In this document: in pieces, positions 1 to 64,000 of the stretch
Layout of the letters: each line of letters opens with the position of its first letter
How positions within the stretch are numbered: position 1 is the first letter of the stretch
Assembly: GCA_000320545.1 (NCBI GenBank)
Contig: ADNK01002131.1
Span: 58,219 to 122,218, forward strand
DNA length: 64,000 bases
Direction of reading: 5' to 3'
DNA from: Bigelowiella natans CCMP2755
Lineage: Eukaryota; Protista; Cercozoa
Position numbers and translations under genes: made by a program
Notes under the pieces: model-generated
Seen by the model: only the letters and a program-made list of their open reading frames with translations
The model's database searches: none
Told to the model about the DNA's origin: nothing

Positions 1-36
1 TGCTCCTTTCTTTCCTGCAATATCTACATTACTCAG

Positions 37-842
37 TGCTTGGAGGATATCGATGGTGGCGAACTGTTGAACGAACGCAAGCTTTCGGATGATGACATCA
101 AGAAGCTACGTGATTTGATACAGCCTCTCATGGCGAGTACGGATGAAAACAGGTAATATCAACGATCTAGTTTTGGCTGTGCTGTCCAATCCTACTTCCC
201 TCAAATTCAGCTCGATCTCCTCTTCTTCCCTCCTTCTGACTGTTGGTCCTCGTTTGATGATGATTTATTCTGGCCTTATTCATGCTGCTACTGCTCATGA
301 TGTTTTGATGTGCCGGTGGAAGCAGCTCCAGCGAATCCTCCTCGGACGACTCCTCTGATTCTGGAGTCCCACAGCGCATGAGCAACCCTGTTCCATCAGC
401 AAAGCAAAGAATCCCACAACCTTCATCGCCGTCGTCGTCGCCGTCGTCGTCATCGTCGTCGTCGTCATGTTCGTCATTGCCGTCGTCGCCGCCTCCTCAT
501 TTACATTCTTCGTCGAGCACGCAAAAGAGTATAAGCAAAGGAATAAACCCAAGCACAACGGTCAGCAATAGCCTCTCTCGTTCTCCTCCGTCCCATCCTC
601 CTCCATATCCAGAATTATCTCAACCGCTCCCTCTTCCAAAGGATGGCAAGAATAATTCCGCTGATGCTTCCCAGGTCACTATCAGGGGACTACATGAACT
701 GTACGAGAGAGATGCTAGTGGCACGAATAGCCACATTGGCTGCCTATCAACAACGGCAGATAGTACATATGACAACGAAGCAAGAGAGGAGACAAAAAAA
801 GAAGCCAATGACAAGAATGGTAACGAGTTAAGGGAAGAGTGA
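37..842 (+). CDS. 3' exons (37-152, 326-842) of an unidentified gene starting before the window
   Basis: AG acceptor at 35-36, exon CLEDIDGGELLNERKLSDDDIKKLRDLIQPLM, GT donor at 153. Phase-compatible acceptor at 324-325 leads into the Ser/Pro-rich frame that ends with TGA at 840-842. No family recognised. Confidence 0.4.
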
Positions 843-1875
843 GAAAATAATAATGTCAAACCGAATGCAACGATGGTGGCAGCGGTAACAGTGATGACAC
901 AAAGGGAAGACAAGGTAGAAGAGACGGCCGGGAACATGGCGAACAATGAACCTCACAAAATGTCCCCACTCGATAAAAGAGAAATGAATGAACATGAGGT
1001 CAATTTTAACCATAATCAACAGGAATGTCTAGATAGCACTTTCTCCTTTGTTTCACATTTTTCGCCCAGACAAGCTTCATCGAGATACATCATCATTGCT
1101 GGGTCATCATGTGCAACAGCGCAAATTGAATCATGTCACCAACATGTGAGCGATGCGCAGTACCATCTCCTGCGGAATGGCTTCAAAGCTGGACATGGCT
1201 TGGACATCAAAACATTTCGATCCTGTTTGCTCTTCCAGCAAATCTTGGTTCTTCAGCAAGTCTTGCTAGTTGGTTCGATCGATTCTTCACAAAAAACTTT
1301 CCATCCAGCTGAGCTGACACAATTTGGGTGCTCGTTTCAGGGCAACGGTTTGGTCTTTCCAGCACTGCAGCAAGTGTGGACTGTGGACACAGTGTGCATC
1401 ACATGTGTGTCATGTGCATCACACATGCGCATGTCTGTTGTCATGCACACCCTTCAAAGCATTCAAATGGGCGTCTCTGTGCTGCACGATTTGCTCCGCA
1501 TCACTCCCGTTGCATGGACATGGTCACGCAGAACTGTTCATCACAGAGCATGACACTTTCACATGTGACATTTGTCTGTGCATGGCTTCATGGTGTCACA
1601 TCAATGCCTCAGTCCAATGACACCCATCGCTTGCATTTCATGCACACTGAACGTGTGTGCTTGGCAAGGCCCTGCATGACCCTGCGTGGGCATGTGGTTG
1701 TTGCACATGCCATCAATGTCAGGCATGCATGTGTTCTTGAAGCATTTGACATCTGTGTTGTTGCTGTCAGCATCACCTAGTTGAAGCCGCATTGTCGCAC
1801 ACTGCTCCCTCTGTGCAAACAATGCCATTCCACTCACTCAGACTCCTCCACGGCCTCAAATCACATCGATTGCAC

Positions 1876-2115
1876 TGCCTCCCTTCACGAATTGTGTTCC
1901 TGCAGGCTCAACGATCGTGCTGCCTCCCTTCATGAATTGCATTCCTGCAGGCTTGTCGATTCTGCTGCCTCCCTTTGTTTCATCGTGAAGAGAACAGGGA
2001 GCTGTGATTGCAACAGAAGCCAGGAAGCATCGCAGAACTGCACCGGATGATTCATTGTGAAGAGAACAAGGAGCTGTGATTGCAACAGAAGCCAGGAAGC
2101 ACGAGGAAACTGCAC
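1876..2115. repeat. Tandem repeats: 45-bp unit x2 (1876-1965) and 72-bp unit x2 (1979-2115)
   Basis: tgcctcccttcaYgaattg..ttcctgcaggct.. at 1876 and 1921; ttcatYgtgaagagaaca..gagctgtgattgcaacagaagccaggaagca at 1979 and 2051. Confidence 0.9.
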
Positions 2116-2917
2116 CTGCAGTTGCATTGCGCAGCGCTGACAACACAACTGTGCAATTGTTGGAGGGCTGGGTGCGGTGCGATGTGCGCGCAGTGAGCAA
2201 AAGCTAGCAAACGAGCAGGTGGCGGTGTTCAGGTTGAACTGTGAGGTCATCATGCGAGGGTTGACCGCCCTCTGACAAGTGTCAAGCTTGTCATCAGTCA
2301 CATGCAATTGCATTGGGTTTCTGGGCCGCGACAAGGCTAGCAAGTTCAAGAACTTTGTGCAACTGAAGCCAATCAACGTGAGCGACTTGTTCAAACCCGA
2401 ACAAAAAAGGTTCATCAGTGGAACGTGCGAGTTCAAGGTCGATTCAAAGGCACGATTGAAGTGCAGTGACAAAAGAAACCGAGAGTGCAAATCTGACGGA
2501 AATGAAACTTGCAAATTGACGCGCATGTCCATTGGCTTCCCCTTGCTTCAGTGGGCGATCAAACAGTGCCATCTGCATTGTCACAGACATGTGATGCCAT
2601 GTGTGCACCACACGTGATGTTGCTGTGTCCATCACAAGTGCAAGCCCTTTTTTGGCCCCGAGCAACAGTCCTTCTTCACCTCACATGCCCCAAATGTGCC
2701 TTCTCCATGTCACAAGTTGTCATTTCTGTGTCTTTTGTTGTGCATGCAGCAACTGGCAGCGATGCGCAAATGCAATGCAAACTTGATGAAGCGCTTCATT
2801 TCAAACACCTTGCAAAAGACATGGCTTTTCATTTCAGCATTGTGTGTGCAGATTGCAAGCCTACGATGCATGCGCATTCTCAAAGGGACACTTGTTTCAT
2901 GCACACCGTGTCTCGCG

Positions 2918-3487
2918 TCATTTGAATTTCATGATGCAATGTGCACAGAGGTTGATGTCAAGCGTGATGAGGACAAATTGTTCAGAATTTGCATCTGCAC
3001 TTTCAGTTTGCCATCTGTCATCAAAAACTCTCCCAAGATCCATGGCCTTCTCTTTTGTCATGATTTCTTTTGTCGCAAAGAGACAAACCATGGTCTCATG
3101 TCCATTGTCCTCATCATCGTGTTCAAAACATGGTTCGCATGTCTTTTTTTTGAATCTCCGTGATTGAGCTTCAGATGAAGATTTGTGAGTCTGGGCATGA
3201 TGCAAATGCTTCTCGAGTTCATCAGGTAGCACATGCTTGATCTCTTCTTCTTTGGTGGTGTTTTCAGTTGATCCAGATCCTTTCAGCACAGGCCTCACCG
3301 GCGCTTGTGTACGAAGCCTTTTGCGACGGACCTCTTCTGCAAATTGGTCAATGGTTTTGTTCTCTTCCTCGTCCTCACTGTCACTGTCATCACTGCTCGC
3401 AAGGTCGATCACAGTTTTTTCTTCAATTTTCCACGGCGGGCAAACGTCTGGAACTTGGCAGGCTTTTCTTTTCCTGGACATTGGCAT
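2918..3487 (-). pseudogene. Tyr-free acidic/basic ORF relic inside block 1, family unknown
   Basis: 189-aa ORF with NLS-like (RKRK, RRKRLR) and acidic tracts, no Tyr, ending in TGA. It lies in TA-erased DNA, so its length may be inflated by lost stop codons. Confidence 0.3.
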
Positions 3488-3611
3488 GTTTTAGAGGTTG
3501 GTTGGGCAGGTGAGGGGTTTGAGTTGTGAGGACTTTGGTTGAAGAGGAAGTGAGGGGCCGAGCCTTGGATTTCAACAGAACAAACCACGTGGCCTTTGAC
3601 CAGTGTTCTCA

Positions 3612-3765
3612 ATGTGCCACGTGGTGGACCCCGGCAAAGCCATGTGGTGCACTCACCTGGACTTCTCAATGAGCCACGTGGCTGACCCAGGAAATGCCAT
3701 GTGGTACACTCACTTTGACTTCTCTGTGAGCCACGTGGCTGACCCAGGAAAAGCCATGTAGACAC
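3612..3765. repeat. 57-bp tandem repeat, about 3 units
   Basis: gccacgtggYKgacccMggMaaWgccatgtggtRcactcac repeated with period 57. Confidence 0.9.
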
Positions 3766-4469
3766 GTCAAAAATGAGCCCAATGCAAAGCCACGTGGCCT
3801 GCATCAGGAGCGACATTGGATGGAAGCACGCTGATGATTTCTTGACTACACTGAGTGACGCAGCGACGCGCGATTGATGCCAAACCATTGAATGTTGCGC
3901 CAAGACAATGCAGCGTCATTCAAAGCTGTGCTGCGCAGCGCTGCGCTGCAATGTGGCATGTGCTTGCCATGGGCATGAAGTGCAAAAGAAAATGAGCGTG
4001 ATGAACAGCACAACGTTTTGCGCAAACCCAACATTTTTCAGTCCATTTGTTTGCAAATTGTCAATTCGAACTCCCGTTACAGGCCATCCCGTCAACCCAG
4101 AGTCACCATCAACTTCGAGCATTTTTCTCAAACGAATCTGTCTCTTTGTTTGCAACTGTTCCCGCCGTTTTTTCTCTGCTGCGTCTTCTTGAGGGGGGGG
4201 AGGGAGGGGGGCATCCTCATCTTCCTCTTTTCCCTCCTTGTCTTCACCCCCTTCTTCCTCCTCATCATCCTCTTTTTCTTCCTCCATGTCTTGAGGGGGG
4301 GGAGGGAGGGGGGCCTCCTCATCATCCTCTTTTTCTGACAATGCAGAACATCCGTTTAATTAGCGGACACTTGTTATAGACACGTAATACCACATATGTA
4401 CTGTACATGATATTACTATGTCCATCATTGTATGCAACTTGACTCTTGTATTCATGTATCCCTTTTCCC

Positions 4470-4545
4470 CTTATGAATAATGAATAAAGCATTGTCCAAA
4501 TTTATATGGTGCCAGGCAGAAGAACATGGGAGACAGGGCAACAAA
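4470..4545. repeat. Diverged copy of the repeat module also at 7201 and 7361
   Basis: tgaataatgaataaagcattgtccaaattta...acatgggagacag matches aatgaataaagcattgatcaaat...acatgggagacag at 7218-7270. Confidence 0.75.
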
Positions 4546-5023
4546 TATAGCGCGTAGACTCGCTCGCATGGCGCATTGATACAACCAACAATGATGATGA
4601 GCATTGCGCTGCATCATTTTGCATGTATGTCTAAAATGCTTCTTATTTCAAATTGGAAAAGTTGCTACTACCTAGGAGACAAAACTATATAGGAGATTTA
4701 TAATACAAAAACATAAGCATGGTCGAGATGCCGCATGGTCCTGCACATATACACGTGTCGCCTTACACCATTCGTTTGGCTGTACAGCACGTAGTGGTGC
4801 GCTGGCCCCACTATCTGCCTAGCTTTTTTCTAATTTACTCTCACATTTAGCAGGTTCTGCCTCTCCTGTAAGGTGGCGCGCAAGGTAGTCGCATGTAATT
4901 TGTGCGAATTTTGCATTTTCTGTTTCATAGCGCATTTTCCCTCCAGGAAGTGCCCGGATGGCCCTGCCGTTCAGTGATTGAACCTTATCAGAAGTGCTCG
5001 TGATAAATTTACCCTCCCGAATT

Positions 5024-5057
<34 letters not shown>

Positions 5058-5263
5058 ATTTACAAAACTTTATAAAAAGAGAACCCCCAATCCCTCCAAA
5101 AGACCCCTATAAAACATAAGTATAATATAATGTAATATGATACAGCATAATGATATAGTCGCATAATGCTGTCGCATAGGCTTGCACACTATACCGCCAT
5201 TGGCGGTTATTATAAATTTATTATCATGCCTCACACATCACACATCGCAATGCAACTGCAATC

Positions 5264-7150
5264 TCATTTTTCCTTATTGTGGCCCCAAGCAACCATGGAT
5301 GATCGCATGGATGATCGCATGTCTGTCATCTCGGCACTAGATGCCAACGGCAAGCTTCCGGCACTAGATGCTGCGACCTCATGGACGGCGCCATGAATCC
5401 GCTTTCGTCGGGACGCTAGCCAAAACCAGAGTGCTAAGCAAGCAGCAGTGCCCACCAGGAGAGTGACAATGATGATGACTAGGCCGCTGCTATCGGCGCT
5501 TGCTCCTTTGGCTTCTTGCACATTATCATGCACTACAGCGACAGGAGAAGAAGGCGAAGTAGTGCCTGGATGAGCAGTAGGAGACCCTGTAGGAAGCAAT
5601 GTAGGCGCTAGTGACCTGGACGAAGGCGACGTGGTCGGTGAGGCTGTAGGGAGCGACGTGGTCGGTGATGCGGTGGTAGGGAGAGTCGGCGCAAGGGTGG
5701 CAGGCGAGACACTAGGATTTGCAGTCAATGGATGCGCTGTGGCTGGGTTCAGCGTAGGATTCAGTGTCGCGGGGCAGACTGTGGAGGGGGAAACCGTCGA
5801 TGGCGTCAGAGTCGGGTTTACTGTGGGATTGTTTGTCGGTGCTGCTGTTGTTTCCGGCCGCGTGGTGATGCCTAGCAAGGTCACGCCGTTCTGACTTGGA
5901 AGGCAGATGGCATCGGTTGCATTGACAGCGAAGCAGTCCGAAAACCAATATCTATTAGCTTGGTAATATGCCCAGGGAATCGTAATTATCCCCGTGGAGT
6001 TCCTTACGGTATCGATGTACATGGCCTCATAGGCAGGTTGATAGTTTGGCGAGCAAACAATGGTCGTGTTTAGAGCGACACATCCAAAATTGGGAGGAGA
6101 AGGTTGCCTCCCAAAATAGTGCCGATTGGTAAAGCCACCAGCTAGAAAGGACACTGCGTAGCTTGAATCTATTCTCAATACCACGTGTTGGTAAGAACTT
6201 CTTGGAGGACACCACATCGTGTTGCCCACAGTCACACAGGCTAGAAAACACGAACCTCGAGCCAGAGTGCCAAATTGGCCTATAAAAGAGTACGAGGTGG
6301 ACGTCATTGACATTCGAATAATACGGGGCCACCTATTAATGCTGTAGGTGCATGGCGCACAGACCAGGTCCGAAGACAAAATCCCACACCCTTGATAATA
6401 TTCGGAATGATACAGGTCGGTTGTGTAGCCATTCTCTATAGCAGTGCTTGGTATTTGGGTCTGCGTGTCGAAGTTGAGGAACGTATATGAAGGAATCCCC
6501 CCTCCCATTCTATTCTGGTCAATAGGCGCGCACTTGATGTATCGTCCGCCCATGTATGCACAATGACCAAAGTCGCCACCGCTAGCGTATGTGCTCCCAA
6601 CAAATTGGTGCCCATGACTTGTTACCTTCAGAACTTGGTTTCCCCCTGTTGCAGTGATGCAGTAAACAGGATCCAAAACTGAGTCGCCGGTTGGCACGCA
6701 GTGCCCAGCATAGTCCTTGTGTAACGTGCCAGTGCCATGTGTGGACACGACGCTCGCTCCGACTGAGACTTTGAAGATCCGTACTGGGTTCTGGTACGAT
6801 GAGTATTGGCCGAAGAAATACAAGACTCCCGCACGGACGAAGACCATTGGCATCCCTTTTTTTAAGATGCCAACGGCGGGTTGGAGGAAAGTCGCGGTCG
6901 TGTTTGTATCCTCTGCGTTCCGCACAAATCTGACGATGAGGATCTCCTGTAGACTCACCTTATGGAAGCAGTAGGTGACGCCGTTCGGGCCCGTGCTAAC
7001 CGAGTAGCAGTCTCCATCAATCATACCAGTACCCACAAAAATCGTTGAGTTGCCCATCGCGGCGTATGCATGAGGCGGGAGGTTCGTTGCAGTAGCATTA
7101 ATCAGTTGAATGACAAAGAGAGAGACGCCTAGAGCCCAAACCATCGGCAT
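5264..7150 (-). CDS. Intronless type I membrane protein (about 628 aa): signal peptide, Cys-containing propeller-like repeats, Thr/Pro/Ser stalk, TM helix, short tail
   Basis: Likely start MPMVWALGVSLFVIQLINATA at 7150. About six repeats of the form (F/Y)xxC..x..C(P)...vlxiD, e.g. FLACVTVGNTMWCPPRSSYQHVVLRID. Stalk of PTxxP repeats; TM GLVIIIVTLLVGTAACLALWFWLA followed by SRRKR; TGA at 5264. Confidence 0.85.
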   Translation of the reverse strand: MPMVWALGVSLFVIQLINATATNLPPHAYAAMGNSTIFVGTGMIDGDCYSVSTGPNGVTYCFHKVSLQEILIVRFVRNAEDTNTTATFLQPAVGILKKGMPMVFVRAGVLYFFGQYSSYQNPVRIFKVSVGASVVSTHGTGTLHKDYAGHCVPTGDSVLDPVYCITATGGNQVLKVTSHGHQFVGSTYASGGDFGHCAYMGGRYIKCAPIDQNRMGGGIPSYTFLNFDTQTQIPSTAIENGYTTDLYHSEYYQGCGILSSDLVCAPCTYSINRWPRIIRMSMTSTSYSFIGQFGTLARGSCFLACVTVGNTMWCPPRSSYQHVVLRIDSSYAVSFLAGGFTNRHYFGRQPSPPNFGCVALNTTIVCSPNYQPAYEAMYIDTVRNSTGIITIPWAYYQANRYWFSDCFAVNATDAICLPSQNGVTLLGITTRPETTAAPTNNPTVNPTLTPSTVSPSTVCPATLNPTLNPATAHPLTANPSVSPATLAPTLPTTASPTTSLPTASPTTSPSSRSLAPTLLPTGSPTAHPGTTSPSSPVAVVHDNVQEAKGASADSSGLVIIIVTLLVGTAACLALWFWLASRRKRIHGAVHEVAASSAGSLPLASSAEMTDMRSSMRSSMVAWGHNKEK

Positions 7151-7200
7151 AATATATATTGAATAATCGGCAACGTCCCAATTCTTCTTGCGTCTGAACA

Positions 7201-7515
7201 AACAATGAATAATGAACAATGAATAAAGCATTGATCAAATCTACATGGGCCAGAACCACATGGGAGACAGGCGTATACATGCAGCAGCGCCTCAACAAAA
7301 ATTATTGCGAGGACTTGTCAGCACCCTCTTGGTGATGAGTAGTAAAACAACTAAAGAATAGTGAACAATGAATAATGAATAATGAATGATGAACAAAGCA
7401 TTGATCAAATTTACATGTGCGAGAACCACATGGGAGACAAGCGTATACATGTAACAGAGCCTCAACAACAGTCGTTGCAAGGACTTGTCAGCACCCTGTT
7501 GGTGATGAGTTGCAC
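7201..7515. repeat. Two tandem copies (period about 170 bp) of a module directly upstream of the membrane-protein gene
   Basis: aatgaa..aaagcattgatcaaat.tacatg.gc.agaaccacatgggagaca.gcgtatacatg...gcctcaaca...ggacttgtcagcaccct.ttggtgatgagt at about 7201-7330 and 7370-7510. Confidence 0.9.
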
Positions 7516-8176
7516 AACTAGCAAGAAACGATGCTAGTTTTTGCTGTCGCATTCTGTAGAACAAGGAGAATTTAGGTAGGACGACAACCCAATCTGGGGA
7601 TGATGTCTAAGAAACAACACATGCATGTGTGTAGTTCCTAATGTAGTTCCCAATGCACATGGTTTCGTTCTTAATGTAGTTGGATGCGGGGTGGGCGAAA
7701 CTGCCGAATGTGAACAGCATCAAGATGCTAGTTTTTGCTGTCGCATTCTGCAGAATGAGGAGAATTTAGGTGGAGATCTTGGACCAACAAATTTGACAAC
7801 AAAAGACAATTCTTTCAAAGCGACATTGAAAAAAATGCATGATTTCACGATGTTGGCTCAAAATGGCCCTTGCTTCCATTGAAAGTACCAATTTCACACA
7901 CTGTTTGTCGCAACTAAAGATTTCCATGTGTCAAAAGCAATTTCATGTGAAACAGTTTGGTTTCAATTCACATGAATGGAAATGGTTGGTTTTTGATTCA
8001 CATGAATGCAAGAAGTTTTGCTTCTCATGGACAGATTTGCAGCGAGCGAGTCTCTCGAGTTGCACCCTGTCAAGAGTAGCTCCTCCCCCTCCCTTCCCCC
8101 CCCGCCTTCCGCCTACCTCTGTCACTATCCCTGCGAACCCACACTCTTGGTTGCTAGACTTCCCTGTCGGTGCGTG

Positions 8177-10496
8177 ATGTCTCATGCTGACCCTGACGAA
8201 ACAGTTGTGGCCTCACCGGAGTCGCACGAGTTGGGACATTCCGGACCTGCCGAACTCTCAACCGTCACCTCCCAAGAGTCAGGAACCCCCGGACTTCGCA
8301 AACACTTCGATCTCAACGATGCACCTGGACCTCTAGCCGCCCTCCACCTCAGGGAAGGTGTTGACGATGCCCCTCCTGATGTTTCGACACGCATGATTTC
8401 ATCGTGGACCGATGACATTTCAGCTGGCCAGGTCATCGGTTTGCATCACGGAACACAATGGTGCGTGGGGAAAGTCATGTCAGTCAACCAGGATGCGGGG
8501 AATGCGGAATTTGACTGGGCCGATTGCAGGTCATCCTCGGATCACACGGGCGTGAGTGACTGTGGTGACAGTCCTGCTTTTGAACATCTTCCGATGTCCT
8601 CAGCTGTTGATGGCGGTGAAGACAAAGCCAAGATTGCTTTCCACTCGCCCCGGGGGAAATCTGCATGGGATGGCATTCCCATGGCCACACGAGAAGATCC
8701 TGGAGGTCTGAAACGAAAAATTTCAGAGCAAATCAGGCCACTGATGACAACTCGCACCGCAGAACCAGAAAGGAAGTTGGCGACCCCAACTGCTGCAAGT
8801 GTCGCCTCGGCTGAAACCATTCTTCGGAGCAACTGGATTCTCAGCAACGCGCTCACCGACCATCCCAACTCTGGAGAGGGCAACGAGGTGGACACCGAAA
8901 TTGCAGATGCAATCAAGGGTGAAATTCGTGATGTCGACAGTGCTTCACCCAGCCTTCACAAACTGCACGCCCGGAGGCCTCACATCGAGAGAATGTTGAA
9001 AGCCTTGCACCTCCCACACTGCATGAGCCCCACCGGTGAGGCCAAGGATGACTCAGAAACGCCAATGGAAGCAAACTCCGCCCCTTCCAGGTGCCCAGTT
9101 GCCATGGACTCAAAGGAATTCATGGGGATGGAGTCAGAAAGGCGATGGCTACGCATGTTGGATTGTGTCTCAGCGGTTTGTGAAAAAAATGCACGGCTCA
9201 CTGAAGCGCTAGCATCAATGAAGGCCAAGATCAACAGCCAAGCGGAGGAAATTGAAGTGTCACAGCAAGATTGCACCCGCAGGAGAAACCACCGGAGACT
9301 TGGGGAAGCTCCTCCTTCGGTTGCTGCCCCCTCCTCAGAGATTCCACTCATTTCCAAGCTGAACAATGGCAAGGGGAGATTCCGCCCCATGCGTGCCAAC
9401 CCTCCAGGGAATGGAGACTGCTTGAAAGTGATCCTCATGCTTGGGAAACAAGCCCTCACCGAGAGAGCTGATGGTCACATCGCCTGGAATCAGGAGGGGG
9501 GACTTCTGCGATGAGCTGCAGCAGGAACTTCTCAAATGGTGCGAGGAGTCGAGCGAAGAGGTGAAAGAAACGGTGGAATGCACGGAGCATCAAACCTTCA
9601 AAGCTTGGGCACAGTGCTTGGTTGAACTGCGCCAACACTTTGGGGACAGTGAGATCCTGCTCTTCTCAAAAATTGCCAACATTGAGTGCATGGTGATGAC
9701 AAAAACGGGCGCGCGTGCACGTGCACACCGAGGGGACAGGCCGTGCGCACGCCTGTGCTTCTTCTGCGAAACAAATGCCGACGGCGAAGGGAAGATCACG
9801 GGCCACCACCAACCACTCTTTGTCAAACGTGGCCGCTCGGCTGAACTTCTGTTCAACCCGAAAGACCCTCAACTTGAGCTGGTGGAGCAGGCAGCACAGC
9901 CAAAATCTGAGGACCAGCTCTCAGATGAGTTCTGTGCAGCAGACAAAGATGCACGGAGGATCATCCGGGGTCGTCTCTCACAAATCAGGAAGAACCCAGG
10001 TGTTGCACCTCAATGCATGCCCCCCTTCCCTCAGAAAGAGACAGAAGGTTCCTCAAAGGCTGGTCACAATTCAAGCCCGAAGAAGAAGAAGAAAAAAACG
10101 AAGAAGATGACGAAGCAGCATTGGTCCCACAGCCCCCCGCACGCTGCGCACGCTGCTTCTGCTCACATCCGCTCAGAACCTGCCATGGCACGTGCAATGA
10201 CCGTCCCTTCTTCATCAGTCCGCAGGGCGCTCGTCATCTTCACCAACGGCACTGCAGCACAAACTGAGAAGAAACTCGATGAAAGTGTTCCAGCGCTGTC
10301 CAAACACATTGCGACCTTCACTCGAATGAAGAACAAACTGAACGATGGCCACCGCATCATCGTTGTGGCCAATGACGATGCTGGATTGCGGGCGCTTCAT
10401 GACAGTGTCTCGGAGATCGCCAACATGGGGATGAAAGTTGCCAAGTGGCTCCCCGTGGGGAAGCGTCACGGCGGGGGGTCCTGCAACAAAGAGTGA
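8177..10496 (+). pseudogene. ORF1-like relic of a non-LTR retrotransposon with an OTU-like cysteine protease domain; frameshift near the G-run at about 9496-9501
   Basis: PPGNGDCL (OTU Cys loop) at the end of ORF 8006-9514 continues in the next frame with FGDSEILLFSK (WGGxxEL-like) and ITGHHQPL (GHY-like His motif). The C-terminal RALVIFTNG...GHRIIVVAN segment may be RRM-like (inference). Confidence 0.6.
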
Positions 10497-10552
10497 CGGT
10501 GAAGAAACGGCGTGGGAGGCGGGCCATTCTTTCCCTCCTTCGCCAACCACGC

Positions 10553-11338
10553 ATGCACCCCAACCCCTTTTTCAAAGTTGCATGGTGGAACGTCAGAGGC
10601 CTCAATGGCAAAGTGGCTCTTTCTCACAAACTCACTTTGGACGAGAAATTGGATGTTCTTTTTTTGGTGGACACCCAATTCCCTTTGAACAAAACAGCAG
10701 CACCAAAAACCCACCAATGGACCCCATTCCCCACTGCCTTTTCCGGCCCGCACGACTCCAAGCGCGGGATGGGAATGCTCCACAAATCAAAAGCCTCCAT
10801 TGTCCAGGCAGGCCTTCACGATGTCTGGATTGCAGCAGAGGCATCAACACCGATCCTCCTGCATGCTGCTCACTGGCCATGTGCGGGAGACCCTCTGCAC
10901 GACCAAGCACGCAACGAATTCACGGTTTCGGCTCGCGCCGTGATGCCCCACCACAAGTCAGTTCTGTCGGCAGGAGATTTCAACGCTCGTCTCTCCTCCG
11001 ACAGGGACACAACAACCAATCCCCAGGGTTCCAAGGTGCTGGAGGCTGCCTCTGCCCTGGGCCTTCTTCACTGGGATGTGGACCTCAATGTTTTGTGCGG
11101 CCCGTGCTCCAGAGAAGTGGAACTTGAATCGCCGACTGGCACCATCATGCAGCGGTCCACGCCAGATCACGGCTTCTGCAACGAAGCTGCTGCACTCATC
11201 ACATCAGACACCCACGTTTCCCCACACAACTGCCTCAGCGACCACCGCCCCTTGGTGGCTTCCCCAGCTGTGACAGCCTCCCCCAACCTCCATCTCGTTT
11301 CGGGGTCGTGGGACAACACCATCAAAATTTGGCGATGA
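10553..11338 (+). mobile_element. 5' part of LINE-like ORF2: apurinic-type endonuclease (EEP/APE) domain, truncated before any RT domain
   Basis: Canonical APE motifs in order: WNVRGLN, LDVLFLVDT, AAHWP (YxP), AGDFNAR, STPDH (DY), SDHRPL. Directly follows ORF1 as in LINEs. Confidence 0.85.
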
Positions 11339-11858
11339 ATGAATGGGTGGTGTCTTGAGCAGCTGATGCAAGTGGTGAGATGGTGAAAGGAAATGGCAGG
11401 AGGGTGGAGAGGACGGAACGGGATCAGAAGGAAGATGAAAGGAGGAACGGAACAAAGTGCATGGGTGTCGTCATGCAGTGCCATGCAGTTTGGAGATGAG
11501 ATTCGTTGGTCAGCGTCACCTAGCTTGCCAACTAGTTTGGACCGACGAACTGCTTTGATGGGGTCCACCCGCGCGCATGAGGATGGTTGGGGTCAGGGGG
11601 AAAGGGAAAATTCAATCAACAACACTTTGAATCAGAGTCCTCCATCCAACGTTCCTGGAATCACTTGAGAAATGATGGGGACATGGATGGATGGGATGCG
11701 AATTGCCAGCAGCAACAATGACTTTGAGAGTCGCTCTGCGTCACCACAGCTGTTGGTTTCCATCCTGCGTGTGCGTCCACGTGTCGTGCATGCATGTGGT
11801 CATTTCACTGACTTGCAGACAGCACGCAGCGCACGTTCCGCACAATGCAAGCCGCGCA

Positions 11859-12375
11859 GGAATTCCTTGACGGTCAAAGCGGTGCACACGTGTGTTGTTG
11901 ACATGTGCAAAATCTTCGAGATCTCTGAGAGGTTTTGACTTGGATGATGGTGACATCTGACACACGTGTGCCGTTTTGACGGTCAAAGCGGTGTTTTTGA
12001 AAAATTTCAAGATTTTCGATGGCAAGTCTTCTGATGGGAGAAAAAAATGAAGTGCAAAGTGCAAGGTGCAAGGTGCATGTGTGAGAACTGTGTGCATCAT
12101 CATTTTTTTTCAAACGTGAAGTGTGAAAACATGTGCACAATGCAAACATGCATGTGCATGTGTGCACCTTGCACCTTGCACTTTGCACTTCATTTTTTTC
12201 TCCCATCAGAAGACTTGCCCTCGAAAATCTTGAAAACTTTCAAAAACACTGCTTTGACCGTCAAAACGGTGCATGCATGTCAGATGTCACCATCATCCAA
12301 GTCAAAACCTCTCAGAGATCTCGAAGATTTTGCACGTGTCACACGTGTGCATCGCTTTGATCGTCAAGGAATTCC
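11859..12375. mobile_element. Fold-back MITE-like element with about 215-bp terminal inverted repeats and internal direct repeats
   Basis: ggaattccttgacg at 11859 is the reverse complement of cgtcaaggaattcc ending at 12375. Arms are highly similar over about 215 bp. ttgacggtcaaagcggtg occurs twice per arm. Flanked by ca on both sides. Confidence 0.85.
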
Positions 12376-14809
12376 CACGCGAACACGATCCACTTTCCTT
12401 GAACTGGAGATGTGGGGAACATGGAGGATCATTGTGCAAATTGTTCGGATTTCATTGAGTCCAAAGGCTGACGTGGAGGAACATCAGAATGTTTCGACAT
12501 CTTGATCCCGACCACCCGGCGACCAAAAACACGTTGACATTGCACGTTCACAGAGAATGCAATGTCAGAATGATTCAATGATGCCTCATCAAAGAGTGTC
12601 AGTGAGCATCGAGTAGCTGTTGGCTTTGTTTGCATGAAAATGACGGCTGGTAGAAAGTGCGTGCCATTGCGGACAACTGCAATCATTGCGTCGTGTGCGC
12701 CAGAACACGTTTGCGTCATTGTTTGGCTGGATTTGGGGAAATGTGGGATGATTGTTTGCATGGTGAATGACAGAGCAATCCTGACTGTGTGACTGTGGAC
12801 ACAGTGCATGTCATGCACGTGTCATGCACATCACACGTGCGCATGTCCATTGTGTGGCTGACCGTCACCACCTTCGAATTCATGGTGATCGTCGAATTGT
12901 TTCCAAATCATGGTGCCCAAGCAGAATTCTGTTCAATGTCAGAGTCTCTTTCTTGCTGGGACAGCAAGTGATCGATTTCCTCACCACATTGCATCCGACA
13001 CAGTCTGACAACTTCTCCTGATGAGCAGCACGTGGCACACCAATTGGGAGCCGCCCATCACCGCATCATGATTTCTGTCGATGACATGCTTCCGCCCAAA
13101 TCATGGCACATCTAGACATGCTTCTTGGTGGTTCTGGCTTCAACTTTGCGGCCAATTTGAACCCAATCACGATCATTCAATGTTTGAAACAATGCACTCA
13201 TTCTGGGGATGGGAGTTGTGAATTCAATTCATTCAATGGGATGCATCGGAACACTGCTAGACTGGTGACTGCAAAATTTTTCTGGGCTGCATGGAGACAA
13301 GCTAGCAAGTTGCGACGATTTCAGGGGCTGCTGTCTTCTGTTGCAATTGCTTCCCACCACCAATGAGACTCAGAGTGCTTCTTCTCAGAAGCAATCGCAA
13401 CGTCATGAGGAAAGATGCTTTGCAAGATGTGCCACGAAAACCACAACGAAAAACTGGAAGTTCAAGTGCAAGCACGGGAACAATTGGCGTCAGTGTTCCA
13501 AGAAATATCATCGAGTTTGAGGCAAGAAACGAAGCCAAATTGTGGACAGAAAGTCCAATTCAAGAGTCACCGCTGCATCCAAGATTCCAAACAGAAGGAA
13601 ATGGGGGAGAAGACAAGACGACACGCAAATTGTTTCTTTCAATTTGGACCTCCGCAACGATGGCCATTGCGGCCATTTTCAACTTTGGGCATCTAGCACA
13701 CTTCCAATTCCAGGATCCAGACCGATCTCATGCAGACCAAGCTGGCAAGCCCAGTTTCGACAATCGCGAGGAGAGCACCAAGCTAGCAAGGAAGCCCAGA
13801 ACGTTTTGCCAATGTTGTTTCTCTTTTGGGTGCTGTCTCAGCTGGCGGTGCCTGCATGACCTTGTGCACAACACCGGCTTCAAATGCAGCACGCGCATTC
13901 ATGCTCAATCAATGTTGTTGCTGCTGCAATTTTCAAAACACTCCACTAGCTAGCTAGCTTCATCGAAGAACTTGATTTTGGAGAAAGACAAACAGTGCGG
14001 TCATTCAGTTGTCATTTGACATGAATCAGCTCAAAAGCAAGTTTCCAAAGCTAGAAAGGCAAGAACTGAAAAAGACCAAAGCATGATTGCCAGATTGGCC
14101 AACGTCAAAATTGTCAAAATTGCAAAAGGGTGCCTCCAGACCTTGCTCCTCACTGCTAGCTAGCTAGACTGTGGCGCTACTAGGCTAGCATGTGACACCA
14201 TTGTTGCAATTGCAGTGCTTGCGTTTGCCAGTTTGGTGTGTAGTCTCTCGCTTGCTGCAATGAGAAATCTCCATTTTTGTTCATTTGACAATTGATTTTT
14301 CAAATGAAAATGTCTAGACTAGATCTGCTGTTTGTCAATCATCCAAAAGTGTGTTTCGCGTTCAATTTGGAAATCATCACATGCAACAGCTAGATCTAGA
14401 GATGTAGCGAAAAGGTTAGACTCACATTGCACACGCACCCAGCTAGCCAGCGAAACAAACGCGAGCGACAATGCTAGATTGCAAACTGAAAATGACACAA
14501 AATTTATCAATTGGTACCAAATTAATTGTGCTTGATTGGAAGTATCTCAAACAAATTCGAGTAGCTGCCCTCGCGTGCACAAGTTCCACATTTCGTACGC
14601 GACACGTGTGATTAACTCATGCTAAACTAGTAATATTTGATTCAGAGTGTTGCTGAATTGCTGCAAATATCATCTCTAAATGTAAAAGTAAGCACAATGA
14701 GCGTTTTGGATGTAATACTTCCCAGGTTTTACGGATTTCAGTGAACTATTTGAAAAATCTATACCACCGATCACAGTACCAGAGTACCACCAATGTTTCT
14801 CATAGAAGA

Positions 14810-17125
14810 TCATACATCGCTTTCCCATCCATCATCATCATCATCATCATCATCGTCATCATCATTTTCGGCCTGCATTGTTTTTCCCACTCCATGTTTT
14901 GATTCCTTTGTTTTTTTTCCCCCTTGGAGAGGCGAAGTCTCTTTTGTTTCTTGAAAAGGTAAATTGATTGAAATAGAATCAGATTTATTACTCTCTTTAT
15001 GGGGTATACTGAACATTGCAGCTCGATGCCTGTATGCAAAATACATTGATGGACTTTTACAAAATGATGAGCGACGAAAACTACCTTTTCAGTTTTTCTC
15101 GCAACATATCCATTAAGCTTCCACCTCCTGAAGCTGGAGAGGAATGTGACTGTTTTCCTTTATTCTTTGATTTTCTTGGTTTTGCTTTCTTCAGCTTCTT
15201 TCCTTTCCTTATATCTTCAAGTAAACTTGATCGTCCATCTCCAATTCCAAGAGTTGGACTAGGTTCCAGCTTATTGGTGTTTCCAGAGTCTTCATGGTCT
15301 ATTATCTCTGCTTCAGGTTTTTTAATCTGCTTTGGTGACTCTGAGATAGCTCGTGGGAAGTTTTGCTCAGGTAAAAAATCATGTTTTTCTATTTCTTCTT
15401 TGTTACTAACTGGTATGTTTTGAATTTTTGGTGAAGGATCTGCAGCACTTTCAATTAGGTTGATATTGGAAGGAGTGGATGGAAGAAGCTTTATCTCCGG
15501 AAGAGTAGTTTGATCGACGATTTCTGGCATTGTTGTCATATTTCTTGGTGCAAGGACTATCTGATGAACTTTAAATTTTGTTTCCAGAGAAATATCCTCG
15601 AGACTAAGATTTGAAGGTGCTATCGACAATCCAATGTGATTGCTATTTCTATGCACACAATAAAATTAATTCAAATTACTATTCATCACAAGAATTACAA
15701 GATTTTACAGTGTAATATCTTCGGCAACATTGGGAAGATTTAAGCTTGGCAAGTCGATTGTAGGTAGATCTAACAAGGTACAAATGTGAATAACAAACAA
15801 AACTCTCCTAATTTAATTTTTGCGGCGTACCCTCTTCATTCAATGTCGGCATAAAACCAAGTTGCTTTAATCCTCCCTCAAATTTCAATTCAAAATCCTC
15901 GCCGAAGGTACTCGGAGCATCCTTTCAGAGGAAAATTTCAAAATGTTCCATCTAAATGCATATGTGACATTATACCGCGAGAGGATTCTCGTCCTCCAAA
16001 TCCTAAATTATTAAGTAATGTTTATCTGAATCAATATTTCGGTAAATATCGTAAAATGTAACCCTAGTCTTCTCCTTTTTGAGAAGCGAAGAGAGCAGAT
16101 TATCGAATGTGGCGTAATTTTGATATGGATTTTCATCAGAATTGAAAAGCAACATTGAATCCACAGAAGACAAATTCGCAGGAAGCCTTCCCAGCCCTTG
16201 ACTAGTTGCGTTTCCATCTTGGTATACTTTTCGCTTGATGAGTTTTTCGCTCATTCGATCATCGACAAACTTATAATCACAAATGGGTCTCAGAGTATGT
16301 TAGCTAGCTGACTTGGAAAAAATTCAGGTGCTTACATTTTGTTCCACGCGTTCAACCAGATTTAGGAAAAGGGCGGTTGTAGTGGCTCGCACAGCAGGAG
16401 TGAGCATTGACATGGGGAGGTCAAGACCATATTGTCTGCTAGACAATTTCTTTTCAGTTTCTTTACGGAAAATTAAATTCAAAAATGGAATACTTCCTTC
16501 CCAAGTCAGGCGATGTTCGCTTCCCAACGAACATACAAGGATAGTCACTGTAAGTCATTTAAGAGAAAAGATTAAGTTGCAAATCAACCAATCGCAAGTC
16601 AAGAAACAAAGCTTATTCACCATATTTTCTCTGTACTTGGATATTTTGAATAAGAGAATACTGTTGTTGCTTTCTTGGCACCTCTCTCGGAAATAAATCT
16701 TATCTGATTGGATGCATAGTTAAAAACGACTAAAATTACAAAAATATATTCCTAAACCTTCTCCTCACATGGCCCTATTCTTGAACACATGTTATCAATT
16801 TGACCACGACAGAATTTAATTCTTGTAGAAATCCTTGCAAAGGCATCATCTATGATTTCCTCCAAATTTGATAGTGCATCTAGGGCCTTGAATTATGAAT
16901 GTAAATGCTGGTCAATGAAATTCCGATTCATTAAAAAATTCATTCACTTAATTGAACACCTCAGTTATTGACGCTGCTGTTGGGAGATTGTGATCTATTG
17001 GAACTAAAGACAATTCAGTCATAAGTTCTTCGAAGCGTTAAATAGTTAACAGTACCATGGATGTTATACATCCTCTCAGCGAAAAGCGGCACTTCGCTGC
17101 TGCTCCCCCTCCTGCTCTCCTCCAT
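14810..17125 (-). CDS. WASH1: WASH complex subunit 1 (multi-exon; 5' end approximate)
   Basis: WAHD motifs DALSNLEEIIDDAFARISTRI (about 16760-16900) and GLGRLPANLSSVDSMLLFNSDENPYQNY (about 16100-16200). WH2 SLLEDIRKGKKLKKA, central GGSLMDMLREKLK, acidic tail DDDDGWESDV ending TGA at 14810. Confidence 0.85.
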
Positions 17126-17289
17126 GTTCTCCTTCTTCTTCTTCTCCTTCGTAGTGTGGTCCAAGGACCGCGCAGTTTGGAAGAAATGAACAATGAACAA
17201 TGAACAATGAACAATGAAATGATATCAGGGCAAAAAGAACAACAAATCGCCTGCAAAATACTTGAGTAAAGCGGTGCTGCTACTTCCGC

Positions 17290-18670
17290 TTCAGGGTAAC
17301 TTGGGTTGTCGTAGAGGGTAAATACAAGTGTTACTTCCAAAGAAATTGAGGGATCCTTCTCCCGCAACTAATTTCCTTTTTGGAATGTCGCACAAAGCAT
17401 TCCCCACCGGTGAGTCTTGTTTGTCAGCAAGATGTCGCACAAAACGATTCTCCGCTTGTTTGTTGTGCTGCTTCCATTTGCCAACGGATACGAGCATAGG
17501 CGCAAGACCGTTTGAAGGATTTATAGGAAAGAGTGTCTTGCAGTTATTAGGTACGACACAATAAATTGTCACAATCTGGAATGGAATTGGCATTTGGACA
17601 AAATTACACATCCTCAACGATCCTTTCTTTTACACACAACTCGAAACTATCTGCCTGCACTGATGCCACGACGAATTATCAAACGAACTGATCGACGAAA
17701 TCGTCCATCGAATGCGCCCTGGGACCGGCCAGCTACTCCTCCGAGAGGAAAGGTGACGGTCGCCATTTCATCACTTACATGTCCAGCAGTTGGATCATTA
17801 TGAGCTGCTATCTCAGGCGCATCTGAAGAAGGGTTCAAAAGTAGTTACACCTCCATGGAAAGTCCGATCAGTTTCCACTATTCCGACGAGAAGAATCAAG
17901 AATGATCACCCCTCTAGTCCACCGTGGGCTACTGACCTTCATTTATCTTCTTCACGTCTTGTCCCTTTAAACAAAACATTTGGGTATTGCCATCTATCTC
18001 CATTTTTCTAGACCGTCTTCTTGATGGATAGAACATCTCATCTTATCAGGGGACGAAGAGGAAGCTGCATGACTAAATTTTCGACAAATAATGTACAATC
18101 TATAGGGATAATGTACCTTTTTTAGGGAATAAACAATCTTCTGTTGATGTGACGAATTGCAATTTTGGATTTTAGAATCAGCCAAGATCTCCTTTGGTAG
18201 TCCTGGGAAGCAAACTAAATCAAAGGAAAAAGATGTACTCTACCACGGTTGATTTGAAAGTTTACATAGCATAAATTCGCATAATAGTACACTAAAATTG
18301 TCTGTGACCTCATTTTTTAGACTGGAAAGTCCAACTCCAACTTTCTTTCTTCACGACCAGTAACAATTTTAAGATCTGGAAGACAGATATTCTTATTAAA
18401 TTAGTGATTTTGCATATTGCAGATATACGATGATGTATTACCAAGTCGCAAGAAAATAGTTTTGCTGCAGAATATTGTGAGTCTTGCTGTAGTAAAATTT
18501 CACGCCTATCTAATATATTTATATTTTTCTTCAAACTAGCACAAAGGTGAAGAAATAGTTCACAAACCTGGAAAGAAAATTGTCCCGGAAATGAAGTGCA
18601 GCAAACCATCTGTTCCACGTGCACAAGGAAAAAAAAAGGTTTTGTATAATGTGTAGCACCTTTCAAGCTT
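17290..18670 (-). CDS. Possible multi-exon gene of unknown function
   Basis: Several minus-strand open frames with plausible composition (17291-17617, 17647-17838, 18310-18666). No motif recognised and structure not resolved. Confidence 0.25.
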
Positions 18671-19399
18671 TCGCAACCTCCTTGAATCCCTTCAGTATCA
18701 TTATTAGTATCCTATTGTAACTTTTGCTGGATCATTTCTTTGATTTAAATATTAAAAAGATCCCTACTCCAAAGTCAAGCTCTATGCAACAATGGTCACA
18801 AAAAAACAATCGAATTATAAACTGGAGACCTCTGAATGTTAGGTATGAAAGAATTTTCCATAAAATGATTCAACATTATGTGAATACATGCTAATTTACA
18901 GACGTCGTAGAGAACTACAAGCTATTTCAAAACAAACGGTTAGTATTTTTGAGTAATGACATCCCATTTATTTGTCATTTTAGAACAAATACCATTTATA
19001 GGTTGACGTTCGCAAACAGAATAGAGAAAACATTGGTCCACTAACAAAAGTTGTGGGAGCAAGAACTCAAAAGATAGTTACTTCAAGCAAAAAGTGCACC
19101 TACTACAGTAGTCGGAACATTAGCAATGTGACGTTTGGCTAAACAATTAGCATGCAGCTTCAGAATTTTGATGTATTCTCATCATGTCGTCATTGGACGC
19201 AAAACGTGCAGATTTGTTACATTTTGCAAATTTAAAGTATTGAACGAACAATCGTAAAGTAAAACCAAACCTGACACCTCATTTCATGCGGATCGATCAT
19301 TTGCATCTTTAAATTCCATCTAAAAACCTTGACATCGGGCCTGGGATTGATGAGATAGATTACATGCAAACATCGATCAAGTGTGATGCATGTATTGCT

Positions 19400-20570
19400 A
19401 GATTGTCATGCTAGTATGGCACTGGCCACAACTTTATGCCAGCATGCGGTGCAGCTAGCTAGACAGATGACCAACACTAGCAACAATGCAACAAAATGTT
19501 TTTGTTGCTTTGCAGCACAGCTAGCTAGCTAGAGTGGTTTGTTGGTTATAACTGGACAACTCTAAAACTCTAGAACTAGACAATCTAGCTAGCTAGCAAT
19601 GCTAGAATGACGACATCCAGAACCAGAGAACACTGCTAGACTGTAACATCAAACGAACATTGAACTTCGATAGTTCGTCTAGTCGTGTTGTGGCAAAACT
19701 GAACCATCAATTATATCAAGCTATGCTAGCTAGCCAGTCTAGCAGTGTGCTACAATGCTGGCTAGCTAGTATGCTGCAATGCAGGCTAGCTAGCTCTGAG
19801 CTAGCATGACTAGAGCATGCCAGCATGAATGCAGCGCGTGCGCAAAACCCGAATGGAAACCCAGCTAGCCAGCTAGCCAGCGCTAGCAGCGTTTGCGTGC
19901 AGCAGCTCCCACCAACAACTCACTAGCTAGCTAGCATTCATTAACATTCCAGAACTGGACAAATCCTGAATGAATGATGAGCCGGACAAACTAGCAAAGC
20001 ATCATGCTCATCACTGGAAAGTGGGAACAAGCTCTAGAGCTAGCAAGCTAGCAAGTGAGCAGAAAAAAGCTAGCTAGCGCTGGCCAGCAAACGATCCGTT
20101 GGTGGTGCTTGTCATGGAAGTCTAGAAGTGCCCACAGCTGGACAGTGCTAGAGTGTTGGTCACTCTCCGCGGCGCTTCATCAAACTCAAAGTGGTGCGTT
20201 TGTTGCCAAGAAGAGGGAAAATTGGACACTTTTGGACCACATTGAACATTGAACATTGAAGCAAACATTGAACATTCTAGCATCGACTAGATTGAAATGA
20301 GCATTGATGCAAAACAACGTGCAAGAACCACAGTTGGACACAGTCACCTTGGAAACACACGTGCTGGCATGCTGGCATGCCACGTTCAATCGTCCGATTT
20401 GCATCTCTAAATCTGGTCACCTCTAGACCTCCAAATCTTGCTAATGATCTCTGCACGATGTTGACCAGCAAGTTTGCAGGCACGCAGGAATCCTTTCTGG
20501 ATCCATCGATGCCCTTTGAACTGAACATTGCCCCTGCTCCATTGAGCAGTGCCAGAGTGGGCGACCGAGT
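19400..20570. other. TpA-depleted, CTAG-enriched block 3
   Basis: In 19790-20570 about 20 TA lie in CTAG and only about 4 in other contexts (by eye). No recognisable coding sequence. Confidence 0.8.
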
Positions 20571-20793
20571 AGAGTGGTAATTCATCGGTACAACAAAAGT
20601 TCTACCTGCCAACATGTGAAATCGATTTTCTTACGACAATATGAATTTGCCAGATCACTATCATGCGAAAAACATCGTAAAATAACCGTTAATAATATGC
20701 TTTGTCGCAGCTAAAAAGCGGAACCCGGAAGCCATCCCCTGCCACGTCCTCCTTTGGGCTCGGCCCCTTCAATCTCATCCTAGGAGGCGCTCT

Positions 20794-22542
20794 ATGGCGG
20801 AAATGCAGGAAATGGACGCATCCAGTGCATCTACTCCTCGATCTCGTGCGATGGTGCTCTTGCCAGCATATATCACCGTCTTTGTTGACTTCCTGGGATA
20901 CAGTGCGACGGTACCCCTCTTCTCGTATCCTGTAGCAAATTGTTCCTTCGATGATTAATACGCTCTATTCCCAGGTCGTCGTCCTGCCCTATATTTCTAT
21001 GGAACAGAATGCAACTGCCTTCGAAGTCATGTGCGCCACGGTACTCATCTCTCACACGCTTGTCGACGCAGGATGTGACAGCGTGGCTATATCTGGTATT
21101 TCAGAGCGGGGTCTTCTATGCGGGTCAAATGGCAGGTAGCTTTGTGATGGGGTATGTGTCCGATCATATTGGACGAAGACCTGTCGTACTGGCTTCCTTA
21201 CTCGGGTGTAGTATATCGTATATCTGGTGCATTTACGCGCAGGTCATTCAGCACAGAAAAGAGAACAGTCACGAATTGACACGAAAAATACCGCCAATGA
21301 ATGAATAAACAATGAATAAAAAAGGATGCCTTAGCAGGGGAATCGATTTGTCGGAGTTAGAGAAGGAGGAAGAAGTAATAGACGATAATGAAGTAAAAAG
21401 TGACCAAAAAGCTGTTTCCTTTCTCCCTCGAATAGGATGTCTATATGCTAATGCTGGCTCGACTGTTCGGCGGAATAATGGGCGGTACCTTACCGGTGGT
21501 GCAGGCAATGGTGCTTGACATCGTCACGGTAATAAAAGTGATGATAATAATAATAATAATGTTAATACTAATAACAATAGGCAGAAGAAGAAGAAGAAGA
21601 AGAAGAAGAAGAAGAAGAAGCGGAGAAGTGACACAATAAAGCAGATGCAGCCGATCACACTGGGACAAACATGAATATTTCTTTTGCTGAGCAAATATGC
21701 GTGCAGGACCCAGAGGAGCGAGCTGGTTGCCTCAGTCGCGTCAATGCGTCCTTTGGAATGGCATTCGCGGTATGAATTTCTAGCAGTGCTTTAATTTTTA
21801 TTTCTCCACGTGGGAGAAAGCAGCAGCAGCAATCTTTTACATTATGACACCGATGACGACGATGACCGTAATTCGGTTCGTTGGAAGGATCGATGATACG
21901 TCCAACAAAACACAGCTTCTTCCACCATCTTTCACCCCTCTCACTCCGTCCTTTCCGTTGGTCAGGTAGGCCCAGCGCTTGGTGCAGGCGTGAACGAGCT
22001 CTTCGGGAAGAAGGCTGTTTTCGTTGTGGTGGCCGTACTCGGTTGCATTTGCTCTGCATTTGCGGGGTACATGCTGGAGGAGACCCTCGACGTCTCGCTC
22101 CCAGGAAACGCCTCGAGGAGGATAGGGAGGGGCACTGCAGCATCACTGCAAAGAACCGTGTGGCTAGCATCCGCTGCCATGCTAATGACCGGTACAGCAC
22201 ATCGCGTGCGGACGTCTTGAAGGATTTGGCTTTGATTCTCTTCATCCTTCTTATTTACACAATGTATTAGCGTACGCGTTCTCTGCATTGACGTCCGCCC
22301 TGCCCCTGTTCTACGTGCCTATGTACCATTGGGGACCGCGAGAGTTGGGGATGGTGGCGACTGGGTTCGGACTCAGCATGGCCTTTTACAACATAATGGT
22401 TACGAAGCCGATCATAAAACTCTTTGGAGCGCCACGAGCCAGTGAGTTAGTAGTAGCATAGGAGGGGGTGTACAAGCTTGAATTAGACTTTAGGAGTTGA
22501 GTTCTTGCAGTAAATTAACATGAGAGAGTGGGAGGGATGAAG

Positions 22543-22627
<85 letters not shown>

Positions 22628-24142
22628 GGAGAGGGTGGGGGGGGAGGGAGCAAGCCATATTTCTTTATAGCTCCTCGCCTCAATTTCCTTGCTTTCGTGT
22701 CGTGGCCTCAAGAGTCTGGCCGTTCATTCGAAGTCACGAATGACGATAACATCCACTTTAGGCATGTTCGCTTCAATGTTAATGGGGACGGCGGTGTTGG
22801 TATGCTCCATGGTGCCCTTCCCGTTCGTGCACGTCATTTTCATGCTATCTGAATTTGCAATCGGATGGTACGGTCTAAGCATTGATCTTATAACAATAAT
22901 TCCAACAAGAAGTCGTAGTTTGGGAGCGTAAATCCCTTGCAACGTGGAATGTGATACCCCTGCTGTTCTTATTGATTTCCACAGGGCATTGCAGCTGCCG
23001 GCTCTGAGCGAGATGATTGCGAAGAAGGTCTCTCCTGAGCAGCGCGGGGCGGCGATGGGAATGCTAGTGTCCGCACTCTCTCTTGGCCGTGCTGTGAGCC
23101 CGTTTACGACAGGATACTTGTAAGAGAGCAACTAGAACCAATTCCACTTGAAAAATAATGGGGAGTTCCCTTCCCGCTTCGATATAATGCATATTAATAT
23201 AACAGTGAGATGTTCATTGGTCAGTCTCGATTTGCGACACGGCGGCTTAGAATAGATTGATTTCTAGCGTCGTCATCATCTCGCCGCCGTCCTCCCCGTG
23301 TAGGTATAAGGCCAGTTGGCTCGTGGCACCATATACCGAGCAGGACGTTTTTGATCCAACGATGCGAGAGGTGTCGATAACCAATCCCATTATTACCATC
23401 AACATCATCATGAATATCGACTATCTGTCGCTTTGATGAGCAAAGGAGGAGGAGGAGGAGGAGGAGGAGGAGGAGGAGGAGAAGAAGAAGTGTGCTAATG
23501 ATGATTGCGTCTATAATGCTATGCCGCTAACAATGATGGGCTGTGTGGAGCTGCGATGTGTAGTTATAAAAGCTGAAATGACCCATTTTTTATTTTAGCT
23601 GAGATGACCCATATTTTATGTGTATTTTTCTTATCCTTTCGCTGTTTTACTTTACTTAAAACTATTACTACGACTACTATTACCATTCGTGCTACTCTTC
23701 GATAGACGGTGCCCTTCAGCTACGCGCCATTTGTTGTGTCCGCGGGATTATGCTTAATCGGGATCGCCGCGATTGCAGCAGAGTATATTGCAGATAATGG
23801 AGGTAATTGCCTGCATCATCATTTCACACATCTAGGACAATATATTGTCAACTGTATTAAGTACTTTGGAGAACTATAATACAAAGCATCAGACGAAAAA
23901 ACAACGATGCAAGTTGTTTAGGATACTCCGCATGTATCGGTGTCTTTAGCAATGCAAAAAATCATACACGATCACCTTATTCCCCAGTCAACACTTGGCT
24001 CCCATTCACCTATGAAAATGATCTGATTTTTCTATCCTCGGGCACTCTTTCGATCACAGTCGCAGGTTTGTTTTCTGCTGTGGGTTCGGAATCAGATTAT
24101 CTGCTGCACCAAGGAGAGAAAAATCGAAAGCTTCAAGCGTGA
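20794..24142 (+). CDS. Major facilitator superfamily transporter, DHA1/TetA-like (multi-exon; last exon tentative)
   Basis: Exons MVLLPAYITVFVDFLG; GYVSDHIGRRPVVLASLLG (motif A); LARLFGGIMGG; PEERAGCL; FVVGPALGAG (motif C); SPEQRGAAMGMLVSALSLGRAVSP. Confidence 0.9.
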
Positions 24143-24210
24143 TGCGTGGATGAAAAGGATGCGAAATGGGCGTGTCTGCTACAAAATGCCTGCTTAATTT
24201 AAACAAGTCA

Positions 24211-24248
<38 letters not shown>

Positions 24249-24924
24249 GAAACTAGTGAATATGAGAACAATGTGTATATAAGTACGCACAAGTTATTGC
24301 TGCAAAATGTTGACCATGCTAGCATGCCTGCGCATGTTGTGTGCTCTACGAGTACGGCTGCGTGTACATGCTCTTTCTTGCGGTCACTTTGGAACCTAGA
24401 TGCGTAGGAGCACCGTTAGTTGTGTGAGTGTGTTCATCCGCCAGCGAATATTTGTTAGAAAGACAGAGCGCACACACATTACGTGCAGCACAATAGCATG
24501 CGACCTAATGGCCACTCTTGACGGAGTTAGTACGAGCGATGACATGACAGCACATTGGCGCTGGATGGCTTTTGCAGCGTGGTTTGTCCGGCTCAGATGA
24601 GAAAACGTTCCATAGGTGGTCAAGTAGCACAACATTACTGCGCGCGCTATGATGCCTAGAATGCGCAATGCTTTAGTCTAGCTTTGTTGGGTAGAAAGTG
24701 AAGCGAGCACAGAAGCACACTAGCACACGCACACGTGAGAAAGAAGCAATGCTATGATGAATGCATATAATCGTGCCATTGTTTGACCTCATTAAATTAT
24801 AAGTTGGCCTGCGAGCCTAGCTTATGAGACGGTGTCGGACAGATTCAAGCGGATTGATTCTATGATCGCTGAACCGTCATGCTGAATGGAACTTTGTCAT
24901 TACCTCGCCTTGCAGCAATAATCC

Positions 24925-25797
24925 CTAGGTTTTGTCAACTACGAGTGTGACACGCTTCCCAATGGCCACTCTCTTAGCCTGTTTTTTTTCCTTCTCCTGG
25001 ATCTCTTTCTCTTTCATAGGCCGAAGGAGCTTGTTTCGAGTTCGTGGGGGATCGATTTTCCCGCTATTTATTAAAATTTGTTTCATGGAAGGCGTCAGGT
25101 CATCATCTTGTTGTATCTTCTTCTTTCTCTCTCTCTTTATGGTCCTCTTCGCGGGCTTTTGAGCTACATGAGTGCTTTTCGGAGCAACGAGCTCCACTGC
25201 TGACGTCGGCGACCGCGTCGGCGTTGAATTCTGTGAAATGCCTAGCGGGTGTAGCTTCCGCTGCTTCGACCCGCTGCTCCCGCCGCCATTTTTCTTTGTC
25301 GCCATGTCCACACTTAGGTGCTTGTTATCCTCCTCGGGGATCGCTGGCACGTCTCTCGACAAACTTCCTGCAGGATTGTTCCTCATCCCAAGCCGTCCAT
25401 GGTCCGTTGTGTCCCCGAGCTGCAGGTGGGAGTGGCCGTTGTACTTATTCTTACCGCTCCTTGCTTTGCTCTGGCTTTTGGCCTCCCTGTCGATCACGGC
25501 GCTCAGGTCGAAGTGCGACTCCATACCGGCTAATAGGTGTTCCAGGTGTTGCGAGGGTTCTCTGGTAATCGGACGCTGCGCCATGAGGAGCAGCGAGAGG
25601 TACGTGTCGTCTTGGGCAAAGTCGAAGGCCGACTGGTAGTCGTTGTCCAGCAGCCTGACGCTGGCCCTGGCATGTAGAAGAAGCTCGATGACCATCTCGC
25701 TGCGGGAGATTCCTGAGGGAGCGAGGAGGAGCACACACACACACGCGCGCGCGCCACAAGTAAGTAGGTTCCAATGTTGTCAACAGCACATGTGTGT

Positions 25798-25841
<44 letters not shown>

Positions 25842-26174
25842 ATATTCACACACACACACACACAAGAGTTATCATCGCATACTTGATTCCATTTTCTTGT
25901 CGGCGTGTGCTCCTGACTGTTGATGAGGCTGGTGCTCCTTCGTGTCGTCGAGAATCGAATTCGTATTCCATCGCGTCCCCATCCCTGAAGACCGCGGGTA
26001 GACAGTAATATAAACAAAATACAGAGGGAGAGAATATCAGCCTGAAGGACCAGAACAATGGTCTATACACCCAGCACCGACGACAAACATGTAAAACATG
26101 CTCAAATAACTTGTGCCGACGAGTGCACCCAAACGCGCACGCTATGAAATGTAGCGCATGCTGCATGCTGCAGC

Positions 26175-26205
<31 letters not shown>

Positions 26206-26916
26206 GCGTGTGCGTGTGCGTGTGTGCGTCTTCCTATGTAAGCGTTTCTTTTGTATGAGAAGTGTGACAGTACGGGTGAATGGTTTCATAGTTTGCATTC
26301 GAGCGACGTTGCCGAGCCTTGAAACAGATCGAGGCCCCGCGATCGAAGCCCCACCCCCCCTCTCGGCGCGTCGCATCGTCCGATCATGCACCGATTTCGG
26401 CACGACCATTAGGATGGAGCTCGAGTGTACGCCGTTTTGCTTTAGCGTCAGCTCGCTGTCCAGCTTTTTGGGCGGCTGTGAGATTGGGGAGGGGAGGAGG
26501 GACCGGGGGACGGGGGGGGGGGGATGGGAGACGATAGAGACAATCTTTATTTTTGGATCTGTGTTGTGGGAAGAAGGAGCAGACTGTTCATGCGGGGAGG
26601 GGTTGCTTGCCGCATGGAACACCGAAAAGTGCATATTACGGAGGAGCAGAGGAGTCTCTTCTAATGTTGTCGAGACTGCAGCAAGGAAGCAGGGAGCGCA
26701 ACTTGCTATAGAGCTTGGACAACATCCAACATTAGTAATGAGTACCTGCTCGCGCTTATTCTTCGCAAGTAAGCAATATCGGCGCTCTATTTCCTTGGAA
26801 TCCTTTTGGGCCAAATTGAGTCGGTCACGCATCTCGACCTGTTCGCACAACAGCACGTGCACAGTTGCTCAGGGAGAAGTCCACGTCGAGGCAAGCACAA
26901 CGACGATTAAAGGACA

Positions 26917-26963
<47 letters not shown>

Positions 26964-27374
26964 GGCCCTGCTACGTGCTTCACATCTAAGACTCTCTTTT
27001 GACAAATTCGATTCGCTGAGCAGAAGTCAGTAGCACCTTATGCTCGTAGCAGCTCTTGCACACGCTGGCGGTGTCGTCTGAGTGTAGCAAATTGTGTTAA
27101 AAAAAGTGGGAAATGTAATCGAGCCACCAAAGCTTTCGTTCAGCTTAAATAGACTTTTTTGGATATGCGGTGTTTCGAGTCATAGGAATGATAACTACCG
27201 TTGGTGGAGAAGCGAACTCCCCGTATGGGCTTCATCTTACACTTGAAGCATATGTGCTTATAGTGCACAGCCTCCTGGAAGGAAGTGATGTGGCACGGTG
27301 ATGTGGACGGAAGGAGGGGGGGAGAGAAAAGGGCAATGGAGAAACCAGATGTGCGCATGTTCTATCAATCAAAA

Positions 27375-27427
<53 letters not shown>

Positions 27428-27930
27428 TACAAATACAAACACGCATACCTCAACGCCGAGGCGTGCGTCCTTATCTGCCAGCGCGACGAGCAAGTCCTCT
27501 GGTTTCTTTAGAGTGTCAAACTTGCGAAGCTGCAGCATAACAGGGAGGATTAGCAGAAGAGGAGGAGGAAGGAGGAGGAGGAAGGAGGAGGAGGAGGAGG
27601 AGGAGGAGGAGGAGAAGGAGGAGGAGAATGTGATTCGAGTGTGGGTGAGAAATGAGAGAACTACCACAACAACTAACACACGCGATAAATCAATATTTAT
27701 GTATCCTTAATAACCCACATTTCCTTTTACGATAATAGTTCCTACCTTGATTATCCGCTCCTCGCCGCTCATCTCGTCGGCCTCCAAGACGGTGATATTC
27801 AGGTCGAAGTAAACCAGTGACTCCATGCGACTCCGCGGTAGTAGATTCTTCAAACAACGCGCACACAACACAGAGATCATCAATCGATGAAAGTCCATAA
27901 CCAGAAAAAAATTATAATCTCCCGCCGGGC
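24925..27930 (-). CDS. Multi-exon protein with ZZ zinc finger, ubiquitin-like segment and C-terminal ankyrin-like repeat; 5' exons may extend to about 30400
   Basis: HYKHICFKCKMKPIRGVRF (about 27200-27280) spliced to DTASVCKSCYEHK (about 27035-27080). ELTLKQNGVHSSSILMVVPK is Ub-like (inference). Last exon 24925-25712 has MVIELLLHARASVRLLDNDYQSAFDFA. Confidence 0.6.
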
Positions 27931-30900
27931 TAATATTGACTAATTTTCTCTTTTGGTCTCCGCACTGTTGATGTACGCGCACCCCTCCTCCTCCACCCTC
28001 CCACCATTATTACTACTTGTACCCACCCCAAGCTACCCTCCCCCCCCCCCCCCTTATCACCTGAGTGTCTCTAGCGGCCATGCAAGCATTCATAAGGGCT
28101 GTTCTGCCCGAGACGTCGCGCGCATTAAGCCATTTACGAAATTTCTTCGATGGTTCTCTCGCCCAGCGACGACGCGCACCCTCCAGAAGCTCACGAACGA
28201 CCTAGCAAATAGAGGCATGCAATGAGTCTTTCTTGCTGTCAAAATCAAGTGCATGTTATGAGCGACAGCTTCATTCTTCTTTAGTTTGATGCTGGTTGGG
28301 GATACGGTGAGGTGGTGGTGGGTGGGGGTGGAACGGAGGAGCTGCATGCACGAGAGGCGATTGGGGAAAGGTTGTGGTGCTTACTTCAAAGTTCCCCGCT
28401 GTAGAGGATGCAATCATCAATGCGTCTCTCCTTAAAAAAACACAACAAAAATACATCATTTTCACTGATTTTGTACCCCCCGCGAAACGGTGAAAGGCTC
28501 CTTAAAAGACACACCACAGATCCTCGGTGTACTGCTGGGATAATTTGTTGGATAAAAAAGAGACTGGAAGGTGGCCATGCCTCCGTCCCCGCCCCCCCCC
28601 CCCCCCCCCCCCCCAATACTCCCTCCTCATTCTTGTTTTCTCCCTTTGGTCATGCAGCACCGAAGTTGTTCTTGAGCTCCAAGTCCGCATGGTGATTAAT
28701 AAGATAGCGGACAACCTCGAACGCACCGCATCGTGCAGCCGCCATAATAGCCTGGAAGAAAGTGTTACACAGCTTTTCATATCTCGAAGGAAGCTTACTC
28801 ATAGGCTAAAATGTGCTAGAAGCAGAGCCCTAATGATTTCGCAACTACGACACATGATATCCGATATCATATATCTTTGAACAGACAGATCAACGTGCAG
28901 GCGCTTGCGAGGTAGTGGATATTTGCGGGAGATCAGATGTCATCCCATTCTAGGAAATGAGAACAGTCCGCAACGAAGAGTAAAGTCTCCACATGGATCC
29001 AGATAAATTGGATTCATCGATGTTTCAGCTTCGGTGCGGTAAACCTTGATTAATTGTTACAACAATCTATCTATTCTTTACCGTACTGTCGTCCCAATCT
29101 CTGAAGTTAACGATCCCCTAACGATGATACCGACAGAAACACGCCGTGTAAGGTTAGTAAGCTGTAGCAAAGAATAAACGGCATCGCATTTCCACTCAAC
29201 TTCACTCGCCCACTACCAATATCCATGATTTTAAACTGTTTCGGTGCTAAGGTTCATCATCACCACCACTGACATCTCATAGTATTGATCATATCAGCAG
29301 TGGCAGCAGCATCGAAGCTAGTGGGGCATGAGTCATCATCATCATAATAATAATCGCAACCGGGCGTTTTTGGAGTAACTGGTGGATCTTCTGAATCGAC
29401 GACGGCATAGTCTGGCGACTCTGTACACATTTTAGGTAGTGGTACGAGTTGTGGTATCAGCAGTACATTCCTCGCTCAGTGATGACAGAGATGAAAGGAG
29501 GGATAGATGACGACGACGAAGAGAGACAAAGGAAAAAAAAACCATTCTTGCAAGTGTCACGTCGGTCAATTTTTAGAATCAGGCTCGTTGGGGTTCTTTC
29601 CTTCCTCCCCTCTCCCTTGTCTCCTCGTGTTTCGTGTTCGCTGCCTTATGATGGCCGATGATTTCAACGTTGTCCTTTCTCATGATCCTGCTCATGTTGT
29701 ACTGGTGCTGCATCGTTATCTGATGACATGTCATTTTCATTTTATAAGGTTCTGCAGACGGAGGGGGTCGGAGGGGGGGGGGGGGATACGAAGCCTGAGA
29801 AATATAAGGAAACACTTCAAAACTGACTTTTAATTCGCTCTGGTGCGTTGACTCGACGAGGCCCACCATTAAGTCCATTTTCTCCCTTGCTCCAGGGAGC
29901 ACTAGCACACGATCGCCTTTGGCAACCTTACGTTCCTGGCCAACACAGAAAAATATAGCTTTCAATAACTCTCATGTCATAATTCAATGTTTGATAGCTC
30001 TAGTAATTAAGAGCGAAATTCAGCAGCCGTGGAGGTGTCCTCAATCCACCCTCTTCATTCAATCGTCTCTAAATATATAGAGACCTGGCACAATTGGATA
30101 AGCTCACATCCTTTCATTCGCATCAATGAGGATCGGTTTCCGAGAAGAAGTCGGGCCGCTTGAATGGTATTGTACTGAGAACCATGGCGTAAGACTAATT
30201 TAGCGCTGTGGACGAGTGGGAGAGATCCCGTCAGTATGTTTCATGTTACTAGACCAACATACCGATCTGAGCATTTTCCAGTTGGAACTTTTAGAGATGC
30301 TGATACTCTTTCGGTGGCCCCCCTTGCGTACACTTCCTCTACGTTTTGTTTTCTCTCGTGCGCCCTCCGCAGAAGTTTGTGCCTGGAAAAGGAAGGAAGA
30401 CAGTCGGCAATGCAATTAACATATGACTACTCAGGGCATGTATTGAGAGATTAAATCCTTTTATCTCTTCGTTTACACATATCCATCGCACGTTCAGTGT
30501 GAAGTTCAATATAACATGTCCCCAAATGCCACACGATTGACGAAACTACTCTGGCTCACACAAATTGGGGGAGCGAGCGACAATCAAGTGATTATGGTTC
30601 CCCACACCGTACCAGAGTGCCCTTAAGTTTTCCATCGTCTCTATCCTGAGATAATCGTGTTTTCTTGAGGGATGTTGGGGAGGAGGACGCCATGGTCTAT
30701 GTATTCTCAGTGCTGTCGGCTAGCGGAGCTCCTGCTGCTCAGTCCTCCATCCTCAAGTCAAAACGGGATTACCAGAGATGCATTACTGAAAACCACCACG
30801 AGTTCTGCAAGGCGTCAATGTCATTTGCATTTTTTTAACCCAAAAAAGAACGGCGATCTTTGTTTATCTTAGTCTTCCGATTTGCTTCGCTCCGGCGTCG

Positions 30901-31125
30901 TTTTGCTGCAGTTACGGCCGAAAAATGATGTCGCTTTTTCCGAAAAGGATGAAATTTGCCAGGGCCAATTATTCCTTGTCGCATGGTCGAATATTGAGGG
31001 AATTCTTTCTATTTCTTCAAATCCGGACTACGAGCTCGTACTACTCGTACTGCCACGAGCGTGCAAGATGGAGGATCAAGCAGCTTGATGATCGCAGGCG
31101 TCCTCCTTCACAAAGTTCCGCTCTA

Positions 31126-31425
31126 ATGAGACCCTTGCTGCTACTGTGGACTCTATTTGTTCCACTTACTTTGGTGACGCCAGTCATTGAATGGAGTCCT
31201 CAGCGATCGCGCGTGTTGCCCCGGAATGCTAATGGCAGGATTGTGTTCATGAGGCAGAGAACAATCGCTCACCAGACTAAGAAGAATCGCTTGTACTTGC
31301 CAACACAAGAGAAAATTACGCAATCTCATCAGTATAAGGAAGTTAGGAAACTTGAAAAAGTCGCGATGGCCAGGGGCATCACAGGGCCTGAGGCAGGAGT
31401 GGTAGCACTGGACACCCCCTCTTAA
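31126..31425 (+). CDS. Possible small secreted protein (99 aa)
   Basis: MRPLLLLWTLFVPLTLVTP is signal-peptide-like, followed by a basic open frame. No homology recognised. Confidence 0.3.
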   Translation: MRPLLLLWTLFVPLTLVTPVIEWSPQRSRVLPRNANGRIVFMRQRTIAHQTKKNRLYLPTQEKITQSHQYKEVRKLEKVAMARGITGPEAGVVALDTPS

Positions 31426-31847
31426 CTTCCTTCAAGCGCTAAAACCCACTTTTCCCATTTTAAATTTTTGGTCGTCATGAAACAAATCCCTTTCATATAC
31501 AGCCTGACTGTCCTGACCTGGTATTGTTCGATATCGACGGCCTGGCTCTCAGTTATGACGATGGACGCGCTGATGCTGCCCTCGTTCAAGGTTAAATGAG
31601 GACGGTTTACATCGACGGATCTCATTAGATGTTGCTGTTTATTGCTGATTCTAATTTTACCATGATTCTATAATTTCGTAGAAGACTCTTCTGTTCACTT
31701 TGCTATCTCCAACAGCAGATCTATCATCTTGAAAATATACTTGTGTTTGATGTTGCAGACACTCGATCTGGGCTAATACTACTCATCGACTTGCTTCAAA
31801 GCAATTTTGTGCGCGTTGGATTCTTTTCTACAGGTGACAGTAAATGT

Positions 31848-31890
<43 letters not shown>

Positions 31891-34297
31891 ATAATATATA
31901 TATATATATATATACCAGCTTTAATTTCAGTATCATAGTGAAACGTTCATTGTACACAGAGGCAGAATCGCTAAAAGAATCTATCAAATTGTTAGCAGAG
32001 GTCATTTGAAAATATGCTAGTAAAATTCATAACTTATTTTATGTGCATTGTATCTTACTTCCCATTTTCTTTGTGTCAGGAAACAGGCAATCCCGACATT
32101 GCAGACGAGTGCGGCTATTTTACTTTCGTAATCTTAAGACAGAGAACATCGATCGTTCCTTTTTTTTGGCAAACTACATTCCTTATTTCACTAATATCCT
32201 GGATATTTGTGATGCACGCACATATGTCCATGCGTATAGAGTTGGCTTTTTCTCGATGAGGAAGGAGAAGCTCCGGGGTGACCAAGGTGTTAGAATTAAG
32301 ATTAATTGTCCAATAAATGCAATGATGGTAGCGTCCGCATTTCTTGCTATTACGAGTACTGCGATAGTCTTATTCATATATGTAACGTGGATGTGTTGTT
32401 TTTTCAGAAATGATAGAAAACTCCATTGATGCGTATATATCGAGTCTCTCAACTCCCTCTCCAAAAGTCTGTCATTCCAATACGGAGCAATCGTGGGATG
32501 AAATCTACTTTTGTTTTCCAACTATAATTGAATGCATAGCGATATTTGAAGGAACGTACTTTTCACTGATTTTGCTGCAAAATACTCAATAAGTGGAAAT
32601 ATGTGCATGGGTGCGTGGATGTGTTATGCGAATTTTGTGTACTCTCAGGTTCTTCTTCTGGTGTCAAACAATTCGTCATTCTTGCGGTGGATTGCACCAC
32701 ATTATGCATAAGAAAAGAAAATTAATTCGGAGATCCCGACCTCCATTATTGTGCAGAACTAAATCGACCAACTTGCATCGAATGATTAATGGTGCTTTAC
32801 CGTGCCTCAGGCCACAACAGACGTCAAATATTAACCAAATATGACTGATCGTATAATCTTTAATATGTTTAATTTTAGTATTGCGGGTGTAGCTAACATC
32901 GCTGGAAGTAATATGGTTTCGACGTGCTTGCTCCGATCATATTCTGAAGGCTCCGGAAGTGGTAGCAGTTATAGCATCGATATCCCCACGAAGATTGTTA
33001 GCACGATGATCAGATGGGAAAGCAATGATTGGCGCTGTGTTTTTGAATCAGGTGAAGGAATAGAAGAAGATAGTGAAGAAGAAATAACCGAAGCTGCAAG
33101 AGGTACACAGATATGTGGAGATATTTTTTTCCGAAAACATGGCTACATTAAGTTTACGGAACCTACCACACCACGATTTTCCCTTATTTCTGTTCTACTG
33201 TGCTTCCATTGGTCCTCTCTGCGGGAGCAATATTGTAGGCCATCCTAAGTACAAACACTCACTGCTGCGCTGTGTGATATCTTCACTGTTAGCGACAGCG
33301 ACATCTTCCGCAGAGCGACCGTCGTATACTTACGAAGTCGGAAGTTTGTTCGAACTTCGAGCACTACTTACGTGCCAGATCGGGGCAACTTGGAAATGAT
33401 ATGCAGACAAGCGATTGTCAGTCTGGCGATACCACGCATACTGCGAACTGCCAATGCGCGAAGCGGTAGCTATACGTACTGTCGAGACTTTAAATAGTTT
33501 ATGTAACTTGAGCCTTAGCGTTGCGCCAATATGGTTGCTCTTATAGTATATAGTCAATATTGCACGCCTGTATGCATACGATACGTAGCTGTATTGTGCA
33601 AAATAAGCTATGCATGGTAATACCTTGCATCTAGCTAGCTGTGGGCCAATATATATATAGCATTGCGCGCACAAATTATTTAATAAAGCATGGTTTGTGC
33701 AAAACCCACTAGTTGCCGGATTTGACGGAGTTGTGAATTTGATTGATTGCATCCATCCGTCTCGATCACATGTGACACATCCTTGCTATGATGGCATTTA
33801 TTCTACATTCTAGCTGCGCTATATGATGTCACCTAGTATACTAGCGCACACATATACGTGCATATGGTGTGATAGTTTGAAGGCACTTTTGAGTGCATGC
33901 ATGGCATCGCAGTAGCTTCCGGCATGTAGCAGCGCATGCACATCCCCATGTGTTCTGGATGTGCATGATGCTTTGCATTGCTTCCACCGCACCGCTAATA
34001 ATTAAACGCTCCGTTCATTTGGTGAGAGATCTATTGATTGTTTTTTTACTAAGAAATATCTAATGTGATAACGCTGACAACGGTGGTATGTAGATGACTA
34101 CGCATCCAACGAAGGCTAGATTCTTGTAAGCAGGACCGACATGACGGCAGTATCAAGGGGATGGATAGTCTGGCTTAAAATTTGCATAGCTAGTTGATCG
34201 TGATGGCAGTCTAGTAGTTACCAATCACAATGAGCTCTGGTCAGCCTATGTATCATTTGTTCATCGCCCCAAAATCTCGAGCAGAGAAGGCCAATCT

Positions 34298-34681
34298 TCA
34301 CCTGAACTTTCGTCTCAGGTCGTGATGTTTACGACTTGTCTGGGCTCCTGTTCTTGTGCGATAAGACTTTCTAGGTCTTCTTGCCGAGACGGGTTTTGCA
34401 GATCTACTCGTGTTCAAAGGCTCACGTGGTCCAATGAGCTGATCTATTAGTTTTGTGATACGGTTCGCCTCTTCAATGTAAACTTGCGATTGTATCTGTG
34501 AGAAATTCGGATTCAGAGAGGTGATAAAAATGTGGACATAGTTACATACCTGCACTTCTCTTATCCTCGTGTACTTTGTATTGGTAGTCACTTCGTGCAG
34601 ATCCTCTTCAGCTTTTCTAATTTGCTCTTCTAAACTCCCTATCCTTTCATTCAAGCTGAAGAGTTTATTTAAAATTCCCAA
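34298..34681 (-). CDS. 3' exons of an IQCE-like coiled-coil protein (54-nt intron 34496-34549)
   Basis: Spliced LEEQIRKAEEDLHEVTTNTKYTRIREVQIQSQVYIEEANRI resembles the IQCE coiled-coil pattern K.T...E.......YYEE..RL. GT-AG intron is in frame. Upstream exons not resolved. Confidence 0.5.
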   Translation of the reverse strand: MGILNKLFSLNERIGSLEEQIRKAEEDLHEVTTNTKYTRIREVQVCNYVHIFITSLNPNFSQIQSQVYIEEANRITKLIDQLIGPREPLNTSRSAKPVSARRPRKSYRTRTGAQTSRKHHDLRRKFR

Positions 34682-35930
34682 TTAAAAACAGCACATTCTC
34701 CCGGCAAACTTGCAAATAGAAAATTCACAGTATCTCACAATGTATTTAAACTTTTGTCTTTTCGTGCTTTCAATGAAACAAGACTAACGATATGATGATA
34801 CGTATTCGTTTTGTTCGGAGCTACCTCCCGATGGAGACCATATCGCTTTTTATTTCCTGGAGAAGCCGGGGAGTGGTCTCGGGCTGTTCCGGTGTGAGGG
34901 ATAGAACGCGGTAGATCGATCTGTCCTTTTTTTTTACTTGGTGTGTAAGTCGCTGAATACTGGTTTTCAGTTCTTTGTTCTCTTGTTTCAGCCGCACATT
35001 CTTGCGTTTGATTGTGAGTATATCCCCGTAAAGATCCTTTTACCAAAATGTATGTGGTCATGTAATCTAGATAAATTAATTCTGATTTTAAGTTCCTCAT
35101 CACCTACAACCCAGAATTTACGCTCTCATATTTTGGAAAACCCTTACCAGTGAAATACTTCATTAAAGTAAATTCCTCTGCTATTATACTGCAACTAGTA
35201 AAAATAAATCCTTACAAGGAATTTCGCAATAAAACATGTCACTCAAAATTTATTTTCCTTTTCCAAACAGTTCCCCAGCATGGGTCATTTCATTTCGAAC
35301 CTCTGCACTCTGGGCTCTCTTCGACTGCTTGCTGCTTGAAGCGGGGTTGTAAGGCGAAACGAACTTACGTCCTCTCCTCATTTATTTTAATATGTGTATA
35401 CAAATATTGTTCCAGCGTCCTAGGAGGCACGGATGAAGGGAATGGGTTGCTAAGCTTGTTTGGGGGAAACACCTTCCCTCCCCACAGACAGAGGGAGGAG
35501 CGATGTTGTTTCCTTTATGAAGTAGAATTGTTGTAGAGTAGAGACCATAAACGACATACTTTTTAGGTTGTCGCAGAAAAATAATAACAGTAGCCGTTTG
35601 GCGTTTGGAAAATTGCGTATGGTTGCATCTCACTGATTAATATTTCGGCGCTCATCTCGTCAGCCTTATATTGAAATCAGTCGTCGGCCCAAAACGCCTT
35701 ACGTTAGAACATGATATTAGGGAAAATGGAGCATTTCAGTCAATAAAAGGTCGGGTATATTACAAACTCGACAACACAAGGCACCTGCTTTCTATCTGAA
35801 AAAGATCTTTCCCGTTGTGGTTTAATTAGGTAGTAGATAGAAGGCATTTTATAGGTGAGACATCGTACTGTCGATATCGTAGATTACTGAATCCCCTGTT
35901 TACAAGGCGAATCCAAAAAATCGGGACGTC

Positions 35931-38037
35931 ATGGATCCCTCTGGTGGCCCCCTCCCAATTTCCCGGGGCCCACCAGCCTCGCCTGGGGACTTCTCCTTCG
36001 TAGATTTACACGAGAGAGGTCAAGAAGGAGATCTTCGAATTCATATTCCAAAATCATGTCAGCGGTTGTCGTTCTGGGGTTGCAACCTTGGTGACTCAGG
36101 AGCACAACTACTGTGTCGGATGCTTGCGAAAAACAAGGTAACTGCTTCCGGGTGCCCCCTCTATTGAGGATGATTTTTTTTGTAGACGAACTAGAAAACC
36201 TGCACGTCTGATTCTTCAGAAATTTTATCCGACTTGTTGGACAGTGTGTGGAGAAGAAGAAGAAGAAGAAGAAGAAGAAGAAGAAGAAGAGAGAATCTGA
36301 GCACCAACACATCGATGCATTTTTCATGTTTCAACATTTATTTACTTGGAAGCCCGCAATGTGCTGATATCCAATGCTGCTACTCTTTCCTAATCAGAGA
36401 GCATCATCCTCGATGTCCTCCCTGCAACAAGGAGAATCAAAGGGAGATAGCAGCAGTAGTAGTAGTAGTAGTAGCGGTAATGGATGCAATATTGGAAGTA
36501 ACAGTAGCAGCCGTCGTCGTCTTCCAAGTTCCATGTCGTCATCATCGTCGTCGTTCTCCTTGAATCTTCGGGGCAATGAAATCGGTGATTTAGGCTGCAG
36601 AGACTTGACAAGGACACTAATAGCAGCAGCCGCCGCCGCCTCTGCCTCTTTGAAGGAGGATAGAGGTGAAGATGTACAAATAGAAGACGGGGGTTCGACA
36701 TCATCCCTGAAGCTGATGACGACTAACAATGGAGAGACCAGCAGCAGCAAAAACAGCTCTAGTTATCCTGATAACAACCATCACCTACCTTTAGTCTCTC
36801 TCGACTTGTCGTCCAATCAGATCGGTGACATGGGGGCTGAGACGCTTGCTAAAGCTCTTGAAGAAAACTCTGTGCTCACCAGCCTAAACCTGTGGAAAAA
36901 TAGGATCAGCGACCAAGGGGCTCTAGCGCTGCTTAACGCCTTGAACAAGAACATGAGCCTGAGAAAGCTTGAGCTGGGAAGATGCCTTGTCAGTGATAAG
37001 ATTCTGCAAGCAGTCCAGAGCAAGATCAACTCCAACAGAAATGTCAGTGGGGGTGGCGATGATGAGGATATCGATGATGAAGCAGGACACCCTGACGAAT
37101 CTTTCACGAGTGGGTGCGGATGGGGCGACGAGGGGGAGGGTCCTGACCTGTCACAGTTTCCAGCCGACTCTCCTGCTCACCGTGCTGCGGCCAGCGGAGA
37201 AGCGAAGCAACTGGCAGATTTAATCAAGAATGGCGGGAAATTACTTGATGATAGCAGCATCAACAAGCTGATAGGGGACCACTCCTGTCTTCACCTCGCG
37301 TGCCTGAACGGGCACAGCCTGGCCGTCGAGATGCTCCTGGACGCCAAGGCGGAAGTGGACGTTGTGAATTCCTTGGGAAAGACCCCATTGCACCTGGCAG
37401 CGAGGGAAGAGAACTCAAATGCCGCCGTCGTCCAATTGCTCATTGAAAGGAAAGCTAATGTGCTCCGCGAGGACAAATTTCGTCGTTCTCCGGTTGACGT
37501 CGCCACGGTGCCGGCGACAAGAAAGCTACTCGCTAATGTCGTGGCCGAGGCTAAGAATGTGCAGTCTGCCTTCATAACCGCGTGTGTGATGGGGGACTTG
37601 ACGAATGTCTCTAAGATGCTAGGAAAGAACGTATGGATAGATTCCAGAGGGAAAAACGGCAAGACCGGCTTGATGATCGCCGCTCAGAAAGGACAACTCA
37701 AAGTCGTACAATTGCTCCTTCAGGAAAAGGCAGATCCTGATGCGGTAGTAAGTAGTATGCAATAGTGCAGAAGCGGGATCATCCATTCGTTAGATCAGGG
37801 GGGGGTTGGAGGTGGGTGAAGTTGGAATATAAATGGTCTCCAGTAGATGCACTTATCAAACAGTAGGAGCGTGAAAACACACACACACACATACACACAC
37901 ACGTATTGATAGTATCAGACACGTAGACACATAAGCTTACTCTATGCTGGTGTTTCAGGTCGAAATCGATGGCTGGGGTGCACTACATTTTGCGTGTCGT
38001 GAGGGGAAGATTGAGGTCGATTTACGTCATTCAAAGA

Positions 38038-38089
<52 letters not shown>

Positions 38090-38583
38090 TGAAGATGGGG
38101 AGATGGAGAGGTCCATAACGCCGCTCATGGTGTATAGCCGGAGCTCATAAAACCCTTTGCCGCTCAGGTCGTTCGATTGCTCTTGGAGGCGAAAGCGGAC
38201 GCAGAGCGGCTAGACCGCGAGAGGTTCTCCCCACTTCACGCCGCCACAGAGGTAGGCTGTGTTGACATCGTATCCGCTCTCATCGGGCACGGCGTATGCG
38301 TCAACACACCGGAGTCGGAGGGGAAGACTGCTCTGCACATTGCCTCGGATAATGGAGGCGAGGGGGGGCCTGCTATAGTCCATGCGCTCGTCGAAGCAAA
38401 AGCCGACACAAGGGCTACAGACAGCCAGGGCAAGACTCCCCTGCACTGGGCTGCGCCGTTCTCGCACGCAACGACTATCGAGGAGCTCCTAGAAGCGGGG
38501 GCGGACCCTGAGGCGAAGGATGCCAAGAGGTTTTTGTGTTTACTATTACTGGGGTTTTCTCTATGCGGATGGTGTGGTGTGCC

Positions 38584-38676
<93 letters not shown>

Positions 38677-39924
38677 AAGAGAGAATATCTAATTTAGTAA
38701 GCCCCCCCCCCCATCTCAGATGGACCCCATTGCACTGTGCTGTGGCCGAGGGCAACTTGGAAGCTTCAGAGATCCTTCTCGACGCTAAAGCTAATCCATG
38801 CGCTCCAGACAGCGAGGGCCGTGTGCCTTTACATCTCGCAGTCAAGGGAGGCTACGAGGAGCTGGCGATGATCCTTCTCGAAATTGGCTCCTCCGCGTCG
38901 ACGACCCCCATGATTACGCTGGCAGATTCGGAGCAGGCGACAGCCCTCCATTATGCATGTTTGGGGGGGCACGATGAGCTCGCACAACAGCTCCTGGACG
39001 CAGACGCGGACCCCCTCTCCACCGATAATCGAGGCCGCACAGCCCTCCACGCCGCGGCACTCGGCGGGAACGAGTTCTGCGTCGAGATTGTGTTGCAGGG
39101 GGCGGGGGAGGCTGCAGCGACTGTGCGCGACAAGGACGGAAAGACCCCCTACCAGATCGCGATCGAGAGCGAAAACGACGAGATGGGCGCTATCTTTGAA
39201 GAATTCGATGCCACCGGAACCGACGACGGGGAGGGGGGGGTGCAGAGCGGACCGAGCAGCGACTCCGGAGCAGATGGTTTGTCAAAGAGGCGATTGACAG
39301 CACCCCCAACATATACTCCCATCGCAGCAGCAACCACTACTACTACTGCTACAGGGGGGGGATCTATTCATCATCCTGCTGCTACAACGATGACGACAAC
39401 GACGAGGAGGCGGGTGAGCAGTGCCGTTGTTCCGGAGGGCAGCCTACCAGAGGAAAAGAGATCACCGACGGAGAAAGAGGAGGAGGAGGAGGAGAAGGAG
39501 GATGCAGGGGACGCCGTTACCCCCGGATGTGACGTTCTTTCACCTCCCATCGGTATACTAGAAGGAGGAGGAGAAGCTGCAGGAGCACTCCCTCCTAATT
39601 GTAGCAGTAGCGACGACGTTGACGTGAGAAATGACGCTGGTGCTGGTGCTGGTGCTTCATCTTTACATACAAACGATGCCAGAGTCGAAGCGACCTCACA
39701 ACCACCATCTCCATCGACGGCACCGCTCTCTCAGCAGCAGCAGCACAAAGTAGTAATGGAAGGAACGCTTGGCGCAAGGAAAACCAAGACTATGGCGATG
39801 ATGGCGACGACGGCGACGGTGGCGGCGACGCAGGAACAGCGTATACAACATCCGCAGCCTCAAGGTAAAAAGGGGGAGGAGGGCCATTATTAAAAAAAAA
39901 AAAGTAACTAGATAGTTCCATCGA

Positions 39925-39970
<46 letters not shown>

Positions 39971-42047
39971 GGCTTTTAAAATGTGTAGCGAGGCTATAGT
40001 AGTGCTTTTTTCCGCATGCTGCCAATGCGTCAAAAGTCCTGATCTTACGCCTTCCTCGCATTGGTTTTTATTACACTTGTGGTCGCAGAGCGAAGTGGGT
40101 CAGCAGCTTTGTCCCCATCAGCATCATCATCATCATCGCCATCACTACGGAACGACTGCACCTTGGACACAAAAGCAACGGTAGAATGCGGTGGTCAACA
40201 CACACACACACACGCACACACAAACACAAACAAAGGATGCATACGGGAGAGGGAGAGGGAGAGAGAGAGATAGTGAAGAGCAAGTTGGATGGTTTCTTTT
40301 CCTCATACTTCACGCCTATATCGATTGCTCATTCTCATTGTCCTGATCTCTTTAGGCGTCTCGCGGTGAAATTGGGGATTCTACAGGTGCCTCCTCACGG
40401 CGCATTTCATCATCATCGTCGTCGTCGTCATCACCATCCTCAAAGAGGCCCTCAATCCAAGCCCCTTCCACGATCGTACTCGAGGTGACGTCCGGCGTCG
40501 GAGAGCTGTCATTTGCGGTTCTTGGAGCCTCCCCTCCGGTATCACCATCGCCGCCGATATCGTCAGGAAAGAAGGCCTGTCCAACACTGATTTTGGAGGA
40601 AGGAGAGGCAGAGGGGAAAGATGAAGGAATGCAAGGAGGAGGAGGAGGAGGAGAGGTGGATCAAGTGAACCAAGCTGTGGGTACAGGACAAGTAGTAGAA
40701 GACAAACAGAATGGTGGCCTCCTATCTGCAATAGCAAAAGCCACCGTTTCTACCACCACCACCACCACCAAAGGAAATGGGAGGGCAAGAGACAGTATGG
40801 ATAGTATCAACACGACGACGACGGAAGAGGAGGGGGAGGAGGAAATGGAAGAGCAAAACACAGCTTCTGTGCTTACAGTGACGGGGGGTGTGAGAGGAGG
40901 AGGAGGAGGAGGAGGAGGAGGAGGAGGAGGAGGGGGGAGAAGAAGAGCAGCAACAACTGTAGCGGGCGACAGTGCTGCTGCCCTCAGAAACGACGTCAAG
41001 AGTGCGACGAAGAACACGATGATGACAAACCAAAAGCTTGGAAGCCGAGTGAAAAAACATTCTGGCGGGCACATTGTATCATCATCGCCGTTTTTGCGGA
41101 GTCAAATGGCGGCAAGAAGGGCATCTGCGCCGGCAACGATGAAGGCCATGCTCAGAGGCAGCAGCAGCGGTAAATTCCCGCGCAGCAGCCGTTTCCCGTC
41201 AAAACCGTTTGCAACTCCGGTGGCGGATTCCTCGATCTCGCCCGGTCTTACAGTGAGGCAAAAGCGGTCATGCACGTTCGCAAGGAAGTCTTCAAGGCGT
41301 GGATTTCTCAAAGATAAGGCTGCCGGCACTGACTCCTCCCAGCAGCAGCAGCAGCAGCAGAGATCCCACAGCTCCAACCGGGTCTTTGGCGGGAAGAAGC
41401 GGAGCAAGATGATGCAGCTTCTCGACACCCGCGACCCGGAGATCAAGCGTGTGTGGGCACAAATCAATGATCCGAACGACGGCACCAACTGGATGGTGAT
41501 GACGACGAGCAACGAGGCCCTTAAGCTCATCGACTCTGGCGCCGGAGGGCTGCGTGAGTTTGTGCGGTCGCTCTCCCCGGATATGGTGATGTGGGGCATC
41601 GTCAAGGTGAAGAGCACGACGCTCAACTCCAAGCAGAGCATTAGGAGCATGGTGTTCTTCACCCACGTCGGGGAGAAGGTCAGTGCCTTCAGGCGCGCTA
41701 AGGCGGCCGTCCGCACACCCAGCGTGATGAAGGCATTCAACAACATCGCCGTACACCTGCAGGACAAGGACGCGTTTGGGATCCAGAATCTGAGCCGGGA
41801 GCTTTTGCGGAGCTCGAGCGTGCAGGCGGACGAGTTTCACTTCGGCCCTGAGCAGTCAGTGCGAGTGTCAGATCTCGGAGGAGGAGAAGGAGGGGATAGG
41901 ATCAGCACCGCTAGCGAACCTGCGGGGAGGGCATTCCAGACGACGACAACGGCAACAACAACAACAACAACAACGTGGACGAGTGGGGAGAACAAGAAAC
42001 AACACGAATCTGGCGATCGTAAATCGAAGATAACCGTAAGGAGGTAG
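35931..42047 (+). CDS. RNI-type LRR + ankyrin repeats + C-terminal coactosin-like ADF-H domain (multi-exon)
   Basis: LRRs (LDLSSNQIGDMGAETLAKALEENSVLTSLNLW), more than 10 ankyrin repeats (GKTPLHLAA, FSPLHAA, WTPLHCA), ADF-H (IKRVWAQINDPNDGTNWMVM...VFFTHVGEKVSAFRRAK). Donor CAAG/gt near 39865 is phase-compatible with the acceptor near 40387. Confidence 0.75.
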
Positions 42048-43039
42048 CACTAGGGATATGGTGAGGGGGGTGAGATGTCATGGGCATCTCAGTAGCTCAA
42101 AAGCTCCTGGGCTGGGGCCCTTCACGAAACAAGGAGCTACAAAACTTATAAGACCAAAGTTGCACTGGAGAATACGTGTAGCAGGCCAGTAGCGTATTTA
42201 AGTAAATGTGCAGCACTTTCTAAAATAAAAAACCTGCATGTGTGTGTATACGTCTTAACATATGGAAAGTGCAAAGCCGTACAAAATGTGCTCGACCTAG
42301 CTGCAGTTTGTGTATGATCTAGTGATAGTCTCTGCATATCGCTTGCAATACATGTAATGCATTCGGTATCATTGTGCGTCTATGTGGCATATTACCATAG
42401 CCAAATAATCCAACAGCTAGTTGTGTGAGTGTGGCTCGTTTCACCGAACATGTTGCTCGATCATGATCGCTGCCGGCGGACTTAGCATTACCTAGATCAC
42501 ATATATTCATTGTTTCCCTAATCTGTTGTGTGGGCGACACGTCTAGACGTACATCTAGATATATGAGACGGATGTAATGAAATGTTTAGATTTTTAGATG
42601 TATACATGTGTGTGTAATATGAGACGGATGTAATGAAATGTTTAGATTTTTAGATGTATACATGTGTGTGTAATGTATACATCGTACATGCAGCAGACAC
42701 AACTTAAAAACAAACAGACACAACAAGCTAGCTTAAGCGCTGTAGCCGCTGCTCTGCATAGCTACGTTGGGATGACCATTGAAAATTTTAAACATCTAAT
42801 TACTACTTCCGTCTCATGCATCGTATATGCACATGCTACACATGCGCTGCGTTATTGCTGGGATATATATACCTAGATGCAAACGTATATATTACATATA
42901 TTATATATGTCATATGTGCTGTGTCTATAGTAGATACGCGTACTGCTACCACGTACGACAGCGATATATACATGCTGCGGCATCATGCCTAGCTAGCTAG
43001 CATACAGGTAAGACTTCTGCACGCCGCCGTATGTACACA

Positions 43040-43080
<41 letters not shown>

Positions 43081-43911
43081 CTTTTAGCTAAGTAGCGCCA
43101 GCCATGCGGTCATGTTATTCGCATGCTCTAGAATGCACGCGTCCATGCGGTGCACGCGCGTCGTGTCAGCGTAGTACGTCACATACCCTCGATCGTCCCC
43201 CCACCCCCCCCTTCGGCCCTTGGAAGAAATATATAAGGCCTGTAATTTCACATCAACTAGAGTTTTAATCAATTCTATAATGTGGTTACTTACTTACATG
43301 CAGAATGAAAGCGATGTTCATCAACCTAAAATTGTCGATTACTGCAAAGAGTTCTTATCATATTGACGCCCGTCGTGCTGCTAAGGGAGGCCTGGATCAT
43401 TCGGTCATCTGTCGTCATACTAGATGCTGCGGCGCTACTGAATGAAACGTAAGCAAGTGCGGTTACCGAGCTGCTGATTATTTTTTGAAGAGACAATAAG
43501 GGCCTCAGATGATCCATTTATTCATTCACGCTCTGTCAATCTAGGCTCTGAGGAGGCAACAATGACACCCGCCGTCGTCGTTTTATCACTGCTTGTAGCG
43601 CTATCACTGCTCACGCCTGCTCTGTTCCATTTCTTTCCTCGTCGCTCGTCTTGCGGCTGCGGCTGCAGCTGCAACGTTCCTGTCGACTCGGGGCAGTAGG
43701 AGAGGGGATACGCATTCTAACGGGCCAGCTGATTGGTTTTGTTCTTCGGTATGCTGCTATTGCTAGTAGAAGCTGTTGTTGCTGCTACTTCTTGGTCCTC
43801 GCTTCAGTCGAGATCTTGCCAAGCCTATCGTAAGGACATTCACATCACGTTGTCGCACGTGTGGATTTGGGATGATGCGTCAGGAGTTTGCCCCCAATTG
43901 TTAACATCATA

Positions 43912-43957
<46 letters not shown>

Positions 43958-44025
43958 CAATGAAGCGGCAGCGCACTCGTATAATTTCATCATTCAGTAG
44001 CGGCATTTCATACGTGCCACACCAC

Positions 44026-44436
44026 TCAATCAACCTCCTTTTCCAGCTTAGACATTGCATTCTGAACGCGCTTTGATATCGTCAGCCACACCCGTAAGTC
44101 CTCCTGGAAGACATGAGAAAGAGGAGATGGAAGAGGGGGGGGGGATAGAAAGCTCAAAAATTGATCCTACTCCCTCCCCCAACATGCTTTCATCGTCATC
44201 ATCAACGTCGTCGTCATCATCAACGTCGTCGTCATCATCATCACCATCATCATTATCGTCGTCATCACCACCAGCAGCACCACCACTACAACCTTTGAGT
44301 CAGATTCCCAGTCCTTTTGGCCAGACGTCATCGTCGTGGTAGTGCCTGCTGCTGCTGAGCATAAATCAGTGATGTCGATTGGCTCCCCAATGTATATATC
44401 TATTTGCCTTCCACCCTAAACAAACAAGCAAATACA

Positions 44437-44473
<37 letters not shown>

Positions 44474-44974
44474 TCACTCAGTGCGTGAAGAAAACGTGGG
44501 ACTCTTCGTTCGATGCAGGCAGCGAAAAACTGCCGATTGAACTTTAATCACTGGGGGGGGGGGGGTTAACTCATCAGATGATGGCATCACAACGAACGAA
44601 AGATGACTGGAAATAACCGACAAATATCTAAGCGTTTTTTACTCCTCTTCCATCTTCCTTGTCTTTGGGACGATAATAGCACAAAGCTATCATCGCTGGT
44701 GGTTACGCTCGTTTGAAAGTTTCAGCGACCAACGCAGTTTACACCACCACTAATACTTCCACTACTACTTCCACTGCAACTGCTACTACTACTGCCCACC
44801 CGTGGAAAAATGGAGATTGGCTTTGCTGGGAGCCTCGGGTCACCAGGCTCTTCAGGCAGAACATCGTGCATCCCTACCAGCATAATAATGAGTGCGTATC
44901 ATCAACTTTTTTGCGCAACAATACGTGCAGCGTGTATATAAATATATATTTTGAAAACTTTATGTTCTCCCCCC

Positions 44975-45073
<99 letters not shown>

Positions 45074-45206
45074 ATAAACACCTTTATGATAGATGGGAAT
45101 GAGCAGGGGAAGGGTGGAGCACGAGGTCAATAGCTTGCCCATCCCTGGCAGAAATTTACCAAGCCTCGATTGGCCCTTTTCAAACCTGACGACACAAACA
45201 CACACA

Positions 45207-45245
<39 letters not shown>

Positions 45246-45726
45246 GCACTCACACATACAGAAATATATTAAATTGAGATAAAAACATATTTGTCGTAAA
45301 AGAAATGGGGCTGCTGCTGCTACTAGAGAAACAGCACCTCCACGGTTGCGTGATCTTGCCTTCTGGATATACATGACACCATTCCCCCGCGTTCAGCCTA
45401 TCGAAGAAATCTCGCAGGTACCTATATTCACATATTGGGGGGGGGGGGGATGCATACTGTTTGTCAAACGACGATGCTCCTTTCACTGCATGGTTTCCTG
45501 AATAATGAAAATCTCTCACAGGCAAATCATCCTACTTTTGTTTCATTCCCTTGGGTGATGCGCGGGTTATCGGCATGGCTTTCCCAGACTTCAACCTGAG
45601 ACGAACGAAGCAGCAAAGCGCAGTAGCAGTAGCAGTAGCAGTAGCAGTAGTAGTAGTAGTAGTAGCAGCAGTGTTAAACCGGAAAGAGAAATCGTTCGTG
45701 TGAAGTGGAGAGGATCGAGTAGTTGC

Positions 45727-45805
<79 letters not shown>

Positions 45806-46759
45806 AGAAGGCGATTAATGGATGAACACGGAAGAAAGAGTCTGTGCAGAGGGTCCAGGGAGGCCAATGAGGCATATCGAGATCACGATGCCATGGGTAC
45901 ATCTAACAGCAGTAGGCACCACCACCACCACCACCACCACCACCACCACCACGCTGTGTTTACAATCGGAAACAACAACAGCTTTCATGAGAAGGGGCAA
46001 CCAGGGTGGGTTACCGAAGCAACGATGGCCGGGTCAAGCATCGACGCATGATTGCTGACGGTGAACAAGCCTGTGCCATTCTCCCTACCCTCGACAGCGC
46101 GTATTAACCTCTCGCCGTTGTGAATCTTCCAAATAACAAATGGAATAGAGCGAGTCAGCAAAGTGCATTATTTAAGGGAACCATCTCAGATATGTGATTT
46201 AAAGATACAGAATTTTTTGATATATAGTGTACATGCATACGTCGGTATAGAAATTGCGCGGGGTGGTCGATTATTATCGACACAATCAGCAGTGGGTTCA
46301 GGGTACTCGGCTATTATTATCGACAAAATCAGCAGTGAATTTACGGTGGATTGTGAGAGCGAGATAAGGATGGGACACCACCTTAACATTATTGTAAACT
46401 CCGAGCAGCGCCTTGAATGTACAAGCCGTCAACATTAGCAAAGCCTTGGCTATCGGATTTCGACGATGGAGGGGCTTTTCTAATTTAGGATTGATACAAT
46501 GTACTCCCTCCCCCTGATCGTCCTGTGATGTTCTTGTCTGCGTTGTCCTCCATCGAATAACTCGTGATGAAGGGAAGGATTGCCGACGATAGTCTACAAG
46601 TGGAACAGGTACTCGACCAGCTCTTCGGATTCTAGGAGGAGAGCTACAGGCACTCTGTGATATAGCTGCTGGAGATAATCGTAACCCTTTATTGTCAGTG
46701 GTGAGGAGAAGAAGGGAGAGGAGGAGGAATAGGGGCCAGAGTGGGGGTCCCGACTCCAT
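44026..46759 (-). CDS. Tafazzin-like phospholipid acyltransferase (multi-exon) with N-terminal signal + transit-like extension
   Basis: FTVSNHASMLDP (HxxxxD), WTLCTDSFF, LNAGEWCHVYPEGKI, FLPGMGKLL...PIYHKGMHDVLP, YIGEPID, final exon VQNAMSKLEKEVD then TGA at 44026. Confidence 0.85.
44978..45070. repeat. (TA)n microsatellite in an intron; representative of many intronic (TA)n, (GA)n, (CA)n, (CAT)n, (GAA)n, (GAG)n tracts
   Basis: Perfect TA run of about 90 nt; others near 5027, 22550, 25800, 45730, 54450, 61638. Confidence 0.95.
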
Positions 46760-47613
46760 CCTTACCAACAGGAATCTGTCAACGTACCGATAAAACAGCG
46801 AAAGCACATTGATATTAAATATGCGACATCCGATTATAATTGTCGTTCGTAACATTATTTCTCAAAACCCAAAGAGAAATTGGCGCGTCCTTGATAATTT
46901 ACCTGCGTCAACGAAAAAGTGTAGTCGTCATCAATGAACTTTATTACTTGCTTTCAGTTGAAGTAGCTGTGAGATTGTCAACCAAAATCCCCTGCAAACC
47001 CTCTTAAATAGTGTATGGTTAGCATTCCCATGATTTCAGGACGATTTAGCGCATTTTACACGAAATGATCCTGCGTTTCATTGAAAATAGATTGCGCATT
47101 TGGTGGCAACAGTCTCGAATACAAAGAGTTGAAATAGAGAGTCTTTGTTGTTTGTATATTACGACATGACTGAGGGCTTATTTTTTTAAAAAATATAATG
47201 CATTTGAGAATTTTAGCTTTACATCACTAACACTTACTAATTCTGAAATTTCCTCGTTAGGAAGGCAGGTGCGCTGGCCCCATCCTTACCTATCATCTGA
47301 TTCCTACTTAAACGTGTGGGGAAGTTATATTTGGGGACATTTTTTTAAAATAACACACTTTCAAATGAAAATTGTAATTTGAGGGATGGTGTAGAATTAT
47401 TCACCAAAACTTTGTTTTGCAATGGAACCGTTCCCTCTCGATTGCCTGGCCAGGCATACATTGTGTTGATTTCCTTGCACATGTACTCAGAATTTACCAT
47501 AGCGCATATTGTAGGGTTCTATACGTTCTACATTTACCCCTATTTTCGCGTGTGATAGAAATCTAAAATATTTACTTTTTTCTCGATAAAACTTGTCATA
47601 GGAGTGAGGAAAG

Positions 47614-48934
47614 ATGCAGAGTCCAGGAACTACAGCCGATGCTTTGGCTGAACTTGGAATTTTCGTAAGCAAAGTGAAGAAGGAAAAAAAGGAAAAAAAG
47701 ATTGAAACAAAAGAGGAACTTTATAGTAAGATGAAAACATTGGAGAGGAAGATAGAGTTCCTTGACATCCAGGAGGAATACATTAAGGATGAGCAGAAAA
47801 ATTTGAAACGCGAACTTATCCGTGCGAAGGAAGAGGTGAAAAGAATACAGTCCGTCCCTCTTGTAATCGGTCAATTCTTGGAGATGATCGATCAGGATAC
47901 GGGAATTGTATCTTCCACCACTGGCCATACCTACTATGTACGAATTCTCAGCACCCTGAATCGTGAGCTTCTAAAGCCGAACTCCTCCATAGCGCTACAC
48001 AAATACTCCAACTCTGTGGTGGACATTCTACCTCCAGAGGCAGATTCAAGCATTTCGATGATGCAGATGCAAAAAAAACCAGACATTAAGTACTCAGATA
48101 TTGGTGGTCTGGACATCCAAAAACAAGAAATCAAAGAGGCGGTTGAATTGCCGCTCACGCACTTCGAATTGTATAGACAAATTGGAATTGACCCACCTCG
48201 AGGTGTTTTGATGTATGGCCCCCCGGGAACAGGCAAAACCATGATGGCCAAAGCAGTCGCAAATCATACGACTGCAGCATTTATTCGCGTTGTTGGATCT
48301 GAGTTTGTCCAGAAATATCTTGGCGAGGGGCCTCGCATGGTTCGAGACATGTTCAGACTTGCAAAAGAAAATGCTCCTGCGATCGTATTCATCGACGAGA
48401 TTGACGCAATTGCGACAAAGCGTTTTGATGCACAAACTGGAGCAGATCGAGAAGTCCAGCGCATCCTTCTAGAGCTGCTGAACCAAATGGACGGTTTTGA
48501 CCAATCTGTCAATGTCAAGGTAATCATGGCTACCAATAGGGCAGACACATTAGATCCTGCTCTCCTTCGACCCGGGCGCCTGGATAGAAAAATTGAATTC
48601 CCGCACCCAGACAGGAGGCAGAAACGGCTAATTTTCCAAGTGTGTACTGCAAAGATGAATCTCAGTGATGATATTGATCTTGAGGACTATGTTCAACGTC
48701 CCGAGAAACTCAGTGCTGCTGATGTTGCTGCTATTTGTCAAGAGGCGGGGTTGCATGCCGTGCGGAATAATAGATATGTTATTCTCAATAAAGATTTGGA
48801 GAAAGCTTACAAATCAAACGCCAAGGTATTATCTCGCAAAATATTTAATTCTTTTTCCTAATTCGATCGTCGACTGATGTTAATTTTTTGTTCTTTTTCA
48901 GAAAGCGGAGCAAGAATTCGAATTCTACACATAG
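47614..48934 (+). CDS. RPT3: 26S proteasome AAA-ATPase subunit Rpt3 / regulatory subunit 6B (exons 47614-48825, 48902-48934)
   Basis: [56 protein letters not shown]. One 76-nt GT-AG intron gives the conserved ending [10 protein letters not shown]-stop. Confidence 0.97.
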
Positions 48935-50156
48935 AACTGGAACACAATATTGTGTAATTGTGTTACAAAGTATGCAAACACATTTATTGAAATTTATCAA
49001 AAAAATAGAACAAATATCATCACAACAATAAGTTCGGCAAAAAATCGGCATTGATCGAATAAACACAATGGCTAGGTGTATTCCCTGTCTCACCTTCTAC
49101 GCTCGTACTACTATGTTAAGATTGTAAGCGTGATACTACACACACGCGCGCGGTTTGCAAACAATGGTGAAATTATAGTGATCGATACTTGCATGCGGTG
49201 TCGATACTTACATGCGGTGTCATTGGTATCCCAGCTAGCCAGCTAGCCAGTATACCAGGCCACCTGCGCGATTGACATTCGATCATTCGATCCTTGCAGC
49301 TTAGACTATAAATCGGCCGAGATAGAATAGTAGATGGTAGCTGAAGCAGGCTAGCAGGGGACTTATCAAACATGTGCATATATATGCGTTCTAGCTAGCT
49401 AGCTATATAGTAGTACGTAGAGTTGTACGTTTCTGTAATTTCTGTACGTAGCTAGCGTAGTGCATCGCAATCGCCCTCGCACATAGCGCATACTGTCTAG
49501 CTAGCTAGCTGTGCAGCATCAGCTAGTTCAGGTGACACATGCTATACTGTCTCGCATCGTACCACCGTGTGCCACATCACGTGTGTGGCGAATGTGCGGT
49601 GCGTCAGCTATGTAGAGTTGCTGCATGATCATCTTCGCTTCTGCAGGGCATGATGCATCATATACTATGTGGATTTGTTTCCTACAAAAGGTTACAATTC
49701 GATTTGAATTGTGTTTATTAAATTTTCGAAACAAGCTTGTACATCATTAATCTAATATGTACAGCCATTTCGATTCATATAGCATAGCATATAGCTATGC
49801 TGATCTGTCTGTTCAATACTTTCATTATTCTTGCAATATATATACTCTAGTTTTGGGTTATCAGTCTCTTGTAAGTTTGTATTATTTATTATAATGTTAT
49901 GTACGTGAAGTACCGAATTATAGAGTTATGTATAGGAGGCCTGCGAGAGCACCAATTATATTCCTTCGAAGTCGCTCTGCTCAGTTGCAAAAGCAAAAGT
50001 ATCAATATTTTACATGATACATCTCGGATAACTTGACAACTTACTTCAGATATCTCCTTCGAAAAGAGGGAATTGTGTCTAAAGTTTTTCCTGCTTCCTG
50101 AGACAAGTATGATTTTTCTAAAACAACGTCGTTAAACAATATATAAGAAGATCCAT

Positions 50157-50618
50157 ACCTTTGGCCTTCCCGCCGGCCCGCCAACTCGACTTGGGAGTAT
50201 CGTCGGGCTCTTCAAAGAATTCACGATTGCGCCTCTTCTTCTTCATTTTTTCCAAAGCTTTACTTGGTTTCTCTGTCTTGCTGATGAATTCGCTCAGGCT
50301 CTTGCTGAGCTCTCGGTTAAGCTCAATTCCAACGGTCGTGTAGTTGCGCTTTCGAGTGGTATCAAAATCCTCTAAATGAAATTCGAAGTGATGAATATCA
50401 AATTTTTGGACGGGCTTCTGAGCTCTAAGGAGAAGTCTCTGCCGCCGGGCATCGTGGGTGCTGACCAGTTGAAGATTAGTTACACTATTAACCGGTTTTA
50501 TGTTTTGGTTGAGAGTTTTCGTGATTCCTCTACTCCTGAGTCTATGGCAAGGGATTCCAGACACTGTCACCACCCTCTCAGCTAGTACTAGGATTGTGAG
50601 AAATCCTAATGACTGCAT
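50157..50618 (-). CDS. First exon of an unknown protein with signal + basic transit-like presequence
   Basis: MQSLGFLTILVLAERVVTVSG then Arg/Ser/Thr-rich segment. Donor AAAG/gtatgg near 50157 is phase-compatible with an exon near 50035-50090. Confidence 0.5.
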
Positions 50619-51503
50619 CTGGCCAGGTCGAATTGAAGTTATAGCGCAGGGGGGCGGAGACAGATTTTGAGTGTTAGTGGATGATCTGTTTTTTCAAACG
50701 ATATGGCTGGGATTGAAAATCATATGTGCCAGGACTTATCCAATAAAGGACAACGGATAGCCAAAATTACGCTAAAATAGCATCATTTTAAGTTTTAAAC
50801 TGTAGAAGAAGAGTATTTTTCCGTCTGAAAATTGGTGGTAAGTTCCGAAAACTTCAAGTTCAGACTTGTAGAAATTTATTATTATTATATAGCGACAATT
50901 AAATCGATTTGTCGCATTATGTAATTCAATCATCTCCGATTTTTCTGAAAAGATACTTGATTTGAAGACGCAAGGAATGAATTGCGTGGTATTTTCCACT
51001 CGGCCAACACCCTAAATAAGCCGAACATCAATGCAGTCCGAACATAAACGCTCGTTCGAATTGGCCATATTTTAAGCAGAGAACAGCTGAGGCATAATCC
51101 ATATAGAGTTCTTGACCAATAAAGTAAATTGCCCATCGAAAGAAATTTCAAAAATATCATTAGGTAGTTTTTGGGATTAAATCCTGCCTTATCCCTCTCT
51201 GGCTCGCCGTGGTTTGAGTACATTTCGCTGGAGAAGCGGCAGAACAGAATACGGGAACAACGCCGAAGAGTAGAATAAACCCTCCCCCCCCTCTGTTACA
51301 ACATCGTTTTAGCTTATCTGTCCAATTTCGCCACCATCCCTATGTAGCCTGATATTGTTGCGACTATTTACCGAAAAAGCAGGAAAGTCCTGGCCGAGAA
51401 CGAACCCCACGCTGAGGTACTGCGTTTGCCAAGCCACCTATTTCTCGAATGAAACTCATCATATGAAATAATCATAACAAATACCATTAAAGGGGGAGGT
51501 GAA

Positions 51504-51592
51504 ATGATTCACAAGGAGGTGCGATCGGTCGGGTTTGGGTTCTACGATGAGGATGAGATCAGGAAGCTCAGTGTCAAAAAGGTTCTTTCTCT

Positions 51593-51632
<40 letters not shown>

Positions 51633-53182
51633 TCTCCTGCAAAGCTGGCCCCTGTACACCACGTTGTCGAATGATATTGCTATTTTACATCTGCTTCAAA
51701 TCTCGCATCATTCATCTTGAATTGTTTTTAACATTCAGATCACGAGCCTGGATGTGCTCAACAACTTCGGACAGCCGATGCCAAACGGCCTCCTCGACGA
51801 AGCAATGGGGCCCACCGAACCTCTGGCAAGGTCCGTGGCGCAGTAGATTTTCTGTGCAATATTGAAATACACAGTATAATTATGTACTCCCCTTTCATTA
51901 CACCCTCCAATGCATGCACGACTGCCAACAAAACAAGACTCGCCAGATGCCAAAACAACATTCGAATGCTGCCTGGACAGTATCATCATCATCGTCGTCA
52001 TCATCATCGTCATCATCATCATCATCATCATCATCATCCCAGCCAGCATAACCTGAGTAATTTCATCATCAGATGTAAGACGTGTGGGCTTCTCTTCAAA
52101 CATTGTCCGGGGCATATCGGGCACATAGAACTATGTGTTCCCCTCTATCACCCACTCCTGATGCGCCTGTTAGCCAACACGCTTAAAGCAAAGTAAGTGA
52201 GAAAAAGGAGGGGAGTTGGAGGAGAGGGAGGAATTCAAAGAGCTACTGCTTTTATTGTTGCCATTCGTACTATTATGGCCTGGTAGTGCTACGACACAGC
52301 TATTATCGTCTAACCGCGGTTGCTGTTCTTCCTACACATTAGGTGCTTTTTCTGCCACCATTTGAAGCATGATCCTGTTACGGTGAAAGGCTGCCTGGCA
52401 CAGCTTTGCTTCCTGAAAGCAGGCAGATATGAGCTGGCGGAAGAGTAGTCACCCCCTGCCCCCTTCGTGTTGTCTTTCTCTTCCGCCCACTGTCGCTAAA
52501 TCCCCCTCATTTCCAAACAAAGAATGAACCCACACCACTCTCCGCTTACACGCATACGCACATAAACAAGTGCTCCACCCCCTTCCCCCCTCCCCCTCTC
52601 TCTTTGAGGCAAACGCGCACGGAATCTTTCTTATTTGTGGTATGATCTTCAATTAGGGCCAAGTTGTGTGCACAGAGAATGGCTGCCCTCAGTCGTCAAT
52701 GTGCACGGGAATCGAAAAAGGGGTTGCGGGGAAGTTCGAAGAAGGCCGGGAAGGATGGCAAGAAGGAGAATAAAAAGATGGAGGACGAGGATGAAGATGT
52801 GATGCTTCACACTTTCATTGATGAACACGCACCACAACCCCAACAATCCATAAAACCGTGAAAAGTATAAAAAAAAATAGTTTGCCTTGGAGCGACTCAA
52901 AACGAGAGGAGTCTACTGTCATCTCAGTGCACAAAAACAAGGCTCTCTTCTCCTCTATCTCTTCCGCGCCATATATAGTATTTGTTAGACTTGCTGAACT
53001 ATTCATGATGTTCCCATGACCTGCGGTTGCTTGATGGTAAATGCTGCAACGATGCCTTTTCAGGAAGAGGTAAAGGATCCAAACGTAATTCTGGAAAGGG
53101 GCATGAAAAGGTGTCATTATCGTTCAGCTTCTGTAGCTTTAATGAAGACGGGGTCGGAAGAGAGAGAAGAGAAAAAGAGAGG

Positions 53183-53222
<40 letters not shown>

Positions 53223-54442
53223 CAGAGATTTGGTTTATGTGCGTCTACGTGCGCTCCTTTTCTATTCAGTAAAACTAGCCCATCATCAACCGGCTTCTTC
53301 TTCTTCTTCTTCTTCTTCTTCTTCTTCTTCTTGCAATCGCTCTCTGCTTCCCCATTATCATTATTATTGTTATTGTTATCATCATTATTATCTAATAACA
53401 ATAATATTCGCGCAGACTCGACCAACTGTTGGACAGCGCTTTGCAGATGGAAAGCAGTGTCGGTCCTGAAAATGCCCTGAAAACGCCCTACCTACAGCAA
53501 AAACGCAGGGAGGTGAATGCAAAGCAAATTTCATAACTTTCCGTATCACACCCTGCTGTAGTGCCACCACAAGCGCGCGCAGGCCGAATCCAATTGCCTT
53601 AAGAATATTTCAATGATCACCCTCATCATCCACTCATTCCATCTCCTTCGTTCTCATCGTCGTCTATGTTGTCTTCTTCTCCCTTGCCGTCCCCGACGCT
53701 TACCAAAGGTGGTGAGGGACTTCATGCGTGCATGCCCGACCAAGTGCCAGCACTGCGGGGGGATTTCGCCTAAGATCAGGATGGATGGGCCAACGAAGGT
53801 GCCTACGGGAGGGGGCTAGGGGGGGGGGCGGAGAGATGAGAGGAATTTGGAGAGCAAGAATAAGAATAATGACAATCATAAGAAGAAGAATACGTCCCGT
53901 GGCCAACGGCACCATGGCTCATGATGCTCTCTCCTCCTTATGAAACTACTACCACAAAAACGACGACTGTATTCCTCTCTATCAGATATTTCTGGATCCC
54001 ATCCCCAAGAAGGCCACGGCGAGCAACATCGACTTGGGTCTCTTCCTACCGAATGTTTTGGGCGATTCTGGTAAAAACTAATGCTTATTGCCTACGGGTT
54101 GCGATTATGATGAGAGAACAGCGCCAGCATGACTGACCCCAATGACACCATCTTCTACGACGGACAACCACGCGCATTATCGTCTTTCAACTTCAATATT
54201 CTGAACTATTATCGTCGTCGTGTCATTGCACCCCGCAGGCGCGGCTAGCGTGCAGTCTGCAAGACTGCTCTTCCCAAACGAAGCTCGGGCACACATGAAG
54301 CTGTTCTATCAACAAGAATATAACGTTCTCAGCCGACTTTTGCCCCTTGCTGCTCCTGGCGGTGCGGTAGGCCTCTCCCACGACAGAAAGGGAGGGAAGC
54401 GGCAGAATGGGTGCGTGCGTACGTGCTACTACGACACTGCGT

Positions 54443-54493
<51 letters not shown>

Positions 54494-55300
54494 GTACACC
54501 GATGAATCTTGCTTGTTTGGGTGCTCAACGTGTTGCGTTGCCGACCAAAACTTGATTAATAATTTGATGGATCTTGCAGATTCAAGGTATTCTTCTGCCC
54601 CGTGATCATGGTGCCCCCCAACAAGTTCCGACCGATGCAGCGGACGGCCGGGGCCACGTCGTTGCACGCCCAGAACGCCCTCTTCAACACCATTCAAAAG
54701 TACGATCATGAGCTGCGTAGCATTCGTAGGAGGAAGAAGGAGGAGCTGGCCACCTTTATTTCACAGAATGTTGGCGAGGGAGACGACGATGGTGAAAGCT
54801 CTGACGGAAAGGAAGGGACGGGGAAGAAGAAGGAGGGCGTGGTGAAGAAGGAGCAGAAGGAAACGAAGGTATATTATTGTTATTATTATTATTATTATTT
54901 TATTCACTTCGACATTAGAAATGGGCTTTGATTCGTCTTTTCACCGTTGCTGTACGCAACAAGAATCCCCCATCATTGTTCATCGAGCTCCTTCTTCTCC
55001 CTGCGCCTCCTTTTCTTTGTTTTTGTTTTTGTTTTCAATTTTTCCTCTTCTTCCTCCTCTTCTCCCTCTGCTTTCCTTGTTCTCACTATTTATATCCGGT
55101 ACCACAGGACGGTCAAGCAGAGAGGCGCTTCGTGCTCTTCTGGCTCAACATGCAGGATAGCTTCAACATCCTCCTGGATTCGGACAAAAATCGCCGGTAT
55201 GATTGCGGCGGAAGTGGCGATTTTAAATAGCTTCGATAGAGAGGGAGAGGGAGAGGGAGAGAGAGGGAGAGGGGGAGAGATCAGGATGTATAGGGCTGCC

Positions 55301-55341
<41 letters not shown>

Positions 55342-55941
55342 AACACAAATCAGCACACACCCATCAACATTTGTACCGTTATCACGAGCAGGTATGGCGT
55401 CCTAGCGAAGCCTGGTGTGCGGCAGTTATTCGACAAGAAGCGCGGCCTGTTCCGCCAGAACATGATGGGGAAGCGAGTCAACCACGCCGCACGCTCCGTC
55501 ATCTCTCCCGACCCGTACATTCTCGCCAATGAGATCGGCGTTCCAGAGCGCTTTGCACGGCAGCTCACGTATAATGAGCCGGTAAGAGGGAGAAGAAGAA
55601 CAACAACAATAAGAAGAGGAAGGAAAAGATGATGATGATGAAGAGGCAGCATTGCGCTAATGACAATCGTGGAGGGGGGGGGGAGGTGGAGATATCTATC
55701 TATTATTCACTCGCTTTCTTCCCTCCTCCGTCTCTAACCCCTTTCCCCCTCTTCCCTCTCCCCCCCTCTCCCCCCCTCTCTTCCGCTCATTTCACTGAGC
55801 AGGTGACGCAGTGGAACGCCGGCGAGATGGCCTCCGCAGTTGAAAATGGGCCCTTCAAGCACCCAGGCGCCAACTACGTCCTGCTACCGGATGGCGGGAA
55901 GATCGACCTTTCTAAAATTGACAAGGTGATAAATGAGGATT

Positions 55942-55975
<34 letters not shown>

Positions 55976-56167
55976 GCATGTAGGAAGAAGAAGAAGAAGA
56001 AGAAGAAGAAGAAGAGTGATGCTACCACTTACTGCCGCAATGACATGAACAACACGCGCAGGCCCAGCGAGTGGCTCTGGCCAACACTCTCAACACAGAA
56101 ACGCTCGAAGCAAAGCTGCTGCAGAAGGATGGAGGGGATGCCAGTTCTAGATCTACGGGAGGGCTCA

Positions 56168-56205
<38 letters not shown>

Positions 56206-57928
56206 CGATGATAAAGCAACTCGGAACATCAGACTCTTTCGACGATTCACATTCTGTGCGGAAAAGGAGAAAGGCGGTTGTTTGGGACATTTTTGTGCGT
56301 TTACATAAGTGGTTATGATACATCATTGGCTTCTCCTTCTCCTTCTCCTTCTTCTTCTTATTCTTCTTCTTATTTTCCTTCTTTTTGCGCAGGTGGTGTG
56401 CCGTCATCTCCGCGATGGCGACTTCGTGCTGATGAACCGACAGCCCACTCTGCACAAGCCCTCGATAATGGCTCACAAGGCCCGAGTCCTCAAAGGCACC
56501 CAGTACCAGACGATACGGATGCACTACGCCAACTGCAAAACGTAACATGATGCTTGACTATATATGGATATGTCTGTCTGTCTGTGTGTGTGTGTGTGTG
56601 TGTATGTGTGCACTCATGCCGCACCCGCAGTGCCACCTCCCCACGACTGACCATCCCCTGTTCTGCGAAAACTCTGAACCAACACAACAGCTTCAACGCC
56701 GACTTCGACGGCGACGAGATGAACATGCACTTCCCCCAGTCGGAGCTGGCCCGTGCGGAGGCACAGATGCTCGCCAACACCGACAACCAATACGTCAAGC
56801 CGACGGATGGGACTCCGTTGCGAGGCTTGATCCAGGACCATGTCGATGCCGGGGTGCTGCTAAGCTCCAAGAATTGCTTCTTCACCCGAGCTCAGTACCA
56901 GCAGCTTCTCTATCAGGTGCTTGATAGCAACCAACCAACGCAAAAACGGATGATTTGAACAAGCAGCACTACAACCTCCTCCTCCCCCTCTTCCTCCTGC
57001 CCGCCCCTCCCTCTCCTCTATTCCACTGCGCCTTGAGCGTATGTCCACCATAAATATTAACCCCCCTCCCCACCCTTCGTTTCGCGTGCCCGTGAGTAGG
57101 CGGTGTCGGTTATCGTGAAGACGTACGAGCGTGTGCCCATTTCCTGCCCAACGATCCTCAAGCCCGCCCCCCTCTGGACGGGGAAGCAGCTCATGTCGGA
57201 CTTGATCAAATTCGTCGTGGGGTACTACTGATGATGATATGTCGATATGCTATCAGTGCTAGTAAGTAATAGCATCAGGGGAGAGGACGAAGCAAATCCG
57301 AATGAAAACAAATATATCATTTATTTTGAGGGTGGGGGGGAGGTAAGAGGACGGATGGGCATACGCAGATCTTCATTATGTTAGAGAGTTATTCTCATCA
57401 TCGTCATCATCACCATCACATCATCATCATGATCATCATCATCATTCGTCCCCCATTGCTTTTGTTCGCACTCCAGGAAGCAAACCGGCGTTAGTGCGGC
57501 TGCAGCGTCATTTAACATGGACGGCAAACCGAAGCTTCCTAATGATATCTGGGGGAAGGGCAACCCGGTACAACCTCTACTCGGAGACTAATTCTAACGG
57601 CACCATCCAATTCACGCCTCTTCTTCTCCCCTCCTCCTTCGTCCTCATCATCATGATCATAATCACCACCATCCTCTTCTTCTTTTTCTCCTCCTCCTCC
57701 TCCTCCTCCTCCTCCTCCTCCACTCACCCGCTGCTGCTGCACAAACAGGAGGAGAACGTCGTACGGATACGCTGCGGAGATCTGCTGACTGGAGTGCTTG
57801 ATAAGGCGGCGTTTGGGAACTCAAAGAAGGGTCTCGTGGACAACATCAACGCACTGTTTGGAGGGAAAACCGCCAATCTTGTGCTGTCGCTCTTGGGACG
57901 GCTCTTCACCAAGTCAGTCGTATTTATC

Positions 57929-57967
<39 letters not shown>

Positions 57968-58377
57968 GTGTGTCTGTGTGTGTAAATATTAATGTGCTCT
58001 CTCAAATATGGCGTGTTTGTCAACAACCAAAAAGCACCATGCTAATGCTGCCGTGCAATGACAAATTAGGTACATCCAGACACACGGATTTACCTGTGGC
58101 CTCGACGATTTGCTCCTAACGAGCGAGGCGGATCAGCGGAGAGAAAAAGCGCTACTGAAAGGGTGTTGTAGTTATTCGTTTCAAGTAGCTTTTTATTCGC
58201 TTCTTCTCATTCGAGAAAAGTGGTCGTCATACTGATAGCGTGATGATGATAACGACGATGATGAAGCTCCAAAATCTGTTTGTGAGTGGCAAGTCTCTCT
58301 AGATGTGCGTAATCGAAGGGAAGAAGTAAAGGAGGGGCAAAGGGCCGTGAACGGCATTTGTGGACTATTGAGAACAC

Positions 58378-58418
<41 letters not shown>

Positions 58419-59947
58419 CAGCGTCTCGGAATACAGAAATCGGCTGAATTTGTCGGTTTAGAGGCCAAGTCACAACAGGCAGCTGCGACAGATTCACAGG
58501 CTGGTGAGAGATGAAGATCGATGATGATGATGATGAGGAGGATGATGATGATGATGATGAGCCTGAGGAGATTATACATCTTGTATAGTACAATGTAGAG
58601 TCTTTCTCTCTCAACTCATCACCACTCATCACCATCATCATCCACCACCTCTACTAAATACTACTACTACTACTTCCTCTACTACTACCACTATTCATAC
58701 ACAGGGGCGAAGCTGCGAGACGTGGTTGCCTGCAAGATACGAGAGCAGATTGCCCTAAATGCCAAGGAGCACGTGGCGCTTGATAATGCGATGAAGACCG
58801 TCATGGGCCAAACAACGACGAATGTTGGATCTTTGACTGATAGAGCTAGAAGAAGAAGAAGAAGAGAAGGGAGAGGGGCAGGGAGTTTCGAAAATGTCTC
58901 GTTCGATATTGTTCTTTCCAAAATTTAAAATTTTTCTTGAAGTATGTATTCTTCGTTGTCAACTGTACGTCTCTCGCTCCTGCTCCCCCTCCTCCTCCTC
59001 CTCCTCCTCCTCTGCTGCTGCTGTTGTTCTTATCTATCACCTCCTCCTCTTCCTCCATCAACAACACACCTAATGAAATGAATGAATCATCACAGGTCTT
59101 CAAAGCTTGCCTGCCCGCTGGGCAGCACAAGCCCTTCCCGAGCAACATGTTTGCCACCATGGTTCTGTCGGGGGCTAAAGGGAGCAAAGTCAACCATACG
59201 AGTATTTCCTGCCTTTTAGGGCAGCAGGAGTTAGAGGTTGTTATGGCTATAAATAGTACGCTCAGTTGCCACAGGGGGGGGGGGGGGGGGGATGGTGGTG
59301 ACGACGATCATCATGATGATGGCGTGAAGGACGCTTTTCCGAACGAATATTGAACGAATAGGAGTGAGGTGTGCATCGTACTGCAACGAGCATGGGCAAA
59401 CACCATCATCATCTTCATCATCATCATCTTCTTCATGCATGCATGCGAGCATGGATAATAATGAATGAATGGTGACAGGGCCGGCGTGTGCCTTTGATGA
59501 TGAGCGGCCGGACGCTTCCCTCTTTCAAGCCTTACGATCCCTCGCCACGCGCAGGGGGTAGTAATCATCGCTCCCTCCTCCTCCTCCTCCTCCTTCTTCT
59601 TCTTCTTCTTCTTCTTCTTCTTCTTCACAGCAGCAGCAGCAGCAACAACAACATCACCAATGGATGTGATAAATGTATCTTGCTTGCAGCCCCTTTCATC
59701 ATCATCATCATCATCATCATCATGATCGCGCATTATTTAATGGTTCTTTGACGCTCTTTTCCTCTCTTATCCCCCCTCCTCCTTCCTCATCCTTCTTCCA
59801 GGTTTCGTCGCAGATAGATTCTTGACGGGACTGCGGCCTCAGGAATACTACTTCCACTGCATGGCTGGGAGGGAGGTGCGTGCGCGTGTGCTTGCATGTA
59901 CAATCAATGTGTGCGAGAGTGTGTACGTTCCGTATATGTCGGTCTAA

Positions 59948-59998
<51 letters not shown>

Positions 59999-60129
59999 TC
60001 TGTCTCTCTCTCTCTCTGTCTCTCTGTCTGTCCTACATTCCTCCTCTTCAGGGTCGTCTGCGACACGGCTGTGAAGACGTCGAGATCTGGGTATATACCA
60101 CTCACTTATAAATAGGATGATGACGGGGC

Positions 60130-60167
<38 letters not shown>

Positions 60168-60552
60168 CAGTGAGTGTGTCACCGTAGCAGCAGTATAGTT
60201 TGTGTGAAGAAGAAATAAGACCGCATACTCATTAAACCATCACTCCTCCTCCTCCTCCTCCTCCTCCTCCTCCTCCTCTTCCACCATTCGTTGGGGTCCA
60301 AAGTTATCTCCAGCGGTGCCTCGTTAAGCACTTAGAAGGCCTCCAGGTTGCTTACGACTACACGGTGCGCGACACTGAGGGGACGATATATCAATTCAAC
60401 TATGGTGGTGATTCCATCGATACGTCAAGAACCAGTCATTTATACCGCTTCGACTTCCTCAAAGCGGTAATAGGAGAGCACCACCACCACCACCAACAAC
60501 AACATTGATGACAGAAAATACTCAGAGAGAGAGAGAGAGAGAGAAGCTGCAC

Positions 60553-60591
<39 letters not shown>

Positions 60592-61169
60592 GCCCACTAC
60601 AATGGGGCGCCTTCTCCTCGTCGTCGTCGTCGTTGTATTTGACCCTCTTTCTTTCCCGTTGAAACAATCAATCAATTCGTGAACGTTCTCTCTCTTCCTG
60701 ACAGCTGTTGCTTCCTCGAGTTGCGGCCGTCGTCATCGTCGCCGTCGTCTTGCCATTATCGTGATTCCTATCATCGTGACCACCGCCATACTTCTATTAT
60801 TCTTTGGCAGAACTTCCGGTCGCTTCTCCACAAGCTTTCGCCCTCTGCCGCGCTCAAGGGCCTCGATATCAAATCGGTGTCCAAATTCGTCAAGAAAGCA
60901 GCCAAGCGGGCTGCCAAAGAGGGCCTGGAGGAGGGGGGGGGTCATCGTGACCCTGTACTTGCGCAGTTCGCTCCGGGTACATGCCTTGGGGCTGTTTCTG
61001 AGAAGTTCCGAAAGGAGGTTGAGGAGTTCTGCAAAGCGCTGCCCAAGAAGAAGAGTAGCGAGACCTCCAACACGGTCAGTGATGATGATGGTGATGATAG
61101 TGATAATGATGGTTATGATAATGACAATGAGGGTGATAATGTTGATGATGACCTGGCTCTTATCTTAGC

Positions 61170-61227
<58 letters not shown>

Positions 61228-61364
61228 TGAAATCAGGAGGACGTGATCACGCGCAACAAGTTCCGATCTCTGATGTTCCTCAACTACATCAGCTGCCTGG
61301 CTCATCCGGTGAGTAGTTAAATGAGTCAGAGAGAGAAGTTTATTCACTCCCTTCTCATCTTCTC

Positions 61365-61416
<52 letters not shown>

Positions 61417-61631
61417 CCCCTTCTCCTCTCCAACAACATTTCTCTCCTCATTCAAATCCCACCCACTTCCTTACAGTGCCCATCCTCCCCATTCTCATCA
61501 CATTTCATTACTGATATGCTTCAATCGTCTTCGTCGTCAAACCATTCCCCAATGGCAGGGCGAGAGTGTAGGCGTGTGGGCAGCGCAATCAGTTGGAGAG
61601 CCATCCACGCAGATGACACTGAACACCTTCC

Positions 61632-61722
<91 letters not shown>

Positions 61723-61757
61723 ATATATATATATATATATATCTGCCCTCCTGCTGC

Positions 61758-61792
<35 letters not shown>

Positions 61793-62051
61793 AATGACGA
61801 TGACACTGCGGCGTGTAGTTGCTGTTGCTTGTTTTGCTTTGGAATTGGTGTTTGACGACGTATGTGTGTGCTTGTGGGCAGGTGACTCTGGGGATTCCTC
61901 GGCTACGAGAGATTGTGATGACGGCATCAAGGGACATTTCAACGCCCATCATGGAGCTTCCTCTTTTAAAAATCGGTTCGTGTAGTAGTAGTAGAAGTAG
62001 TTCAAGAAGAAGAAGAAGAAGATGATGATGGAATGTACATGGAGAGAGAGA

Positions 62052-62095
<44 letters not shown>

Positions 62096-64000
62096 TGAAA
62101 TGAGGCAGTGGTTTCCTACCACTAACAAAGAAATAAAAGAAGAAGAAGAAGAAGAAGAAGCAGCAGATGATGATGACGATTGATTGGTTGATTGATTCAT
62201 TGAGGGTGAAGCTAATAGTATGGTAGACCCTATCATCCTCCTCCTCCTCCTCCTCCTCCTCCTCCTCCTCTTCAACCTAGAGCAGTAAGACAATTGACGA
62301 TGCCCGCCTTTCCCCCCCTCCCCTCCCCTCCACAACCCCAGGCCCAAAAGGCGGTTATGACCCCGATCTGATCGACAAGGCCAAGGAAAGGGCGCTGCAG
62401 ATGTCCGAATGCACTCTCAGCGACGTGCTTGATTCCGTGCGTGTACGTGAAACCATCAAAGGGCCATTCACAAGGTATAGATTGGAAAAAAAAAAGAAGG
62501 AAAGAATGATGCTAATGATTACGAGGGAGAAGAAGAGGAGGGGGAGAAGGAGGAGGAGGAGGAGAGGCTGCTTGTTGAATATCACATATTGAACGACGAT
62601 GACATCTAACCATCTCTGTTGTATCTCTCTCCCCGTGTTTTGCTTTTGGTGGCGAAGATATCAAATCACCATGATCTACGCCGGTGACGATTCTAAGGCC
62701 GCTCGCAAGCATATGGTTGAGGAGAAGCACTTCAGATTCGGAGTTGAGAAAGAGTTTATCCTCAAAATCCAGGTAGTTTGTTACTACCGCTGCATTTGTA
62801 GCTGTTTACGTTAAGCGAGCTTGGCCGCATTGAAAAGCGTGTGCGCGTTGTAAGCAAGATCGGTGTGTTTTGATTTCGCAGCTTCTTCGGATTGTGTGCA
62901 TTGTGTGTTGTTGTTGTTGTTGGTTATTATCAATAAATTGTTGGGGCGTCGCTTGTTTATTTATGTTGTTGGTATCATCGCGCAAATTAGATGACTTCCT
63001 GACGTATTTCCCCCCTTTTTCTAAGGCTGCCGTGAAGAAGGCCATAAAGGACATCGATAAGGATGAGGCTGCTCAAATGAACATTTCTCTGTCTGCGTCA
63101 CATCAGAGAGACCGCGACGATGTACCCCCTCAAGATAGAGAGGAGGGCGCGGGAGATGGCGAAGCGAAAAAGGGCAAGGATGCGAAAATGGGGCATGAAA
63201 TTGGTGCAGATCACGATGATGACGAGGAGGAGGATGGAAGGAACGATCTCCCATTGCCAGGATCCGAAGAGTGAGTTGTAGTTGTAGTGTTAGTAGTAGT
63301 AGCAGTAGTAGTAGTTTATCACTCGATGATGACTATACAATGGCAATGGTGGTGGTGCTGATGATAATGATGATGATAAGGAAGAGGTACTCCTATGCAT
63401 ATCATCATCGATTCTTAGAAATAAATGGTGAAACGTTGAATAACAACCGAAGCTGGCCGAAGTAAATATTGATATCAATATATATATATATATATATATA
63501 TATTGGTTGTGTGGCGGGGGGGGTGTTGCCTCGAATAACATACCAGGTTTGAGCGGTACCGCAAACGAGCTCAAGAGGAAGAGGAGTATGATGAAGCTGA
63601 TGCCGATGATATCGAGATGGTGCGTCGCGCGGTCAGGAAGAAAAGGGAGGAGGACAAGAAGACGAAGAAGAAGAATAACAACAGCCCCACGAGTGGTAGC
63701 GACGGCAGCAGTAGCAGCACTGGGGCGATGGCGGAGAAGGACCTTGAGGATGATGACGATGAGGAGGAGGACGATGATGATTACGATGATGACGGTAATA
63801 GTCATCGCTAAAGTCTTCTACTTCTATATCCAAATTTGCAATGCAAATCGGAGATATTTGAGTATCATATTGAATAATGGAAAAGCACCTTCATCACTAT
63901 CATCATCGTCATCATCATCATAGCAGCAAGCAGGACATATACCCCCCCTCTCACCTCCCCCCCCCCCCCCCCACCTCCACCCCTTCCTTACTCGTCTTAC
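51504..64000 (+). CDS. RPA1: DNA-directed RNA polymerase I largest subunit, many exons, incomplete at window end
   Basis: [14 protein letters not shown]; [20 protein letters not shown]; [24 protein letters not shown]; [16 protein letters not shown]; [25 protein letters not shown]; [17 protein letters not shown]; [20 protein letters not shown] and the acidic C-terminal insert point to Pol I. Confidence 0.96.

Follow-up and report, generated by a model that had tools for sequence, protein, structure and literature searches.

Two TpA-erased blocks flanking an expressed gene in Bigelowiella natans: the long-term footprint of an already reported hypermutation

The window considered here, that is, the whole stretch of 64,000 nucleotides of Bigelowiella natans CCMP2755 that was analysed, contains two blocks from which the dinucleotide TA (TpA) has been erased almost completely. 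The observation itself is confirmed, and it corresponds to the long-term footprint of a hypermutation that has already been reported; it is real, not new. The sequence-only reading of this DNA had named no described system with such a signature, but a 2026 preprint (Mettrop et al., bioRxiv 10.64898/2026.01.13.699255; not peer reviewed) reports the process in the same species. We consider it very probable that the blocks represent old nuclear DNA of mobile or foreign origin, probably silenced, which this published TpA-specific hypermutation has saturated. What the analysis adds to the preprint is modest, namely, a flanking-context rule, a spared expressed gene, and a transcript from Norrisiella sphaerica.

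The extent of the loss was measured as the dinucleotide observed/expected (o/e) ratio, with a window background for TA of 0.76 in all background-based expectations. In block 1 (1268 to 4356, unstranded), 11 TA remain against about 149 expected (P = 3e-49), with o/e values of 0.06 for TA, 1.61 for TG, 1.84 for CA, and 0.57 for CG. Block 2 (7780 to 13950, unstranded) has a core at 8335 to 13112 with 6 TA, compared with 265 expected from base composition and 203 at background o/e (Poisson P = 1e-77), so that the near-absence of TA claimed earlier for 7780 to 14500 is borne out by the counts. The longest TA-free run (9211 to 11520, unstranded) covers 2,310 bp, for which composition predicts 113 TA and the background 86 (P = 4e-38), in keeping with the roughly one hundred first estimated. 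Within the blocks, the TA o/e is 0.02 to 0.06, GC is 0.49 to 0.53 versus about 0.46 overall, and TG and CA are as abundant as had been noticed, with o/e values of about 1.5 to 1.84 versus a background of 1.13 to 1.15, and a rise of approximately 1.5- to 2-fold. CG had been described as retained, and it is still present, but it is mildly depleted (o/e 0.57 to 0.70 versus 0.86). The borders, which had been called sharp, are instead transitions over about 100 to 400 bp, some of them graded; at the right edge of block 2, the return to normal TA is gradual and complete by about 14400. Reading frames of 354 and 311 amino acids have no Tyr, as first noted for such frames, and every stop is necessarily TGA because no TA is present. 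Block 1 is absent from the listing of the sequence-only reading.

The direction of the change can be read from a mass balance, in which the missing TA (138 in block 1 and 197 in the core of block 2) and the missing CG (54 in each) together approximate the excess of TG plus CA (222 and 235, respectively). It follows that the loss of TA exceeds that of CG by about 3 to 4 to 1, contrary to the dominance of CG-to-TG/CA changes that the sequence-only reading had named as grounds for its refutation, and that the loss of CG covers only about one-quarter of the TG plus CA gain. On one strand, the gains of TG and CA are equal (331 versus 329 and 441 versus 472).

Repeat copies provide a second record of the substitutions. 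The erased copy of a 58-nucleotide repeat at 2578 to 2635 (plus strand) has a partner at 4371 to 4428, which starts 15 bp beyond block 1 and has kept its TA; all 22 differences between the two are transitions at YR steps, and 11 TA sites of the outside copy read TG or CA in the erased one. A dispersed repeat of 63 nucleotides at 12791 to 12853 (plus strand) is shared with block 1 (1379 to 1441), and its 14 differences are likewise all transitions, 6 of them TG/CA swaps, which by themselves are ambiguous, as the ancestor may have been TA or CG. Given the shortness of both pairs and their high content of alternating YR, the P values overstate how secure the homology is. In a palindrome of 529 bp (11853 to 12381, unstranded; arms 11853 to 12083 and 12157 to 12381), the 185-nucleotide arm core shows 14 differences, of which 12 are transitions, 11 of these at YR steps and including 4 TG/CA swaps. 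Block 1 also carries tandem repeats of 45, 72, and 57 bp, and no recognizable protein domain was found in it.

Judged by homology, block 2 includes a 3'-truncated LINE, composed of an ORF1 homologue and an APE endonuclease. The degraded ORF1 homologue (8633 to 10478, plus strand) aligns by tblastn (E = 1e-16 and 5e-11) to residues 15 to 286 and 549 to 632 of the 643-residue ORF1 of an intact relative, L001, and it is followed by an APE-type endonuclease domain (10502 to 11330, plus strand) with the motifs WNVRGL, GDFN, and SDH. The element breaks off after this domain, and the window yielded no reverse transcriptase; a single WD40-repeat-like fragment (11219 to 11383, plus strand), TA-free, forms an in-frame fusion after the truncated endonuclease. 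At 10871 to 10873, the codon is CAC (His), where all seven intact relatives have Tyr; the same position is occupied by His in the related copy P0128 and by Cys in P0129, both of which are Tyr-free. Of the description of the block as filled with transposable elements, the LINE fragment at about 8600 to 11330 stands, but the remainder is unannotated, repeat-bearing DNA. Of the erased DNA, 9 kb in all, some 2.7 kb is demonstrably transposon, and the other 6 kb or so has no recognizable domain; apart from the LINE, the two blocks would consist of dispersed and tandem repeats of unassigned origin, which are assumed to be foreign or silenced.

The intact relative bears on the question of whether any TpA-directed process needs to be invoked. 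Horizontally acquired or compositionally odd elements could have been TA poor by ancestry, with CpG methylation and deamination doing the rest, and the lowered CG of the blocks does indicate that some CpG decay is real. However, this leaves most of the TG plus CA gain unexplained, and L001 has a normal TA content (o/e 0.63) with 29 Tyr in its ORF2. Moreover, three erased copies have His or Cys in place of the conserved Tyr, and the repeat copy just outside block 1 retains its TAs; we know of no TA-free donor. TA-poor ancestry is therefore highly improbable. Two familiar signatures were rejected as well: 5-methylcytosine deamination does not account for erased TA with CG only mildly low, and the TpA excess, CpA/TpG loss, and GC drop of fungal RIP are the opposite of what is seen in this rhizarian alga. 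Thus, mass balance, repeat copies, the Tyr codon, the intact LINE, and published de novo mutations all uphold the reading that the substitutions turned TA, rather than CG, into TG or CA, that either strand could be hit, and that the changes are confined to tracts of probably mobile or foreign DNA.

Those de novo mutations come from mutation-accumulation lines of B. natans sequenced by Illumina, in which TpA-to-TpG/CpA changes arise; in two viral hypermutable regions, 230 of the 231 single-nucleotide mutations are A to G or T to C and are reported to fall on TpA, within delimited domains and at a rate that exceeds the genomic background about a thousandfold (10.64898/2026.01.13.699255). The same authors mapped 124 TpA-poor clusters, enriched in reverse transcriptase, endonuclease-reverse transcriptase, and DDE Pfam domains. 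The window shares with their footprint the species, the dinucleotide, the products on both strands, the kilobase-scale TpA-poor clusters with a gain of CpA plus TpG, and the reverse transcriptase/endonuclease domain context; different from it, their direct evidence concerns an NCLDV insert and a virophage insert that still bear many TAs, whereas at the present locus, in LINE and repeat DNA, the process has reached saturation and hardly any susceptible TA is left. When their formula was reimplemented as a symmetrized rho, 1001 to 4000 and 11001 to 14000 passed the cluster thresholds; in 8001 to 11000, the rho of TpA was 0 to 0.10 and that of CA plus TG 1.34 to 1.41, so that the dual threshold would miss the part that is most nearly free of TA.

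In the light of these data, it is extremely improbable that the pattern is an artefact of how the reference genome was sequenced or assembled. The erasure is limited to domains, has graded borders, spares specific contexts, and leaves frames and homology recognizable; Tyr-free relatives occur in independent transcriptome assemblies (P0128, from MMETSP, and L003), and the Illumina mutation-accumulation data show the same type of mutation arising.

The spared contexts follow a rule. Among the 30 residual TAs, 25 lie in an S-TA-S context (P = 9e-13) and 14 in CTAG (P = 2e-10). The fitted product of rate and time by 3' base was 3.0 for T, 2.8 to 3.0 for A, 1.1 to 1.4 for C, and 0.36 to 0.38 for G, with the ancestral TA contexts expected from the window background and one LINE relative in place of the true ancestor. 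Strong protection comes from a G on the 3' side of the mutated A and partial protection from a C, and the protection by 3' G makes CTAG the main survivor. This rule agrees with the raw mutation table of the preprint: a hand tally of Table S2 of Mettrop et al. (10.64898/2026.01.13.699255) by 3' base gave T 67, A 67, C 52, and G 20 (chi-square P = 5e-5, with TAN site availability in the NCLDV region approximated from the 64-kb window). The preprint itself offers no flanking-context analysis, and the words "CTAG" and "context" are absent from its text; neither does it discuss domain edges in relation to transcription units, or other chlorarachniophytes. In one LINE transcript of Norrisiella sphaerica, TA is erased too, and it survives in YTAR at 39 of 41 sites. 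It is possible to hypothesize, tentatively and with somewhat less than even confidence, that TpA is erased by an enzyme that reads the sequence and that its rule for the 3' neighbour has come to differ between the two sister genera: in Bigelowiella, TAT and TAA would be fully open to attack, with a susceptibility of about 0.4-fold for TAC and about 0.12-fold for TAG, and in Norrisiella, only TAY would be attacked and TAR would be immune.

The limits of erasure coincide with the edges of an expressed host gene. The un-erased interval between the blocks (4357 to 7779, minus strand; TA o/e 0.5 to 1.07) corresponds to a single host transcription unit, which is expressed and lacks introns, with a coding sequence at 5264 to 7231 for a product of 655 amino acids in which no Pfam domain was found. 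Positions 4696 to 7706 are matched, with three substitutions, by a transcript contig (L013) of a B. natans MMETSP sample, and a Bigelowiella cluster of MMETSP transcripts matches the Rpt3 ORF at 100% identity; these matches assign the window to the nuclear genome of B. natans. The flanking gene and a (TA)n tract had been described as untouched; both are spared, but the (TA)16 tract (5026 to 5059) lies in the 3' untranslated region and not in an intron. The 170/194-bp tandem repeats at 7195 to 7775 keep TA, as does the block-repeat copy at 4371 to 4428, and the hypermutable NCLDV insert is single copy (10.64898/2026.01.13.699255), which speaks against the earlier claim of a RIP-like restriction to repeats. 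With un-erased repeats beside the blocks and a single-copy published target, duplication is apparently not the trigger; targeting looks domain or silencing based rather than duplication based, and we infer recruitment by chromatin state or small RNAs, not by sequence duplication.

As for the chemistry, the most likely route would be that a TadA/ADAT2-like deaminase converts the adenine of 5'-TA-3' sites in DNA to hypoxanthine, each TpA becoming TpG or CpA according to the strand hit; U33-A34 is the natural context of TadA/ADAT enzymes. Since TpA is self-complementary, the sequence alone cannot tell whether A or T is attacked, and the same domain-targeted erasure could start from thymine, for example, by TET/JBP-like oxidation to 5hmU or 5fU with mispairing with G or misrepair, giving T to C. 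Oxidized thymines can mispair with G, and the results from the window and the preprint fit T to C equally well. An attack on thymine is nevertheless rather unlikely, as the organism has no reported thymine-modifying enzyme or modified base, the 5'-U preference of TadA/ADAT-type enzymes naturally fits TpA, and the candidate enzyme of the preprint is an ADAT2-like adenine deaminase with residues linked to DNA editing (10.64898/2026.01.13.699255).

Adenine deamination could also have taken place on RNA, through ADAR-like or TAD-like A-to-I hyperediting of retroelement transcripts fixed by reverse transcription and reinsertion. ADAR favors a 3' G, opposite to the 3'-G protection found here. Editing of sense RNA would give TG without CA on the element strand, but here, both rise equally, and non-retroelement DNA, tandem repeats, and the palindrome are erased as well, with graded edges. 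The partial LINE identity of block 2 and the 5' U favored by RNA adenosine deaminases (10.64898/2026.01.13.699255) would suit such editing, but the de novo mutations arose in place, in integrated viral DNA present as a single copy, and an RNA origin is very unlikely. The sense-strand-only A-to-G pattern of ADAR-type editing fixed by retrotransposition is absent.

Returning to the deamination of DNA, the strand symmetry of the products indicates a DNA target, different from the ADAR and TadA/ADAT enzymes, which share the A-to-G outcome and the 5' T/U preference but act mostly on RNA; ADAT2 DNA editing has been reported in amphioxus and trypanosomes (cited in 10.64898/2026.01.13.699255). RIP resembles the process in that it, too, inactivates mobile DNA through a heritable transition hypermutation confined to domains and specific for one dinucleotide, but it changes C to T at CpA in duplicated DNA, creating TpA and lowering GC, whereas here, TpA is destroyed and GC goes up. 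APOBEC/AID enzymes similarly defend by mutating invading nucleic acid to death, but through C-to-T and G-to-A rather than A:T-to-G:C changes.

In the literature searched, heritable A:T-to-G:C hypermutation at one dinucleotide of invading DNA appears only in the 2026 preprint on B. natans. The present locus shows the saturated end-state of TpA hypermutation in transposon DNA, and the expressed gene spared between two erased tracts offers a natural boundary case. The 3'-G/CTAG rule is a requirement that any candidate deaminase must reproduce. For annotation, we caution that, with TGA as the only stop and Tyr absent, erased tracts yield long spurious open reading frames and hide true homology. 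If domains do end at the edges of expressed genes, targeting would be by chromatin or RNA state, not by duplication. The Norrisiella sphaerica transcript hints at the system in a second genus with a different flank rule, which, if true, would make it a genome defence that is conserved in chlorarachniophytes and evolves fast in its specificity.

The depletion of TA is real and extreme. A sliding dinucleotide count, together with the list of TA positions, delimits two tracts nearly devoid of TA, namely block 1 (1268 to 4356) and block 2 (about 7780 to 13950, with its core at 8335 to 13112), in which TA-free runs extend over 2310 bp (9211 to 11520), 1081 bp, and 816 bp; the block edges are transitions of 100 to 400 bp, some of which are graded. 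With the rest of the window as background (TA observed/expected ratio [o/e], 0.76), block 1 holds 11 TA against 149 expected (Poisson P = 3e-49), and the block 2 core holds 6 against 203 (Poisson P = 1e-77). The o/e of TG and CA rises to 1.5 to 1.8 in the blocks, compared to 1.13 to 1.15 in the background, and that of CG drops mildly, to 0.57 to 0.70 from 0.86. In block 1 and the block 2 core, respectively, 138 and 197 TA are missing, and the TG+CA surplus amounts to 222 and 235; since this surplus roughly equals the TA and CG deficits combined, TA loss accounts for about three-quarters of the TG/CA gain. CpG decay is contradicted as the source of that gain, because the CG loss is 54 per block; thus, CG to TG/CA change does not dominate, and its dominance was the outcome that the sequence-only reading had named as speaking against its proposal. 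The TA to TG/CA signature and the mutation deduced from it in that reading were correct, and both have been reported for the same genome (Mettrop et al., bioRxiv 10.64898/2026.01.13.699255). Furthermore, the gains of TG and CA on one strand are equal (331 versus 329 and 441 versus 472), from which it follows that the mutations fell on both DNA strands.

When 30 reading frames of the two blocks were scanned against Pfam, a sub-threshold Exo_endo_phos match and a WD40 match were the only ones returned, and most frames had no Pfam match; since TGA is the only stop in the blocks, reading-frame length is an artefact. A full HMMER search with the frame at 10403 to 11335 against 1.84 billion representatives found LINE endonuclease relatives. 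One relative, P0130, is encoded on the 5.7-kb contig L001 (positions 1 to 5698, from Logan SRR29340314, with the near-identical L002 from SRR29340323), which carries a 643-aa ORF1 and an 1118-aa ORF2 with a reverse transcriptase domain (RVT_1) and 29 Tyr residues; L001 is apparently an intact LINE and, of the intact relatives, the one nearest to the erased element. With the L001 ORF1 and ORF2 proteins as tblastn queries, the window yielded a LINE ORF1 homologue (8633 to 10478) and a LINE APE endonuclease domain (10502 to 11330) with no reverse transcriptase downstream, so that the element in the window is 3'-truncated. A single WD40-repeat-like fragment (11219 to 11383) lies in frame, directly after the truncated endonuclease and inside the erased tract; a WD40-annotated gene (protein 75972) occurs in one conspicuous TpA-poor cluster of the preprint's supplement and may be this locus. 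Block 2 also contains a near-perfect palindrome of 529 bp (11853 to 12381), possibly a foldback or hairpin-forming element, and block 1 contains tandem repeats of 45, 72, and 57 bp. The bias between TG and CA relative to the LINE sense strand reached P = 0.03 in one sub-block; it is weak, composition confounds it, and we base no claim on it.

The alignment of the endonuclease records the change at the level of codons. The seven intact relatives share a Tyr that is replaced by His (CAC) in the window, by His in P0128, the closest Tyr-free copy (65% identity), and by Cys in P0129, a second relative; in four further columns where at least two of these seven have Tyr, the window has CAC or TGC. 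Neither P0128 nor P0129 contains any Tyr, compared to 1 to 4% in the intact relatives. An ancestrally TA-free element, another outcome that had been named as adverse, is contradicted by L001, whose TA o/e of 0.63 is normal and indicates that elements of this type do not inherently lack TA. When the endonuclease ORF and P0129 were used as queries in word-indexed protein searches, only the queries themselves were returned, and a pattern search of metagenome contigs gave 293 matches with no true relative, in a collection evidently lacking the MMETSP re-assemblies. Repeat pairs within the window point in the same direction as the alignment. In the purine/pyrimidine alphabet, positions 2578 to 2635, inside block 1, match 4371 to 4428, 15 bp outside it, exactly over 58 nt; the 22 differences between them are without exception transitions at YR steps (Y, pyrimidine; R, purine), and in 11 cases a TA of the outside copy corresponds to TG or CA in the inside copy. 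A 63-nt repeat common to the two blocks (1379 to 1441 and 12791 to 12853) shows 14 differences, all transitions, with six TG/CA swaps, and the palindrome arm cores, 92% identical, differ by 12 transitions, 11 of them at YR steps, and 2 transversions. These short pairs, rich in alternating YR, support TA to TG/CA change but would not be sufficient alone. A BLAST of the window in the purine/pyrimidine alphabet was dominated by microsatellite-like matches and gave no pairs beyond those of the exact-word scan.

TA erasure in B. natans is already known from the 2026 preprint, the only description of TpA hypermutation in the literature searched; the sequence-only reading, which knew of no described genome-defence system with this signature, is superseded on that point. 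[quoted passage not shown] When the preprint's thresholds were applied to the window, 1001 to 4000 and 11001 to 14000 qualified as clusters. However, 8001 to 11000, the most TA-free stretch (rho TA, 0 to 0.10), fails the CA+TG cut-off of 1.52 with a rho of 1.34 to 1.41, so that the count of 124 clusters probably under-calls GC-rich coding transposon sequence. The hints found for placing the window on the cluster list (a scaffold_50 cluster at 1,000 to 19,000, the listed low-TpA gene fgenesh1_pg.50_#_1, a GGA context displaced by one base at 4201, and a WD40 gene reportedly on scaffold_38) are mutually inconsistent, and no mapping is claimed.

The TAs that survive in the blocks reveal a dependence on the flanking bases. 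Among the 30 residual TAs, 14 are CTAG, 9 GTAG or CTAC, and 2 GTAC, so that 25 have G or C on both sides (S-TA-S), compared to 21% in the background (P = 9e-13; P = 2e-10 for CTAG alone). Moderately TA-poor, GC-rich genes elsewhere in the window, such as that at 40485 to 42047, are not enriched in CTAG or S-TA-S and resemble normal coding sequence. A simple two-strand survival model, fitted by the 3' neighbour of the mutated A, gave rate-by-time values of 3.0 for T, 2.8 to 3.0 for A, 1.1 to 1.4 for C, and 0.36 to 0.38 for G, and it predicts the observed survival (CTAG, about 49%; GTAG/CTAC, 15%; GTAC, 9%; elsewhere, 6% or less). The text of the preprint makes no mention of flank context, but its Table S2 gives the trinucleotide around each mutation (bioRxiv 10.64898/2026.01.13.699255). 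When we sorted its 206 scaffold-10 TpA events by hand according to their 3' neighbour (T, 67; A, 67; C, 52; G, 20), G was significantly under-represented (P = 5e-5), with availability taken roughly, from this window and not from the viral region. On the same scaffold, there are 3 A-to-G events at TAG but 17 of the strand complement, T-to-C at CTA, and the remaining context pairs, three in number, are balanced (34/33, 32/35, and 22/30); this imbalance may come from coding-strand site availability or from a real strand effect. Four T-to-C events on scaffold_10 are given in ATG or ATT contexts, which are not TpA.

TpA has been converted to TpG or CpA in place, symmetrically on the two strands, in a context-dependent manner, and within delimited domains. 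Editing of RNA followed by retrotransposition is contradicted as the origin of this pattern, as is an artefact of assembly. The adenine would be deaminated in DNA by a TadA/ADAT2-like enzyme, and the ADAT2-like protein Bn78255 has been proposed as the candidate DNA adenine deaminase (bioRxiv 10.64898/2026.01.13.699255). Since TpA is its own complement, the sequence would fit a chemistry directed at thymine instead of adenine as well, which we consider unlikely.

As regards targeting by the putative adenine deamination, the un-erased interval between the blocks (4357 to 7779) corresponds to one expressed transcription unit. The 2999-nt transcript contig L013, from one of the JGI samples with Bigelowiella Rpt3, maps without introns to 4696 to 7706 on the minus strand, differing by three substitutions and a length change in (TA)n; at one of the substitutions, position 5071, the window has TA and the transcript TG. 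The expressed 655-aa gene has a (TA)16-17 microsatellite in its 3' UTR (5026 to 5059); in the transcript contig, this tract is reduced by 12 bp. The Rpt3 (proteasome) ORF of the window (47614 to 48861) shares 100% identity with an MMETSP transcript cluster to which Bigelowiella longifila belongs, 96% with Chlorarachnion, and 94% with Amorphochlora. The Rpt3 and L013 matches identify the window as nuclear DNA of B. natans or of a strain very near to it. Scaffolds from environmental metagenomes, at most 19.8 kb long (L014 to L020; ENA ERZ23491473 and ERZ23491500; Logan ERR4674720, ERR4674723, ERR13954267, and ERR13954268; NCBI GCA_977009605.1), whose Rpt3 clusters with the Bigelowiella protein at at least 90% identity, are from wild relatives of Bigelowiella. 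The restriction to repeats that had been read from the sequence was not borne out, as the adjoining tandem repeats at 7195 to 7775 and the repeat copy at 4371 to 4428 keep their TA and the viral target of the preprint is single copy. Together with the expressed interval, these observations argue against a duplication-sensing, RIP-like trigger, and we infer that the target domain is defined by silencing state rather than by duplication.

P0129 is encoded on L003 (1 to 2851), a LINE-like contig from JGI sample 3300017173, a re-assembly of MMETSP0113, which also yields an Rpt3 annotated as Norrisiella sphaerica MMETSP0113. The TA o/e of L003 is 0.20 (0.08 to 0.15 within the ORF), those of TG and CA are 1.35 and 1.44, and the encoded protein of 366 aa has no Tyr. 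Here, 39 of the 41 TAs lie in YTAR (TTAA, 23; TTAG/CTAA, 14; CTAG, 2), compared to 18% in a host transcript of the same sample (P = 2e-21), whereas the Bigelowiella blocks contain no TTAA against about 25 expected. Since TTAA is erased in Bigelowiella and survives in L003, each of the two genera has its own flank rule. It is possible to hypothesize, as a lead provided by this single transcriptome contig, that erasure may also operate in a second chlorarachniophyte genus with another flank rule. The residual value of the locus lies in the context rule, in the expressed gene as a boundary case, and in this lead from Norrisiella.

Follow-up and report, generated by a model that had tools for sequence, protein, structure and literature searches.

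Loss of TpA and of tyrosine codons in a non-LTR retrotransposon remnant of Bigelowiella natans

Introduction

A hypermutation process that converts TpA into TpG or CpA in integrated viral DNA and in other foreign DNA has been described for Bigelowiella natans in a preprint by Mettrop et al. from 2026 (bioRxiv 10.64898/2026.01.13.699255). Mutation-accumulation lines were followed in that study, and 230 of the 231 mutations found in two integrated viral regions were A>G or T>C, all of them on TpA according to the text (bioRxiv 10.64898/2026.01.13.699255). Across the B. natans genome, 124 clusters depleted of TpA and enriched in CpA and TpG were reported, and reverse transcriptase, endonuclease-reverse transcriptase and DDE domains were over-represented among TpA-poor coding sequences (bioRxiv 10.64898/2026.01.13.699255). 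Deamination of DNA adenine by an ADAT2-like protein was put forward as a hypothesis for the cause, with Bn78255 named as the ADAT2-like candidate (bioRxiv 10.64898/2026.01.13.699255). Amino acid consequences including those for tyrosine, an exception for CTAG, and the flanking sequence context are not mentioned in the main text of the preprint (bioRxiv 10.64898/2026.01.13.699255).

Two other systems share features with the locus described here. Fungal RIP, too, hypermutates mobile or repeated DNA region by region, through transitions at one dinucleotide, and ruins its coding capacity. Its chemistry and direction are the reverse: RIP converts CpA into TpA (C>T), and AT content and the number of stop codons rise, whereas TpA is the substrate at the present locus, the GC content goes up, and TAA and TAG stops vanish. 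The RIP signature (C>T at CpA with a surplus of TpA) is absent here, TpA being missing and CpA and TpG being in surplus. Editing by animal ADAR and APOBEC enzymes also leaves deaminase-type transitions on retroelement copies, and ADARs also prefer U or T on the 5' side; the marks of these enzymes are strand-specific and bound to the element, whereas the changes here hit both strands and extend into the flanking DNA. ADARs favour G on the 3' side, and TAG is the context that is spared here.

The locus lies in a stretch of 64,000 nt, referred to as the window, which was analysed as a whole. The original prediction for this DNA was that His residues found in motifs of an OTU domain and of an APE endonuclease stand where Tyr is conserved, and that they arose by transitions at TpA and not by decay of CpG in Arg codons.

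Experimental Section

Relatives of the APE piece of the window were collected by an exhaustive HMMER search, which gave 17 relatives. For the APE alignment, three TpA-free copies (the window copy, P0001 and P0002/L004) were compared with 14 Tyr-containing relatives. The changes predicted for TA within codons (Y>H/C, I>M/T, V>A and L>S/P) were counted at conserved columns. Protein homologue searches yielded P0001 alone with the APE piece, and no relatives with the 351-aa ORF or with ORF1 of L001. No useful match came from searching PDB sequences with either the APE piece or the OTU-like domain, and a metagenome scan with the APE alignment gave pattern matches, among which zero relatives were confirmed. 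Blocks were compared with the cluster definition of the preprint, i.e., at least three consecutive 1-kb windows with rho TpA ≤0.43 and CpA+TpG ≥1.52.

Results

The window is eukaryotic, contains many microsatellites, and has a G+C content of ~46%; this value and the background TpA frequency are in line with those given for B. natans in the preprint. It carries several long ORFs without introns, which is unusual for the intron-rich B. natans.

The block from 7780 to 14000 is near-empty of TpA, with 22 TA over 6.2 kb (rho 0.06, dinucleotide count). TG (rho 1.58) and CA (rho 1.45) are both above expectation in this block. Within 9400-11260 (1861 nt; TG rho 1.54, CA rho 1.33) TpA does not occur at all, the expectation being ~90 by base composition and ~70 at the background rho of 0.78. 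A second block of the same kind and the other features are collated in Table 1. The counts for the block 7780-14000 show a deficit of ~260 TA and ~90 CG and a surplus of ~310 TG+CA, so that most of the TG/CA surplus is explained by the loss of TA; part of it probably derives from CpG decay. CTAG accounts for 13 of the 22 surviving TA sites, and for 17 of 34 when the two blocks are pooled, the rest being mostly flanked by G or C. Because a TAY codon is impossible in any frame without TA, the loss of Tyr is forced, and because TGA remains the sole possible stop without TAA and TAG, long spurious ORFs arise in all six frames (within 7 kb, 81 overlapping ORFs reach 40 aa or more). ORF length in such DNA is thus no evidence of a gene.

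Table 1. Positions and strands of the features discussed, in coordinates of the window.
Feature	Position	Strand	Remarks
Second TpA-free block	1001..4000	.	rho TA 0.09, TG 1.69, CA 1.87
Repeat copy, 63 nt	1379..1441	+	partner of 12791-12853
First TpA-poor block	7780..14000		see text
ORF1-like part	8633..10496	+	collinear with L001 ORF1 residues 13-630; tblastn E 1e-39
OTU-like domain (tentative)	9308..9899	+	Cys motif PGNGDCL near 9395, frame 2; His motif TGHHQ 9798-9812, frame 0
GHH, second His, CAC	9807..9809	+	TAC (Tyr, GHY) in the closest intact relative, L001; Phe in L006 and L008
APE-type endonuclease domain of ORF2	10535..11257	+	37% identity to L001 ORF2 residues 1-247; tblastn E 1e-38
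Y-x-W column, His, CAC	10712..10714	+	Tyr in 7/13 Tyr-containing relatives (TAC/TAT in L001, L003, L005); Phe in L004
GMGM, ATG GGA ATG	10769..10777	+	first Met as in Tyr-containing relatives; second Met opposite I, V or A
Y-N-V-W column, His, CAC	10817..10819	+	Tyr in 8/13 relatives; His in all three TpA-free copies
AAHWP, His, CAC	10871..10873	+	YWP column: Tyr in 14/14 Tyr-containing relatives; His in P0001, TGC (Cys) in L004
STPDH, His, CAC	11168..11170	+	ancestral: PDH also in L001, L003, P0004, P0009; no mutated Tyr
Inverted repeat, arms 179 nt, 94% complementary	11899..12341	.	within the TpA-free block
Repeat copy, 63 nt	12791..12853	+	partner of 1379-1441 in the other TpA-free block

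Judged by its collinearity with L001, the segment 8633-11257 is what remains of a dead non-LTR retrotransposon at its 5' end, where ORF1 is followed by the APE endonuclease and the RT has been lost. The reading frame of the ORF1-like part shifts from 2 to 0 near 9500, and a TGA stop stands at 10494-10496. The match of the APE piece to Pfam Exo_endo_phos is weak (E 7e-4, under the gathering score); HMMER matches extend to E 2e-38 and include proteins with APE and RVT_1. All of the catalytic motifs WWN..., DTQ, GDFN and SDH can be read in the alignment, and His takes the place of the conserved Tyr in YWP. An RT following APE in the same ORF is absent; the homology ends at 11257, right after the SDH motif. 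Being frameshifted and truncated, the element is not under selection. A WD40-like fragment lies 3' of the end of the element (~after 11257), and the block 7780-14000 spans the LINE fragment, this WD40-like fragment and an inverted-repeat element.

Two of the 17 relatives are without any Tyr, namely P0001, an MMETSP transcript with 65% identity to the window copy, and P0002/L004, a JGI transcript with a TpA rho of 0.20. Since these two TpA-free relatives are transcripts assembled from independent data sets, the pattern is no assembly artefact. The others have a normal Tyr content, and one relative comes from the chlorarachniophyte Chlorarachnion reptans. P0003 is encoded on contigs L001/L002, where an intact element with a normal TpA rho of 0.63 is found; in L001, ORF1 comprises 641 aa and ORF2 1189 aa with APE and RVT_1. 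Intact relatives as a whole have TpA rho values of 0.56-0.73 and 2-3% Tyr.

The four strings on which the original prediction was built are present, GHH at 9801-9809 in frame 0, and GMGMLHK at 10766-10786, AAHWP at 10865-10879 and STPDH at 11156-11170 in frame 2. Two of them bore out as mutated Tyr motifs. The His of AAHWP stands in a column that is invariably Tyr among the Tyr-containing relatives, encoded by TAT in L001 and by TAC in L003 and L005; against these codons, CAC, His and TGC in the TpA-free copies mark the changes as TA>CA and TA>TG and not as CpG decay, as had been proposed. The second His of GHH likewise replaces the Tyr of GHY, a position that is aromatic in two further relatives (GHF). 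STPDH turned out differently. It had been read as a mutated DY motif, and PDH with CAC is found in Tyr-containing relatives (Table 1), DY occurring in distant relatives alone. Close relatives thus carry His at the same position for PDH, which refutes the prediction for this one example. The prediction for GMGMLHK was untenable in part: the first Met and the His are common to L005 (RGMGILHR) and P0006, and the second Met may derive from ATA>ATG, which is unprovable. Arg was found in none of the relatives compared at the YWP, Y-N-V-W, Y-x-W and GHY columns, so CpG decay from CGY is excluded there. At 65% identity, the window copy is related to P0001, and the His residues that the two share are not independent events. 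The original observation was accordingly confirmed in part and its interpretation supported in part, the main inference being right and two of the four motif examples failing.

At conserved columns, the predicted changes were counted in a forward:reverse ratio of 5:0, 7:0 and 4:0 for the three TpA-free copies (sum 16:0) and of 23:23 for the 14 controls (Fisher p 2e-4; 4e-4 with the PDH column removed). Counted at the level of cells, the window gave 102:20 versus ~1:1 in controls, and 67:20 after removal of Tyr. At 23-37% identity to the relatives, the majority of individual substitutions cannot be given a direction. The composition of the window copy (Tyr 0%, His 4.7%, Ala 10.5%, Ile 4.0%) is shifted in the predicted direction, with His, Ala, Pro and Met higher and Ile and Leu lower, and the TCA share of the four-fold Ser codons is 0.40 versus 0.19-0.21 in relatives. 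The exact product codon NCA was found in 1/6 of the non-Tyr columns in the codon check of L>S/P and V>A, and these classes were rejected as clean evidence. The predicted excess therefore held for Y>H/C; the classes I>M/T, V>A and L>S/P appear as only a compositional trend, because identity is 23-37% and the exact product codon is mostly lacking.

The direction of change was also read from repeats, free of any protein alignment. Between the two copies of the 63-nt repeat there are 14 mismatches, 12 of which form six CA/TG double discordances; in a simulation with random transitions, the mean was 1.1 double discordances, and 0 of 20000 runs reached 6. The arms of the inverted repeat 11899-12341 have 10 mismatches, and two CA/TG double discordances account for 4 of them. 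Such pairs are what would be expected if each copy had independently resolved an ancestral TA to CA or TG. For the tandem pair 7190-7530 at the block border, the informative differences were too few for polarisation.

The domain labels of the original prediction fared unequally: the APE label was upheld (E 1e-38 to an APE-RT ORF2), and the evidence for the OTU label is slighter. Neither the window pieces nor the intact ORF1 of L001 matched Pfam OTU (PF02338). In L006, OTU was the sole Pfam match (E 0.19, 12.7 bits, cut-off 23.3), with the motifs GGGNCFYHA ... EWGG ... NGHFELL. An OTU Cys motif (GDCL in the window and L001, GGGNCFYHA in L006) and a C-terminal His motif recur across the window and its relatives, the His being followed by an aromatic residue in L001 (GHY) and in L006 and L008 (GHF), and by a second His in the window (GHH). 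AlphaFold models of the OTU-like domain were poor, with pLDDT values of 38 for the domain alone and 44 with a 3-row alignment. A Foldseek search with the low-confidence model of the L001 domain gave six top matches that were all OTU (E 0.03-0.1, TM ~0.2). Taken together, these data weakly suggest that the ORF1 domain belongs to the OTU family. OTU-like cysteine proteases are likewise carried by non-LTR retrotransposons and other transposons, for example Helentrons (PMC4067079) and Ginger DNA transposons (PMC2836005), with which the present element has in common a protein with OTU-type Cys and His motifs beside an APE endonuclease. It differs from them in that the tentatively assigned domain would close ORF1 in an element of the LINE type.

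Discussion

Comparison with the B. natans system: The window shares with this system the TpA target, transitions only, an effect on both strands and blocks on the kilobase scale, as well as the enrichment on RT and endonuclease-RT sequences. The rho TA values are 0.0-0.13 in six consecutive 1-kb windows (8001-14000) and 0.05-0.12 in 1001-4000, below the limit used in the preprint. For TG/CA, the mean rho lies at 1.54-1.80 between 11001 and 14000 and at 1.59-1.94 between 1001 and 4000; in 8001-11000 it is 1.35-1.44, which by the measure used here is under the second cut-off of the preprint. The direction is TA>TG/CA on both strands, as seen from TAY in relatives versus CAC/TGC, from the double discordances and from the joint surplus of TG and CA. 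The target is mobile DNA, i.e., a non-LTR retrotransposon fragment in a block that also holds an inverted-repeat element. Compared with the active NCLDV region of B. natans (rho 0.45), the depletion of the block is much more complete (rho 0.0-0.1).

The flanking context points the same way. In our own tally of Table S2 of the preprint, 206 TpA mutations were found among the 211 listed for scaffold 10 (bioRxiv 10.64898/2026.01.13.699255). The base on the 3' side of the mutated A in those 206 was A in 67, T in 67, C in 52 and G in 20 cases, TAG being the context hit least often. This agrees with the finding that half of the TA survivors are CTAG, and the same process fits. In L004, the TpA-poor transcript from another data set, the surviving sites are YTAR only (TTAA, TTAG/CTAA), which suggests that a differently tuned enzyme may operate in a sister lineage.

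The explanation that we consider very probable is regional TpA->CpA/TpG hypermutation of a dead non-LTR retrotransposon by the same process as in B. natans. Transitions on the two strands have turned nearly every TpA in the 6-kb block into CpA or TpG; since Tyr is encoded only by TAY, every Tyr codon thereby became CAY (His) or TGY (Cys), and the concomitant erasure of TAA and TAG opened long false ORFs in all six frames. The erasure of TpA, the homology, the change of Tyr to His or Cys at conserved columns and its direction are shown by the present data; identity of this process with the de novo TpA-specific hypermutation of foreign or mobile DNA seen in B. natans mutation-accumulation lines is what we infer.

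Other explanations were weighed against the same data. Decay of methylated CpG into TpG and CpA would derive His and Cys from Arg CGY codons, and CpG is in fact lower inside the blocks (rho 0.58-0.78) than outside (~0.9); yet such decay is unable to remove TpA, the YWP, YNVW and GHY columns are TAY in relatives and never Arg, and the CA/TG double discordances require an ancestral TA, which makes this explanation exceedingly unlikely. Very unlikely, too, is RNA editing prior to insertion, by which an ADAR-like enzyme would have edited a retrotransposon transcript that was then reverse transcribed into the genome. It would suit an element that is a retrotransposon, TpA-free copies that are transcribed, and the 5' U preference of ADARs; the strands, however, were hit about equally, with TG and CA both raised, strand-specific A>G limited to the boundaries of the element was not seen, and TAG is spared despite the 3' G preference of these enzymes. 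The block moreover extends past the element, over the WD40-like fragment and the inverted-repeat element to ~14000, and in B. natans it is integrated viral DNA, present as a single copy, that acquires the mutations in situ (bioRxiv 10.64898/2026.01.13.699255).

Selection or ancestral composition would require a family that avoids TpA, for example through UpA-poor codon usage, with His and Cys as its normal residues. PDH is indeed ancestral in the subfamily and TpA is mildly low throughout the window (rho 0.67), but the normal TpA and Tyr contents of the intact relatives, the depletion in all frames, on both strands and in non-coding flanks, the sharp borders, and the escape of a frameshifted and truncated element from selection leave this account hardly any probability. 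The least probable explanation is a sequencing or assembly artefact, silenced DNA carrying a base modification at TpA that is called wrongly. Sharp block borders would suit a chromatin-linked modification; against this, the same Tyr-free proteins are found in independent MMETSP and JGI transcript assemblies, CA/TG differences between paralogous copies are not what a systematic miscall would yield, and heritable de novo changes were recorded in Illumina mutation-accumulation data (bioRxiv 10.64898/2026.01.13.699255).

Hypermutation at TpA is thus a mechanism that is already known, with a polarity that has been observed directly in B. natans, and the present data corroborate it. They provide a sequence-only, independent confirmation of direction for a newly reported eukaryotic TpA->TpG/CpA system and add no new mechanism. 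It is a tentative and rather doubtful proposal that the process acts on chromatin-like blocks rather than on single elements, with a flank rule that is absent from the main text of the preprint. For annotation, the consequences are that gene finders will call long false ORFs in hypermutated DNA and that Pfam-type homology profiles will score hypermutated remnants poorly. If the block-wise reading is true, the combination of zero Tyr with high His and Cys would allow hypermutated genes to be recognised in protist transcriptomes without recourse to annotation.

Surviving TpA sites and their flanking bases

In both TpA-free blocks (window 1100–4050 and 7780–14000), in which nearly all TpA has become CpA or TpG, 34 TpA remain, and half of these (17) lie within CTAG. 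GTAG/CTAC accounts for a further 9 of the 34 and GTAC for 4, and an A or T flank is found at only 4 of the 34. In our own tally of Table S2 of the preprint on TpA hypermutation in Bigelowiella natans (bioRxiv 10.64898/2026.01.13.699255), mutations were fewest at TAG (20 of 206 TpA mutations). The text of that preprint states that every mutation except one falls on TpA; its Table S2 holds four T>C mutations outside TpA, three in the context ATG and one in ATT. The CpG rho was 0.5–0.78 in the TpA-free blocks (1001–4000, 8001–14000), against about 0.9 elsewhere in the window, and cytosine methylation may also be present in these blocks.

Relatives of the retrotransposon fragment

The TA left in L004, a transcript related to the fragment, is found almost only in TTAA, TTAG/CTAA and CTAG (that is, YTAR). 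Because this sparing rule differs from that of the window, L004 may derive from a different species, or may reflect an enzyme with a different specificity. Only two Tyr are present in the metagenome protein P0007 (ENA). Of the three conserved Tyr columns in the endonuclease domain, two hold His in P0007, and the Tyr of YWP is retained; this copy may have been hypermutated in part. The Logan runs SRR29340314, SRR29340316 and SRR29340323 yielded L001, L002, L005 and L008, which are intact elements of the fragment's superfamily and contain Tyr. These three runs have nearby accession numbers and near-identical contigs, and appear to represent multiple libraries made from a single organism.

Coordinates and properties of the tabulated features
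Feature	Position	Source	Description
WD40-like fragment	11290–11338	window	SGSWDNTIKIW; Pfam WD40, E 7e-5
L004	1–2851	JGI 3300017173 transcript	TpA-poor relative, rho 0.20

Extent of the erasure and gene models

The WD40-like fragment, which follows the truncated endonuclease, is likewise devoid of TpA, and the erasure therefore extends past the retrotransposon. The block in window 7000–14000 lacks TAA and TAG stops and is therefore open in all six frames, where 81 ORFs reach 40 aa or more. The called protein P0001, from a TpA-free relative, drifts from one reading frame of its own copy to a different one. Gene models inside such TpA-free blocks are unreliable.

What the first reader, a model, noticed from the sequence alone, without database searches (positions are those of the whole stretch)
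19400..20570. CTAG is the exception and is over-represented: second context rule or mutational sink
Seen: in 19800-20300 about 18 CTAG occur in 500 bp (about 2 expected) while other TA contexts are nearly gone. Runs such as ccagctagccagctagccag mix CCAG and CTAG. Inference: either CTAG is shielded from the TpA mutator, or a second process (C->T at the inner C of CCAG/CCGG, e.g. via cytosine methylation) keeps regenerating CTAG. Either way it is a fingerprint of the enzymes involved.
Basis: partly seen in the sequence, partly recalled or inferred. Interest (0 to 1): 0.82.

Follow-up and report, generated by a model that had tools for sequence, protein, structure and literature searches.

The report
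CTAG scars surviving TpA hypermutation
In this alga (Bigelowiella natans) a recently described mutator erases TA dinucleotides in blocks. CTAG piles up at 19.4-20.6 kb because it mutates about ten times more slowly than other TA sites and because this spacer was already full of small CTAG-containing insertion scars.

Summary
Positions 19800-20300 hold 19 TpA, and 18 of them are CTAG (about 2 expected; at most 6 in 1000 dinucleotide-preserving shuffles).

The window is Bigelowiella natans. TpA->TpG/CpA hypermutation in this alga was already described in a 2026 preprint, which does not mention CTAG or flanking context.

Two separate causes explain the finding.

1. **CTAG is slowed, not immune.** In transposon-like erased blocks, survival is 59% for CTAG, 13% for other S-TA-S sites and 0.6% for W-flanked TA. 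A model using only the base 3' of the edited A fits all ten NTAN classes (relative rates T>=A > C 0.47 > G 0.11). CTAG is the only tetramer with a 3' G on both strands. The preprint's 226 de novo mutations also under-hit TAG about two-fold.

2. **The excess is not made by the mutator.** Of 41 CTAG, 34 lie in X4-CTAG-X4 scars (CTAG plus a 4-bp target duplication) or in (CTAG)2-3 arrays. The same structures occur in TA-normal spacers.

Decayed scars (X4-CCAG-X4, X4-CTGG-X4) occur essentially only in erased DNA. The direction is therefore CTAG->CCAG/CTGG, not regeneration. First-stage notes on other windows of this genome also record CTAG sparing and the scars.

The parts
19400..20560 (.). Non-coding stretch with TpA erased except in CTAG. 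It is partly erased at 19400-19800 and almost fully erased at 19801-20560. It holds 41 CTAG: 19 in arrays, 15 in single scars and 7 other.
19860..19880 (.). CCAG-CTAG-CCAG-CTAG-CCAG, two nested scars with X4 = CCAG. An identical 21-mer lies in TA-normal DNA at 49230-49250.
20118..20129 (.). Intact scar AAGT-CTAG-AAGT. Other examples are 20144-20155 (AGTG-CTAG-AGTG), 20419-20430 (ACCT-CTAG-ACCT) and 19987-19998 (CAAA-CTAG-CAAA).
19581..19600 (.). CAAT-(CTAG)3-CAAT, a three-unit CTAG array that itself sits inside a 4-bp duplication. The other arrays in the interval are at 19455, 19521, 19726, 19762, 19786, 19923 and 20070.
19816..19827 (.). Decayed scar CATG-CCAG-CATG. Other decayed scars in the interval have cores at 19623 (CCAG), 20138 (CTGG), 20372 (CTGG) and 20552 (CCAG).
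13001..14480 (.). Second erased, scar-rich stretch. It holds 20 CTAG among 25 TpA, 8 single scars, two 3-unit arrays and 3 decayed scars (cores at 13742, 14090, 14228).
8130..13000 (.). Transposon-like erased block (endonuclease/exonuclease/phosphatase ORF, foldback) with no scars. With 1185-4211 it was used to measure context-dependent TpA survival.
1185..4211 (.). Erased block with no intact scars and two decayed scars (GAAG-CCAG-GAAG, cores at 2020 and 2092).
48862..49700 (.). TA-normal spacer downstream of the proteasome Rpt3 gene with the same CTAG arrays and scars (12 CTAG). The cluster starts about 100 bp beyond the mapped transcript end (~49133).
42200..43040 (.). TA-normal spacer with CTAG scars and one (CTAG)3 array (11 CTAG).
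11860..12380 (.). Foldback whose two arms differ by CA-versus-TG at four or more sites. This shows independent TA->CA and TA->TG conversion after the arms were copied.

Best explanation
Two independent processes are superimposed here.

(1) The stretch lies in a domain hit by the TpA->TpG/CpA hypermutation of Bigelowiella natans, presumably an adenine deaminase acting on either strand. The conversion rate depends on the base 3' of the edited A, which is the complement of the base 5' of the T on the other strand. The order is T and A fast, C about half, G about one tenth. CTAG is the only NTAN tetramer with the worst context (TAG) on both strands, so it decays about 7-10 times more slowly than an average TpA. 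It is still standing when the other TpA are 93-99% gone.

(2) The high density of CTAG predates and is unrelated to the mutator. B. natans spacers accumulate a stereotyped 8-bp insertion, CTAG plus a direct duplication of the 4 bp at the target (X4-CTAG-X4), with target preference c|MMnK|g. When the target is itself a CTAG, the result is a 3-unit (CTAG)3 array. My best guess for this second process is the excision footprint of an unidentified cut-and-paste element: a 4-bp target duplication plus two nucleotides from each end, CT...AG.

Shown: the counts, the context hierarchy, the scars and their decayed forms. Inferred: the deaminase preference as the cause of the hierarchy, and the transposon origin of the scars.
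For: Organism and known process: the Rpt3 ORF is 100% identical to B. natans MMETSP transcripts, which map at the DNA level. The only homologue found for ORF 8006-9514 is Bigna1|73609, a gene in the preprint's low-TpA list. The preprint shows TpA-only A->G/T->C de novo mutations.

Context rule: in blocks 1185-4211 plus 8130-13000, survival against TA-normal density is CTAG 9/15.2, other S-TA-S 9/68.6 and W-flanked 2/343. Fisher tests give p=1.6e-8, 4e-6 and 0.003. The additive 3'-neighbour model fits all ten classes (deviance 1.45, 6 df) and beats a uniform rate (p=5e-13). The fitted kT values are A 3.0, C 1.4, G 0.33, with T unbounded.

Independent support: of the 226 de novo mutations in the preprint's Table S2, 23 have G 3' of the edited A, against about 44 expected (p=2e-4).

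Scars: 38 of 193 CTAG have identical 4-mers on both sides, about 50 times chance, and no other non-microsatellite tetramer does this. The target shows A/C at the first base and G/T at the last base in 29/32 cases each. Arrays have 3 units (8 cases) or 2 units (6 cases), never 4 or more. The same features occur in TA-normal spacers.

Direction: flanked CCAG/CTGG cores are 10/95 in erased DNA (control tetramers 1.05%, p=7e-8) against 1/287 in normal DNA.

TA->CA/TG is seen directly between the foldback arms.
Against: The expected NTAN counts for the erased blocks come from TA-normal DNA of the same window, not from the true ancestors of those sequences.

The numbers are small: 9 CTAG, 2 GTAC and 32 scars.

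The availability of trinucleotides in the preprint's viral regions is approximated from this window. With that proxy the de novo under-hitting of TAG (about 0.4-0.5) is weaker than the long-term estimate (about 0.1), and TAC is not under-hit.

Tetramer survival cannot separate a 3'-G effect from a 5'-C effect, or from a CTAG-specific modification added on top.

No donor element with CT...AG ends and a 4-bp duplication was found in the window. None of the 21 de novo indels in the preprint is a CTAG insertion.

Seven CTAG in the interval are neither scars nor arrays. That is still about three times the background density.
Confidence: 0.7

Rival explanations
1. CTAG is protected by a CTAG-specific DNA modification (for example N6-methyladenine or a cytosine methylation laid down by a CTAG methyltransferase) or by a bound protein, which blocks the deaminase.
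For: CTAG survives better than the half-sites alone would predict: 9 observed against about 3 predicted from GTAC and CTAC/GTAG (my hand calculation from the counts). CTAG clusters sit in spacers in both B. natans and Amorphochlora, which could mean they are recognised sites. Erased blocks have a lower CpG ratio (0.31-0.70 against 0.87), a hint of cytosine methylation in these domains.
Against: Non-CTAG S-TA-S sites are also protected relative to W-flanked sites (13% against 0.6%, p=4e-6), which a CTAG-specific mark does not explain. The joint additive neighbour model fits without any extra CTAG term. De novo data show TAG as a class is under-hit. About 30% of scar CTAG have decayed.
Confidence: 0.15
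2. CTAG is continually regenerated from CCAG/CTGG by C->T transitions, so it acts as a mutational sink fed by point mutation.
For: CA and TG are abundant in erased DNA, and the background spectrum of the genome is GC->AT biased (preprint). Some CTAG must therefore arise this way.
Against: Scars in TA-normal DNA have CTAG cores; one flanked CCAG core there is within the control rate. Flanked CCAG/CTGG cores are enriched only in erased DNA, which gives the direction CTAG->CCAG/CTGG. Both CCAG and CTGG forms occur (7 and 3), as expected from TA->CA and TA->TG. Point regeneration cannot produce a 20-fold excess, nor the 4-bp flanking duplications. CCAG+CTGG are only about 4% of CA+TG sites by my rough estimate, yet CTAG is 45% of the surviving TpA in the transposon-like blocks.
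Confidence: 0.03
3. The excess is ordinary slippage of an (AGCT)n microsatellite, and the surviving CTAG are simply younger than the erasure, with no difference in susceptibility.
For: 19 of the 41 CTAG are in tandem arrays. (CCAGCTAG)n occurs as a plain 8-bp microsatellite in unrelated metagenome contigs.
Against: Arrays are 3 or 2 units and never longer, whereas tetramer arrays in general run 402 two-unit to 32 three-unit. Fifteen CTAG are single scars with varied flanks. In scar-free transposon-like DNA, CTAG still survives 59% against 0.6-13% for other contexts. Decayed scars show that many scars predate the erasure.
Confidence: 0.05
4. CTAG motifs in spacers are functional (for example termination or boundary elements) and are kept by purifying selection while neutral TpA are erased.
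For: CTAG clusters lie just beyond transcript ends and at convergent gene junctions. Two convergent spacers of Amorphochlora amoebiformis also carry them. First-stage notes s1-417313 and s1-417317 report the same elsewhere in the genome.
Against: Selection cannot explain CTAG survival inside dead transposon-like sequence or the graded half-site effect. The flanks of the scars vary, and 30% of the cores have decayed without replacement. The interval here lies upstream of the MFS transporter gene (plus strand) and beside a minus-strand WH2-motif ORF. It is not shown to be a convergent junction.
Confidence: 0.07

Closest known systems
TpA->TpG/CpA hypermutation of integrated viral and other foreign DNA in Bigelowiella natans (Mettrop et al., bioRxiv 10.64898/2026.01.13.699255)
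   Same: Same organism and same signature: TpA lost, CpA and TpG gained, strand-symmetric, regional with sharp edges. A homologue of an ORF in the neighbouring erased block is in that paper's low-TpA gene list.
   Different: The paper's text treats the target as the dinucleotide only and has no mention of CTAG, trinucleotide or context. Here the rate is shown to depend on the flanking base, with CTAG about ten times slower. This erased stretch is a 1.1-kb non-coding spacer with no viral gene.
Repeat-induced point mutation (RIP) of ascomycete fungi
   Same: Regional, context-dependent transition hypermutation that inactivates repeats and foreign DNA and leaves a dinucleotide signature.
   Different: RIP is C->T, mainly at CpA, and so creates TpA. 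Here TpA is destroyed. RIP depends on duplication and acts before meiosis, whereas the B. natans process hits single-copy DNA in vegetative lines (preprint).
Neighbour preferences of polynucleotide adenosine deaminases (ADAR, ADAT2/3, TadA)
   Same: A uridine or thymidine 5' of the edited A is favoured by ADAR and is invariant (U33) for ADAT/TadA substrates. This is established knowledge, not tested here.
   Different: ADARs prefer G 3' of the edited A. Half of the eukaryotic ADAT2/3 tRNA substrates have G35 (anticodons AGN). Here 3' G is the least favoured neighbour. The fingerprint therefore does not simply mirror either enzyme's RNA specificity.
Excision footprints of cut-and-paste transposons (for example Tc1/mariner: target duplication plus terminal nucleotides of the element)
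   Same: A constant short palindromic core flanked by a direct duplication of fixed length, a roughly symmetric target preference, and clustering in non-coding DNA.
   Different: The duplication is a variable 4-mer rather than TA. No donor element was found, and no superfamily with CT...AG ends and a 4-bp duplication could be named from the evidence here.

Membership tests
B. natans TpA-hypermutated region (Mettrop et al. 2026) | Strong TpA depletion (the paper's window cut-off is rho TpA <= 0.43) | tested here: met
   For 19801-20560, rho(TA) is 0.46 with CTAG counted, and 19 of the 22 TpA are CTAG. Only 3 non-CTAG TpA are observed where about 40 are expected. The neighbouring blocks have rho 0.03-0.23.
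B. natans TpA-hypermutated region (Mettrop et al. 2026) | Matching gain of CpA and TpG, on both strands | tested here: met
   rho(CA) is 1.42 and rho(TG) 1.72 in 19801-20560, against 1.14 and 1.12 in TA-normal DNA. CA-versus-TG discordances between the foldback arms show both products directly.
B. natans TpA-hypermutated region (Mettrop et al. 2026) | Sequence is from Bigelowiella natans | tested here: met
   B. natans MMETSP transcripts map to 47386-49133, and the encoded protein is 100% identical. The homologue found for ORF 8006-9514 is Bigna1|73609.
B. natans TpA-hypermutated region (Mettrop et al. 2026) | Elevated de novo A->G/T->C rate at TpA in mutation-accumulation lines | not testable with these tools
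   The scaffold and coordinates of this window in Bigna1 are unknown, and no read data are available.
RIP-type C->T hypermutation | TpA enriched at the expense of CpA/TpG | tested here: not met
   The opposite is seen.
Tetranucleotide microsatellite formed by slippage | Array lengths fall off steadily and flanks are unrelated | tested here: not met
   There are 8 arrays of 3 units, 6 of 2 units and none of 4 or more. Three arrays lie inside 4-bp duplications. Fifteen single CTAG in the interval carry duplicated flanks.
Cut-and-paste transposon excision footprint | Fixed-length direct duplication around a constant core | tested here: met
   32 X4-(CTAG)n-X4 cases against about 0.75 expected by chance. 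Among insert/duplication length combinations the signal is specific to a 4-bp duplication plus CTAG.
Cut-and-paste transposon excision footprint | A donor element with matching termini and the same target duplication exists in the genome | tested here: inconclusive
   None was found in this 64-kb window. The rest of the genome could not be searched.
Cut-and-paste transposon excision footprint | Empty, filled and scarred alleles at the same site | not testable with these tools
   No second B. natans assembly could be reached.

The most novel reading that the evidence does not exclude
The X4-CTAG-X4 scars are not transposon footprints. Instead they are the trace of a host process that repeatedly breaks and repairs DNA at spacers, for example at transcription-termination zones, and inserts a fixed CTAG. 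CTAG would also be a recognised, modified site, which would be why the TpA deaminase passes it by. In that reading the same motif marks a previously unknown spacer-maintenance system in chlorarachniophytes.
Probability: 0.1. Interest if true: 0.85.

Novelty: new variant of a known kind. Interest (0 to 1): 0.55.

Why it matters
The B. natans TpA mutator was described only in 2026 and its enzyme is unknown. A flank rule (TAT/TAA > TAC >> TAG, so CTAG is spared) is a concrete biochemical fingerprint. It can be checked at once against the published de novo mutations and used to test candidate deaminases. It also argues that the specificity is not simply that of ADAR (which prefers a 3' G) or of ADAT2/3 on tRNA.

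It also matters for methods. Rho(TpA) scans will under-call erased spacers that are rich in CTAG.

Separately, the 8-bp CTAG insertion with a 4-bp duplication is a frequent, stereotyped and so far unexplained mutation in this genome. It shapes intergenic DNA and points to an unidentified mobile element or repair pathway.

Tried and rejected
**Polarising with repeat copies.** The only homologue of ORF 8006-9514 (P0121, Bigna1|73609) has no DNA on record, and the window's own ORF is not in the assembly index. No aligned copies could be made.

**Homology between the two scar-rich stretches.** 13.0-14.5 kb and 19.4-20.6 kb share only the CTAG arrays.

**Search for an intact donor element.** I looked for terminal inverted repeats plus a 4-bp duplication, with or without CT...AG ends. 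Only chance hits and array artefacts turned up.

**Metagenome scan.** The 21-mer of 19860-19880 returned unrelated (CCAGCTAG)n microsatellites, so it is not a chlorarachniophyte-specific element.

**Rfam.** No match in 12500-21500.

**Pfam.** ORFs of the erased blocks gave only a weak endonuclease/exonuclease/phosphatase hit.

**Excess of CCAG+CTGG in erased blocks.** As a measure of lost CTAG this was too noisy to use.

**Literature.** Searches for CTAG in Bigelowiella or for CTAG footprints with a 4-bp duplication found nothing relevant.

**Amorphochlora locus L001.** It shows no TpA erasure and only one convincing scar. The scars may therefore be specific to Bigelowiella, though 22 kb is a small sample.

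Full report
**Observation.** Between 19800 and 20300 there are 19 TpA dinucleotides and 18 of them are CTAG; the exception is TTAA at 19942. Base composition predicts 1.9 CTAG. In 1000 dinucleotide-preserving shuffles the mean was 2.0 and the maximum 6. Over the whole interval 19400-20570, 41 of 56 TpA are CTAG. The window has three zones where non-CTAG TpA is almost absent: about 1185-4211, 8130-14480 and 19400-20560. All three show raised CpA and TpG.

**Organism and prior knowledge.** The intronless proteasome Rpt3 ORF (47614-48861) is 100% identical to MMETSP transcripts. The next-best hits are chlorarachniophytes (Chlorarachnion-type and Amorphochlora, 94-96%). Those transcripts map to 47386-49133 of the window. 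The only homologue of ORF 8006-9514 is jgi|Bigna1|73609. The window is therefore nuclear DNA of Bigelowiella natans.

A 2026 preprint (10.64898/2026.01.13.699255) reports that in mutation-accumulation lines of this alga two integrated viral regions mutate about 1000 times faster than the rest of the genome. The mutations are almost exclusively A->G/T->C at TpA. [quoted passage not shown] Bigna1|73609 is in its low-TpA gene list. The 'TpA mutator' is thus already known. The paper's text has no occurrence of CTAG, trinucleotide, tetranucleotide or context.

**Is CTAG shielded?** The cleanest test uses the transposon-like erased blocks 1185-4211 and 8130-13000 (7.9 kb). They contain no intact CTAG insertion scars and cannot be under selection for CTAG. 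Observed counts against the density in TA-normal DNA of the same window are:

| Context | Observed | Expected | Survival |
|---|---|---|---|
| CTAG | 9 | 15.2 | 59% |
| Other TpA with G/C on both sides (CTAC/GTAG, GTAC) | 9 | 68.6 | 13% |
| TpA with an A/T on at least one side | 2 | 343 | 0.6% |

Fisher tests give CTAG against all other TpA p=1.6e-8, S-TA-S against W-flanked p=4e-6, and CTAG against other S-TA-S p=0.003.

A model in which each strand is converted at a rate set only by the base 3' of the edited A, with the two strands adding, fits all ten NTAN classes (deviance 1.45 on 6 df). It beats a uniform rate (p=5e-13). The fitted exposure-scaled rates are A 3.0, C 1.4 and G 0.33, with T too large to bound. 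CTAG is the only tetramer that shows TAG on both strands, so its sparing follows from a trinucleotide preference. Tetramer survival cannot tell a 3'-G effect from a 5'-C effect, because each is the mirror image of the other.

**Independent check with published de novo mutations.** Table S2 of the preprint gives the three bases around each mutation. I tallied them by hand and confirmed the tallies with whole-word counts of the file. In the two viral regions the base 3' of the edited A is G in 23 cases, C in 56, T in 76 and A in 71, out of 226. Taking trinucleotide availability from TA-normal DNA of this window (TAG 19.5%), about 44 TAG-type hits are expected (binomial p=2e-4; chi-square over the four classes p=1.4e-4). 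So 3' G is disfavoured in real time as well.

The effect is weaker there (about 0.4-0.5) than in the long-term estimate (about 0.1), and TAC is not under-hit. The proxy is crude. In addition, the viral region is already half depleted, so resistant contexts are probably more available than assumed, which would make the true TAG rate lower. The table does not give the fourth base, so CTAG itself cannot be scored from it.

**Why is CTAG over-represented?** Shielding cannot raise CTAG above its starting density, yet the interval has about 35 CTAG per kb against 1.9 per kb in ordinary DNA. Of the 193 CTAG in the window, 38 have the same four bases on both sides, about 50 times chance. Among all tetramers only dinucleotide microsatellites do the same. 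Among combinations of duplication length 3-6 and insert length 2-6, the signal is specific to a 4-bp duplication plus CTAG.

There are 32 X4-(CTAG)n-X4 cases with X4 other than CTAG. Examples are AAGT-CTAG-AAGT at 20118-20129, ACTG-CTAG-ACTG, CAAG-CTAG-CAAG and CCAG-CTAG-CCAG. The reconstructed empty site has a roughly symmetric preference c|MMnK|g. The first base is A/C in 29 of 32 cases and the last is G/T in 29 of 32 (p=2.6e-6 each).

CTAG arrays have 3 units (8 cases) or 2 units (6 cases) and never more. Tetramer arrays in general run 402 two-unit to 32 three-unit. Three arrays lie inside a 4-bp duplication. Two of the two-unit arrays in erased DNA are three-unit arrays with one unit changed to CCAG or CTGG (19726-19737 and 19758-19769). 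This is what an 8-bp insertion into a CTAG (1 to 3 units) would give, and it is not what slippage gives.

In the interval, 19 CTAG are in arrays, 15 are single scars and 7 are neither. The same structures occur in spacers where TpA is normal: 42200-43040 and 48862-49700, with 13-14 CTAG per kb overall and more in the cluster cores. These include the identical 21-mer CCCAGCTAGCCAGCTAGCCAG at 49230-49250. The CTAG richness is therefore a property of this kind of spacer and not a product of the mutator.

**Direction of CCAG/CTGG versus CTAG.** If scars predate the erasure and CTAG is slowly converted, there should be scars whose core has become CCAG or CTGG, and only in erased DNA. That is what is seen. 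X4-CCAG-X4 plus X4-CTGG-X4 account for 10 of 95 CCAG+CTGG in erased blocks (control tetramers 1.05%, p=7e-8) and 1 of 287 elsewhere. The cores inside the interval are at 19623, 19820, 20138, 20372 and 20552.

With 21 intact single scars in erased DNA, about 30% of cores have decayed. Other TpA in the same stretches are about 93% gone, which gives a relative rate near 0.1-0.15 and agrees with the transposon-block estimate. The foldback at 11860-12380 shows the basic reaction directly. Its arms differ by CA against TG at four or more sites, including inferred ATAC and GTAC ancestors.

**Mechanisms.** For the sparing, the graded half-site effect and the fit of the neighbour model favour an intrinsic preference of the mutator. 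A CTAG-specific mark is less likely but cannot be excluded as an added layer.

From established knowledge, ADARs prefer a 3' G. ADAT2/3 edits A34 in tRNAs, half of which have G35. TAG avoidance is therefore not the simple imprint of either RNA specificity. That is useful when weighing the preprint's ADAT2 candidate.

For the scars I favour an excision footprint of an unidentified cut-and-paste element: a 4-bp target duplication plus CT and AG from the two ends. I hold this at about 35%. No donor element was found in the window, and none of the 21 de novo indels in the preprint is a CTAG insertion.

**Context.** The interval lies between a minus-strand ORF with a WH2 motif (15081-15656) and a plus-strand MFS transporter gene (exon ORF 21009-21308, probable start near 20796). 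No Rfam family matches. In the relative Amorphochlora amoebiformis (locus L001), two convergent spacers hold CTAG clusters of about 10 per kb. There is no TpA erasure there and only one convincing scar.

**Verdict.** The general system is already described. New here are the flank rule that makes CTAG the slowest target, the demonstration that CCAG/CTGG next to CTAG are decay products, and the finding that the excess comes from a stereotyped 8-bp insertion of unknown origin. First-stage notes on other windows of this genome report CTAG sparing (s1-417267, -276, -281, -285, -326) and the scars (s1-417272). I could not test those windows.

Noticed in passing
window 11860-12380: A foldback of about 520 bp (arms about 89% identical) lies inside the erased block. 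The arm differences include CA-versus-TG pairs (independent TpA conversions) and several CG-versus-CA/TG differences (CpG decay).
   Followed up: partly
window 22552-22600, 25810-25830, 31903-31910, 61690-61738, 63487-63499: Long (TA)n microsatellites are common in TA-normal DNA of this window and absent from the erased blocks. They inflate the TAT/ATA availability used as a proxy.
   Followed up: no
window 1185-4211, 8130-14480, 19400-20560: The CpG observed/expected ratio is lower in the erased blocks (0.31-0.70) than in the rest of the window (0.87). This hints at cytosine methylation or silencing of the same domains.
   Followed up: no
not in the window: Table S2 of bioRxiv 10.64898/2026.01.13.699255: Of the 15 de novo insertions in the mutation-accumulation lines, seven end in ACA (GACA, CAACA, ACA...TAACA, ACACA...CAACA...TTACA) and one is TGTG. 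This looks like another stereotyped small-insertion process in this genome. The paper's text, as far as I read it, does not discuss it.
   Followed up: no
not in the window: same table: Among de novo hits with a G 3' of the edited A, 19 are listed as T>C in CTA and only 4 as A>G in TAG (binomial p=0.003). The other three context pairs are symmetric. Gene orientation or a strand effect is a possible cause.
   Followed up: no
L001 1-22499 (Amorphochlora amoebiformis, BAAHQB010000011.1): Introns and spacers are extremely TA-rich (up to 352 TpA per kb, GC 12-25%), the opposite of the erased B. natans blocks. CTAG clusters sit in the two convergent spacers 3467-4931 and 12499-14474, mostly as [AT]CTAG[AT].
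   Followed up: partly
window 8006-11338: Long ORFs in the erased block include an endonuclease/exonuclease/phosphatase-like domain followed by a WD40-like fragment. ORF 8006-9514 has one homologue, Bigna1|73609 (73% identity), which is listed among the preprint's low-TpA genes.
   Followed up: partly
window 24319 and 24720; 33501-34500: Further CTAG scars (CATG-CTAG-CATG, CACA-CTAG-CACA) and small CTAG clusters lie in TA-normal DNA, apparently between gene ends. I did not map the gene models there.
   Followed up: no
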